In this document: piece by piece, positions 1 to 32,000 of the stretch | How the letters are laid out: each line of letters begins with the position of its first letter | Position numbering within the stretch: position 1 is the stretch's first letter | From: an uncultured Desulfobacterales bacterium | GTDB lineage: Bacteria > Desulfobacterota > DSM-4660 > Desulfatiglandales > HGW-15 | Assembly (NCBI GenBank): GCA_964647905.1 | Contig: CAZYJR010000030.1 | Span: forward strand, 5,042 to 37,041 | DNA length: 32,000 bases | Reading direction: 5' to 3' | Program-made: the position numbers and the translations under genes | Notes under the pieces: model-generated | What the model saw: the letters and a program-made list of their open reading frames with translations, nothing else | What the model was told of the DNA's origin: nothing | Databases searched by the model: none

Positions 1-574
1 CGAATAATATGGTCAGCAGGGCGCCCGGGACAATGCCGGCTGCGAAAAGCCTGCCGATGGACTGTTCGGTCATGATTCCGTAAATGATCAGGATGACACT
101 GGGTGGAATCAGGATTCCCAAGCTCCCACCCGCAGCCACAGTGCCTGCTGCAAGGCCCATGTCATACTTGTACCTTTTCATTTCGGGCAGAGCAACTGTG
201 GCCATAGTGGCTGCCGCAGCATTTGTTGAGCCGCAGATAGCTGCAAAACCCGCACATGCCCAGATAGTGGCAATCGCCATACCACCGGGAAGATGACCCA
301 AAAAGGTATATGTAGTGTCATAGAGGCGGCGGCTGATGCCCGCGTGGAAAGCGATTTGGCCCATGAATATGAACAGGGGGACCACGGTCAGGTTGTAAGA
401 TCCGAAGGTAGAGAAGAAGTCTTTGGCCAGAAGCCTTAGCCCAGCCGGAGGAGTCACTATGTAGCTGAACCCTACCAGCCCTACAAGAGCCATCACAAAA
501 CCAACGGGCATCCTGGAGAACAGCAGGACAATCAGGACTATCAGTCCTATCACTCCAACCGTTGTGGGTTCCAA
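1..574 (-). CDS. dctM: TRAP transporter large permease DctM, N-terminal part (gene continues beyond the left edge)
   Basis: Not in the ORF track (edge-truncated, TTG start at 574). Hand translation of the minus strand gives MEPTTVGVIGLIVLIVLLFSRMPVGFVMALVGL...PLFIFMGQIAFHAGISRRLYD...CGSTNAAAATMATVALPEMKRYKYD...GGSLGILIPPSVILIIYG. This is the typical DctM N-terminal pattern. It follows dctP and dctQ on the same strand. The exact start codon is uncertain. Confidence 0.8.
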   Translation of the reverse strand, partial: MEPTTVGVIGLIVLIVLLFSRMPVGFVMALVGLVGFSYIVTPPAGLRLLAKDFFSTFGSYNLTVVPLFIFMGQIAFHAGISRRLYDTTYTFLGHLPGGMAIATIWACAGFAAICGSTNAAAATMATVALPEMKRYKYDMGLAAGTVAAGGSLGILIPPSVILIIYGIMTEQSIGRLFAAGIVPGALLTILF

Positions 575-617
575 CTCCTATCCCCCCGGCTATAGAGCTT
601 AGATAAATGAAAAAAAG

Positions 618-1121
618 TCACTTCGGCCATCCATGCCATGCTTCTTCTTTTTCGGTTATAACCAAAAGTATATCGGTAACAAGGATCAACACTACAATTA
701 GAGATGAAAAAGCAATACCATATAAAACCGGATAAAAAGGCAAGCGTAAGGTATTAGATACTTCACCGGCTTCCTTAAGGGCATTTCCGTATTTTACGCA
801 TTCAATTGTAAGCAGTATGAACAACAACAGGCTAAGAGTATGAGTCAATAGATAGATGAATTTTTGAGCCCGGTAAGGGCAGCGGTCAACAATTAGTTGA
901 ACGGCTACATGAGCCCGATCCAAGGTTGTCGGCACCAAAGCAAATCCAACAGCTATGGCTCCCAAAAATCCCACTATCTCCCAGGTTCCTACAATGGGGT
1001 GCCGGAGAAAGCGAAAAGTTATATCCGCACACGTCAGCACCATCATAGCCATAAGGCTGAACACGGCAATCCAATGCAGGGCTCGACTAAGCATCCTGAG
1101 AATCGCCAAGAAGCCGTACAT
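618..1121 (-). CDS. dctQ: TRAP transporter small permease DctQ
   Basis: 167 aa, about four hydrophobic helices, located between dctP and dctM. Size and position are typical of DctQ. Confidence 0.75.
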   Translation of the reverse strand: MYGFLAILRMLSRALHWIAVFSLMAMMVLTCADITFRFLRHPIVGTWEIVGFLGAIAVGFALVPTTLDRAHVAVQLIVDRCPYRAQKFIYLLTHTLSLLLFILLTIECVKYGNALKEAGEVSNTLRLPFYPVLYGIAFSSLIVVLILVTDILLVITEKEEAWHGWPK

Positions 1122-1214
1122 TTTTCACCTCGCATACGCCTCATTGGTTGAGCAGCACGGCTGTCTAGTAAAATGTTGGCCAGGAGACGGGCGTCCCGTC
1201 CCCTAGCCCCCCTT

Positions 1215-2228
1215 TCATTGGTGGGCGCTCAAATAATCGAGACAGAACTCTAGGGCCTCTGCTGCTGGGAGACCCATAGCTTCTTTTTCTTTCACATAGT
1301 TGTCTAATATTGGGCGGAGCCTGCTGGCCCAACGGTCGTTCTCTTCCTCCGATAGGGTGATAACCTCCCCGCCGTTTTCGACAAAGAACTGTTTCCCTCC
1401 CTCATCCAACTCATCCCAGAGCCTCCCCTGCTTTTCCATCCATTCTCGGTTGATCTCGTTAATGGTCTCTTGCACTTCTTGCGATAAGCTGTTCCACTTA
1501 TCCTTATTCATAACCACGTAGGCGGCGTTGACATAGGCCGAATCAAAGATAGTCGAATAGCCCACGACGTCGGCCAATTTGAACCCCTTGAGTGCTTCGA
1601 AGGGTGCGGCAACGCCTTCAGCTACACCTTTGCTGATGGCATCGTAAGCCTCGCCCATGGACATGGCTACAGGGGCCCCACCCAAGGCTGCAACAACCTC
1701 GGCACTGGTTCCAGTTGACCGAACTTTCCGCCCTTTTAAATCTTCCAGCCTTCTTATCGGCATTTTCATGTTGATACGGTGAGGAGGAGAGGTGTGTAGA
1801 TAAATGAGTTTAACGTCCTTAAAGCCACTGGGTTTGAATTTATCAAAATAAGCATTGGCCATTTTGGTAGCTATATAAGCATTCTTGTACCCGAGAGGTA
1901 GATCCAAGACTTCTGACAACGGGAAACGCCCGGTAGTATAGGAGCAGAAGCTTAGTCCCACGTCGGCCATGCCTATTTTTACCGCCTCAAAGGTCTCAGG
2001 TGCACTGACAAGGCTTCCACCAGGATAACACTCCACCTTAACCTTTCCGTTTGTCCTCTTCTCAACCTCCTTGCCCCATTCTTCGCCCAGTTTGGAGATT
2101 GGGTGGACCGGCGGAAAGAAGTTTGCATACCTGAGCGTCATGCTGTCGGCTCGGGTTTCTCGCGGACTAAGCCCCAGGACTAAGAGAGTGAGCAAGATTA
2201 TGGGCAGGCTTCGGATAAATCCTTTCAT
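1215..2228 (-). CDS. dctP: TRAP transporter periplasmic solute-binding protein, DctP family (ligand unknown, possibly an aromatic or organic acid)
   Basis: 337 aa with an N-terminal signal peptide (MKGFIRSLPIILLTLLVLGLSP...A). Length and layout match the DctP family, and it heads the dctPQM gene order. Confidence 0.85.
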   Translation of the reverse strand: MKGFIRSLPIILLTLLVLGLSPRETRADSMTLRYANFFPPVHPISKLGEEWGKEVEKRTNGKVKVECYPGGSLVSAPETFEAVKIGMADVGLSFCSYTTGRFPLSEVLDLPLGYKNAYIATKMANAYFDKFKPSGFKDVKLIYLHTSPPHRINMKMPIRRLEDLKGRKVRSTGTSAEVVAALGGAPVAMSMGEAYDAISKGVAEGVAAPFEALKGFKLADVVGYSTIFDSAYVNAAYVVMNKDKWNSLSQEVQETINEINREWMEKQGRLWDELDEGGKQFFVENGGEVITLSEEENDRWASRLRPILDNYVKEKEAMGLPAAEALEFCLDYLSAHQ

Positions 2229-2366
2229 GGTGACACCTCCCTATTCGGTTGCTAAAGATTACAAGAATATCAACAATCATTAATCGTTCTTCCTGATTCA
2301 CCCTCCTTTCTTTGTGTCAATAATTTCCGATAGTCGTGATCCCAATAAGGTCTCTGATTACTCCTT

Positions 2367-3698
2367 TCAGCCTTCTTCATAAAGCTTCCGAATGAGCTTG
2401 GACTTCATCTCGAAACGCGGAAGGGTGCCCTCTGGAACCAACTCCACGTCGGCCCGGAAGACGAGCCTTTTCCTCAAAGCGGCCTCCAGCTCCCTTTTCA
2501 GTTTATCCAGCGCCTTTTCCCCTTCGGCGTACTCCACTTGGATCCTAACCGGTGGCTGGACGCGCGGTCCCGGCTCATCCAGCAGGACTTGCATATCTCC
2601 TGTCGTTCTGGGGTGGAATCCGGTGACTACGTCCTTTATGGCTGACGGGAAAACATTGACACCAAGGACTATCAACATGTCGTCTGTCCGGCCGGTGCAT
2701 CTTATTCGGAAGCTTGTTCGGCCGCATTCACAAGGGCTGGTGTATACGACGATTCTGTCACGAGTACGGAAACGAACTACCGGGCAGCATTCCCTATCGA
2801 TAAGGGTATAAACCAACTCACCTTCAGCCTCATCCTTCATTTCAATGACCTCACCCGATTCAGGGTCGATCAGCTCCGGGAAAATGTATTCCTGCGCACA
2901 AAAGTGCATCCCCTGCTGGGCGGGGCATTCCCCGAAAATTATGGGGGCTGCGTCTGAGTTCCCCATCCCTTCACTAACCAAGGCCTGATATTCTTCCTGC
3001 AAACGTTTCTTGATTGAAGGAACGCCTCCTCCGGGCTCGGCTCCCACCACAAGTTTTCTGAAACCGAGATCCGCCGGTTCTATATTGCTGTTCCTGCGCA
3101 CATAGTCCGCCAAGTAGATGGCATAGGAGGGGGTGCAATGGATCAAATTGCCGTTCAGCCGTTTCGCGGTCATGATCACGCGATCTGACGCTCCTGTACC
3201 GATGGGGACAAAGGCCGCTCCGATATGCTCTATGGCGTCCTTGACGGGAAGGCCTCCGACAAAAAAGGTCAGTCCTACGGCGTGGATGACCACATCGTTA
3301 GGGCGTACGCTCTTGCAATAGAGGGAACGCGCCGTGATGTCAGTCCAGATCTTGTGGTCGTGCCTCGTAATGCCCACAAAGGTGGGAACCCCTGTCGTGC
3401 CGGATGATGAGTGGATGCGGATAATGTTTTCAATAGGAGCGACACAGTGAGAGCCCAGTGGAGGGTATTTTTTTTGACTTTCTCTAAGCTCGTCCTTTTC
3501 AGTAAACGGAAGCTTGGAAAGATCTTGCAATTTCCTGATGTCGCCTCTTTCCAGGCCATGTTCTTCAAATTTTTCTTTGTAAAATAACGAATTATCAAAA
3601 ATATAGTCAAGCTGCCTCAGGAATTTGCTTTCCTGTAGCTCATATATTTCATCCGGTTTCATTGTTTCGATATTCTCGTTGAATAGATCTCTCTTCAT
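2367..3698 (-). CDS. Phenylacetate-CoA ligase family (PaaK / coenzyme F390 synthetase-like) adenylate-forming enzyme
   Basis: 443 aa. It has the PaaK-type N-terminus (ETMKPDEIYELQESKFLRQLDY...FYKEKF), the P-loop-like SSSGTTGVPT motif, and the typical ~440 aa PaaK length. Confidence 0.8.
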   Translation of the reverse strand: MKRDLFNENIETMKPDEIYELQESKFLRQLDYIFDNSLFYKEKFEEHGLERGDIRKLQDLSKLPFTEKDELRESQKKYPPLGSHCVAPIENIIRIHSSSGTTGVPTFVGITRHDHKIWTDITARSLYCKSVRPNDVVIHAVGLTFFVGGLPVKDAIEHIGAAFVPIGTGASDRVIMTAKRLNGNLIHCTPSYAIYLADYVRRNSNIEPADLGFRKLVVGAEPGGGVPSIKKRLQEEYQALVSEGMGNSDAAPIIFGECPAQQGMHFCAQEYIFPELIDPESGEVIEMKDEAEGELVYTLIDRECCPVVRFRTRDRIVVYTSPCECGRTSFRIRCTGRTDDMLIVLGVNVFPSAIKDVVTGFHPRTTGDMQVLLDEPGPRVQPPVRIQVEYAEGEKALDKLKRELEAALRKRLVFRADVELVPEGTLPRFEMKSKLIRKLYEEG

Positions 3699-3754
3699 CT
3701 CAATGGGACCCTCACTATTCTAATGTTTAGACATATTATATGATTATGTATTTG

Positions 3755-3769
3755 ATACTAATTTAGTAT
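3755..3769. promoter_or_regulatory. Perfect dyad ATACTAA-T-TTAGTAT in the AT-rich gap between the XRE-cupin regulator and the PaaK-like gene; candidate operator
   Basis: 7-bp arms are exact reverse complements with a 1-nt spacer. The site is about 57 nt upstream of the PaaK-like start codon, inside a very AT-rich 110-nt intergenic region. Confidence 0.35.
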
Positions 3770-3808
3770 TAAGAATAGAGTGGTAGAAATAATATATTAG
3801 GTGAAGGC

Positions 3809-4405
3809 TTAGCTTGAAAAAAAGGGGATGCGCTTGTAATTAAACATAACAGCCAAAAGCTTTGCCTTCTTCTCTCCTATACTTCTCCCACTATGAGGAA
3901 CAGAAGCATCAAAATATACACAATCTCCTTCTTCCATGACGTATTTCTGGCCGTCATAAATTAGTTCATGCTTTCCTTCAAGAACAAACATGAATTCTTC
4001 ACCATCATGTTGAAAAATGGCTTCTTCGTCGAAGGAAGGTTCAATAATATACGGCTCCATGTTCTTCCCAGGCTTGTCAGCCGCCAGGGCTTCATACGCA
4101 TATCTGAAAAGCGACCCTTCTGAAAGTGAACCAATACTTCGGATCGGCTTTCCTTGGTGTCGCTTTGTTAATGATATTCGGACATCCTTTGAATCTTGGG
4201 GGTCTTCATGCAGCAGGTACGCGGCATCCACTCCCAAGGCCAAAGCAATTCGGTTTAGGGTCGAGTATGGAGGGGCTTTCTTGGCCCTTTCGATCTTCGA
4301 AAGATACCCCTTGGTAAGACCAGTCAGCTCGGCCAGCTTCTCCAGCGTCACTTTTTTCTCTTTGCGCAGCATCTTGATATTGTTGCAGATCAGCTCTTCA
4401 TCCAT
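3809..4405 (-). CDS. XRE-family transcriptional regulator with C-terminal cupin sensor domain
   Basis: 198 aa. N-terminal HTH_3 pattern (LRKEKKVTLEKLAELTGLTKGYLSKIERAKKAPPYSTLNRIALALGV). C-terminal cupin_2 pattern (HDGEEFMFVLEGKHELIYDGQKYVMEEGDCVYFDASVPHSG). Confidence 0.85.
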   Translation of the reverse strand: MDEELICNNIKMLRKEKKVTLEKLAELTGLTKGYLSKIERAKKAPPYSTLNRIALALGVDAAYLLHEDPQDSKDVRISLTKRHQGKPIRSIGSLSEGSLFRYAYEALAADKPGKNMEPYIIEPSFDEEAIFQHDGEEFMFVLEGKHELIYDGQKYVMEEGDCVYFDASVPHSGRSIGEKKAKLLAVMFNYKRIPFFSS

Positions 4406-4676
4406 TGAGCGCGGCTACTCCATTAATGTTCGGTTGCGCTTGTCGGCCCATGCAATCGCGGGGGCAGTGAATGTTTCCTGTTTGGATACGTATAGCGAAA
4501 CCTGTTTCGGCTCCCACGAACTGATATCCCGCTTTTCATGAGGTTCTTCGAGGAAAATTAATCAAAGTTTGACCAGAAGTTTCCATTCTGTCAACAAAAA
4601 AATCAGGCAAAGGCGGGCTTCGTCTTTCTGCTTGGTGTACAGACCATCAGGGAGGATCGAGGGGCGGGGAGAGCAA

Positions 4677-4704
4677 GGGGGCGGGGCTTTGCAGCCCAGC
4701 CCCC
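4677..4704 (-). terminator. GC-rich stem-loop about 22 nt after the Mo-subunit stop codon (12-bp stem with one mismatch, GCAA loop on the transcribed strand); no U-tract
   Basis: GGGGGCGGGGCT-TTGC-AGCCCAGCCCCC read directly from the sequence. It lies at the end of the high-GC operon. With no T-run after it, it may be a stabiliser rather than an intrinsic terminator. Confidence 0.3.
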
Positions 4705-4726
4705 TTGGTTCGGACGGATTCGGTGG

Positions 4727-7090
4727 CTACTTCTTTTCCGGCTTGCCCCGGTTCTTGATGGCGGTGTAGACCCGCTCAGGGGTGAGCGGGAGCTCGTGGA
4801 TGCGGACGCCCACTGCGTCGTAGACCGCGTTTAGGATCGCCGGGATGGTGGGCATGATCGCCCCCTCCCCGACCTCCTTGGCCCCGAAGGGGCCGTTGGG
4901 CTCGTTGCTCTCCACTATGATGGCCTCGACGTTGGGCATGTCCAGGGCGGTGGGGATCTTGTACTCCCCCAGGTTGGCGTTCAGTATCCGCCCCTTGTCG
5001 TCGAACTTGACCTCCTCCATGAGGGCCTCGCCCAGGCCCATGGAAAGGGACCCCTGCATCTGGCCCTCGACCGAAGTCACATTGATGGCGAAGCCGCAAT
5101 CGTGGGCGTCGGTCATACGCTCCACCCTGACCTTGCCGGTCCCCGGGTCCACGCTCACCTCCACCACCTGGGCGCTGGGCCCGTAGGCCGGGGAAGTACC
5201 CACCGCGGCTCCCTTGAACTTGCCGCCGAGTTCGCCGGGCTTGTATTTGCCCGTGCCCACTATGGTCCCCCGCTCCAGGTAGGCGATGCGCGCGGCCTCC
5301 TTGAAGCTAAGGGCCTCTTCCTCGGGCGGGTTGTCAGTGAACCCACGGTGTTCCTTGATGTAGCGGTTCCTGACCGGGCCGAAGTCCGGGTTCTCGCCCC
5401 TGAAGGTGATATAGCCCTCCTTTACGTCCATATCGGACACAGGGACCTTGAGCTGCTCTCCCAGGACCTCCAGGACTTGCTGTTTGACCGATTCCGCGGC
5501 TTCCTTTGCAGCGTGGCCGGTCATCAGGGTCTGCCTGCTGGAGTAGGCGCCCAAGTCCACGCCGTGCTCCGTGTCCCCGGAGCTCACCCGGATGTGATCC
5601 AGCGTGACTCCCAAGCCCTCGGCCGCGATCATGGCAAGAGCGGTGTCCGAGCCCTGGCCTATCTCCGCCGACCCTGTGAGCAGGTGGGCGGTGCCCCCGT
5701 CTTCGCTCAGCTTGAGCACCACCGTGGAGTGGGCCGTATCCGAGCGGTATATGGGGTACCCGGCCCCGGAGACGAAGAATCCGCAGGCCACCCCGATGCC
5801 GCGGTGCTCGCCTGTCTTGCCCTTTAGGTTTTTCCAATCCGAGTCCTTGTAAACCGCCTCCAGGCATTCCTTCATGCCGAAGCTGCTGACATTGAGGTCG
5901 TTGCAGGTAATGTCGCCCGCGCTCATGGCGTTCTTGAGCCTGAGCTCCAGCGGGTCGATGCCCAGCTCCTCGGCTATCATGTCCAGTTGCTGCTCCCAGG
6001 CGGCCCTGGCGGCCACCCCGCCGTGGCCTCTCTGGGCCCCGCAGGCTGGCTTGTTGGTGTAGATGCGCCACCCGTCGAACTTCATGTTGGGCAGCCTGTA
6101 CGGCGCGGCCAGCAAGGAGCCCGCGTAGTACACCGTGGCTATGCCGAAGCTGGTGTAAGCGCCGCCGTCCATGTAGCACTCGTTGGTAAGGGCCATCAGG
6201 GTGCCGTCCTTCTTGACCCCGGTTGTCAGGGTGTGCTTGAACTGGTGCCGGGCCCTGGAGAAGAAGAACACCTGCTCGCGGGTGTAGTTCATCTTGACCG
6301 GCCTGCCTGTCTTCATGGAGAGCAGGCAGGAGGCGATCTCCATGGTGTTGGTGCCGGCCTTGGGTCCGAAGCCTCCCCCCACGTAAGGCTTCTTTACGCG
6401 CACCTTTCCGATGGGAACGCCCAGGACCATGGCCACTATCCTCTGCACGTAGTGGGGGACCTGGGTGGATGAGTACAGGGTCAGGAAGCCGTTTCGGTCA
6501 TAGTCCCCTATGCAGGCCTGGGGCTCGAGGAAGGCGCCGTCCTGGCGCTTGTTCAGGAAGGTGTCGGTCCGGATCAGGTCGCAGTCCTTGAAGGCCGCCT
6601 CCACGTCGCCGAACTCCTGGTGGACCTCGCCGCAGATGTTCCCCGGGTATTTGTCGTGGAGCTGGGGGGCTCCCTCGGCCATGGCGTCTTCAACGGTCAG
6701 GAGGGGAGGAAGCTCCTCGTAGTCCACCTTGATCAAGGAAACCGCCTCGATAGCGGTTTCCAGGTCCACGGCCGCCACCGCGGCCACGTCGTCGCCCACG
6801 TGCCGGACGCGGTCGTGGCAGAAGACGTTCTCATCGTAGCGGGCCGGGCTTACCCCGTACTTTATGAAGCCCGCGTCCTCGGCCGTAACCACTGCCTTGA
6901 CCCCCGGGAGCCTCCGGGCCGCCGAGGTGTCGATATTCAATATCCTGCCGTGTGCGATGGGGCTCTGGAGGAGTGCACCGTAGAGCATCCCGGGCAGGGT
7001 CATGTCGTCGATATAGGTGGCGCGGCCCGTGGCCTTGTCAGGTGTGTCCAGCCTGGGGGCCCGCCTGTTTATGACACTGTAAGAGGCCAT
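4727..7090 (-). CDS. hcrA: Xanthine dehydrogenase-family molybdopterin subunit, 4-hydroxybenzoyl-CoA reductase alpha-like
   Basis: 787 aa. Aldehyde oxidase/XDH a/b-hammerhead and Mo-binding motifs are present (VGGGFGPK, YTNKPACGAQRGHG, GSAEIGQGSDTA, PFGAKEVGEG). The hcr assignment rests on context in a phenol/4-hydroxybenzoate operon. Confidence 0.7.
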   Translation of the reverse strand: MASYSVINRRAPRLDTPDKATGRATYIDDMTLPGMLYGALLQSPIAHGRILNIDTSAARRLPGVKAVVTAEDAGFIKYGVSPARYDENVFCHDRVRHVGDDVAAVAAVDLETAIEAVSLIKVDYEELPPLLTVEDAMAEGAPQLHDKYPGNICGEVHQEFGDVEAAFKDCDLIRTDTFLNKRQDGAFLEPQACIGDYDRNGFLTLYSSTQVPHYVQRIVAMVLGVPIGKVRVKKPYVGGGFGPKAGTNTMEIASCLLSMKTGRPVKMNYTREQVFFFSRARHQFKHTLTTGVKKDGTLMALTNECYMDGGAYTSFGIATVYYAGSLLAAPYRLPNMKFDGWRIYTNKPACGAQRGHGGVAARAAWEQQLDMIAEELGIDPLELRLKNAMSAGDITCNDLNVSSFGMKECLEAVYKDSDWKNLKGKTGEHRGIGVACGFFVSGAGYPIYRSDTAHSTVVLKLSEDGGTAHLLTGSAEIGQGSDTALAMIAAEGLGVTLDHIRVSSGDTEHGVDLGAYSSRQTLMTGHAAKEAAESVKQQVLEVLGEQLKVPVSDMDVKEGYITFRGENPDFGPVRNRYIKEHRGFTDNPPEEEALSFKEAARIAYLERGTIVGTGKYKPGELGGKFKGAAVGTSPAYGPSAQVVEVSVDPGTGKVRVERMTDAHDCGFAINVTSVEGQMQGSLSMGLGEALMEEVKFDDKGRILNANLGEYKIPTALDMPNVEAIIVESNEPNGPFGAKEVGEGAIMPTIPAILNAVYDAVGVRIHELPLTPERVYTAIKNRGKPEKK

Positions 7091-7162
7091 CTCGTTCCTC
7101 CTTGTCTGCTGTTCTCTTGCTTCTTATGTACGTTCTAGTGAAGCCTCCGCGTGAGGGGTTGC

Positions 7163-7633
7163 TCATCCCCTCATGGACCGGCCTGCGGCCTGAATGGCCT
7201 CAACGATCTTTTGATAGCCGGTGCACCGGCAGAGGTTGCCGGATATGGCGGTGCGGATCTCGCCCTCGTCAGGCTCCGGGTGGCGGTCCAGGAGGCTCTT
7301 TCCGCTCAAGAGCATCCCCGGGGTGCAGAACCCGCATTGAATGGCCCCGTGTTCCACAAAGGCGGCCTGCAAGGGGTGCAGGCCCTCGTCGGTCTCCAGC
7401 CCCTCGACCGTTGTCACCTCCCTGCCCGCCGCCTGTACGGCCAGGACCAGGCAGGAGTTCACCGGTTTGCCGTCCAAGAGAACCGTGCAGGAGCCGCAAT
7501 CGCCCACCTCGCATCCCTTTTTGGTACCCGTCAGCCCCATGTCATAGCGGAGCATGTCGGCCAGGGTGCGGTTGGGCGCAACAGCGATCTCTTCGGCCCG
7601 GCCGTTGACGGTGGTCTGAATAAGCTTCTTCAT
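7163..7633 (-). CDS. hcrC: (2Fe-2S)-binding small subunit of the XDH-family enzyme, 4-hydroxybenzoyl-CoA reductase gamma-like
   Basis: Contains CEVGDCGSCTVLLDGKPVNSC and QCGFCTPGM...NLCRCTGY motifs. I start it at the internal MKKL (7633) because it has a GGAGGAACAAG Shine-Dalgarno and avoids overlap with the upstream gene. The track ORF extends to 7678. Confidence 0.8.
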   Translation of the reverse strand: MKKLIQTTVNGRAEEIAVAPNRTLADMLRYDMGLTGTKKGCEVGDCGSCTVLLDGKPVNSCLVLAVQAAGREVTTVEGLETDEGLHPLQAAFVEHGAIQCGFCTPGMLLSGKSLLDRHPEPDEGEIRTAISGNLCRCTGYQKIVEAIQAAGRSMRG

Positions 7634-7674
7634 CTTGTTCCTCCGGTAAGAAAAGCCCGCTCTCGAGCCAGTGT

Positions 7675-8541
7675 TCATCCGATCCTTTGGAGTGCGCTCT
7701 CCAGGGTCCTCCTGGTGAGCACCGCCACCATGTCGCGCCTGTAGGCGGCGGAGGCCCTGAAGTCGTCTATGGGGCGTGCGTCTTGGGCCGCCGCCCGCGC
7801 CGCCTCCTCAAAGAGGGCCTCGCTGGGCCTCTCCCCCCTGAGGACATCCTCGGCGGAGCGGGCCCGGATGGGCGTGGGCGCCACGGCGCCCAGGACGATT
7901 CTTGCGCTGTTTATGGTATCCCCGTTCATGCCGATGTAGGAGGCCACGTTCACGATTGATATCTCCAGGGTCTCCCGTATGCCGAGCTTCAGGTAGGCCC
8001 CTCCGTGGCGCTCCGAGTCCGGGGTGATCCGAATGGATGACAGGATCTCCTCCTGTCCCATGACCGTGGAGCCGGGACCCTCGAAGAATTCCTCCAGTGG
8101 AACGCTTCTTGACCCCGCGGGGCCGCTCAGGGCCACCGCGGCCCCGTAGGCCATGAGAGGGGGGGGCAGGTCAGCGGCGGGTCTTGCCGATACCAGGTTG
8201 CCGGCCGCAGTGGCCAGGTTCCTTATGAGGGGGCTCCCGAGTCTCGAGGCCCCCTCGGCCAGGGCGGGAAACCGCTCTCTCACCAGGGGGGAGTCGGCCA
8301 GCTCGGCCGCTGTTATGCAACCGCCGAGCTCCAGTCCGCCGCCGGCGTCTTCGATTCGGCGGAGCTCCTCCAGCCTGGTGAGTCCGATCAGGTGATCGGC
8401 CTCCATCACCTTCTTTTTCAAGTTAACGATAAGGTCAGTCCCGCCGGCAAGCGGCCTGGCCTTTTCTCCCAGTTCGCCCAAGAGGCGGCAGGCCTCCTCC
8501 AGGCTCTTGGGCTCGTGGTAATCGAACCGGGGTAAAAGCAT
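7675..8541 (-). CDS. hcrB: FAD-binding (CoxM/XdhB-type) medium subunit, 4-hydroxybenzoyl-CoA reductase beta-like but lacking a Cys-rich insertion
   Basis: 288 aa. FAD_binding_5 pattern (PLAGGTDLIVNLK...) and a CO-dehydrogenase flavoprotein C-terminal domain (ASAAYRRDMVAVLTRR). The whole protein has only two cysteines. Confidence 0.75.
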   Translation of the reverse strand: MLLPRFDYHEPKSLEEACRLLGELGEKARPLAGGTDLIVNLKKKVMEADHLIGLTRLEELRRIEDAGGGLELGGCITAAELADSPLVRERFPALAEGASRLGSPLIRNLATAAGNLVSARPAADLPPPLMAYGAAVALSGPAGSRSVPLEEFFEGPGSTVMGQEEILSSIRITPDSERHGGAYLKLGIRETLEISIVNVASYIGMNGDTINSARIVLGAVAPTPIRARSAEDVLRGERPSEALFEEAARAAAQDARPIDDFRASAAYRRDMVAVLTRRTLESALQRIG

Positions 8542-8603
8542 GGGTTCCTCCTATTCTCTTTCATATCCGATTGGAGCGGCCGTGGAGGCCGCAGTCTTGC
8601 GGG

Positions 8604-9167
8604 CTAGTCACCCCAGCGCTTGAAGAGCCGGTGTTCTATCCCTAGGTAATCAAAGACCTTGCCTATGGTCTGGTCCAGTATGTCCTCGATTGTGCTGGGC
8701 CTGTGATAAAACGACGGCACAGGGGGGAGGATATGCGCCCCCAGCTCCGCGGCCAGGCTCATCAGGCGGAGGTGCCCGGCGTGGAGAGGGGTCTCTCTGA
8801 CCACCAGGACCAGCTTTCTCTTCTCCTTGAGCGTCACGTCTGCAGCCCGGATGAGCAGGTTGGTGGTGAAGGAGTTGGATATGCCGGAGAGACTCTTTAT
8901 GGTGCAGGGGGCCACCACCATGCCCTCGGTCATGAACGACCCGCTTGCAAGGGCTGCACCCACGTCCCGGTTGTCATAGACCACCGCGGCCATCCCGGCC
9001 ACCTCCTCCGGGCTGTACCGGGTCTCGATCTCGATGTTCCGCTTCCCGGCCTCGGAAAGGATCAAGTGGGTCTCCACATCGGTCTCTTTCAAATGCTCCA
9101 GGAGCCTCACTCCGTATATCACCCCGCTCGCCCCGGATATCCCCACCACCAGCCTTCGCGCCATCAC
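8604..9167 (-). CDS. ubiX: Flavin prenyltransferase UbiX (prenylated-FMN synthase for the UbiD-family enzyme)
   Basis: 187 aa, with RLVVGISGASGVIYGVRLLEHL...MVVAPCTIKSLSGISNSFTTNLLIRAADVTLKEKRKLVLVVRETPL. This is the canonical UbiX/Pad1 signature. Confidence 0.9.
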   Translation of the reverse strand: MMARRLVVGISGASGVIYGVRLLEHLKETDVETHLILSEAGKRNIEIETRYSPEEVAGMAAVVYDNRDVGAALASGSFMTEGMVVAPCTIKSLSGISNSFTTNLLIRAADVTLKEKRKLVLVVRETPLHAGHLRLMSLAAELGAHILPPVPSFYHRPSTIEDILDQTIGKVFDYLGIEHRLFKRWGD

Positions 9168-9179
9168 TTATTCCACCCT

Positions 9180-9830
9180 TCATCCATTGCGCCGCACCAC
9201 CTCCAGTATGTTGAATCCTCGCTCCTTGAGCGTCTCGTTCACCCGTTCCAGGCCTTCCTTGTCCAGGCGCAAAAGCAGCCGCCGCTTCCCGGTCTCGGGG
9301 TCCTTAAGGGTGAAGAGGCAATGAAGCCTCCCGCCTGCGGCGAATGCCGCCTCCACTATCTCCCGCACCATCTCCCCGTCGGGCCGATCGAGCTCCACTG
9401 TCAGCCCGGAGTAGCTCTCCGCCACACCCAGTATCTGGTAGAGGGAGTTGAATATGTCGAGATCCGAGACCGTCCCGACCAGCTTTTCCCCGTCCATGAC
9501 CGGGAAGAAGCTCCTGCCGAACTGCTTGCCCTGCTCCAGTGCGGCCTCCACGGTATCGTCCATGGAGAGGCAGACCGGCTTCCTGACCATCAGGTCCTTC
9601 ACCTTGACCCGCTCGTTGAAGAACTTCATCTCGTGGGGACTTTGCGTGGCCGTGACCGACGATGCCGCCTCGTTCAAGTCCTTGCGGGAGAGGATACCCC
9701 TGAGCCTGCCCTCGTCAACCACCGGGATGAACCTCTCCCTGATCTCGCCCAGGATCCGCAGGGCCTCGCTGGCCGGGGTGTCGCTGGTAATGGTGGCCGG
9801 GGACTTCTTCATCCAGTTCTTTATGAGCAT
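9180..9830 (-). CDS. Tandem CBS-domain protein with C-terminal ACT-like region; PpsC-like candidate (stimulatory protein 3 of phenylphosphate synthase)
   Basis: 217 aa (about 24 kDa) when started at MLIKNWMKK (9830). The longer track ORF (to 10100) would overlap the upstream gene with an Arg/Gly/Pro-rich, junk-like N-terminus. Two CBS repeats are visible (MKKSPATITSDTP...IPVVDEGRLRGILSRKDL and MVRKPVCLSMDDT...FPVMDGEKLVGTVSDLDI). Confidence 0.7.
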   Translation of the reverse strand: MLIKNWMKKSPATITSDTPASEALRILGEIRERFIPVVDEGRLRGILSRKDLNEAASSVTATQSPHEMKFFNERVKVKDLMVRKPVCLSMDDTVEAALEQGKQFGRSFFPVMDGEKLVGTVSDLDIFNSLYQILGVAESYSGLTVELDRPDGEMVREIVEAAFAAGGRLHCLFTLKDPETGKRRLLLRLDKEGLERVNETLKERGFNILEVVRRNG

Positions 9831-9895
9831 GGCGTTCTCCGTGAAATGAGGATTATGCCAGAAAACATTTCTCCGGGTAAAGCACTTCGGGGCTG

Positions 9896-11134
9896 TTATC
9901 CGGTGTCTTCCGCGGCCTTTGCTCCGAAGAGCTCCATGGCCGCGCTGATCACGGCCTCTCCGAAGGCCGGATCCTCCATGTTGGCGTCCACTTCCGAGAC
10001 CTTGATCTCCGGCCTCAGTAGGGCGCGAAGCTCGTTTACAAAGATCCGGTCCTCTGCGGGGTCGTGGGTGGGGTTGCCGGGCGCGTCCACGGACGACCAT
10101 CCCCTCGTGGGGATCACCACCCTCACCGGGCCCTTCGCCCTATTGAGCTTGTCCGCGAATACGGCGGCCACCTCTGAGAGCTCCTCGGGCGAGTGGCGGA
10201 TCCAGGTGCGGTAACGGTCCAGGTCGTACTTTCGCCGCTCCTTGTACTCCGGCTTGTACCTGGACTTGGCCGGCGTCATGTGATTCACGCTGCAGACGGA
10301 CACCACCTGGGGGATGCCCAGGCTCCCTGCGGTCTCCAGCCTGTTGGGGCCCGCGTCCCTCATGAATCCGTAGTGGTGCTCTCCCACACCTCCAGGGGCG
10401 AGATCCACCACCCCGTGGAAGAGGCCCTGGGCTATCATGTCCTCCATGGCCCTGTCCCCGATCCCTGCAGCGGAAAACCCTATCACTTGGAATCCTTGTG
10501 CTTCCAGGCCTTGCCGAACCGAGCTCGCGCATTTCTCGCACGGCCCCAACATGGTGAGCGCTATGCTTCGACCGGATTCGGAGCCGGGAGGGGCCGCCCG
10601 GCCTCTTATCATGCCCGCCGCCGCTCCCGCGCCCCGGTCGAGGACGTTTTTCAGCAGATCGGTCACCCCGGAGATCTCTATTACCGAGTGGAACAGGGCT
10701 ATGTCCCCGGTCCCTATGTACCGCGTGGAGAGGCCGGGGAGGGCGGCGGTCGATGAGATCATGAGCTTGGGGACCCCGAAGGGAAGGGCTCGCATCACCT
10801 CGGTGGCCATCAGGGTGCCCGTGGAGCCGCCCAGGCCCACCGCGCCGTGGATCCCGCCCTCGGCTTGGAGCCGCTTGGCAATGGCAGAGGCCCCTTGGAT
10901 GGTGATGTTGGTGATCCGCGAGCGCTCCCTGGAGGAGTGGATCTCCTCCAGGGAGCTCCCGCCGGCCGATGCCACCTCGGCCGGTCCCACGTCGGCCGAG
11001 GGATGCCCGTCCCCCCGCATGGAGAGGTCCATCAAGAGAGTCCCCAGGCCCAACGCCTCCAACCTCTCCCTGAGATACATGGTCTCCGGGCCCTTGGTGT
11101 CCATGGTGGAAAGGATCAGGACCGTATGCTCCAT
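9896..11134 (-). CDS. UPF0261 family protein (Tm-1-like ATP-binding domain), copy 1
   Basis: 412 aa. Family pattern: VLILSTMDTKGPE...GLGGSTGTLMATEVMRALPFGVPKLMISSTAA...TMLGPCEKC...GPVRVVIPTRGWSSVDAPGNPTHDP. It is embedded between the CoA ligase and the CBS protein. Confidence 0.7.
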   Translation of the reverse strand: MEHTVLILSTMDTKGPETMYLRERLEALGLGTLLMDLSMRGDGHPSADVGPAEVASAGGSSLEEIHSSRERSRITNITIQGASAIAKRLQAEGGIHGAVGLGGSTGTLMATEVMRALPFGVPKLMISSTAALPGLSTRYIGTGDIALFHSVIEISGVTDLLKNVLDRGAGAAAGMIRGRAAPPGSESGRSIALTMLGPCEKCASSVRQGLEAQGFQVIGFSAAGIGDRAMEDMIAQGLFHGVVDLAPGGVGEHHYGFMRDAGPNRLETAGSLGIPQVVSVCSVNHMTPAKSRYKPEYKERRKYDLDRYRTWIRHSPEELSEVAAVFADKLNRAKGPVRVVIPTRGWSSVDAPGNPTHDPAEDRIFVNELRALLRPEIKVSEVDANMEDPAFGEAVISAAMELFGAKAAEDTG

Positions 11135-11163
11135 TAGTCGGTGCTCCCTTCGGCTTTGCTCCC

Positions 11164-12819
11164 TCAGGATTGCTCGGCCTCTATCTTGGCCGCCATTTCC
11201 TTCTTGAGCGTCTCCTTGTTCACCTTGCCCGAGTCGCCCACGGCCGGGAACTCGTCCATTATCTCCAGGCGCTCCGGGAGCTTGAACTTGGCGAGCTTCT
11301 TGGCCTTGAGGAACTCCACCATCTCATCGAAGGTGAAGGTCTCCCCGGCCCTGGGGATCACACAGGCGCAGCACCGTTCGCCCATCTCCCTGTCCGGGTA
11401 GCCCACTATGGCCACTGACGAGACCTTGGGGTGCTCGTTCAGGAGCCCCTCTATCTCCGCGGGGTATATGTTCTGACCGCCCCGAATGATCATGTCCTTG
11501 GCCCGGCCCAGGATCCAGAGGCAGCCCTGGTCGAACTTGACGATATCCTCGGTGGTGGTCCAACCGTCGCTGTCGAACACCGTCGCGGTAAGCTCCTCGT
11601 CGCGGTAATAGCCGGCCGGTGCATGGGGCCCCCTGAAGTAGAGAATCCCCGGCTCCCCGTCAGGGACCGTATCGCCCTTTTCGTCGACCAGCCTCACCTT
11701 GTTCCCAGGGAGCATGCGGCCCACGGTTCTGCGGCGCAGCTCCTTGCTGTCCTCCACCCGGCATCCCGAGACCGAGCCCTTGTCCTGTGTGCCCAGGTCG
11801 CTGGTGATCACCGCCTGGAAGGCCTCCTCTGCCTCTTCGGCCACCTGGGGGGAGAGATAGCCGCCCGCCGAGCGGATGAAGCGGAGCGAGCTCAGGTCGT
11901 ACCTGGAGGGATCCGCTTCCAGCATCCTTATCAAGTGGGTCGGCACCACTCCGATGGCGGTCGCCCGCTCCTTTTCGATCAGGGAAAGCGCCCCTTCAGG
12001 GGTGAATTCCTCGAGCATCACGGTCTTGGCCCCGGCAAGGGGGGCGGCGAAGTAGGTAAGGGTGCCGGCGGCTCCGCCCGCATGGGGTGCGATCGCCATG
12101 GTGATGTCGTCCTTGTTCAGGCCCCAGATGTCCACCCTGGCCTTGGACGTGCAGACCCTGGGCGCGGTCGGCCATTCCACCAGCTTGGGAAGGCCCGTGG
12201 TGCCGCTGGTGGTGGTGAGCAGGGCGACGTTCCAGATGGCATCCAGCCTGCGCTCCGCCAGCACGGCCTCGTCCACCGGCTCGGCTGCGCGCTCATGGGC
12301 CATGGTGGTCAGGGAGTGGGTCCCCTCGGGCGCTCCTTGCGGCACCTTGTCATCGAAGAGAAAGATCCTTTCCAGATGGGAGAAGCGCTCCTGGAGCTCG
12401 CGGTACATCTCCAGGTAGTCGAACTTGCGGTATACATGTGGGATGACTACGGCTGAGGCCTCCGTCCTTTCCACCATGTACTCGAGCTCCCGCTCGCGCA
12501 GGTAGGGATAGACCGTGAGGGAGATCAGCCCGGCCCTCTCGGCCGCCACACGGGCCAGGAACCCGAAGACGCTGTTCGGCGACTGGATGATGATTCGGCT
12601 GAACTTGGGAAGGCCCATCTCCACCCAGGAGGCGGCAATGGCGTCCACCAGGCGTTTGGCCTCGGCCCAGGTGACCCTGTAGCGGGAGTCCACCAGGGCC
12701 TCGCGGTCGCCCATCTCCCGGGCGTTCCGGTCATAGAAGTCGTAGAAGAGCTCCTGGGTCCAGTGTCCGTCCCGGACGAACTCATCGACCATCTCCTGGG
12801 TATAGCGAATCGGTCTCAC
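11164..12819 (-). CDS. AMP-dependent aryl-acid CoA ligase (EntE/DhbE-like); candidate 4-hydroxybenzoate-CoA ligase
   Basis: 551 aa, GTG start with a GGAGG Shine-Dalgarno 6 nt upstream. It has the AMP-binding motif LLTTTSGTTGLPK and an EntE-like N-terminus (YTQEMVDEFVRDGHWTQELFYDFYDRNA). Substrate is inferred from context only. Confidence 0.8.
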   Translation of the reverse strand: MRPIRYTQEMVDEFVRDGHWTQELFYDFYDRNAREMGDREALVDSRYRVTWAEAKRLVDAIAASWVEMGLPKFSRIIIQSPNSVFGFLARVAAERAGLISLTVYPYLRERELEYMVERTEASAVVIPHVYRKFDYLEMYRELQERFSHLERIFLFDDKVPQGAPEGTHSLTTMAHERAAEPVDEAVLAERRLDAIWNVALLTTTSGTTGLPKLVEWPTAPRVCTSKARVDIWGLNKDDITMAIAPHAGGAAGTLTYFAAPLAGAKTVMLEEFTPEGALSLIEKERATAIGVVPTHLIRMLEADPSRYDLSSLRFIRSAGGYLSPQVAEEAEEAFQAVITSDLGTQDKGSVSGCRVEDSKELRRRTVGRMLPGNKVRLVDEKGDTVPDGEPGILYFRGPHAPAGYYRDEELTATVFDSDGWTTTEDIVKFDQGCLWILGRAKDMIIRGGQNIYPAEIEGLLNEHPKVSSVAIVGYPDREMGERCCACVIPRAGETFTFDEMVEFLKAKKLAKFKLPERLEIMDEFPAVGDSGKVNKETLKKEMAAKIEAEQS

Positions 12820-12842
12820 ATCGAACCTCCGTGCTTGAAAAG

Positions 12843-12871
12843 CCGCCGCCCGGCGGCAAACCGGGCGGCGG
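12843..12871 (-). terminator. Perfect 11-bp GC hairpin between the UbiD-like gene and the CoA-ligase gene, followed by CUUUUC; possible attenuator or mRNA-stabilising element
   Basis: CCGCCGCCCGG-7 nt-CCGGGCGGCGG read directly from the sequence. It sits 9 nt after the UbiD stop and about 20 nt before the ligase Shine-Dalgarno. Confidence 0.3.
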
Positions 12872-12880
12872 TCTAAAGGT

Positions 12881-14281
12881 TTAGAGCCCCAGCTCGGACC
12901 ACCTGGACTCCACTTTCTTCACCATGTCCGGGTCCAGCTCGATGGGAATGGGCTTCTTCTTCCACTCGTATGGAATGGTGGCGTCCATCAGCATGCGGCC
13001 GGTAATCTCCCGCGCGTCAATGGGCAGGGAAGGGTCGAGAGGGGTGGAGCGCCCGCGCTTTATCACCTGGCTGCGGTTCGGCTGGAACCGGAAGCTCAGG
13101 GCGTACATCACCCGGGGGATGTCCCACGGGTCTATGTCGTCGTCGACCGCAATCACGGTTTTAAGTCCGTAGGCGCCCATCTCCGTGGAGACGGCCGCGG
13201 TGAGCACCTGGTCCGTATGGCCCGGGTACATCTGCTTGAGCGAGATGATTGCCAGGAACCGGCCGGATCCCTCGGGCGGGCAGTAGACCGCCTGTATGCC
13301 CGGGATCTTCATGTCTTCCAGTTGCTGCCACAGGGTGGCCCCGTAGGTGAGGGCCATGGTCATGTGGGTGTCGGTAACCGCCCTTCCCACGGTGGTTCCC
13401 CAGAAGATGGGGTTGTTCCTGTAGGTGACGCATTTTACATCTATAAAGTTCCTGGGGTCGGTGCCCACGCCCGAGTAGTAGCCGGTGTACTCGCCGAACG
13501 GGCCCTCCTCCATGAACTTGTCCGCGTCCACCTCGCCCTCGACCACGATCTCGGCCGTGGCCGGGACCGGAAGATCGTTGGTCTCCGCCTTTACCACCTC
13601 GATGGGCCCCCCGCGAATGGTGCCTGCAAAGTCATACTCCGACTCGAACGCGGAGAGTCTGGAGGCCCCCATGAGAAAGAGCAGGGGATCGCAGCCCACC
13701 ACCGCGCAGACCGGCATGGGTTTGCCCATGGCCTGGTATTTCTTGAGCATGATATCCGCGTGCTTGCCCTTGATGAACTGGGTCCCCAGCTTGTCCTTTC
13801 CCAGGAGCTGGAGCCGGTAGGTCCCGAGATTGACCCAGCCGGTCTCCGGGTCCTTGCTCAGGACGAAGTGGGCCGTACCGAAGTACCTCCCCCCGTCCAT
13901 CGGGTAGAACTTGGGCACCGGAAACTTGTTGAGGTCCACCTGGTCGCCCATCATGATGTTTTCCTTGCAGGGCCCGGTGTCCACCATCTTGGGAGGGATC
14001 ATGGTCTCCCGCTTTTCCACCCACATCCTCATCAGGTCCACCAGGCTGGAGTCCTCGGGCATGCCCATGATCAGGGCCAGCCTGGCCGTGGAGGTGCAGA
14101 CACTGGTTATCACCGGCGAGTCGTAGCCTTTGACATTCTCGAAGAGCAGGGCCGGTCCCTGCCTCTCCTCGTTGATCTTTGCAATGTGGGAGAGCTCCAG
14201 GTCCCAGTCCACCTCCGCCTTGATGCGGTGGAGCATGCCCCTCTTTTCCGCCTCGTCAATGAAATCCCTCATGCTCTTCAT
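12881..14281 (-). CDS. UbiD-family (prFMN-dependent) decarboxylase/carboxylase; phenylphosphate carboxylase PpcA/B-like
   Basis: 466 aa with a typical UbiD fold sequence (MRDFIDEAEKRGMLHRIKAEVDWDLELSHI...GPFGEYTGYYS...). It lies directly downstream of ppsAB and in the same operon as ubiX. Confidence 0.85.
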   Translation of the reverse strand: MKSMRDFIDEAEKRGMLHRIKAEVDWDLELSHIAKINEERQGPALLFENVKGYDSPVITSVCTSTARLALIMGMPEDSSLVDLMRMWVEKRETMIPPKMVDTGPCKENIMMGDQVDLNKFPVPKFYPMDGGRYFGTAHFVLSKDPETGWVNLGTYRLQLLGKDKLGTQFIKGKHADIMLKKYQAMGKPMPVCAVVGCDPLLFLMGASRLSAFESEYDFAGTIRGGPIEVVKAETNDLPVPATAEIVVEGEVDADKFMEEGPFGEYTGYYSGVGTDPRNFIDVKCVTYRNNPIFWGTTVGRAVTDTHMTMALTYGATLWQQLEDMKIPGIQAVYCPPEGSGRFLAIISLKQMYPGHTDQVLTAAVSTEMGAYGLKTVIAVDDDIDPWDIPRVMYALSFRFQPNRSQVIKRGRSTPLDPSLPIDAREITGRMLMDATIPYEWKKKPIPIELDPDMVKKVESRWSELGL

Positions 14282-14329
14282 AAACCCTTCTCCCTCCCTT
14301 TTTGAATTCTGTTTAACAATGGTTGCCCC

Positions 14330-15412
14330 TTATTTGATCTTCTTGCCGCTGACCAGCCCTGCCACAATGTGCTCAAGGGCGGATTTCTTTGGTTTGGATA
14401 CGGGCTCCCTCTGCCTGTGGCCCCAGACCGTCTCGGGCCGGCTCTGGAGGATCAAGACCCTGCCTGCAGCCGGCATGTCCTTGTCTATGGCCCACTCGAT
14501 GTCCATGGGTTTTCCGTAGTGCTTCTCTATGAGCTTGCCCACCCGGGCGAGCTCCACCACGTCCTCGTCGATCATGCACTGGTTGTTTCGCCTCTCCTGT
14601 GGGATCTCGTGCCTCTCCACCTCGTTGGTCTCCGGGTTGGCCGTGTACAGGCACTCCTTGGGTGAGATCTTGCGCTTTATTATCTCCAGGGTGACCTTGC
14701 TGACCACGAAGTGGTCCGGGGTGCACTCGCCGCTCACCACGCTCTCGCCGAACCCCCAGTTGGCGTCTATCACTATGGTGGAGGGGTCCCCGGTGGCGGG
14801 ATTGATGGTGAACATCACCCCCGCGGTCCAGGAGTTGGCCATCTTCTGGATGCCCACCGAGATGCCCACCGCATCGTGGGGGAAACCCATTCGCGCCCGG
14901 TAGGCGATGGCCCGGGGAGTGAACAGGCTGGACCAGCATTTGCGAACGTGCTCCAGGACGTTGTCCACCCCCCTGACCCACAGGAAGGTCTCCTGCTGGC
15001 CGGCGAAGCTCGCATCCGGCAGGTCCTCGGCCGTGGCGCTGGATCTCACCGCCACGGGTACGGCGGGGACGTGGCACTGCTCGGAGAGCCTCCTGTAGAA
15101 CTCCCCTATGTAGTCCTCTATCTCTATACTGACCGGCGCCCCCTCTATGAGCTCCCTCACCTCCCTGCTCGCCTTCTCTCCCGTATTTGTGTCCTCCGCC
15201 CTGACTCCTCCCAGGATCCTGTTGATCTCCTCGCGGATGCCGGTTTCCTTCAGGAACCTGTAGTAGGTCTCGGTGGTGACGGCGAACCCCGGGGGGACGG
15301 GGATGCCGGCCTTGAGGAGCTCTCCCAGGCTGGCGTTCTTCCCTCCCACCCGCGGGACGTCGTTCATGTCGCATTCCTGGAACCAGAGCACGTAATTCAT
15401 GCGCTCTTTCAT
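14330..15412 (-). CDS. ppsB: Phenylphosphate synthase beta subunit-like (PEP synthase N-terminal ATP-grasp / PPDK_N domain protein)
   Basis: 360 aa. PPDK_N pattern: VPRVGGKNASLGELLKAGIPVPPGFAVTTETYYRFL...VAVRSSATAEDLPDASFAGQQETFL. Its start is 6 nt after the ppsA stop. Confidence 0.8.
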   Translation of the reverse strand: MKERMNYVLWFQECDMNDVPRVGGKNASLGELLKAGIPVPPGFAVTTETYYRFLKETGIREEINRILGGVRAEDTNTGEKASREVRELIEGAPVSIEIEDYIGEFYRRLSEQCHVPAVPVAVRSSATAEDLPDASFAGQQETFLWVRGVDNVLEHVRKCWSSLFTPRAIAYRARMGFPHDAVGISVGIQKMANSWTAGVMFTINPATGDPSTIVIDANWGFGESVVSGECTPDHFVVSKVTLEIIKRKISPKECLYTANPETNEVERHEIPQERRNNQCMIDEDVVELARVGKLIEKHYGKPMDIEWAIDKDMPAAGRVLILQSRPETVWGHRQREPVSKPKKSALEHIVAGLVSGKKIK

Positions 15413-15418
15413 TGGATA

Positions 15419-17257
15419 CTACCTCTCGATCTGTACATGGCCGGTGTTGCCGTCCACCTTGATATGCATGCCCGTCTTGATGATCGAGGTGGCGTGGCCC
15501 GTCCCCACCACCGCGGGCATACCGTACTCGCGGCACACAATGGCCGCATGGCACATGATGCCGCCCACATCGGTGACAGCGGCCCTGATCTTCTGGAAGG
15601 CGGGCGCCCATGACGGCGACGTGGTGGGCGCCACCAGGATCTCGCCGTCCTTTAGCTGATCCACTTCCTTTACGGACCTGCACACCCTGGCCACGCCTTC
15701 CACCGAGCCCGGGGAGCCCGCAAAGCCGGTGAGCTCGGTGACCTTGTCCGGGTCTCCGATCTCCCGGACCTTGGCCCAGGCGGACATGCTCTCGTTGGTG
15801 ACCCCCCAGAGGACTATGGTGAAAGGCTCGGTTATGGTTTCCGGAGGGGTCCCTACGGCTGGCGGCGGTGACCATTGCCTGAACTTCTCGTAGACGCCCT
15901 TGCGCCACTCGATCTCCTTGGGCCAGTAAGAGGGCCCCCTTGGCTTGCTCCCGGTCGCCCAGGCGGTCACAACGTCCCACAAGGCGTCCTTGATTTCCGA
16001 GCGCTTGAAGAACCAGACGTCCTCTATGTCCTTGATGAACTCAAAGTCCTTGAGGATCGCTGCCACCTCCCTGACCTTGTTCCAGAAAATGGAGTGGAAC
16101 CAGTGCTCCACGTAAAAGAGGTGGTTCTCCACGTAGGGGAAGACCAGCTCGGAGGTCCCCTGGAGCTGGTCGAATGTCTGCTTGTCCTCCTCGGTCGAGA
16201 GCAGCTCCCTGTACTCCTTCCGTATCCTCTCCCGCTCCTCCTTGATCCTTTCCACCGGCCGATCTATGGACTGGCCCTGCTGTATTTTTTCCACGTAGAC
16301 CCGAATGGAGTTCATGGGGACGTTGAGTTCGTCCAGCCAGCAGGCGTCATGGTGGTACCACCCCGTCCCTGTGGAGACATAGAACCACGGGTTCTTCGCC
16401 TTTTCCCACGCCTGCACCCAGGTCCTGCCGTTATCCGACTTTTCCAGGTCCGCCAGGGTGTCCCGGACGTCGCGGCTCTCCAGGATCTTTCCCGCCAGGT
16501 CCAGGTCCACGGCGAGGCGGGCGAGCTTCTTCAGCTCCTCGTCCGGCTGGTAGATGATCACATCGATTCCGCCCACCATCTGGGTGATGCGCTGGAGCGG
16601 GATATCCGGGAAGGCCTTGGTGCAGAAGTCGACAAAGGTGACATAAGACGCATAGCCCAGGTTCAGGAACTCGAAGTGGTACTGCCAGCAGAGGATACCC
16701 ATGTCCAGGAGCTTGTCGTAGGCCCGGAGGAGCTCGTAGCCCTTGGACTTGCCCAGTCCTTCGGTAACCACGGACATGTCCTCCATCTCGGGCAGGCGGG
16801 GGATCTCCAGGGCTTCGAGCTCCTTGATCAGCTCCTTCATCTTTTCTTCCCACTTGTCGTGGAGCTCGTCCCAGTGCTCGTAATAGTAACCCGCACGCTC
16901 CATGAAAAGCGGCACCCGCTCTTCCACCTGCTTGGGATCGGAGACAGGGACTGGGGTGATGTAGACGTTTCCGTTGATGATGCGGTGATCCACGCCCAGG
17001 GCCGGCGGGACCATGAAGATCCTGGTATTGAACTGGCTCAGCGCCAGGAACCAGGCCTCGTCCCAGATGATGTCGAACGGATACATGGGCTCCGGGTAAT
17101 GGAGGCCGTCATTGAACCAGAACATGTTGTTCTCGTACTCTTCGCGCTCCTTGTCCTCTGTGGTGAACTGGTAGTGGTAGGGGTACATCCTCTCCCACCC
17201 CTCGGTCCCCGGGATGGTCTCCACCTCGTGAGGGTTGGGAAACTTGGGCTCGGCCAT
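15419..17257 (-). CDS. ppsA: Phenylphosphate synthase alpha subunit-like (substrate-binding domain plus C-terminal phospho-histidine swivel domain), copy 1
   Basis: 612 aa from MAEPKF (17257), which has an AGGGAGGTG Shine-Dalgarno; the track ORF extends to 17413. The C-terminal PEP-utilising mobile domain carries the catalytic His context TDVGGIMCHAAIVCREYGMPAVVG. Confidence 0.8.
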   Translation of the reverse strand: MAEPKFPNPHEVETIPGTEGWERMYPYHYQFTTEDKEREEYENNMFWFNDGLHYPEPMYPFDIIWDEAWFLALSQFNTRIFMVPPALGVDHRIINGNVYITPVPVSDPKQVEERVPLFMERAGYYYEHWDELHDKWEEKMKELIKELEALEIPRLPEMEDMSVVTEGLGKSKGYELLRAYDKLLDMGILCWQYHFEFLNLGYASYVTFVDFCTKAFPDIPLQRITQMVGGIDVIIYQPDEELKKLARLAVDLDLAGKILESRDVRDTLADLEKSDNGRTWVQAWEKAKNPWFYVSTGTGWYHHDACWLDELNVPMNSIRVYVEKIQQGQSIDRPVERIKEERERIRKEYRELLSTEEDKQTFDQLQGTSELVFPYVENHLFYVEHWFHSIFWNKVREVAAILKDFEFIKDIEDVWFFKRSEIKDALWDVVTAWATGSKPRGPSYWPKEIEWRKGVYEKFRQWSPPPAVGTPPETITEPFTIVLWGVTNESMSAWAKVREIGDPDKVTELTGFAGSPGSVEGVARVCRSVKEVDQLKDGEILVAPTTSPSWAPAFQKIRAAVTDVGGIMCHAAIVCREYGMPAVVGTGHATSIIKTGMHIKVDGNTGHVQIER

Positions 17258-17516
17258 GCTACACCTCCCTTGATTGTGGTTACCCGTGATTATGGGACGC
17301 CTTTGTTGCTCGAAAGACCTTCTCGAGCACAGGGCGTCACCTGCATACACCCACTCGGGGCGCCGGGCCCCGAGGCGGAACTCTCGGTCAAGGGTTGCGG
17401 CTTGGCCTCTCAAGCATTGCTTTCCAAGGGTGTTCTCTGCTCAGGTACGTTCAGGAGCGCGGGAGAGCTTGCGAGGCTTTGGCTCTTTTCTTGAAGCTTT
17501 CTTAAAGAATTGTCAA

Positions 17517-17540
17517 ATGGATAAATTTTATGTTATCCAT
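17517..17540. promoter_or_regulatory. Perfect inverted repeat ATGGATAA-N8-TTATCCAT in an AT-rich island between lysR-1 and ppsA-1; candidate LysR-type binding site
   Basis: 8-bp arms are exact reverse complements. The site is about 70 nt upstream of the LysR-1 start and about 260 nt upstream of ppsA-1, and it is the only AT-rich patch in this divergent intergenic region. Confidence 0.4.
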
Positions 17541-17607
17541 AAACGCAGGTTATGGCTGACTCCTGAGGATAAGATCTCTTTCCGGGCATCTGCCCGCCCG
17601 CAAGGCC

Positions 17608-18567
17608 ATGCTCAACTTCAACCAACTGCGCATCTTCTATTTCGCCGCCAAGCACCTCAGCTTCACAGAGGCTGCGCGGCGTCTCTTCATAACCCAGCCT
17701 GCAGTGACCGCTCAGATAAAGCACCTGGAAGAGCACTGCAATCTCAAGCTCTTCAGGAAGAGGGGCCGCAGGGTCTGCCTTACCGAGCCGGGGGAGGCGC
17801 TCTTCGAGTACGTCAAAAGGGTCTTCGAGTACGAGCGGGAGATCGAGGACGCGATCGAGGAGCTGCGGGAGCTCAAGCGCGGGGCCCTCAAGATAGGCAC
17901 CACCAAGACCTACGCCCGGCACTTCATGCCTCTCCTGATCACCGCGTTCCACGAGGCCCATCCCGGGATCCGCATCCACCTGGATGAAGGGAGCTCCCTG
18001 GACATGATCCGAAGTCTTTTGGAGCTCAGGAACGAGGTGGCGGTGATCGCGCAGGCCGGCGGGGACCACCCGGATGTCCTTTTCACGCCCTTCAGTCACG
18101 AGGAGATGGTGGTGATCCTTGCCCCCGGCGACCCCCTGGCTCGCCGCCGGCGCCTTTCCCCTGCCGAGGTCGCAGCCCGGCCTATCATCATGAAGGAGGC
18201 CGGTTCAGGGACCCGAAAGGTGGTTAACGAGCTCTTCGAGAAAGCGGATTTGGCCCCCGAGGTCCTCATGGAGACCAGCAACACGGAGTTCATCAAGCAG
18301 TTGGTGATGCGCGGGGAGGGGGTCTCCATCCTGGTGAGGGAGGCGGTGGCCCAGGAGCTCAGGGAAGGCAAGCTGGCCTCGGCCGCCATAAAGGGCCCCG
18401 AGATTTTCCTGGATGTGAGCATCGCTCACCTGAGGGACCAGCACTTCTCCCCCCCGGCCCGCGCCTTCCTGGACATACTGGCAAGACTCAAGCCCGCAGG
18501 CTCGTCCAATGTGGGCATCGGCGCCCTTATGGCCCGCATCCTCGCAGGCAACCGCCGCACCGCCTGA
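17608..18567 (+). CDS. LysR-family transcriptional regulator (copy 1), divergent from the pps operon
   Basis: 319 aa. N-terminal LysR HTH (LNFNQLRIFYFAAKHLSFTEAARRLFITQPAVTAQIKHLEE) plus a LysR substrate-binding domain. Confidence 0.9.
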   Translation: MLNFNQLRIFYFAAKHLSFTEAARRLFITQPAVTAQIKHLEEHCNLKLFRKRGRRVCLTEPGEALFEYVKRVFEYEREIEDAIEELRELKRGALKIGTTKTYARHFMPLLITAFHEAHPGIRIHLDEGSSLDMIRSLLELRNEVAVIAQAGGDHPDVLFTPFSHEEMVVILAPGDPLARRRRLSPAEVAARPIIMKEAGSGTRKVVNELFEKADLAPEVLMETSNTEFIKQLVMRGEGVSILVREAVAQELREGKLASAAIKGPEIFLDVSIAHLRDQHFSPPARAFLDILARLKPAGSSNVGIGALMARILAGNRRTA

Positions 18568-18587
18568 CGGTCCTCCCGAGAGCATCC

Positions 18588-18713
18588 TCAGGGAGCCAGC
18601 ACTTCGAGCCATTCCTCCTTTTCCAGAAAGGCCAGTTCAGTGGAGCGATGTATGCCGTATTTCTCCCTGAGGTATTTGGGGATGGTGACTTGGCCGCGTT
18701 CGGTTATTCGCAT
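18588..18713 (-). CDS. 41-aa AbrB/SpoVT-type (MazE/VapB-like swapped-hairpin) DNA-binding mini-protein, with no toxin partner
   Basis: Absent from the ORF track (too short). Hand translation: MRITERGQVTIPKYLREKYGIHRSTELAFLEKEEWLEVLAP. The GQVTIPK..R..YGI signature of the SpoVT-AbrB domain is present. A strong AAAGGAGG Shine-Dalgarno lies 6 nt upstream of the ATG. Confidence 0.5.
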   Translation of the reverse strand: MRITERGQVTIPKYLREKYGIHRSTELAFLEKEEWLEVLAP

Positions 18714-18737
18714 GTAGGCCTCCTTTACGCAATTTTT

Positions 18738-18754
18738 GATAAGAATATCTTATC
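18738..18754. promoter_or_regulatory. Perfect palindrome GATAAGA-ATA-TCTTATC about 25 nt upstream of the AbrB-type mini-gene; candidate autoregulatory operator
   Basis: 7-bp arms are exact reverse complements with a 3-nt spacer, located in the low-GC intergenic region. Confidence 0.35.
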
Positions 18755-18886
18755 TTAGGAGTATGACTCAATACATCACAGGGCTTTCTTCAAGTGTGGC
18801 CGGCATGATAAGTTGAGAAAAGCAGAATGACGAGCAACTGTGATCGGCCCGGGTTTAACAGGCCGAGTAGAGAGGAGCCTTTCCGG

Positions 18887-20152
18887 ATGACGCTTGAGGT
18901 CCATAACACCATGAGCAGGAGGCTGGAGCCCTTCGAGAGCCGGGAGCGAGGCGTGGTCAAGCTATTCACCTGCGGGCCTTCGGTTTACAGGCCTCCTCAT
19001 GTGGGCAACCACCGGACGTTCCTTTTTGAAGACATCCTCCAGAGGTACCTGGAGCATCTGGGATACCGGGTGGATCGGGTCATCAACCTGACCGACGTGG
19101 AGGACAAGGCCATAGAAGAGGCCTCCAAGAAAGGGGTGAGCATAGGGGATCTGACCCGGCCTGTGGAGGACCGATTCAGGCGGGAGGCCGGCCTTTTGGG
19201 GCTCGAGCTTCCCGGGTACCTCCCGCGGTCTTCGACCTGCGTCGGCCAAGCGGTTGAGATCATCAAGGCCCTGCTGGAGCGCGGCTGTGCCTACCGGCAC
19301 GGCGGGGACATATTCTTTGATCCCTTGAAGTTCAAGGGGTTCGGGCGACTCTACGGCCTGGACATGAGCAGGTGGCCCAAGAAGAGGCGGCGGTTTCGAA
19401 AGGACACCTATCCGGGCAGGCGGTGGAACCTCGGAGACTTCATATTGTGGCACGGATACCGGCCCAAGAGAGACGGGGCCTTCTACTGGGAGACCGAGCT
19501 GGGCAGGGGGCGCCCGGCCTGGAACATCCAGGACCCGGCCATCATAACCGAGCATCTGGGATGGAGGATAGACGTTCACTGCGGCGGGGTGGACAACCTA
19601 TACCGTCACCATGACTACACAATAGCCGTGGTCGAGGCCCTGAGCGGGGAGACCCTGGCCCCTTACTGGCTCCATGGCGAGCACGTGCTGGTGGAGGGGG
19701 CCAAGATGTCCAAGAGCAAGGGGAACATAGTGTACTTGGAGGATGTGCTGGAGCGGGGCTTTGAGGCCGAGCATATCCGGTTCCACCTGATCTGCCGGCA
19801 TTACCGGGAAAAGCTGAATCTGACCTGGGAGCGGGTGGAGGCATCGGCCCGAAAGCTCGATCGCTTCAGGGAAACGGTAAAGGCCTTGGGAATAGGGCCC
19901 CTGGGCCCCGGCTCGGTCGAGGAGGACTCTTCGGGCGAAGCGGACCCGGAGCTTGTCTCCCGATTCGAGCAAAGGATGGACCGCGACCTGGATGTGGCAG
20001 GGGCCTGGGATGCGGTGGAGCAGAGGCTCGGGGAGCTTCTGGCGGCCAAAAGAGACGGCCACCTGAATCCGCCCGAGCTGGAATCGGTGAGGAGGGCCCT
20101 GGCACGCATCGACCGGGTCCTCGGCGTCATTCATCCATTGCCGCCGCCTTGA
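18887..20152 (+). CDS. Class-I aminoacyl-tRNA-synthetase-like protein, cysteinyl-tRNA synthetase paralogue (divergent, shortened)
   Basis: 422 aa from MTLEVHNT (GAGAGGAG Shine-Dalgarno upstream; the track ORF starts at 18827). It is collinear with CysRS: LFTCGPSVYRPPHVGNHRT (HIGH region), GRPAWNIQD, VHCGGVDNLYRHHDYT, and KMSKSKGN (KMSKS). See findings for the altered residues. Confidence 0.75.
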   Translation: MTLEVHNTMSRRLEPFESRERGVVKLFTCGPSVYRPPHVGNHRTFLFEDILQRYLEHLGYRVDRVINLTDVEDKAIEEASKKGVSIGDLTRPVEDRFRREAGLLGLELPGYLPRSSTCVGQAVEIIKALLERGCAYRHGGDIFFDPLKFKGFGRLYGLDMSRWPKKRRRFRKDTYPGRRWNLGDFILWHGYRPKRDGAFYWETELGRGRPAWNIQDPAIITEHLGWRIDVHCGGVDNLYRHHDYTIAVVEALSGETLAPYWLHGEHVLVEGAKMSKSKGNIVYLEDVLERGFEAEHIRFHLICRHYREKLNLTWERVEASARKLDRFRETVKALGIGPLGPGSVEEDSSGEADPELVSRFEQRMDRDLDVAGAWDAVEQRLGELLAAKRDGHLNPPELESVRRALARIDRVLGVIHPLPPP

Positions 20153-21212
20153 TCGCCTCCCGCAGGGCCTTCTGATCCAGGGGAGGCGGCTGTGCGCCGG
20201 GTCTTGCCTCAAGCTCTATGGCCCCCTCCGGGCAGCCGGTCGAGCAGACACCGCATCCTATGCAGCGGTCGAGATCCGATTCAGGAGGCCCGCCGTTCAT
20301 CTCGAGAAGGGCGCCGGCCGGGCACCGCTCCACGCAGGTTCCGCACCCGGTGCAGAGATCCCGGTCCCAGACCGGGATGAACCCCGAGTTCATGGCCAAG
20401 CCGGGCTTGGAATCGGCGAGGGCGGTCTTCAGGAGCACACAGTGGCAGGGACAGCAGTTGCAAAGGAAGTCGATCTTCTGCCTGTTCAGCGTGGCATGGA
20501 CCAGCCCGGCCTCTTCGGCGCGTCTGACTATGTCCTTGGCTTCTTCCTTACCGACCCGGCGTCCCATGCCTCGGTCTATTACGAACTGCGCGCCCGCTCC
20601 CAGTTGGAGGCATACCTCGTCCGGGTTGCCGCAATGGTCGCTCTCGTCCAGCAGCCGGGCCTGGTGCCTGCAGTAGCAGGTGGCCACGGCCAGGGGGTCG
20701 CACTCCTCGATATATGAAATGACCTGGTCATAGGTGTGGATGGTGCTGCCCGCCTGGATCTTCCTGCCGACAGGTATGACCCTGGAGGTGGGAAATTTTT
20801 CTCTCGGCGGTCCGGTGCGGGCGTCAAAGGCTTCTTTGTACTCCTTGACCAGTTTGGCGATCCTCCGGTCCCTGTCAGTGGCCGTACCCCGCATGAACTG
20901 ATACTCGAATATCCCGGGGATCAGGGGCAGGGTGGCGTAAAGGGTCTCTCCTTCCTTTGCAATGGAAAAGCAGAGCCCCTTTTCAGCCATGCCCTCCAGC
21001 AAGACCCGGACCTCGCTCTCCTCCCTTCCTGTCTCCTCGGCTATTCGTGCCGCAGTATTGAGCCCCCTGGGCATATTATTGAAGACATCGGCCTCGTCCA
21101 GGGTGAAGAGCTCCTCTGCCAGCGCGTAGAACTCCGGTATGTCCATGCCCCTGTACCTGCCGCCTCTTTGGGCCAGCGTCTCGCAGAGCCGTTTGTAGAC
21201 TTCTCGAGCCAT
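20127..21212 (-). CDS. Cys-rich 4Fe-4S dicluster domain protein with an N-terminal winged-helix-like region
   Basis: 361 aa. Two ferredoxin motifs (CTGCGTCVERCP, CIGCGVCSTGCP) plus extra Cys clusters (CYCRHQ...HCGNPDEVC, LCNCCPCHC). Its start is 3 nt after the UPF0261-2 stop. Confidence 0.8.
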   Translation of the reverse strand: MAREVYKRLCETLAQRGGRYRGMDIPEFYALAEELFTLDEADVFNNMPRGLNTAARIAEETGREESEVRVLLEGMAEKGLCFSIAKEGETLYATLPLIPGIFEYQFMRGTATDRDRRIAKLVKEYKEAFDARTGPPREKFPTSRVIPVGRKIQAGSTIHTYDQVISYIEECDPLAVATCYCRHQARLLDESDHCGNPDEVCLQLGAGAQFVIDRGMGRRVGKEEAKDIVRRAEEAGLVHATLNRQKIDFLCNCCPCHCVLLKTALADSKPGLAMNSGFIPVWDRDLCTGCGTCVERCPAGALLEMNGGPPESDLDRCIGCGVCSTGCPEGAIELEARPGAQPPPLDQKALREAIKAAAMDE

Positions 21213-21215
21213 TTC

Positions 21216-22430
21216 CTATCCTCCTTTCCGGGTGCCCAGCATCTCGTCCATGAGCCGGGCGGCGAGATCGGCGAAGGTCGGGTCGTTTATATGGGACTCG
21301 GTCTCGGTTAGGGGTATACCGGGGTCGAGATCCCTCTTGAGCCTTTCCACAAGGGCCTCGCTTACCCCCGGGTCATGGAGCGGCCCGTCCGGTCCGTCCG
21401 CCTCAGACCAGCCGCCCAGGGGTATCAGGACCCGCACTTCGCCGGGCCGGCGGTTGAGCTTTTCCACCAGTTGTCCGGCGATATTCAGTGTCTCGTCCGT
21501 GCTCAGGCGCACGGCCGAGCGGAAGTCGTAGAAGAAGACCGGGCGTTCCTTGTACTCGGCCGGCACCGTCTCCCGGGTGAATTCCAGGACTGCGCAGTCC
21601 AGGCCTCCCGGGACCACCAGGCGGGGCACCGACCGGCCCGGCACAGGTTCCAGCCTCTCCGGGCCGATTCCACGGCAGTACCCGCCCTTGAGCTCGTCGG
21701 CCAGCTCGTGCGTAGCAAGGTCCAGGATGCCCTGGAACCTCCCCTCGGCGGCCAGCTCCTCCATTGCCATGCCGCCGGTGCCGTTGGCGTGAAACGCGAT
21801 CACCTCGTATCCCATGGCCTCCAGTCGCGCCTTGACCGCCTCGGCTGCGGTTGTTATGAACCCGAACATGGTGAGCGCCACCCTGGGCCTATCGGCCCCC
21901 GGTTTCCACTCGGCCCCGGCCATGCCGCAGACCGCTCCGGCCGCCTGGTCCAATATCGGGCCCAGGAGGCTGTTGACACCGAGTATGTCCGCTACACTGT
22001 GCATCATGGTGACGTCCCTGGTCCCTACGACCGCTGACATGTCCCTGCTGGCCACGGTGGAGACCAGGACCTTGGGGACGCCCACGGGCAGCGCCTTCAT
22101 GATGCCGGCGGCAAGATTGGTCCCGGTGCCCCCGCCGGCCGAGATCATGCCCTGGATTAGTCCGCGCCGGTAGAGGTCCAGGACCAGGTTGCGACCTGCA
22201 TCCATCACCGCCGTAAGGGCCTGATCGCGGCCCCTGCCGCCCTGCGGCAGGGAAAGCACCACGCCGGTGTATAGATCATGGTCCGGCGGGAAGGGCGAAG
22301 GCCCCTTGGTGCCCGCGTGTATTGTGATCGTACGGAAACCGCGGGTCCGGATCCGCTCCTTGAGGAACGAGTGCTCCTCGCCCTTGGAGTCAAAGGTCCC
22401 GAGAACGGCAATGGTCTTTTCCTTTTCCAT
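21216..22430 (-). CDS. UPF0261 family protein (Tm-1-like ATP-binding domain), copy 2
   Basis: 404 aa from MEKEKTIAVLGTFDSKGEE (AGGAGGAG Shine-Dalgarno; the track ORF extends to 22520). Same family pattern as copy 1: SAGGGTGTNLAAGIMKALPVGVPKVLVSTVAS...TMFGFITT...EVRVLIPLGGWSEADGPDGPLHDP. Confidence 0.7.
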   Translation of the reverse strand: MEKEKTIAVLGTFDSKGEEHSFLKERIRTRGFRTITIHAGTKGPSPFPPDHDLYTGVVLSLPQGGRGRDQALTAVMDAGRNLVLDLYRRGLIQGMISAGGGTGTNLAAGIMKALPVGVPKVLVSTVASRDMSAVVGTRDVTMMHSVADILGVNSLLGPILDQAAGAVCGMAGAEWKPGADRPRVALTMFGFITTAAEAVKARLEAMGYEVIAFHANGTGGMAMEELAAEGRFQGILDLATHELADELKGGYCRGIGPERLEPVPGRSVPRLVVPGGLDCAVLEFTRETVPAEYKERPVFFYDFRSAVRLSTDETLNIAGQLVEKLNRRPGEVRVLIPLGGWSEADGPDGPLHDPGVSEALVERLKRDLDPGIPLTETESHINDPTFADLAARLMDEMLGTRKGG

Positions 22431-22565
22431 TCGCTCCTCCTGTGTTCGGTAAACATAGGGCAAGGACGGTTGGACGGTCAAAAGAATTCTGGAAGGCGCC
22501 TGGGCGCCCCTTGACATCACTGCGGGACCGAGCTAGCTCATGATAATGCCTGAAGGAGGTATGAG

Positions 22566-23006
22566 GTGGATTCACCGGGGATACCCGTTACCGACCGCAT
22601 AGTGATCCCGGAGAATGAAATCGAGGAGCACTTTGTGAGGGCGTCAGGCCCTGGCGGTCAGAACGTCAACCGGGTGGCCACGGCCGTCCAGCTTAGGTTC
22701 GACGCCGCCCGCTCCCCCTCTCTGCCGGATGACGTGCGCCGGAGACTGATGCGCCTGGCGGGGCGGAGGCTCACCAAGGACGGCATTGTAGTGATAGACG
22801 CTCGCAGGCACAGGACACAGGAGCAGAACAGGAAGGACGCCCTGGATCGCCTAGTGGCCCTGATTCGCAAGGCCTCGGAGCCGCCCCGCCCCAGGAAGCC
22901 GACCAAGCCCACACGGGCCTCCCGCAAGCGCCGCCTGGCCGGCAAGACCAAGAGAGGGAGGCTCAAGCGCCTGAGGGCGCCTGTTGAGGGGCCGGACGAC
23001 GCCTGA
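22566..23006 (+). CDS. arfB: Alternative ribosome-rescue factor ArfB (YaeJ), GGQ-type peptidyl-tRNA hydrolase
   Basis: 146 aa, GTG start with a GAAGGAGG Shine-Dalgarno. It has the RF-1 domain with SGPGGQNVNRVATAV and a strongly basic C-terminal tail (RPRKPTKPTRASRKRRLAGKTKRGRLKR). Confidence 0.85.
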   Translation: MDSPGIPVTDRIVIPENEIEEHFVRASGPGGQNVNRVATAVQLRFDAARSPSLPDDVRRRLMRLAGRRLTKDGIVVIDARRHRTQEQNRKDALDRLVALIRKASEPPRPRKPTKPTRASRKRRLAGKTKRGRLKRLRAPVEGPDDA

Positions 23007-23060
23007 CAAAGGCTCTTGTTTCCGGTACCTCAATGACGGCGATTGAGGGTGAGTAGACGC

Positions 23061-23069
23061 CCCGGAATC
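23061..23069. repeat. Left copy of the 9-bp direct repeat CCCGGAATC flanking the toxin-antitoxin islet
   Basis: The exact 9-mer is also present at 24224-24232. Both copies lie in the intergenic DNA bounding the low-GC islet. Confidence 0.25.
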
Positions 23070-23090
23070 GGGAGAGATCATGTTGCCGCG

Positions 23091-23807
23091 CTAGGCCGTC
23101 AGGCTGTTTGCTCGGCCTGAGAAAATATCTTCCGCCATTAGGCTCAAGTCGGCGAAAAAGAGTTCATCATCGGGCTTCGGCTCGATCCACTTGATGGCTG
23201 AGAGTTCCTGCCTTGGAAAGGATTTCAAAAGGTCGTAAAGAACGACCGGATCAAGCCCCGCCTCCTTGGACGAGGCCTCACGGAGAATAGCGGCCCAGTT
23301 GAATCTTTTTGTTTTTGCCAATGCCCATAAGTCAATGACATCCTTAGGTTCTATTCGATATAAGGCAGAGAGCTTATTGGACAAGATATTTCGCCAACTG
23401 TCAATTCGCCCGAGAATGTCATTCCACTCAATATCTCCATAGTGAGGAGCGATGTCATTAACCAGATCAATCCTGAGAACAATATTTCCATGTTCAGGGG
23501 AGTCCTGCTCAACAAAGAGCTGGACATAATCCTCGTACCTCATAATCCTGTCGGTAAGCAAGGTAAACGGCTCGTGTCTGCTCTCTTTTTCCAACTCCTC
23601 ATACAATCGCTCAGACCATTTGGGAAACTCAGGGTCACTATTCACAAAAAGATCAAGGTCATCCGAATAGCGGACAGGGTTATAATGTCTGCTTATTGCG
23701 GTACCACCGGTTAGATAAAAGGGAGCGCTGATACGTTTCACGATGGAGAGGATTCCATCCTGAAAGGGATAAAGGCTCTCCTCGTAATATCCGCCGTATT
23801 CGCTCAT
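23091..23807 (-). CDS. Nucleotidyltransferase AbiEii/AbiGii-family toxin (type IV toxin-antitoxin, DUF1814-like)
   Basis: 238 aa. NTase motif FYLTGGTAISRHY...RYSDDLDLFV, with size and layout of the short AbiEii family. Confidence 0.75.
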   Translation of the reverse strand: MSEYGGYYEESLYPFQDGILSIVKRISAPFYLTGGTAISRHYNPVRYSDDLDLFVNSDPEFPKWSERLYEELEKESRHEPFTLLTDRIMRYEDYVQLFVEQDSPEHGNIVLRIDLVNDIAPHYGDIEWNDILGRIDSWRNILSNKLSALYRIEPKDVIDLWALAKTKRFNWAAILREASSKEAGLDPVVLYDLLKSFPRQELSAIKWIEPKPDDELFFADLSLMAEDIFSGRANSLTA

Positions 23808-24066
23808 AACGCTTTCTTTGCCCCGGGAAACGAAGCTTTGCGATTCTTTCCGGAGTAAGGAGCCTTGTAACCCTCTCCTTACCCATGAGTTCCAGGATAT
23901 CGTGCCAAGGGAGCCTTTCCAAGGCTCTTATGAAAGTCCTCTCTTGATCAAACGGGCCTTCTTTTTCACGCTCTCCGAGCAGGACCTCGAGCAGCCTGTC
24001 CTCCCGGACATTATAGTCCCAACATAGGGATTGTAGGATTCTGCGTTTGCGGTCGGGGGTGATCAT
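23680..24066 (-). CDS. Small upstream ORF, putative cognate antitoxin or regulator of the AbiEii-like toxin (family not recognised)
   Basis: 128-aa ORF immediately upstream on the same strand, with the same low-GC composition. Its last 128 nt overlap the toxin ORF in another frame, so its 3' end is uncertain. Confidence 0.45.
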   Translation of the reverse strand: MITPDRKRRILQSLCWDYNVREDRLLEVLLGEREKEGPFDQERTFIRALERLPWHDILELMGKERVTRLLTPERIAKLRFPGQRKRYERIRRILRGEPLSLSGWNPLHRETYQRSLLSNRWYRNKQTL

Positions 24067-24223
24067 ACGGAAACGAACTCATGAGCTTCTCTGGCCTTCT
24101 CGACCATAGCGACTCTTTACTTCCGGGGTTCCAACTTGGAGTCAAAACAGTACGCAGCACAAGACCCGAAGTCAAGAAAACACGAGCACAATTGAAAGGC
24201 GGCGGGCTTTGCTTTACATGCCG

Positions 24224-24232
24224 CCCGGAATC
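24224..24232. repeat. Right copy of the 9-bp direct repeat CCCGGAATC flanking the toxin-antitoxin islet
   Basis: Exact match to 23061-23069. Confidence 0.25.
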
Positions 24233-24280
24233 ATACTAGAGTTTATGACATTAGGGAAATCGGGTTAGGGGTCCATTTCA

Positions 24281-25219
24281 ATGCTCAACCTGAACCAGCT
24301 AAGGGCCTTTTATGAGACCGCCAAGGGCGGGAGCTTCAGCCAGGCCGCGGGCAAGCTCTGCGTGAGCCAGCCGGCTGTGAACACCCAAGTTCGGCTCTTC
24401 GAGCGCGAGTGCGGCCTGAAGCTCTTCGTCAAGAAGGGGAGACTGCTCCACCTGACCGACGAGGGCAGGGCCCTTTGCGAGTTGGCCGCGGATCTCTTCG
24501 AGCAGGAGCGCAGGATAGAAGAGCTGGTGGATCAAATGAAGGGCCTCCGCACCGGGGCCCTGCGCATAGGGACGGCCAGGACCTATGCCAGACACTTCAT
24601 GCCCTATCTCATAAGGGGCTTTCACAAGGTCTACCCGGGCATACGCATCAATCTGGAGGAAGGCAGCTCCCAGGAGATGCTCCGGTCCTTGACGGAGCTG
24701 AAGAATAACCTGGCCGTGGTGGCCTGGGTCGAGGGTTATTCAGGGGTTCGGTTCCTGCCCTTCTGCAGGGAGGAGGTGCTCCTGGTTCTATCGCCCGGCC
24801 ACCCCCTGGCGGGCAAGGGCCGGGTCAGTGCGGAGGACCTTCAGAGGGAGCCTGTGATCATGAAGGAGCGCGGTTCAGGAACCAGGGGGCTGGTCGACCG
24901 CCTGTTCCAATCCCTGGGGACATCTCCCAACATACTAATGGAGAGCAGTGACGCGGAGATGATGAAGCTCTTGGTCCAACACGGCGAGGGCATGGCATTC
25001 CTGGTCAGGGAGGCGGTCTCCAGGGAGCTCGAGGCAGGGGGCCTCGTTTCCCTTCCCTACGAAGGCGGCCCGCTGGAGCTGGAGGTCTGCATTGCCCACC
25101 CAACGGATACCGAGCCATCACCCGCAGCCACGGCCTTTCTCGGCATGCTCGGCCGCGCGTGCGGCCAGTACAAGGCGCCGGGTCCGCTTGCCGGGGTCAA
25201 GGAGGGGCTTCCCGCATAG
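24281..25219 (+). CDS. LysR-family transcriptional regulator (copy 2), paralogue of copy 1
   Basis: 312 aa, collinear with LysR-1 along its whole length (LNLNQLRAFYETAKGGSFSQAAGKLCVSQPAVNTQV...GTARTYARHFMPYLI...YPGIRINLEEGSS...). Confidence 0.9.
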   Translation: MLNLNQLRAFYETAKGGSFSQAAGKLCVSQPAVNTQVRLFERECGLKLFVKKGRLLHLTDEGRALCELAADLFEQERRIEELVDQMKGLRTGALRIGTARTYARHFMPYLIRGFHKVYPGIRINLEEGSSQEMLRSLTELKNNLAVVAWVEGYSGVRFLPFCREEVLLVLSPGHPLAGKGRVSAEDLQREPVIMKERGSGTRGLVDRLFQSLGTSPNILMESSDAEMMKLLVQHGEGMAFLVREAVSRELEAGGLVSLPYEGGPLELEVCIAHPTDTEPSPAATAFLGMLGRACGQYKAPGPLAGVKEGLPA

Positions 25220-25407
25220 CGGGAAAGCCCCTTGGAGACTATTGCCTTTCGGGCCCGGGCTCCTTCAGGGGCCAGAAGTCGAAGCAGCCGGTGTAAATGG
25301 CTATGACCGGGAAGGTGAAGCTCAAGAGGGCCGTTGCCAGCCAGAGTTCGTGTTCATACCCGGGCGGTCCGCCGGGAAGGCCTGCATCTCCTTTCCCCGG
25401 GGCCTTT

Positions 25408-27249
25408 TCAGGCCCTCTCCAGGATCGTTACCAATCCGCTCTCTCCGTCTATCCTGATCAGGTCCCCGGTCTTGATGAACGAGGTGGCCCTGCCGGTCCC
25501 CACCACCGTCGGCAGGGCATACTCCCGGGCGATGATGGCCGCATGGCACATGGACCCTCCCACGTCCGTGACCGCGCCCTTGATCTTGGTAAAGGCGGGA
25601 GCCCAACTGGGGGCCGTGGTGCTCGCCACCAGGATCTCGCCGTCCTGGAGCTCTGCCAGGCCCTCCACGGTCCGGATGACCCGGGCCCTGCCTTCGGCTA
25701 CGCCCGAAGAGCCGGGCGCTCCGACCAGCTCGTTCTCCTCGCCCTCGCCCGCCGGTTCACTGCCGGCAAGCCACTGCTTGAGCACATCCGTTGTAACGCC
25801 CCAGAGCATTATGGTGAAGGGCTCGGTGACCACCTCCGGGGGTACGCCCAGGGCCGGGGGCGGGCTCCACTCCCTGAATTTCTCCAGCACCTCCCTGCAC
25901 CACCTGATCTCCGGCGGCCAATAGGAGGGCCCTCTGGGCTTCACTCCGGTAGCCCAGGCGGTCGCGTAATCCCACAGGGCGTCCCGTATCTCCCCCCGCT
26001 TGAGGTACCAGATGTCCTCCTTGTCCTCCATGAATCCGGCCCCCTGGAGTATGGCCGCCACTTCCCTGACCTTGTTCCAGAAGACGCTGTGGAACCAGTT
26101 CTCCACGTAGAAGATGTGGTTCTCCGCGTAGGGGTATACGAGGCGGGCAATGGAGAGGGTCTTGTCAAAGGTCTCCCGGTCCTCAGGGGTTTGGATCAGC
26201 GAGCGGTACTCATCCACCACCTTGTCCCTCTCCCGGACCAGCCGTCCCGTGGGCCGGTCGATCTCCTTTCCTGACTTGAGGGCGTTTACGTGCATCCGGA
26301 TGGAGGTTATTGGGACATCCAGTTTGTCGTTCCAAGAGGCGTGGTGATGATACCAGCCAGTTCCGGTGGAGATGTAGAACCAGGGGTATCTTGCCTTTTC
26401 CAGCTCGGCCAGCCATTTCCCGCCTTCAGGCTTCTTCTTCAGCTCCTCCATCAGGGTATCCGCTTCCAGCGGCTCCAGGAGCAGATCTTCTATCCCCAGC
26501 TCGAGACCCAGCTTGGCCAGCCTTATCAGCTCCGCATTGGGCCTCATGATCATGGCGTCTATGCCTGATACCATTTTGGTCACCGTCTCCATCGGGACAT
26601 TGGGGAAGATCTGCCGGACGGTGTCGCTGAAGGTGAGAAAGGCCGCATAGCAGAGATTCAGCATCTCGAAGTGGTACTGCCAGCACTTGAAGCCCATATC
26701 AATCAAATTGTCATACTTGCGCATGAGGTGGTATCCGCTCCCGGTGCCCCTGTTCTCGAACACGATGGACTTGTCCTCCACCTCTGGGAGGGGCTGAAAG
26801 GATACCGCCTCGAGCTGGTCCAGGAGCCCCTTCATCCTCCCTTCCCATTCGGAGTAGAGGCTGTCCCAATTGTCATAGTAGTACCCGGCCCGCTCCATGA
26901 ACACGGGCACCCGGGCCTCCACCTCTTTCGGGTCGTCGATGCCTATGGGAGTGATGTACACATAGCCGTTTACGATCCGGTGCTCGATACCCTTTGCCGG
27001 CGGCACCAGAAAGGTCCTGGTGTTGTTCTGGGACAGGGCCAGGAACCAGGCCTCGTCCCAGATCAGGTCAAAGGGCGGGTGGGGCTCGGGATAGTGGAGC
27101 CCGTCGTAGTACCAGAGCTGATTGCTCTCATGTGCCGCCCGCTCCGGGTCGTCCTTGGTGAAGAGGTAATGATAAGGATACATCCTCTCCCAGCCCTCGG
27201 TTCCCGGTATGGTGGGGACATCGTGCGGATCCGTGAATTTTGCAGCCAT
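25408..27249 (-). CDS. Phenylphosphate synthase alpha subunit-like protein, copy 2 (orphan, no adjacent PpsB)
   Basis: 613 aa, collinear with copy 1 over its full length; I estimate well over half the residues are identical by eye. The catalytic His context is conserved (TDVGGSMCHAAIIAREYALPTVVG). An AGGAGG Shine-Dalgarno lies 8 nt upstream. Confidence 0.8.
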   Translation of the reverse strand: MAAKFTDPHDVPTIPGTEGWERMYPYHYLFTKDDPERAAHESNQLWYYDGLHYPEPHPPFDLIWDEAWFLALSQNNTRTFLVPPAKGIEHRIVNGYVYITPIGIDDPKEVEARVPVFMERAGYYYDNWDSLYSEWEGRMKGLLDQLEAVSFQPLPEVEDKSIVFENRGTGSGYHLMRKYDNLIDMGFKCWQYHFEMLNLCYAAFLTFSDTVRQIFPNVPMETVTKMVSGIDAMIMRPNAELIRLAKLGLELGIEDLLLEPLEADTLMEELKKKPEGGKWLAELEKARYPWFYISTGTGWYHHHASWNDKLDVPITSIRMHVNALKSGKEIDRPTGRLVRERDKVVDEYRSLIQTPEDRETFDKTLSIARLVYPYAENHIFYVENWFHSVFWNKVREVAAILQGAGFMEDKEDIWYLKRGEIRDALWDYATAWATGVKPRGPSYWPPEIRWCREVLEKFREWSPPPALGVPPEVVTEPFTIMLWGVTTDVLKQWLAGSEPAGEGEENELVGAPGSSGVAEGRARVIRTVEGLAELQDGEILVASTTAPSWAPAFTKIKGAVTDVGGSMCHAAIIAREYALPTVVGTGRATSFIKTGDLIRIDGESGLVTILERA

Positions 27250-27267
27250 CGTGCTTCCCTCCTTCTC

Positions 27268-27280
27268 TATTCATTGAATA
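27268..27280. promoter_or_regulatory. Palindrome TATTCA-T-TGAATA immediately 5' of the ppsA-2 Shine-Dalgarno
   Basis: 6-bp arms are exact reverse complements with a 1-nt spacer, 19-31 nt upstream of the ATG. Confidence 0.25.
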
Positions 27281-27534
27281 AGAAAGGTCATTGCTTCGGC
27301 CTCACCCTTTTGAAGGAGCAGCAAAGCACAGCAGGTAATGAGCGGACAGGCCGGGTCGTGCCGGATGAGGGGCTATGACGCGCGGGTCTTGCAGTCGGAG
27401 ACTCGGGCTCACTCCGGTTTCCGCCGTACGGTCTCCACTCAGGGCGGAGAGCGGGCCCCGGCCGACCTTAATATTACCTTAAAAGTAGGAATTATGGATA
27501 CTTGAAGGGCCATGGCCCGGCTCTCCTCCGGGAA

Positions 27535-27568
27535 AGGCCTGCGGCGGCGCTGGGGCCGTCGCAGGCCT
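27535..27568 (-). terminator. 9-bp GC stem (AGGCCTGCG / CGCAGGCCT, 16-nt loop) 14 nt after the Mo/W-enzyme stop codon; weak T-tract (UUCCC)
   Basis: Read directly from the sequence. It lies between the acetylene-hydratase-like gene and the ppsA-2 leader. Confidence 0.3.
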
Positions 27569-27581
27569 GTTTCGGTCGGTC

Positions 27582-29791
27582 TCAGCGGGTCAACGGGGTC
27601 TCTCCGGAGAAGTCCTTCACCTTGTAGACCTTGCACTGGTAGGTCCTGAGCGGCCAGGAGCCCAGGGCCTCGTCGCAGGTCTCTTCGGTGCTCGAGGTGC
27701 AGACGTTGATGTTGGACAGCCACACCCCGTGCAGCCACGGCTCCTCTCCCGGCATCTCCGGGTACCACCACCCGTGCTGCCCGTGGACCACCCTGGGATC
27801 CAGGTCTTGGTCCAGGATCGCCTTCTGCATCACTCTTCCGTGCTTGGTCTCTATCCAGACCCAATCGCCGTCGGCTATGCCGAACTCGGCCGCCGTGTCC
27901 GGGTGGATCTGCATCCTGGCCCAGGGATAACGCTTCCTCAGGGTCTCCACCTGCCGGTGCTCGGAGTGGAAGAACGGGTGGAAGCGCCCGCCCGTAATCA
28001 GCACCAGCGGGTAGTCGCTCGCCAGCTCGGGGGTACGGGAGAAGCTCTCCGGCGGTTCGTGGTATCGGGGGAGGGGGTCGTAGCCCAGGGTCTCCATAAC
28101 GGTGGAGTAGAGCTCGATCTTGCCGGTTGGAGTCCCGAATCCGGTCTTTTCATACTTCTTGTACTCGTATTTTTCAGGAGCCCATTTCCCCATTTTCACC
28201 AGCTCTTCGAATGTCTTGCCCATGGGGGAGAGCCTGTAGTCGTAGTAGTCCTCTACGGTCTCCCAGGGCCAGTACTCCTCCTGTCCCAGCCTGATGCCCA
28301 GGCCCCGCCAGAAGTCGAAGTCGTTTCTCCTGTCGTACATCCCGGGTATGGACGCGGGAAGTGCAGCTTCCCCGGCCCTTATCACCGGTGTGGTGTTGTG
28401 GTAGTTCCACAGGAAGGAGCGCTCCAGCCACAAGGCGCTCGGGAGCACGTAGTCCGCCATTTGAGCGCTCGGCGTCATGAAGTAGTCGACCACCACGTAG
28501 AGATCCAGGCTCTTCAGGGCCTTGTGCACCAGCTTGGTATCGGGGATGGTCACCATTGGGTTGGAGGAAAGGGTGATCAAGGCCCGCACCGGGTAGGGGT
28601 CGGAGTAGGCGATGGCCTTATAGAGCGAAGGCGCCGGGGCCATGCAGGTGTAGCCGAACATGTCGCAGCGTTTGCCCCATACCTTCTCCACGTTGCTCTG
28701 TACCAGCTCATAGCCCGGCCATGTATAGAGCCTGAACTGGTTGCCCAGGATCTTCTTCCTCTGCTCCTTGGGCAGGGCCTCGGCCAGCTCTATCTCGTGC
28801 TCCGTGATGAAGGGGGCGGCCCCATGAGCTCTTCTCCGCCCTTTACGTCCACGTTGCCCACTATGGCCGATATGATGTGCCTGGCGGCCAAGGCCCCGTA
28901 GGAGTTGGGTTGATGGGCCACGCCCATCCCCTCCATGGCGCAGGACGGCGTCTCTGTGGCGAACATCCTGGCCGCCTTTACTATCTGCTCGCCCGGGACC
29001 CACGTGATCTCCGAGGCCTTGTCCACCGGGTATTCGGCCGCCCGCTCAGCCAGCTCCTCGAACCCGTGGCACCAGTTGGTCACAAAGTCCCGGTCGTAGA
29101 GTTTCTCCTCGATGATCACGTTGATCATGGACATGAGTAGGGCGCAGTCGGTCCCGGGCCGGATCCTCAGCCACAGGTCCGCGGCCTCTGCGGATTCCGA
29201 CTTCCTGGGGTCCACCACGATCAGCTTGGTCCCTCTCTCCTTTGCCGCCATCACCCCCTCCCATATGGTCTGGTGAGTGTGGGGCGGGTTCCGGCCGATC
29301 AGCATGACGCACCTGGTGCTGCCCAGCTTCTCCGTGTTCATCCAATAGGGCCACCAGCCGTAAAGGGTGGTGGCCACCACCGCTGAGTTGCCGTGGCAGA
29401 TCTGGGCTTGGCCGCACTGGTTGGGGCTGCCGAAAAGGTTCAGGAACCTCGAGTTGAGCTCTTCGTAGGTCCTGCTGGTACCTGCGGTCACGCCCAGGGT
29501 TTCAGCGCCGTAGCGGTCCTTGAGCTCCTGGAGCTTCCACGCGATCTCGTCCAGGGCCTCGTCCCAGGTTATGCGCTGCCACTCGTTCGCCCCGCGGTCA
29601 CCCCGTCTCTTCAGCGGGTAGTTCAGACGGCCCGGGTGATAGAACCTCTCCAGGTCCGAGCAGTACTTGCGGGGGCAGGCCTTGATGGGCGATCTCTCGA
29701 TCTTGACCAAGCGGTTGTCTTCCACTTCCACTGCCAAGCGGCACCTGGGCTTGCACCAGAAACAGATGGAGTGCTTCACTTCCTTGGGCAT
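27582..29791 (-). pseudogene. Cytoplasmic Mo/W-bis-PGD oxidoreductase, acetylene-hydratase-like subfamily, interrupted by a single -1 frameshift (or assembly indel) at about 28812-28823
   Basis: Two overlapping track ORFs (28790-29851 and 27582-29003) together make one collinear protein of about 736 aa. The N-terminal 4Fe-4S motif is CFWCKPRC...C, and there is no twin-arginine signal. The conserved ICHGNSAV segment holds a candidate metal-ligand Cys. The join lies at ...GNVDVKGGEELMG|(A/P)APFITEHEIELAEALPKEQ, within the G4/C5 run ATGGGGCCGCCCCCTTC. Start chosen at MPKEVKH (29791) with a GAGGAGGTG Shine-Dalgarno. Confidence 0.75.
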
Positions 29792-29877
29792 TACATCACC
29801 TCCTCGGGTAGGGTTTATAAGCGGGAGCTCCATCTCCCGGGCTGAGGTCAAGCTCTCACATGCCGTTGCCGCTGATC

Positions 29878-29891
29878 AAATCAATTGATTT
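29878..29891. promoter_or_regulatory. Perfect 14-bp palindrome AAATCAATTGATTT upstream of the Mo/W-enzyme gene
   Basis: The sequence is self-complementary. It is about 90 nt upstream of the start codon, in the AT-rich island of the divergent intergenic region. Confidence 0.3.
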
Positions 29892-29899
29892 TTCAGGAT

Positions 29900-29918
29900 C
29901 TCTAAGTTTTTCTTAGAG
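29900..29918. promoter_or_regulatory. Perfect inverted repeat CTCTAAG-TTTTT-CTTAGAG, 8 nt from the 14-bp palindrome
   Basis: 7-bp arms are exact reverse complements. Confidence 0.3.
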
Positions 29919-30013
29919 CCGGCCCCCGGTTCAGCGCCCTTTCCCCTGGACGGCCGGGGAAGGCGTGGGTATGGTTTGCATCAAGTCGGGTCCCATATCG
30001 GAGGAGCGCTCAA

Positions 30014-30763
30014 ATGCGGAGGGGTGAGGCGAGCCGTAGCACCGGGTGGTTCCCGGCCTTGATCCTCTTGGTTCAGGTGACGCTTATTGCCGCCTGCGGC
30101 GGGGACAGGCCTCCTGAGGAGATCCTGGGGAGGTGGATCACCGAGTCCCCACGCTGCCCGATGTGCGCCATGGAGATAGAAAGCGAGACCATCACCTTCT
30201 CAAGGGGCCTGAGTCACATCACCATAAACCCCATAAAGGACGTGGAACGCCGGGCGGAGGCAGGCAAAGTCCTCTACGAGATACACTACGAGGGGCAGGA
30301 CGGAGGGGACTTCGTTCTGAGTCTTTACTACTTTCCGGACCGGGACGTGATCCGGTTCAAGCATCAGAAGGAGATGCTCTGGGTCAGGGGCGAGGAGGAC
30401 CATGCCAATTTCCCCTTGCATTTTCCCGTTTCAAGAGATTTGCTGTGCTGCCGATGGAAAGTGAATAGACCCGACCGGCCTTCCGCCGCCCTCTTGCAAC
30501 TGGAGAATGGCTGTGGACGTGATCGTCACTCACAAGAACACCGACTTCGACGCAGCGGCCTCCGCCTTCGCCGCCCAGGTGATTTACCCGGGGGCCGTTA
30601 CCGTGTTGCCCGCCGACTTGAATCCCAACGTCAAGCAGTTCCTATCCATACACAAGGACCTGTTTGCCTGGTCCCTGCCCAGGGAGATACAGTGGGATCG
30701 AGTCAGCCGCCTGGTGGTGGTGGACACCAACGACTGGAAGCGTCTGGACGGTGTGAGGCTTGA
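30014..30763 (+). CDS. Small putative lipoprotein of unknown function (3' end uncertain)
   Basis: Signal peptide plus lipobox (WFPALILLVQVTLIAAC-GG). The first ~140 aa look protein-like. The last ~85 codons overlap the next gene out of frame and are Arg/Gly/Pro-rich, like off-frame translation. Confidence 0.4.
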   Translation: MRRGEASRSTGWFPALILLVQVTLIAACGGDRPPEEILGRWITESPRCPMCAMEIESETITFSRGLSHITINPIKDVERRAEAGKVLYEIHYEGQDGGDFVLSLYYFPDRDVIRFKHQKEMLWVRGEEDHANFPLHFPVSRDLLCCRWKVNRPDRPSAALLQLENGCGRDRHSQEHRLRRSGLRLRRPGDLPGGRYRVARRLESQRQAVPIHTQGPVCLVPAQGDTVGSSQPPGGGGHQRLEASGRCEA

Positions 30764-31814
30764 TACCGAGGCTCCCCCTCCGGAGATCCACCTCTGGGAC
30801 CACCACCTCTCTCCGGCCACCATTGAGGCCGACTGGGAGCACTGCGTGGCCGTGGGGGCCGTCGCCACCCTGTTCGCCCGGCGAATGGAAGACGAGGCCG
30901 TCCCCATCTCGCCCATACAGGCCACGTTATTTCTGGCGGGCATTTACGAGGATACCGGCAATCTCACCTTCCCTTCCACCACACCGGTGGACGCCCGGGC
31001 CGTGGCCTTCCTGCTCAAGAGGAAGGCGGAAGTCGAGATCGTCAACACCTTTCTCAGGCCCGCCTACGGGCCCAAGCAAAAGGACGTACTGTTCGGGATG
31101 CTCCAGGAGGCGGAGCGCTCAAAGGTCAACGGCTACAACGTGAGCGTGAACCACTGCGAGATCAACGGCCACGTCCAGGGCCTGGCCCTGGTGGTGGAGA
31201 TGTACCGCGACATCATGAACGTGGACGCCGCCTTCGGCATCTTCACCGAGCCGGCCAGAAACCGCACCATGGTGATAGGCCGGAGCGCGGTCGACGGCAT
31301 CAACGTGGGGGCGGTCATGCGGGCCATCGGCGGCGGCGGACACCCCGGAGCGGGCTCCGCCCTGATGAAGAAAGCCCCGCCCCCCGAGCACATCCGCTCT
31401 CACCTCCTGGAGCTCATCGAGGGCAACCAGAGACCGGTGGTTCGAATAGGGGACCTGATGTCGTTCCCGGTCTTCACGGTCTCCGAGGACACCCCCATGA
31501 GCGAGGCCGCCCGGATCTTGAGAGACAAGGGATGCACAGGCCTACCCGTGGTCCGGGGCGAGGAGCTTGTCGGGGTGATCTCCAGGCGGGATTTCAAGAA
31601 GTTCCGCGGCCGCGGCAAGAAGGATCCCCCGGTAAAGGCCTTCATGTCCACAAACGTCCAAACCATAGACCCCGCCCAGAGCGTCATGCAGGCGGCCCGC
31701 ATCATGGTCAAGAACGACATCGGCCGCCTCCCGGTCATAGACAACGGAAGGCTCATCGGCATCGTCACCCGCTCCGACACCATGCGCTACTACTACGACC
31801 TCCTCCCCGACTGA
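30507..31814 (+). CDS. DHH/DHHA1 phosphoesterase-domain protein with a C-terminal CBS pair
   Basis: 435 aa. DHH motif I (VIVTHKNTDFDAAASAFAA), VVVDTN, a DHH-like WDHH motif, the DHHA1 motif GGGGHPGAGSA, then two CBS repeats (MSFPVFTVSEDTP...LPVVRGEELVGVISRRDF and MSTNVQTIDPAQS...LPVIDNGRLIGIVTRSDT). The start could be the GTG two codons downstream. Confidence 0.8.
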   Translation: MAVDVIVTHKNTDFDAAASAFAAQVIYPGAVTVLPADLNPNVKQFLSIHKDLFAWSLPREIQWDRVSRLVVVDTNDWKRLDGVRLDTEAPPPEIHLWDHHLSPATIEADWEHCVAVGAVATLFARRMEDEAVPISPIQATLFLAGIYEDTGNLTFPSTTPVDARAVAFLLKRKAEVEIVNTFLRPAYGPKQKDVLFGMLQEAERSKVNGYNVSVNHCEINGHVQGLALVVEMYRDIMNVDAAFGIFTEPARNRTMVIGRSAVDGINVGAVMRAIGGGGHPGAGSALMKKAPPPEHIRSHLLELIEGNQRPVVRIGDLMSFPVFTVSEDTPMSEAARILRDKGCTGLPVVRGEELVGVISRRDFKKFRGRGKKDPPVKAFMSTNVQTIDPAQSVMQAARIMVKNDIGRLPVIDNGRLIGIVTRSDTMRYYYDLLPD

Positions 31815-32000
31815 CCCCGACGGCTGCAAGCTGGATTCAGGATCCCATCCGGATCGCCGTGGTATCACAATTGCATAAGACAACTGTCAATCCCGGCAAG
31901 GAGAATCGGATCCGGGAGGAAAATCCCCTTTTGAGCGAAGGGTTGAACATGGCCTTGATTCCCTCTTACGGGAGGCAAAGAAAGGGATACCTGGCTGTCG

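Follow-up and report, generated by a model that had tools for sequence, protein, structure and literature searches.

A UPF0261 protein in the single-UbiD phenol cluster of an uncultured Desulfobacterales bacterium, with a possible part in phosphoryl handling at the carboxylase

The window (the whole 32,000-nucleotide stretch that was analysed) encodes an operon for anaerobic phenol degradation, and the features considered here are collected in Table 1. Our subject is a gene of the UPF0261 family (copy 1; protein P0001) that belongs to an 11-gene same-strand array. Its open reading frame begins with ATG and is preceded by a GAAGGGAG-like ribosome-binding site. The gene is separated from the stop codon of the ligase gene by 29 nt (11135-11163) and from the start codon (ATG at 9830) of the gene for the CBS/PpsC-like protein by 65 nt (9831-9895), and no terminator-like site was identified in either gap. 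A single weak promoter-like match (9881-9852) falls in the 65-nt gap, but such matches are no commoner than in shuffles, and the counts from the promoter/terminator scan of the region were not above those of shuffled sequence. With genes for PpsA, PpsB, UbiX, Hcr and one PpcB-like UbiD protein (the sole such gene in the assembly), and without PpcA, PpcC and PpcD, the operon fits the single-UbiD type of phenol cluster. The true start of the PpsA-like gene is probably near 17250, because family matches begin at residue 57. A PaaK-like gene is also present in the window (2367-3698). This DNA was found in four DNA runs of a microbial-mat metagenome; no RNA run is listed.

Table 1. Genes and codons of interest in the window
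Feature	Position	Strand	Basis or remark
4-Hydroxybenzoyl-CoA-reductase-like genes (HcrB 7675-8541, HcrC 7163-7678, HcrA 4727-7090)	4727..8541	-	Profile matches
UbiX flavin prenyltransferase	8604..9167	-	NF004685, 261 bits
PpsC-like protein, two CBS domains, 216 aa from ATG at 9830	9180..9830	-	Profile matches
UPF0261 gene copy 1 (protein P0001, 412 aa; U1 "after-ligase" clade)	9896..11134	-	Pfam, NCBIfam, phmmer, AF2, Foldseek
Codon Leu305, at MarK His304 position (pi-stacking on substrate)	10220..10222	-	Alignment to 9MPY
Codons C281-S-V-N284-H285-M-T287, strand lining the MarK substrate pocket	10274..10294	-	Alignment to 9MPY
Codon Ser221, at MarK His219 position (hydrogen bond to phenolic oxygen)	10472..10474	-	Alignment to 9MPY
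Codons G197-P198-C199-E-K-C202; G197 = MarK G195 (phenolic O contact)	10529..10546	-	Alignment to 9MPY
Codons D12-T13-K14, nucleotide-binding loop (MarK D14-T15-K16, Tm-1 K20)	11093..11101	-	Alignment to 9MPY
Aryl-CoA / aryl-AMP ligase, 551 aa, AMP-binding family	11164..12819	-	Pfam/NCBIfam; upstream neighbour of copy 1
Single UbiD-family carboxylase, PpcB-like	12881..14281	-	TIGR02724, 527 bits (cut-off 469)
PpsB-like subunit of phenylphosphate synthase, PPDK_N ATP-binding domain	14330..15412	-	Pfam/NCBIfam
PpsA-like subunit, mobile His domain	15419..17413	-	NF006152, 1041 bits over residues 57-664
Cys-rich 361-aa protein, C-terminal 2x[4Fe-4S] domain	20127..21212	-	3 nt downstream of copy 2
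Second UPF0261 paralogue P0002 (U2 clade), 35% identical to copy 1	21216..22520	-	

P0001 matches both Pfam domains of the family (PF06792, 174 bits; PF23189, 221 bits; cut-offs 27 bits) and NCBIfam NF002674 (PRK02399 group; 369 bits, cut-off 335). In Pfam and NCBIfam, UPF0261 models were the only ones matched, and the models of the Thauera-type subunits PpcA, PpcC and PpcD (TIGR02723, TIGR02725, TIGR02726) were not. The AF2 model (pLDDT 96.5, pTM 0.93) was searched with Foldseek, and the only PDB entries covering both domains were Tm-1 and MarK. The best structural match is Tm-1 of tomato, an ATP-dependent inhibitor of tobamovirus replicase with the same ATP-binding N-domain (3WRW/3WRX/3WRY; TM 0.85-0.88, with 0.88 to 3WRX), and the match to MarK (PDB 9MPY) has a TM of 0.63-0.64. 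At the sequence level P0001 aligns with MarK over its full length (phmmer E 3.6e-57, about 30% identity). Unlike P0001, Tm-1 has a fused C-terminal TIM barrel, and it is a plant protein that works by binding to another protein. Among UPF0261 family representatives no fusion to UbiD or to a ligase was found; the fusions seen were one with PF09370 and one with GNAT. P0001 is a stand-alone two-domain UPF0261 protein with the MarK/Tm-1 fold and an intact nucleotide-binding loop.

An earlier note on this DNA, made from the letters alone, had described the gene as UPF0261, set 29 and 65 nt from its neighbours, in an operon without PpcC and PpcD and in a window without the family's TIM-barrel partner. 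The PF06792 match confirms the identity and the gap lengths are exact. The two absences extend to the whole assembly (95.4% complete, 69 contigs), where neither a PF09370 TIM-barrel gene nor matches to PpcA, PpcC or PpcD were found. Two of its general statements need revision. UPF0261 was said to have no established function, which no longer holds: MarK (Saro_1862 of Novosphingobium aromaticivorans), a "multiple aromatic kinase" of the family that transfers phosphate from ATP to phenolic hydroxyls with release of ADP, provided the first function for UPF0261 in 2025 (PMC12624787). The family was also said normally to accompany a TIM barrel, which is overstated, as MarK stands alone and PF09370 occurs in 17 of 91 UPF0261-bearing genomes (17 of 401 in the phylum sample). 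In that sample PF09370 lies mostly beside a canonical UPF0261 gene and never in genomes with PpcB-type clusters.

The same note had left out the second UPF0261 paralogue in the window. P0002 retains His at the position of MarK H219, and its real start is probably an internal Met near 22430. We considered whether the 361-aa protein that follows it is a hidden TIM-barrel partner and rejected this: Pfam/NCBIfam match only the C-terminal 2x[4Fe-4S] domain, and a language-model atlas groups the N-terminus with uncharacterised ferredoxin-family proteins. An obligatory heterodimer of copies 1 and 2 was rejected as well, as about ten sampled genomes have a U1 gene as their sole UPF0261.

P0001 shares with MarK both Pfam domains, the two-domain fold, the D-T-K loop with its Lys, the Gly at the G195 position, the lack of a TIM-barrel partner, and a place in a pathway in which phosphorylation of an aromatic compound precedes its carboxylation. 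The loop Lys is essential for MarK activity (D14-T15-K16; PMC12624787), and among 80 species-level genomes with orthologues of copy 1 the equivalent T13 and K14 are invariant (80/80) and D12 is retained in 77. The phenol contacts G195, H219 and H304 are reported to be more than 90% conserved among MarK homologues (PMC12624787). In the clade of P0001 the pocket is different. Ser replaces H219 in 78 of the 80 species and Leu replaces H304 in 78, whereas His occupies these positions in 107 (86%) and 86 (69%), respectively, of 125 family representatives. Other changes are H348 to Val349, T196 to Pro198, F283 to His285 and I285 to Thr287. Pro198, Cys199 and Cys281 are specific to the clade, and C199 is rare in the wider family. 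G197, P198, C199, C202 and T287 are each conserved in 80/80, H285 in 76/80 and C281 in at least 97%. Five of seven substrate-contact equivalents are conserved at 97% or more, compared with 34% of all positions (p about 0.05). As a lead, Cys199, Cys202, Cys281 and His285 form a candidate metal site. Because H219 and H304 are replaced by Ser221 and Leu305, MarK-like chemistry on an aryl oxygen is not assured.

P0001 differs from MarK in further respects. It falls in a separate, well-supported superclade, coexists with the PpsAB dikinase and comes from a strict anaerobe. The carboxylase with which it is paired depends on prFMN and belongs to the UbiD family, whereas that of MarK is a biotin carboxylase. 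Genes of the MarK-type acvCDEF/hpeCBAD biotin carboxylase were not found at the P0001 locus, where the neighbours are PpsAB, UbiD, the ligase, UbiX and Hcr.

Orthologues in the 80 species are 63-77% identical to copy 1, and they share the order pps-ubiD-ligase-UPF0261-ubiX. The UPF0261 gene is preceded by the ligase in 71 of them and by UbiD in 60, and it is followed by UbiX in 69; the remainder are cut contigs. The wider comparison sample comprised 401 related genomes of one phylum, with Desulfuromonadota and Bacillota lying outside it, and these counts overstate independence because all compared genomes are related members of one phylum. Copy 1 is thus a fixed member of the single-UbiD anaerobic phenol cluster, the type known from Desulfatiglans anilini, in which the order is PpsA-PpsB-PpcB-like UbiD-aryl ligase-UPF0261-(PpsC)-UbiX-Hcr. 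The earlier note had taken the gene to be embedded in the phenol operon and had named a lack of conserved association with pps or ubiD genes as one outcome that would speak against a functional link; the association is conserved, and the comparison of genomes strongly supports the link.

Every U1-clade gene in the 401-genome sample directly follows a ligase gene, with gaps mostly of 12-40 nt; in this clade the close partner is the ligase and not UbiD. A post-carboxylation partner of the ligase would account for this. Such a protein could act on 4-hydroxybenzoate or on the adenylate or CoA ester of this acid. It could also act on a carboxylation product that still carries its phosphate, one version being phosphoryl recovery from 4-phosphooxybenzoyl-CoA. 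The D. anilini aniline cluster has a second such pair (03870/03869), and the phenol-induced D. anilini ligase 02058 is described as of unknown function in an organism that also has a PaaK-type ligase (PMC6114531), as the window has its PaaK-like gene. Other UPF0261 clades in single-UbiD clusters, however, directly follow the UbiD gene (gaps of 12-137 nt in most loci) and have a different ligase or none; therefore the family-wide link is to UbiD. In chemical terms, prFMN-dependent carboxylation of an aryl phosphate that has not been deprotonated is also unattractive, and we regard a ligase partner as distinctly unlikely. A 49%-identical relative occurs in the shuffled order UPF-UPF-ligase-UbiD-PpsA.

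Occurrence of UPF0261 is complementary to that of PpcA/C/D. We surveyed 76 PpcB-type loci in the 401 genomes and scored UPF0261 within 8 kb. It was present at 46 of 47 single-UbiD loci without PpcA/C/D, compared with 4 of 24 loci with PpcA/C/D. Both locus types occur within five families, and a search at E <= 1e-30 gave no UPF0261 homologue in ten PpcABCD-type genomes. The suggestion that the protein is a candidate for the missing component fits this pattern, although its exact biochemical role is still something we infer. The note's more specific idea of prFMN loading is disfavoured. A role in supplying or maturing the UbiD cofactor would mean forming dimethylallyl phosphate for UbiX, or oxygen-free loading or activation of prFMN. 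The first of these would suit a kinase-like ATP-binding protein. The downstream position of UbiX in 69 of the 80 loci, the conserved Cys199, Cys202 and Cys281, and the coupling of the paralogue to an Fe-S protein are also in keeping with such a role. Yet the PpcABCD-type clusters of the same phylum, from equally anaerobic relatives, have UbiX and three UbiD paralogues, mostly without UPF0261, and the altered pocket is the aromatic-substrate pocket of MarK. Such a role is very unlikely.

Minimal LysR-UbiD-UPF0261-UbiX loci without pps genes nearby were also identified (L083, L084, L112). Of the three genus-g145 genomes with such loci, two encode PpsA elsewhere and the third (G186) has no PpsA-like gene. 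The existence of these loci is one point for another reading, in which the UPF0261 protein would be a second, MarK-like ADP-forming kinase that phosphorylates phenol or substituted phenols in parallel to the AMP-forming PpsAB, perhaps opening a route that costs less or is tuned differently. MarK, the sole characterised relative, does so on other phenols, the nucleotide loop of P0001 is intact, and about 25% of genomes with aromatic kinases contain both kinase types (PMC12624787). Phenylphosphate formation in D. anilini extracts was measured without assignment to a protein (PMC6114531). Against this, redundancy leaves the near-perfect complementarity with PpcA/C/D without a reason, the phenol-contact histidines are replaced in the U1 clade, and PpsAB are present and intact in the window operon; in the clade of the minimal loci themselves, Arg replaces the ATP-contact Lys. 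We consider a parallel kinase rather unlikely.

Published work on D. anilini provides expression data. Its phe cluster has the gene order of the window, with a UbiX-like protein (02056), a UPF0261 protein (H567DRAFT_02057, 403 aa), a 552-aa ligase (02058) and PpcB (02059), but lacks PpsC, which in the window lies between UPF0261 and UbiX. We liken 02057 to P0001 by gene order and size class. Mass spectrometry areas for 02057 were 0, 5.0e7, 5.3e7 and 2.5e9 on 4-aminobenzoate, aniline, benzoate and phenol, respectively, an induction by phenol of about 50-fold, with 17 peptides and 91 spectra on phenol (PMC7500099 supplement). The paralogue of the aniline cluster, 03869, was seen only on aniline and 4-aminobenzoate (PMC7500099 supplement). 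Both are unannotated "UPF0261 family" proteins and are not discussed in PMC6114531 or PMC7500099; the family is likewise without mention in two 2026 benzene-degradation papers. PpcB is the only Ppc subunit in the phe cluster, and no PpcC homologue was found in the genome (PMC6114531, PMC7500099). Carboxylase activity was not demonstrable in extracts, and activating phenol appears to cost more energy than sulfate reducers can afford (PMC6114531). A point against a part for UPF0261 at the carboxylase is the reported formation of 4-aminobenzoate from aniline by refolded PasA/PasB and PpcB-type proteins of D. anilini with UPF0261 absent (PMC7500099).

The product of copy 1 is very probably a working component of the phenol pathway. 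It could be so without catalysis, as an ATP-binding sensor or scaffold that tunes the pathway and binds a partner through ATP. Tm-1 works by ATP-bridged protein binding and the AF2 model is nearer to it than to the MarK crystal form, and the catalytic-looking equivalent of His219 is lost. The re-tailored pocket is strongly conserved, however, and on phenol the D. anilini orthologue is made in amounts typical of an enzyme. A purely regulatory or structural role is highly improbable.

We tentatively favour, from the comparison of sequences and loci, the possibility that P0001 assists the single-UbiD phenylphosphate carboxylase by handling the phosphoryl group, with a MarK-like mechanism. PpsAB would make phenylphosphate, which the UPF0261 protein would bind in its re-tailored version of the pocket where MarK holds phenols. 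There the phosphoryl group would be exchanged between the oxygen of the aryl group and a nucleotide bound by the protein, through MarK chemistry that may run in reverse. A point against this is that a reverse reaction forming ATP would forgo the driving force which the Thauera enzyme draws from hydrolysis of the phosphate. The phenolate would next be passed to prFMN-UbiD and carboxylated in the para position, and the neighbouring ligase would capture the resulting 4-hydroxybenzoate by turning it into its CoA ester. The UPF0261 protein would thereby do the work of the PpcA and PpcC subunits of the Thauera-type enzyme and, most of all, of its phosphatase PpcD. The likeness to the Thauera aromatica subunits (of which PpcD is HAD-type) would lie in the proposed phosphoryl handling at the carboxylase; there is no sequence or fold relationship.

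A more specific form of this proposal is unlikely. In it, P0001 would dock on the carboxylase of the single-UbiD cluster and work as a reversible phenylphosphate:nucleotide phosphotransferase, passing the phosphoryl group to ADP (or AMP) and phenolate to prFMN-UbiD. If true, it would take the place of the wasteful PpcD, and of the two ATP equivalents that PpsAB spend, one would be regained. This would account for the ability of sulfate reducers, iron reducers and syntrophs to meet the cost of activating phenol. It would also explain why activity of their carboxylase has never been seen in extracts assayed without the UPF0261 protein or its nucleotide.

The phenylphosphate carboxylase of strict anaerobes, represented by a PpcB homologue only, has been a problem since the studies of Geobacter and Desulfatiglans (PMC6114531). 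What is new is that an ATP-binding protein, conserved and induced by phenol, turns up precisely where PpcA/C/D are absent. Its family has demonstrated aryl-phosphate chemistry, the altered pocket residues are defined, and orthologues occur in cultivated strains. With these four points the carboxylase problem becomes directly testable by experiment. If the role is confirmed, the UPF0261 family would extend from aerobic lignin-monomer kinases to prFMN-dependent anaerobic carboxylation, and the potential for phenol and aniline degradation could be better annotated in metagenomes.

The gene for P0001, the first of two UPF0261 proteins in the window, encodes a genuine family member, as the earlier note claimed: it scores 174 bits against PF06792 and 221 bits against PF23189 (Pfam, cut-offs 27) and lies above the cut-off for NF002674 (NCBIfam). 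It belongs to a minus-strand array in the order PpsA, PpsB, PpcB-like UbiD (TIGR02724, 527 bits; cut-off 469), ligase, UPF0261, PpsC, UbiX, HcrB, HcrC and HcrA, in which all intergenic gaps are at most 72 nt. The flanking gaps are exactly those first described, 29 nt from the stop of the AMP-binding ligase (551 aa) and 65 nt to the PpsC-like gene, and neither contains a terminator-like site. A weak promoter-like match in the 65-nt gap is not above chance, as such matches are no more numerous in the region than in shuffled sequences. Both UPF0261 genes of the MAG (95.4% complete) lie inside the window. Neither a PF09370 TIM-barrel gene nor matches to PpcA, PpcD or PpcC, accessory subunits of the Thauera-type phenylphosphate carboxylase, were found across this assembly. 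Thus, the reported lack of a TIM-barrel partner, PpcC and PpcD is confirmed for the whole assembly and extends to PpcA.

Features of the window and of loci from other genomes (L numbers)
Feature	Position	Strand	Description
UPF0261 copy 1 (P0001)	9896-11134	-	412 aa, ATG start
PpsC-like protein	ATG at 9830	-	216 aa, two CBS domains
Promoter-like match	9852-9881	-	TTTACC, 18-nt spacer, TG-CATAAT
UPF0261 copy 2	21216-22520	-	
Copy 2 and Cys-rich protein	20127-22520	-	3 nt apart, copy 2 upstream; 361-aa protein with 2x[4Fe-4S] domain
Orphan second PpsA-like gene (PpsA2)	25408-27249	-	No adjoining PpsB
Molybdopterin oxidoreductase	27582-29851	-	Overlapping ORFs 27582-29003 and 28790-29851
CysRS-like protein	18827-20152	+	Class I tRNA-synthetase catalytic domain, only 441 aa
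AbiEii-type toxin gene	23091-23807	-	Nucleotidyltransferase
Low-GC region	1-4600		GC 44-52%, about 60-66% in operon
Optional small genes (examples)	L007:11209-11610, L050:11234-11830, L007:7618-8151		
Second-cluster U1-type genes	L153:12874, L154:1451		Genomes G199, G258
UPF0261 between PpcD and PpcA	L131:11755, L133:6764		Small genomes G055, G376; gaps 18-29 nt

The family had been described as lacking an established function, which no longer holds: MarK (Saro_1862, PDB 9MPY), a UPF0261 kinase that stands alone and forms homodimers, transfers phosphate to the phenolic OH of acetovanillone and of related compounds, forming ADP (PMC12624787). The full length of P0001 can be aligned with MarK (E 3.6e-57). 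Both domains of its AlphaFold2 model (pLDDT 96.5, pTM 0.93) match only Tm-1 (TM 0.85-0.88) and MarK (TM 0.63-0.64); that P0001 is a non-catalytic, ATP-dependent binder like Tm-1 is nevertheless highly improbable. The D-T-K nucleotide loop, whose Lys is essential for MarK, is kept in P0001 and invariant across its clade. By sequence alignment, MarK G195 is also kept (Gly197), whereas H219, H304, H348, F283, I285 and T196 are replaced by Ser221, Leu305, Val349, His285, Thr287 and Pro198. The substrate pocket thus differs from that of MarK. Among 80 orthologues, conservation reaches at least 97% at five of the seven positions that contact the substrate in MarK, a level attained by 34% of positions overall (p about 0.05), and we therefore consider the pocket re-specified, not decayed. 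Cys199 and Cys281 are clade-specific, Cys202 is common throughout the family, and a Cys/His site is possible. Across 125 family representatives, the residue matching H219 is His in 86%, and that matching H304 in 69%. P0001 falls in a 34-member "after-ligase" clade (U1; support 1.00) nested in a superclade (support 1.00), every context-known member of which derives from a pps/ubiD cluster; the family's other half holds the MarK-like signatures. By the pocket test, P0001, although a member of the known family, is not a MarK orthologue. A parallel MarK-like kinase is unlikely, given the loss of the phenol-contact histidines and the complementarity with PpcA/C/D described below.

The conserved association of UPF0261 with pps and ubiD genes was borne out by the 80 orthologue loci and by a phylum sample. 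The orthologues (63-77% identical; one genome per species, neighbors sought by tblastn with window proteins) are all from Desulfobacterota MAGs. The ligase lies immediately upstream in 71 of the 80 loci, UbiX downstream in 69 and UbiD upstream in 60; PpsB was found at 51 and Hcr genes at about 20, and loci short of these neighbors are those on cut contigs. A 49%-identical relative has the shuffled order UPF0261-UPF0261-ligase-UbiD-PpsA. In some relatives the same operon encodes additional small proteins that are not present in the window: a response-regulator/receiver-domain protein of about 175 aa, placed between UbiD and ligase; a PF21758 (PAC_bac) protein of about 130 aa, placed between UPF0261 and UbiX; and an HD-domain hydrolase of about 200 aa.

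In the phylum sample of 401 genomes, all mutually related, 71 encode a PpcB-type protein above the TIGR02724 cut-off and 91 a UPF0261 homologue. We examined all 76 PpcB-type loci, five of them too truncated for scoring, and counted UPF0261 genes within 8 kb; the Thauera-type architecture (PpcB, HAD-type PpcD, PpcA, PpcC, third UbiD, UbiX) was set by NCBIfam on one complete genome. UPF0261 is present at 46 loci lacking PpcA/C/D (single UbiD; 18 families) and absent from one, an orphan paralogue; at loci with PpcA/C/D it is present at four and absent from 20 (two seen only partly). Five families hold both architectures, so the pattern does not reflect lineage alone. All seven U1-clade genes on contigs apart from the listed PpcB matches, or in genomes without one listed, follow the ligase on truncated contigs. 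PF09370 occurs in 17 of the 401 genomes, mostly adjoining a canonical UPF0261 gene, and in none with a PpcB cluster. Pairing with the supposed usual partner is therefore the minority case in this sample.

The two phenol-cluster architectures are mutually exclusive in the phylum sample (L083-L159): the Thauera type, with PpcB-PpcD-PpcA-PpcC-third UbiD-UbiX and a PaaK-type ligase, has no UPF0261, and the single-UbiD type has one to three paralogues. L131 and L133 are exceptions, carrying a canonical-type UPF0261 in an otherwise Thauera-type cluster.

UPF0261 occurrence is thus complementary to PpcA/C/D, and P0001-type proteins are tied obligatorily to single-UbiD clusters for phenol and aniline. 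Both results favor the earlier suggestion of a missing carboxylase component. Its prFMN variant fares poorly: supply of prFMN or DMAP is very improbable, as Thauera-type clusters have UbiX yet no UPF0261. We tentatively prefer a phosphoryl-handling function, which P0001 would supply at the carboxylation step; the more specific reading of a reversible phenylphosphate:ADP phosphotransferase, saving ATP, is rather doubtful. Slightly less probable again is a partner of the ligase acting post-carboxylation: pairing with the ligase is invariant, but at single-UbiD loci without the window-type ligase other UPF0261 clades directly follow UbiD (gaps 12-137 nt in most).

Downstream of these after-UbiD genes there is often a copy-2-like paralogue. 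One after-UbiD clade (L083, L084, L087-L090, L092, L112) has a D-E-R loop instead of D-T-K, replacing the ATP-contact Lys by Arg, and keeps His at the H219 position. Copy 2, 35% identical to copy 1, also keeps this His. In many relatives, copy-2-like genes are found within the phenol cluster or adjacent to it (preceding PpsC-UbiX in L087, L088 and L092; adjoining LysR in L129 and L145-L150), and the Fe-S partner is not kept there. Contigs L153 and L154 each carry two clusters. The second encodes a ligase that differs (42% identity), a PpsA sharing 79% identity with PpsA2, and a U1-type protein with Ser197, Ser199 and Thr221, exactly the aryl-oxygen contact positions of MarK; this cluster may be of the aniline type or serve another aryl-X compound.

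Elsewhere in the window, the CysRS-like and AbiEii-type genes sit between the two phenol-related modules. The split molybdopterin oxidoreductase, next to the orphan PpsA-like gene, suggests a frameshift. The low-GC region covers TRAP transporter, PaaK-like ligase and XRE-cupin regulator genes.

UPF0261 is phenol-induced in a cultured relative, D. anilini. Its phe cluster (H567DRAFT_02049-02059) includes a UbiX-like protein (02056), a ligase of "function unknown" (02058) and PpcB (02059) (PMC6114531). The supplementary proteome table lists 02057 as "Uncharacterized protein, UPF0261 family" (403 aa), with MS areas of 2.5e9 on phenol (17 peptides, 91 spectra), 5.3e7 on benzoate, 5.0e7 on aniline and 0 on 4-aminobenzoate (PMC7500099). 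A second UPF0261 protein (03869), in the aniline cluster between PasB (03868) and a presumed 4-aminobenzoyl-CoA ligase (03870), was detected on 4-aminobenzoate and aniline only (PMC7500099). Neither protein is discussed in PMC6114531 or PMC7500099, and our literature search returned no paper linking UPF0261, Tm-1 or MarK with phenylphosphate.

In summary, P0001 is an ATP-binding protein of the MarK fold whose substrate pocket is conserved yet altered. The literature searched does not report its pathway context; new here are the count showing complementarity with PpcA/C/D, the comparison of pocket residues and the proteome numbers.

Follow-up and report, generated by a model that had tools for sequence, protein, structure and literature searches.

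A CysRS-derived paralogue with an altered metal site and a rebuilt CP1 loop in an uncultured Desulfobacterales bacterium

Paralogues of aminoacyl-tRNA synthetases have repeatedly yielded unexpected chemistry, as illustrated by MshC, Glu-Q-RS, EpmA and CysRS*. MshC is the cysteine:GlcN-Ins ligase of mycothiol synthesis, and it holds its zinc with Cys/Cys/His only (C43, C231 and H256; PMC9736012). CysRS* of Desulfobacterales sets a precedent for charging that ignores the anticodon and is specific for the acceptor stem (Mukai et al. 2016, PMC5389517). YadB, or Glu-Q-RS, is a GluRS paralogue that glutamylates the queuosine of tRNA-Asp, and synthetase paralogues lacking an anticodon domain are known that act on proteins or have a regulatory role (PMC9437257). 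Zur-regulated paralogues of CysRS itself are known in proteobacteria (PMC2770081). For tRNA-Cys, the strongest identity elements are the anticodon and U73 (PMC9976931).

The window analysed here is a stretch of 32,000 nucleotides from an uncultured Desulfobacterales bacterium (assembly GCA_964647905.1, contig CAZYJR010000030.1). It encodes P0001, a CysRS-derived paralogue of 421 amino acids with an intact open reading frame on the plus strand (18887..20152, stop codon included). To judge from its sequence, P0001 is intact and belongs to a CysRS-derived family that is uncharacterised and tightly conserved; it is a paralogue found alongside the real CysRS, and very probably an active, non-housekeeping ligase of what we call the WNIQD/RHHDY family. 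The start at ATG 18887 matches the N-termini of aligned family members and is preceded, 9 nt upstream, by a Shine-Dalgarno-like GAGAGGAG read from the sequence (18870..18877, plus strand). An alternative start at ATG 18827 was rejected, as the 20 residues it would add are present in no relative.

The gene upstream of P0001 encodes a LysR regulator. At its 3′ end, P0001 overlaps a convergent Fe-S gene (20127-21212, minus strand) by 26 nt, exactly as an earlier first-pass annotation of this DNA had recorded. The closest relative of P0001 (77% identical) has an 84%-identical Fe-S gene nearby, and we read this pairing, which is kept at no other locus, as shared ancestry; a functional link between P0001 and the local Fe-S gene was rejected on the same grounds. 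The first-pass annotation had also drawn attention to the position of P0001 between two aromatic-catabolic modules. This setting turned out to carry no functional link, with neighbourhoods differing widely among 76 relatives. In this window, P0001 should be annotated neither as cysS nor as a member of the surrounding phenol pathway. No riboswitch, T-box or other Rfam element was detected within the window, a terminator and promoter scan returned nothing informative, and PADLOC gave no match to a defence system.

P0001 matches the Pfam family tRNA-synt_1e with 232 bits. Against the cysS model (TIGR00435) it scores 269.6 bits, under the NCBI curated cut-off of 340, and four further family representatives (260-316 bits) all fall under this cut-off as well. 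The AlphaFold2 model of P0001 has a pLDDT of 89.8, and Foldseek aligns it to CysRS structures with TM 0.82-0.84 and to MshC structures with TM 0.79-0.81. P0001 is thus modelled with a CysRS fold across the Rossmann core, CP1, the stem-contact fold and the helical bundle. The anticodon-binding domain is missing, as had been noticed at the outset: the cysS-model alignment stops near position 400 of 466, and Pfam finds neither CysS_C (PF23493) nor DALR_2 in P0001, with both present in the canonical CysRS of the same genome. The chain instead ends on a C-terminal helical bundle (residues 331-416; 19877..20134, plus strand), with no alpha/beta anticodon-binding domain beyond it and with helices at 354-412 in the model. 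No domain of the family is less conserved than this bundle (entropy 2.41). The originally estimated shortfall of 40-50 residues holds against E. coli CysRS (461 aa, 40 residues) and grows to 63 against the genome's own CysRS (484 aa). Residue correspondence was taken from a HMMER alignment of P0001 to E. coli CysRS (1LI5), which contains a few short gaps in CP1 where a gapless alignment had been claimed.

The machinery for ATP chemistry is preserved. The Cys29 ligand, the alpha-amino contacts Gly30 and Ser32 and the HVGN motif (38-41) fall within residues 29-41 (18971..19009, plus strand) and are invariant in the family alignment, and the KMSKS loop is intact (residues 273-277; 19703..19717, plus strand); both motifs are as originally read. 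Across the family, the ATP motifs (H-x-G-N, KMSKS) and the residues holding the alpha-amino group (Gly30 carbonyl, Ser32 and Thr69) are invariant. Their roles are transferred from MshC and CysRS structures, and Cys29, Gly30 and Ser32 have C43, G44 and T46 as their MshC counterparts (PMC9736012). Because these residues are invariant, an adenylate-forming ligase, as the first-pass annotation proposed, is a reasonable reading; the change in amino-acid and/or acceptor specificity proposed along with it is one that we infer. HVGN had in addition been taken as a sign of altered function. This does not hold, as H-x-G-N is common in full-length proteins that pass the cysS cut-off and is found in ones scoring 456-500 bits; the HVGN of P0001 was passed down from a large clade of bona fide CysRS.

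The metal site is where P0001 departs from CysRS. Cys28 and His234 of the E. coli enzyme are kept, as had been stated, in the form of Cys29 and His241. In place of WHIEC, P0001 has WNIQD (residues 212-216; 19520..19534, plus strand), which puts Asp216 at the Cys209 position. W212 (the Trp205 equivalent), Q215 and D216 are invariant across the family. In place of PHHENE, it has RHHDYT (residues 240-245; 19604..19621, plus strand), so that positions 241-245 read HHDYT where E. coli CysRS has HHENE, with His241 kept and a Thr equivalent to Glu238. Of the two zinc-ligand changes claimed earlier, Cys209 to Asp stands. Glu238 to Thr is present but is a weak clue: MshC holds zinc with Cys/Cys/His only, so Glu238 is not a universal ligand, and the robust change therefore amounts to one ligand, Cys to Asp. 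An Asp at the Cys209 position could still hold a metal.

A second site of remodelling is the CP1 loop (residues 158-190; 19358..19456, plus strand), which is strongly basic, aromatic and conserved across the family. Its invariant residues include W163, P164, F170, D173, T174, Y175, G177, R179, W180 and N181. The net charge of the loop is +6 in the family versus -2 in CysRS, the family pI is 8.9 versus 5.9, and CP entropy is 0.89 versus 1.95, placing CP1 among the most conserved domains of the family but not of CysRS. [quoted passage not shown] In the AlphaFold2 model, residues 161-180 have a pLDDT of 55-62; invariance combined with low model confidence is expected if the loop becomes ordered on a large partner. 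The first-pass annotation had described this very basic stretch as an insertion. The basicity is real, but the loop is rebuilt rather than inserted and is just a few residues longer than its CysRS counterpart.

A separate canonical cysS, for which the first-pass annotation had advised a search, is present in the same genome (539 bits, 484 aa, with DALR and CysS_C domains), as is a cysteine-synthase-CysRS fusion that lacks HIGH and KMSKS. P0001 is the third CysRS relative of its genome and therefore not the housekeeping enzyme, as suspected from the start; its sub-cut-off score and its separate, strongly supported clade agree. Another CysRS was found in all 12 family-positive genomes checked. 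ARAGORN, which may miss 8/4 tRNAs, detected one tRNA-Cys(GCA) with G1:C72 and U73 and one tRNA-Sec with G73 in the 95% complete assembly. No tRNA is linked to the family gene, the 80 loci scanned (1.07 Mb) containing two unrelated tRNAs.

More than 4000 proteins match P0001 at E ≤ 0.001, and the best 120 are 55-77% identical to it and about 415 aa long. At least 545 species genomes carry a relative; most are Desulfobacterota, with others in archaea, Spirochaetota and Nitrospirota, and bacterial and archaeal members share 55-60% identity. Orthologues occur in cultured hosts too, among them Desulfoferrobacter suflitae DRH4 (P0046, L016) and Desulfurivibrio sp. C05AmB (L061). Within the phylum of the P0001 host the family occurs in 7 of 301 genomes and is absent from the closest relatives of the host. 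In a CysRS-like phylogeny, suggested by the first-pass annotation and built here with the MshC sequence left out, the family forms a single clade (SH-aLRT 100) that includes P0001 and stands apart from CysRS. Its hallmarks are FTCGPS, H-x-G-N, the CP1 loop, WN(I/V)QD, CGG-x-DN-x-x-RHHDY, KMSKS and a length of about 415 aa, all of which are present in P0001. By alignment, the defining traits among these are WN(I/V)QD, RHHDY and the near-invariant CP1 loop with its reversed charge. NCBI labels the family ‘class I tRNA ligase family protein’ and databases otherwise say CysRS; our literature search found no description of a WNIQD/RHHDY family. No plasmid-borne copies were found, the plasmid matches all being ordinary cysS at ≤36% identity. 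A search for fused forms longer than 737 aa found none, which is weak evidence.

The neighbourhoods of 76 relatives contain no conserved partner gene, and the family gene stands alone in very different settings in bacteria and archaea. The exception is a synteny block specific to the Syntrophobacteraceae lineage (CNNM/CorC, hibernation factor and OsmC-hydrolase). RNA- or translation-related neighbours are sporadic, few and independent (hibernation factor, a TlyA-like methyltransferase with a 4-nt overlap, IF-1 and a PIN ribonuclease), and were counted in favour of an RNA acceptor. An ABC-2 exporter lies directly 3′ of the family gene at L033, L057 and L035, a link that covers two of about 75 family genomes; a search for an orthologue of this exporter in the P0001 genome found generic ABC-2 pairs only. 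A selenium link as a general rule was rejected, because in one complete genome that carries the family gene no selD scored above the cut-off.

With ATP chemistry kept, Cys209 replaced by Asp, the anticodon reader lost and the acceptor loop rebuilt, P0001 is not the working CysRS of the cell, and its probable role is to join a small amino acid to a target other than that of CysRS. We tentatively favour anticodon-independent aminoacylation of the acceptor end of an RNA, a reading drawn by analogy. P0001 would bind ATP and a small alpha-amino acid at the re-tuned Cys/Asp/His metal site, most simply still cysteine or else a near-isosteric polar amino acid, would form the aminoacyl-adenylate, and would then pass the aminoacyl group to an acceptor gripped by the basic CP1 loop, no anticodon being read. 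The preferred acceptor would be an RNA 3′ end, either a tRNA acceptor stem or another RNA, as for CysRS* and YadB/Glu-Q-RS. The conservation of CP1, its charge reversal and its position at the first base pair were counted as acceptor remodelling, and hence for an RNA acceptor. Because the gene is alone in varied neighbourhoods, is shared by bacteria and archaea and is patchily distributed, the pattern suggests an acceptor that is universal among hosts. Several observations run against an RNA acceptor. There is no linked tRNA, and the tRNA-Cys and tRNA-Sec of the genome are ordinary, with one of each. The helical bundle of CysRS contacts the tRNA body, and this bundle is relatively relaxed in the family. 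Rich in Trp, Arg and Lys, the loop would be as suited to an anionic lipid surface as to RNA. A more specific and rather unlikely version of the RNA-acceptor reading is that the Cys/Asp/His site selects another small polar amino acid (e.g. hydroxy-, amino- or phospho-), which would be loaded on the RNA 3′ end via the acceptor end only. If true, this would be an RNA-aminoacylation activity new to science and common to anaerobic bacteria and archaea.

It is also possible, with somewhat less conviction than we attach to an RNA acceptor, that P0001 is a tRNA-independent ligase in the manner of MshC, which would transfer a cysteine (or similar) adenylate to an amine or hydroxyl group; the acceptor could be a small molecule, a sugar phosphate or an anionic lipid of the membrane. 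The cysteinyl conjugate that would result, for example a low-molecular-weight thiol or a component of the envelope, may be exported. Length, domain architecture and the TM scores to MshC fit such an enzyme, as do the aromatic residues that enrich CP1 alongside the basic ones and the relaxed helical bundle. So do the ABC-2 exporters beside the nearest lineages (3/3 in the neighbouring clade, of DrrA/DrrB type) and directly after the gene in the two family genomes, which are easier to reconcile with a product that is exported or resides in the membrane than with RNA, even if the link within the family is confined to those two genomes. Sporadic neighbours also hint at thiols (an OsmC-hydrolase fusion and DinB_2, with thioredoxin and GNAT beside sister forms). 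However, genes for acceptor biosynthesis accompany the family gene in none of the 76 loci, and a lone, horizontally spread gene requires an acceptor already made by every recipient. The score with the MshC model is far below its cut-off, the MshC zinc triad is not kept, and a pI shift to about 9 is unusual in a soluble small-molecule enzyme.

We consider it improbable that P0001 serves as a back-up CysRS, still producing Cys-tRNA(Cys), tuned to another metal or to zinc scarcity in sulfidic habitats, and relying on its basic CP1 loop to offset the lost anticodon domain. A thiolate can still be bound at a Cys/Asp/His site, the hosts are sulfide-exposed anaerobes, and metal-transport genes (CNNM/CorC, a CDF transporter and DUF364) lie near some copies. 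The Zur-regulated proteobacterial paralogues offer a precedent, but they retain their zinc ligands (PMC2770081), and no metal-responsive element was found upstream of P0001. Such an enzyme would also have dispensed with its anticodon reader even though the anticodon and U73 are the strongest identity elements (PMC9976931); moreover, CP1 and the pocket are invariant in the family and differ from those of every CysRS compared, and the sparse occurrence in the phylum speaks against a back-up role. More improbable still is aminoacylation of a protein, as by the LysRS paralogue EpmA on EF-P, or a non-catalytic regulatory role. Synthetase paralogues supply precedents for both (PMC9437257), and small unannotated ORFs abut the family gene in some genomes. 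No conserved protein partner emerged from the 76 loci, though, and the invariance of every catalytic motif argues against a dead enzyme, the fusion copy without HIGH and KMSKS providing the contrast.

This family is large, with thousands of metagenomic proteins in addition to its many species genomes, and it combines a full set of catalytic motifs with a rebuilt specificity site. Its substrates, once found, would extend the repertoire of synthetase-derived reactions by a new one. Finding them would also mend a common mis-annotation in sulfate reducers, syntrophs and sediment archaea.

Among described systems, CysRS* is similar in being a second cysS copy in related bacteria, without an anticodon domain and with an altered CP1. 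It differs in sitting downstream of selC* and selB* and in having PTVS in CP1, where the aligned stretch of P0001 is the basic W-P-K-K-R-R-R, and the metal site of P0001 is changed. The window and the 76 loci contain no selB-like neighbour, and ARAGORN, subject to the same limits of 8/4 tRNA detection and 95% assembly completeness, found no selC* tRNA-Cys(UCA) with A1:U72 in the genome. An identity of P0001 with CysRS* was rejected because of this missing selB*/selC* context, the other CP1 and the lack of an odd tRNA-Cys. YadB/Glu-Q-RS, likewise a class I paralogue that stands alone and has no anticodon domain, acts on tRNA (PMC9437257) and serves as a working analogy only; it stems from another synthetase lineage, and nothing here indicates a modified-base acceptor.

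MshC (TIGR03447; PDB 3C8Z, 8HFM) shares with the family its CysRS derivation, a length of about 410 aa, the absence of an anticodon domain, adenylate chemistry and the alpha-amino contacts Gly/Thr(Ser)/Thr. The resemblance noted in the first-pass annotation thus extends to architecture and stops short of identity. P0001 was rejected as an MshC, with 178.2 bits against a cut-off of 485 and an Asp as its middle zinc ligand; MshC keeps a Cys/Cys/His triad whereas the family has Cys/Asp/His, and the family hosts are not Actinobacteria. Canonical CysRS of the H-x-G-N type (TIGR00435; PDB 8QHP, 1LI5/1U0B) has, like P0001, H-x-G-N, CGG-x-DN, KMSKS, the Cys28, His234 and Trp205 equivalents and the alpha-amino contacts. 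P0001 differs from it in Cys209 to Asp, His206 to Asn, Glu208 to Gln and PHHENE to RHHDY, and the family in its reversed-charge CP1, its lack of an anticodon-binding domain and its invariable presence as a second or third copy. In the tree without MshC, the family branches from H-x-G-N-type CysRS lineages. Nearest to it in this tree are the CysRS-like proteins P0150, P0143, P0146 and P0166, which also lack the anticodon domain. They differ from the family in keeping the Cys209 ligand, with WHIEC and HHENE intact in some and WNVQC and HHENT in P0166, and all but one of the four pass the cysS cut-off. Like the family, these proteins are short (about 405-413 aa), have basic CP1 loops and a pI of 9.7-10.3, and P0143 shares its genome, as a second copy, with a full-length CysRS; P0143, P0146 and P0166 are each coupled in operons to the DrrA/DrrB-type ABC-2 exporters.

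The target gene (18887-20152, plus strand) runs uninterrupted for 421 codons. Its ATG at 18887 follows a Shine-Dalgarno sequence with AGGAG 9 nt ahead and matches the N-termini of aligned relatives; a longer frame from 18827 lacks such support. Pfam assigns a class I (C) catalytic domain (232 bits) and matches neither DALR_2 nor CysS_C in the protein. The target scores 269.6 bits on the NCBI cysS model (cut-off 340), with the alignment stopping near position 400 of 466, and 178 bits on the MshC model (cut-off 485), thus falling below both thresholds. An alignment made with HMMER against E. coli CysRS (1LI5) bore out the motif residues read in the first-pass annotation: Cys28 is kept, HIGH becomes HVGN, WHIEC becomes WNIQD, HHENE becomes HHDYT and KMSKS is intact. 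The 26-nt overlap between the stop codon region and a convergent ferredoxin-domain gene (20127-21212) was likewise recovered. AlphaFold2 modelled the target at pLDDT 89.8 and pTM 0.91, and in Foldseek the fold matches CysRS at TM 0.82–0.84 and MshC at TM 0.79–0.81.

The proposal that this protein is not the housekeeping enzyme holds. The source assembly (3.99 Mb, 95% complete) also encodes a canonical cysS (539 bits, carrying both DALR_2 and CysS_C) and a 795-aa protein in which a PLP-dependent domain of the cysteine-synthase type is fused to a full CysRS body. Full-length cysS (520–572 bits) occurs in each of five other genomes with a relative of the target, and at least one more CysRS-like gene in each of six further family-positive genomes from a 301-genome phylum sample. 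The objection that the target could be its genome's sole CysRS therefore fails. The fusion gene (L002:520-2907, on contig C10 of the source genome) is followed by a rhodanese gene (L002:2911-3444). The fusion has degenerate HIGH (TIAQ) and KMSKS (EEAES) motifs but retains both its zinc site and its anticodon domain. Open frames of ∼780–800 aa with a CysRS profile match are common across the phylum sample.

A position-by-position comparison of 150 representatives separated inherited from family-specific residues. H-x-G-N and the Cys of DIH-CGG-x-DN are shared by many full-length proteins that have WHIEC, PHHENE and an anticodon domain; on the cysS model, four of these proteins score 456–500 bits. 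Both features are inherited and mark no new function. In MshC, zinc is bound by Cys43, Cys231 and His256 only, and the substrate amino group is held by the Gly44 carbonyl, Thr46 and Thr83 (PMC9736012). The family's equivalents, Cys29, His241, Gly30, Ser32 and Thr69, are invariant, which indicates that its substrate is still an alpha-amino acid. The core of the first-pass annotation, a non-housekeeping, adenylate-forming paralogue, was right, though it leaned on two weak clues, HVGN and the change at Glu238. Among the universally conserved ligands only one is altered, a Cys replaced by Asp, and the resulting Cys/Asp/His set can still bind metal. Sites of this type bind thiolate in farnesyltransferase and alkoxide in some alcohol dehydrogenases, and therefore cysteine as the substrate is neither proved nor excluded. 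Both invariant and family-specific are Asn213, Gln215, Asp216, Arg240, Asp243, Tyr244 and the CP1 loop (residues 158–190).

The CP1 domain is among the two most conserved in the family (per-domain entropy 0.89); its counterpart in canonical CysRS varies as much as the remaining core (1.95). Least conserved in the family is the helical bundle (entropy 2.41), about 2.0-fold as variable as the N-terminal Rossmann half, against a ratio of about 1.5 in CysRS. The CP1 loop carries a net charge of +6 in the family versus −2 in CysRS, and median pI is 8.9 versus 5.9 for the corresponding CysRS region; sister anticodon-domain-less forms are likewise basic. The loop, invariant and modelled at a pLDDT of only 55–62 by AlphaFold2, lines up with the ‘MSGA’ element, described by Mukai et al. 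(PMC5389517) as the reader of the first acceptor-stem base pair. The strongest tRNA-Cys identity elements are the anticodon and U73 (PMC9976931), and canonical tRNA-Cys recognition by the target is therefore not possible.

A word-indexed search with the target gave E ≤ 0.001 for more than 4000 proteins. The best 120 listed are ∼415 aa, 55–77% identical and drawn from Desulfobacterota plus archaeal bins; they bear the names ‘cysteinyl-tRNA synthetase’ or ‘class I tRNA ligase family protein’. By two peptide patterns alone, at least 545 species genomes encode a relative; the best 80 are chiefly Syntrophobacteraceae, Desulfobacterales and Desulfobulbaceae, with Spirochaetota, Nitrospiraceae and a bin labelled Thermoplasmata. 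Across the 301 genomes sampled evenly from the window's own phylum, just seven carry a true member, defined by a score above 500 bits, and no genome of the source's own family or order is among them. The gene thus has a patchy distribution and was probably acquired horizontally. Clustering at 50% leaves about half a dozen family representatives. The family forms a single clade (support 100, stem about 0.5) in both unrooted trees (FastTree, 144 sequences; IQ-TREE, 49 sequences). Its sister (support 96) is P0150, which has a canonical pocket but no anticodon domain, and three more such proteins, P0143, P0146 and P0166, adjoin. On the simplest reading, which we infer from unrooted trees, the anticodon domain would have been lost first and the pocket altered later.

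In the window, a LysR regulator gene precedes the target, and the 259-nt gap between them holds a short ORF (18588-18713, minus strand). Upstream lies a phenol/4-hydroxybenzoate-type cluster with phenylphosphate-synthase-like, UbiD/UbiX, CoA-ligase and 4-hydroxybenzoyl-CoA-reductase-like genes. Typical of anaerobic phenol/4-hydroxybenzoate catabolism, it spans 4727-17413 (minus strand) and includes PEP-utiliser and PPDK_N proteins, UbiD- and UbiX-type genes, an AMP-binding CoA ligase, UPF0261, CBS and a three-subunit molybdenum hydroxylase-type reductase. Downstream are the ferredoxin-domain protein, UPF0261, an AbiEii toxin, a second LysR, and PEP-utilising and molybdopterin enzymes. Two ORFs there (27582-29003 and 28790-29851; together 27582-29851, minus strand) overlap by 214 nt in different frames and both match molybdopterin oxidoreductase domains, possibly reflecting a frameshift, pseudogene or assembly error. 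GC drops to 49% at 23001-24000, around the AbiEii-type toxin gene (23091-23807), against flanks of 58–65%, and is also low at 1-4000; these stretches may be the edges of an acquired island. The window gave no Rfam element and no defence-system hit.

Among relatives, the closest (77% identical) keeps a copy of the Fe-S gene (84% identical) and a UbiX-type gene nearby; we read this as shared ancestry. Neighbour clustering of 76 family loci gave only one lineage-specific block, in about 23 Syntrophobacteraceae-type loci: CNNM/CorC, a hibernation factor with a cold-shock domain and an OsmC-hydrolase fusion. The remaining neighbours are mutually unrelated (radical SAM/SPASM pairs, PIN ribonuclease, TlyA-like methyltransferase, HMG-CoA-lyase-like, response regulators, IF-1, RidA), and no tRNA gene is linked to the family loci. 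In two genomes a NodIJ-like ABC-2 exporter lies directly 3′ of the family gene. One Desulfohalobiaceae bin holds two family copies (L033 and L057), each with a small ORF before and a NodIJ-like ABC-2 exporter after, at 4-nt overlaps; the small ORF of L057, the copy covered by the domain scan, matches DinB_2. All three sister representatives (P0143, P0146 and P0166), whose zinc pocket is canonical, have a DrrA/DrrB-type ABC-2 exporter pair directly ahead of the gene (L092:4281-7242, L094:3252-6227 and L095:3263-6218), and one of them shares a 1.1-Mb genome with a full-length CysRS.

Past adenylate formation, we infer the mechanism: the target would aminoacylate an RNA acceptor end independently of the anticodon. 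This is our tentative preference over an MshC-like ligase for a small molecule or lipid, which we hold to be a more doubtful though serious candidate. Identity with MshC itself was rejected on mismatches in score and zinc triad, and selenium use as a general rule was rejected on a family-positive genome that lacks a selD above the cut-off. Literature searches found no published description of the family. New here are the HIGN ancestry, the family's place in the tree next to other lineages that lack the anticodon domain, the shift of charge and constraint in CP1, and the link between the sister clade and exporters. CysRS*, the second cysS of Desulfobacterales, differs in context, CP1 motif and tRNA complement (PMC5389517) and was rejected. 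A Zur-type zinc-sparing CysRS paralogue is a minor rival to anticodon-independent aminoacylation; unlike the target, such paralogues retain their zinc ligands (PMC2770081).

Follow-up and report, generated by a model that had tools for sequence, protein, structure and literature searches.

An orphan PpsA paralogue and a frameshifted acetylene-hydratase-like gene: a probable decaying accessory module beside an intact phenol pathway

Introduction

The 32,000-nt stretch of DNA from an uncultured Desulfobacterales bacterium analysed here (the window) encodes two phenylphosphate-synthase alpha-type proteins, PpsA1 and PpsA2, and a profile search finds in it a single PpsB of the PPDK_N/ATP-grasp type (14330-15412), in keeping with the count given in the initial annotation. 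The question raised by the locus is what the second PpsA does next to a gene for an acetylene-hydratase-like (AH-like) Mo/W-bisPGD enzyme and a LysR gene. Our answer is that the region 24281-29791 is probably a decaying accessory phenolic-activation module beside an intact phenol pathway.

The latter is the anaerobic phenol pathway, encoded without damage at 4727-17257 as PpsA1-PpsB1-UbiD-ligase-UPF0261-PpsC-UbiX-HcrABC, where UbiD is a carboxylase and the PpsC-like protein a 216-aa CBS protein. The PpsA1 (15419-17257) and PpsB1 (14330-15412) genes of this main cluster form an intact pair on the minus strand (14330-17257), the true start of PpsA1 being the ATG at 17257 and a 664-aa ORF opening with TTG representing a wrong start, and a PpsB1-type gene (50-80% identity) follows PpsA1-clade genes in nearly all surveyed loci.

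The AH-like clade

The AH-like gene (27582-29791, minus strand), recognised from Pfam matches, orthologues and the acetylene hydratase structure PDB 2e7z, is frameshifted and a probable pseudogene, as described further below. The reconstructed protein of 736 aa has no signal peptide, shares 80-85% of its residues with intact orthologues of the same length, which are its best full-length matches (at most 85% identity), and matches 2e7z collinearly over its full length (E = 1e-142, 39% identity), so that its description as a signal-less enzyme resembling acetylene hydratase throughout holds good. Like the Pelobacter (Syntrophotalea) acetylenicus acetylene hydratase, the enzyme is of a monomeric type without signal peptide, and the alignment with 2e7z conserves the four cysteines of the [4Fe-4S] motif (C9, C12, C16 and C46) as well as the tungsten ligand C141. 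Unlike acetylene hydratase, however, it has Lys in place of Asp13, with CFWCKPRC aligning with CQSCDINC of 2e7z, and the hydrophobic ring Ile14/Ile113/Ile142/Trp179/Trp293/Trp472 is replaced by the polar Pro/Ser/His/Gln/Glu/His, where positions 179, 293 and 472 are aligned to within 1-2 residues. Because both Asp13 and the ring are replaced, the Mo/W enzyme cannot, as judged from the alignment, be an acetylene hydratase; the Lys substitution had already been taken to make acetylene hydration unlikely, and the altered ring adds to this.

We define the AH-like clade by at least 58% identity and by the polar signature K13/P14/S113/H142/Q179/E293/H472 at acetylene hydratase sites. The Lys at the Asp13 position is found in the window and in all aligned full-length members at or above this identity, and members down to 58% share a near-invariant K-P-R-S-C-H-Q-E-H signature that is gone below, position 48 and the last position varying in a few of them. 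The window protein carries this signature in full (C9 C12 K13 P14 C16 C46 R48 S113 C141 H142 Q179 E293 H472). One member, P0169, furthermore differs from acetylene hydratase in being fused to Fer4_20 and Pyr_redox_2 domains, a GltD-like NAD(P)H/FAD/FeS electron-input module, and redox chemistry is therefore favoured over hydration. The clade would thus seem to consist of redox enzymes and not of hydratases, contrary to the hydratase-type role that was one of the two initially envisaged; no gene for an electron-input partner lies beside the Mo/W gene in the window.

Linkage to pps and ubiD genes

The link between the Mo/W enzyme and a PpsA-type kinase that had been drawn from the window recurs in relatives. 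A PpsA-like gene is found within 10 kb in 13 of 32 AH-like clade loci, a PpsB-like gene in 11, UbiD in nine and UPF0261 in 16, as against none of 21 loci of more distant AH-like homologues in each case, and LysR in 14 of 32 versus one of 21 (Fisher test, p = 6e-4 to 4e-5), counts that take in some near-duplicate contigs and come from loci chosen through the AH-like gene. The linkage is seen in at least eight different gene orders and at intergenic distances down to about 100-350 nt (L113-L115 and L124; L116; the window), and in L093, L103 and L106 the order AH-like, LysR(-), LysR1(-), PpsA, with PpsB and UbiD next in L093 and L103, is that on the window's minus strand.

In addition, dedicated UPF0261 and LysR subtypes travel with the AH-like gene. 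UPF0261b of the window (21216-22520, minus strand) is 55-65% identical to the UPF0261 encoded upstream of the AH-like genes in L093, L098, L103, L121 and L136, and to that of L089, which is found on the strand opposite the AH-like gene, versus 34% to the window's UPF0261a; the AH-linked L121 protein is likewise 59% identical to UPF0261b versus 32% to UPF0261a. LysR2 (24281-25219, plus strand), an intact regulator with HTH_1 and LysR_substrate domains convergent with PpsA2, is 50% identical to LysR1 (17608-18567), in agreement with its having been called PpsA2's own LysR paralogue, and its identity to the LysR of L084, our reference for the type of LysR gene lying downstream of AH-like genes in convergent orientation, is 55.5%.

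A possible, if tentative, interpretation is that the AH-like clade represents a cytoplasmic Mo/W redox enzyme, as yet uncharacterised, which catalyses a new anaerobic aromatic step coupled to aryl-phosphate synthase/UbiD clusters, for which dihydroxybenzene dehydroxylation or, more radically, water-dependent arene hydroxylation (benzene to phenol) are candidates, and that the window copy was recently inactivated. In our main reading, the enzyme of intact relatives would act alongside PpsAB/UbiD/UPF0261 clusters, its likeliest role being to interconvert a hydroxylated aromatic and the phenol used by the kinase/carboxylase route, as in a reductive dehydroxylation of a dihydroxybenzene to a phenol. 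Among characterised enzymes the catechol dehydroxylases stand closest to acetylene hydratase (PMC7028382), and those of Eggerthella and Gordonibacter (Dadh, Cldh, Dodh and Hcdh) are bis-MGD enzymes acting on aromatic-ring hydroxyls (PMC7028382); given the phenolic-metabolism context of the window and this published description, a functional analogy may be suggested. The enzymes of anaerobic benzene hydroxylation are still unknown (PMC10570749), it is likewise unresolved which components make up the phenol-carboxylating system of sulfate and iron reducers (PMC6114531), and the clade is a candidate for an enzyme still lacking from the anaerobic metabolism of phenolics or possibly arenes. In the literature searched we found no paper reporting a link of the clade to anaerobic phenol-degradation genes or describing its pairing with PpsA, for which the initial annotation likewise knew of no precedent, nor any account of a sharply delimited clade with this polar signature, UPF0261/LysR partners and pps/ubiD linkage.

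That the Mo/W and PpsA genes merely co-reside in aromatic-catabolism islands, serving separate pathways with an unrelated Mo/W substrate, is on the other hand unlikely in view of the strong enrichment over the distant control group, the number of architectures, the short distances and the travelling subtypes, although it would accord with the spread of the PpsA partners over several PpsA clades in varied gene orders, with the absence of PpsA, PpsB, UbiD and UPF0261 alike from 12 of the 32 clade loci, counting only loci whose flanks reach 4 kb or more, with the lack of a clade member in all 79 PpsA-selected genome loci, and with the mixed nature of the other neighbours (HD, HAD, NUDIX, ARMT1-like phosphatases and ABC transporters).

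PpsA2

PpsA2 (25408-27249, minus strand) is an intact alpha-type protein of 613 aa, placed by its PEP-utilizers domain, by NCBIfam and by an NJ tree, in which it falls within a PpsA2 clade. The PEP-utilizers mobile or swivel domain (PF00391) spans residues 535-605 (E = 7e-24) and contains the motif GGSMCHAAI with the His at residue 569. The initial annotation rightly recognised two full-length PpsA-type proteins with a phospho-His motif, as PpsA1 shares the domain, the motif in the form GG(S/I)MCHAAI and His569. PpsA2 scores 873 bits with NCBIfam NF006152 (residues 4-609; cutoff 723), an equivalog that PpsA1 passes as well, and has a full-length match to a PRK08296-type N-terminal/central domain; no PPDK_N (ATP-grasp) match was obtained within the PpsA2 polypeptide by profile search. 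This architecture, a large N-terminal/central domain followed by a C-terminal PEP-utilizers swivel with His569 and no ATP-grasp, is that of PpsA in the phenylphosphate synthase PpsABC of Thauera aromatica, reportedly described by Schmeling in 2004 and Narmandakh in 2006. His569 is the phosphorylatable residue of T. aromatica PpsA (PMC7500099). The best solved-structure matches to the swivel (residues 506-610, E = 5e-29) belong to the rifampicin phosphotransferase/PEP synthase family (PDB 5hv1 and 5fbs), which are single polypeptides including the ATP-grasp and of which only the His domain aligns with PpsA2.

The two PpsA copies are 58% identical over 606 aligned residues and do not diverge throughout the N-terminal and central region as had been thought, since residues 1-100 are 70% identical and the minimum of 42% is confined to residues 201-300, with 56-61% elsewhere. 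Such values also set PpsA2 apart from PasAB of Desulfatiglans anilini, a PpsAB-type two-protein kinase of a second cluster acting on a weak aromatic nucleophile (PMC7500099). Pas-alpha and Pps-alpha of that organism are 26.7% identical (PMC7500099), and the 58% identity to PpsA1 together with the shared equivalog rules out a Pas-type (aniline) enzyme; PpsA2 would rather appear to be a phenylphosphate-synthase alpha isoenzyme. The protein is 61-82% identical to its orthologues and departs from them at three of 183 near-invariant columns (median 1), and its identity to outgroups is 1-2 points lower. With the full-length ORF, a strong ribosome-binding site (GAAGGAGGG) and this slight excess of change, PpsA2 may still be in use.

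Loss of ppsB2

No cognate ATP-loading gene for PpsA2 exists in the window, as previously observed, but its orthologues are not orphans. In all 16 assessable PpsA2-clade loci (18 other loci were compared, two of which end at contig ends) a separate PpsB2 is kept, while a Mo/W gene lies within 10 kb in none of the 18, two findings that go far against the pairing first proposed. The PpsB2-type gene directly follows the PpsA2-clade gene in 15 loci, with gaps of at most 193 nt, and is 3 kb away in L004; the proteins are 57-100% identical to PpsB2 of L083 and 38-42% to PpsB1 of the window. In L083 the order is p214 - PpsA2 - PpsB2 - p367 - convergent LysR, where p214 is a 214-aa soluble protein whose gene lies ahead of PpsA2 in the three loci of the closest orthologues, and p367 is a membrane protein with about 10 hydrophobic segments whose gene follows ppsB2 in two relatives, L083 and L016. 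As in PpsABC of Thauera, the ATP-grasp partner of the PpsA2 orthologues is thus separately encoded, and the window's PpsA1/PpsB1 pair is complete; possible differences from the Thauera system are that the PpsA2 clade is separate from PpsA1 (58%) and paired with a PpsB2 about 41% identical to PpsB1, that its loci add the soluble p214 and the membrane protein of about 10 TM segments, and that PpsB2 is deleted here. This second PpsA/PpsB lineage with p214 and a ~10-TM protein was not found in the literature searched.

The deletion has left a scar that the initial annotation did not mention. At 25239-25382 (minus strand), about 25 nt past the PpsA2 stop, a tblastn search with p367 detects the last ~44-48 codons and the stop of a p367 gene (82% identity to residues 317-360 of L083 p367, E = 1.4e-19), the translation of which, GLPGGPPGYEHELWLATALLSFTFPVIAIYTGCFDFWPLKEP, aligns with the C-terminal ends of p367 from L083 and L016. 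PpsA2, the remnant and LysR2 are collinear with the L083 arrangement, and LysR2 occupies the same position as the LysR after PpsA2-PpsB2-p367 in L083, to which it is 53% identical. From the position of the p367 tail it follows that a deletion of about 2.3 kb took out ppsB2, and the orphan state of PpsA2 goes back to this loss of ppsB2 together with most of the p367 gene. The ancestral arrangement was that kept in L083; the first ~85% of p367 went along with ppsB2, and PpsA2 remained without its co-evolved ATP-grasp partner. No remnant of PpsB2 or p214 is present in the whole window, and no ppsB2 in about 2 kb to its left and 5 kb to its right; ppsB2 could be elsewhere in the genome, of which ~39 kb were inspected in total. 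On the other side of PpsA2, DNA homology to L083, L082, L003 and L004 starts 0-20 nt upstream of the PpsA2 start, and blastn and tblastn searches with the 332-nt spacer to the AH-like gene (27250-27581) gave no p214 homology and no match beyond the organism's own contigs.

In the complete system, PpsB2 would pass the ATP beta-phosphoryl group to His569 of PpsA2 and from there to phenol or a close phenolic, and PpsA2 by itself probably has no activity, or is at most poorly served by PpsB1. A functioning module with PpsB1 loading PpsA2 in trans and the Mo/W enzyme making the phenolic OH or weak nucleophile for it is in our view rather improbable. It does find some encouragement in the intact PpsA2 with its His569 and strong ribosome-binding site, in the 61% identity of the swivel region (residues 501-613) between PpsA2 and PpsA1, in the linkage of the AH-like clade to PpsA/B genes in relatives, and in D. 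anilini, where both paralogous Pps-like systems and the recruitment of subunits across clusters have already been described (PMC7500099). The Mo/W gene is however frameshifted here, PpsB2 was lost by deletion and not originally absent, and its divergence from PpsB1 (~41-42% identity) together with its retention in every assessable orthologue favours pair-specific co-evolution. One PpsB serving two PpsA by design, one of the two options first suggested, is accordingly at odds with the p367 scar, and a designed PpsA2/PpsB1 shared-subunit system is unlikely.

The frameshift

The second lesion of the decaying module concerns the AH-like gene, which had been read as one ORF from 29918. The likely start is instead the ATG at 29791, with GGAGGTG upstream, and the gene falls into two ORFs, 28790-29851 and 27582-29003, between which the Pfam Molybdopterin and Molydop_binding matches are divided. 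At the frameshift site (28812-28825, minus strand), ATGGGGCC^GCCCCCTTC, one nucleotide is deleted at about 28817/28818, the sequence reading ATGGGGCC^GCCCCC where an alignment of 25 orthologues has ELMGPAPFITEHE, one base more. This deletion would have inactivated the upstream Mo/W gene, and, with a complete PpsA1B1 main pathway at hand, the loss of the accessory module was presumably tolerated.

The sequence is identical over 8.3 kb including the frameshift in two separate Logan assemblies (SRR7048219 and SRR7048227; L001 and L002), and all three assemblies stem from one study, which leaves some room for a systematic consensus error at this GC-rich site. That the module is functional, the frameshift being a consensus error or minority allele and ppsB2 residing elsewhere in the genome, is nevertheless hardly probable, for although the indel falls in a G4C2/GC5 run, all assemblies share one project, the Mo/W gene is otherwise 85% identical to intact orthologues with every signature residue kept, and L004 has its PpsB2 at a distance of 3 kb, the two separately assembled runs agree, the ~39 kb inspected hold no ppsB2, and, with the conserved p367 tail lying right up against PpsA2, the scar cannot have arisen during assembly.

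The accessory module is uncharacterised but real, and it is its window copy that is probably decaying; the orphan PpsA2 and the Mo/W enzyme of this genome are not to be regarded as forming a functional pathway. Whether the Mo/W gene might be dead in all relatives had been asked at the outset, and it is frameshifted in this genome and intact in relatives, of which the intact orthologues, e.g. P0121 and P0133, are directly testable targets.

Organization of the phenol locus

From an ORF listing combined with Pfam and NCBIfam scans, the minus strand of the window encodes the main phenylphosphate-synthase-type pair PpsA1 (15419-17257) and PpsB1 (14330-15412), a UbiD carboxylase scoring as phenylphosphate carboxylase beta (12881-14281), an AMP-forming ligase (11164-12819), UPF0261a (9896-11134), a PpsC-like CBS protein (216 aa as called in L167), UbiX (8604-9167), HcrB (7675-8541), HcrC (7163-7678) and HcrA (4727-7090), and the anaerobic phenol route (PpsA1B1C-UbiD-ligase-Hcr) is complete. 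The Hcr genes are flanked (2367-4405) by a phenylacetate-CoA-ligase-like gene (AMP-binding_C_2), an HTH-cupin regulator and a DctPQM TRAP transporter that runs past the window start, and the first of these recalls ORF14 of the Thauera phenol cluster, listed as phenylacetate-CoA ligase (PMC6114531). Beyond the divergent LysR1 (17608-18567) are a CysS-like gene, a 361-aa Fer4 protein, UPF0261b (21216-22520) and ArfB. Between LysR1 and UPF0261b (18827-21212), the 441-aa class-I tRNA-synthetase-like product has a CysS-type catalytic domain and the 361-aa protein carries two C-terminal 4Fe-4S motifs; no counterpart of either gene was found in the related loci.

The accessory module consists of LysR2 (24281-25219, plus strand; 50% identical to LysR1), the second PpsA paralogue PpsA2 (25408-27249, minus strand) and an acetylene-hydratase-like (AH-like) Mo/W-bisPGD gene (27582-29791, minus strand). 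It adjoins a low-GC toxin-antitoxin insertion, an AbiEii island (23091-24066; 49% GC against about 62%) that holds an AbiEii-type nucleotidyltransferase toxin and a 128-aa upstream ORF, its probable antitoxin, and that, lying between the accessory module and the remaining cluster, is probably a mobile insertion tied to rearrangement. Scans of 24000-30600 for sigma-70 promoters and terminators returned sites no commoner than in shuffled sequence.

PpsA2 and its partner in related genomes

The initial annotation recognized two PpsA-type paralogues, and this is borne out by 58% identity between PpsA1 and PpsA2 across 606 residues, by a common His569 within GG(S/I)MCHAAI and by the fact that both exceed the cutoff of NCBIfam equivalog NF006152. 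Scanning one genome per species yielded 79 PpsA loci, which were annotated by tblastn and arranged in an NJ tree with two clades. In the PpsA1 clade the next gene is a PpsB that shares 50-80% identity with PpsB1, whereas the PpsA2 clade comprises 19 sequences with 61-82% identity to PpsA2. The divergent partner of the latter, PpsB2 (38-42% identical to PpsB1), is encoded at most 193 nt 3' of the PpsA2-clade gene in 15 loci and 3 kb downstream in L004, while two loci end too early for assessment. UPF0261 proteins (Tm-1-like, ATP-binding) of the UPF0261a type are near-constant in the phenol clusters of these 79 loci.

Among the closest relatives, L082 (81%) and L083 (82%) have the order p214 - PpsA2 - PpsB2, and in L083 PpsB2 is followed by p367 and then by a convergent LysR. 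The accessory genes of this lineage (L082, L083, L003, L016) encode a 214-aa soluble protein upstream (p214) and a 367-aa membrane protein of about 10 TM segments downstream (p367), neither of which belongs to a Pfam or NCBIfam family; p214 has a faint NIPSNAP match, and its relatives also adjoin 560-aa PpsA3/PpsB3 pairs. Apart from that of the window, no PpsA2-clade locus carries an AH-like neighbour within 10 kb. Furthermore, a Desulfatiglandales MAG (L006:5544-13000; ~43%-type and PpsA2-type, divergent) and Syntrophobacter sp. SbD1 (L029:5005-12979; two PpsA1/PpsB1 sets close by on the same strand) each have two neighbouring PpsA/PpsB pairs, so that multiple Pps paralogue sets recur in sulfate reducers and syntrophs. 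The published D. anilini RT-PCR primers, compared with the retrieved loci in search of the phenol-induced PpsA clade, gave no specific matches.

A deletion scar and a broken reading frame

In the window, tblastn detects the last 44 residues of the L083 p367 (25382-25251, 82% identity, E = 1e-19) in a remnant that begins about 25 nt past the PpsA2 stop codon, stops just short of the LysR2 3' end and is collinear with L083. This comparison reveals a deletion of about 2.3 kb that took out ppsB2 together with the first ~85% of p367. This tail was the only remnant found when the spacers 25220-25407, 27250-27581 and 29792-30506 were searched for ppsB2, p214, HAD, DUF89, HD and UPF0261; ppsB2 is absent from the window and the retrievable flanks (~2 kb and ~5 kb), no p214 remnant was found in the window, and DNA homology to the orthologous loci starts 0-20 nt 5' of the PpsA2 start. 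PpsA2 has the sequence hallmarks of a PpsA but lacks a cognate PpsB. It is intact and evolves only marginally faster than its orthologues, a test for degeneration giving a weak excess of change that is not decisive, which points to a recent loss or to some continuing residual use.

The AH-like protein aligns end to end with the acetylene hydratase structure 2e7z (E = 1e-142), and the alignment of KHSICFWCKPRC in the window protein to KHVVCQSCDINC in 2e7z places Lys at Asp13, in agreement with the initial annotation. The gene is nevertheless broken: its N-terminal 333 codons and its C-terminal 400-odd codons lie in different frames, and where 25 intact orthologues read ELMGPAPF(I/V)TEHE, the window has ATGGGGCC^GCCCCCTTC with one base fewer. 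A random sequencing error is unlikely, since two Logan assemblies from different runs (SRR7048219 and SRR7048227) are 100% identical to the window across 8.3 kb including the frameshift site. Programmed -1 frameshifting was rejected, since the sequence at the break, G CCG CCC CCT, does not fit the X XXY YYZ heptamer pattern and the orthologues have one base more. No intact AH-like protein of more than 85% identity occurred among the top-scoring matches.

Present state of the locus

In the accessory module, deletion has eliminated the ATP-loading subunit and the membrane protein, and a frameshift has broken the Mo/W enzyme. The working module of orphan PpsA and hydratase that was initially proposed finds no support in this genome. 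PpsA2 and LysR2 are still undegraded. This state is most simply read as relaxed selection on an accessory pathway that is redundant or unused. Alternatively, PpsB1 might load PpsA2 in trans, for which there is some precedent in the recruitment of carboxylase subunits across clusters in D. anilini (PMC7500099), but such loading is unlikely to be efficient, given that PpsA2 and PpsB2 strictly co-occur in relatives and that PpsB1 is only 42% identical to PpsB2. An aniline enzyme of the Pas type was rejected, since PpsA2 is close to PpsA1 (58% identity) whereas D. anilini Pas-alpha is distant from Pps-alpha (26.7%; PMC7500099).

Association of the AH-like clade with phenol clusters

A metagenome scan yielded 80 AH-like loci, from which clade loci (at least 58% identity, n=32) were compared with distant AH-like loci (48-53%, n=21), all having 4 kb of flank or more, for genes within 10 kb. 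PpsA-like genes accompany 13/32 clade loci against 0/21 distant ones (Fisher p = 6e-4) and UPF0261 genes 16/32 against 0/21 (p = 4e-5), and the further counts are 11/32 against 0/21 for PpsB-like genes, 9/32 against 0/21 for UbiD and 14/32 against 1/21 for LysR, it being understood that some contigs are near-duplicates and that loci were ascertained via the AH-like gene. At 12/32 clade loci, PpsA, PpsB, UbiD and UPF0261 are all missing.

The PpsA partners fall in several PpsA clades (the 560-aa, ~44% and ~53% types), and at least 8 different gene orders surround the AH-like genes. PpsA follows directly in L116, the order UbiD-UPF0261-AH-like is found in L113-L115, L122 and L124, and L093, L103 and L106 have AH-like, LysR(-), LysR1(-) and PpsA, which is the minus-strand order of the window, continued by PpsB and UbiD in L093 and L103. 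A convergent LysR subtype recurs beside AH-like genes, and the UPF0261b type travels with them, the AH-linked UPF0261 subtype sharing 55-65% identity with UPF0261b, whereas UPF0261b and UPF0261a share only 34%.

Comparative genomics thus supports the idea behind the initial proposal, namely that PpsA-type kinases go together with the AH-like Mo/W clade. The link appears to be undescribed; literature searches for acetylene hydratase or molybdopterin oxidoreductase with phenylphosphate returned co-occurrence only inside reference lists. Phosphohydrolase genes likewise recur at clade loci, an ARMT1/DUF89 phosphatase lying 5' of the AH-like gene in 9 of them and HAD, HD and NUDIX hydrolases being further neighbours (for example L121:1640-2554, L135:12298-13098 and L093:14065-14694), and this might reflect a substrate that is phosphorylated, or else the provision of prFMN/DMAP cofactor to the UbiD carboxylase.

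Active site signature and possible chemistry

Clade members of at least 58% identity have near-invariant K13, P14, R48, S113, C141, H142, Q179, E293 and H472 at the functional sites of acetylene hydratase, with R48 replaced, and H472 changed to Arg, in a few members each. The signature dissolves below 57% identity, and no family-specific NCBIfam model covers the clade. The mechanism of acetylene hydration in 2e7z was reportedly treated by Seiffert in 2007 and tenBrink in 2011. The window protein shares the acetylene hydratase fold but differs in Asp13, the hydrophobic pocket and its broken frame. Lys, His, Gln, Glu and Ser take the place of Asp13 and the hydrophobic acetylene pocket, and this excludes acetylene hydration of the kind established for 2e7z, in keeping with the initial view that it was unlikely.

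A different chemistry is indicated by P0169, which belongs to the clade, shows the complete K-P-S-C-H-Q-E-H signature and is fused N-terminally, on three contigs, to a Fer4_20 and Pyr_redox_2 (GltD-like) module, a Rosetta-stone arrangement that would point to electron transfer with NAD(P)H. Among characterised enzymes, catechol dehydroxylases are the nearest to acetylene hydratase (PMC7028382). These observations favour a redox step on a hydroxylated aromatic, which would join the phenol kinase/carboxylase route. No paper in the searchable literature addresses such a step for the clade. Its most conservative version would be reductive dehydroxylation of a dihydroxybenzene; arene hydroxylation would be the boldest version and the least probable one. 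The gene for P0169 (L170:10001-13606, GCA_034414595.1), whose GltD-like part is an NAD(P)H/FAD/[4Fe-4S] module, has as neighbours a second Mo-bisPGD gene, two HGD-D (2-hydroxyacyl-CoA dehydratase/BCR-like) genes and an ARMT1/DUF89 phosphatase.
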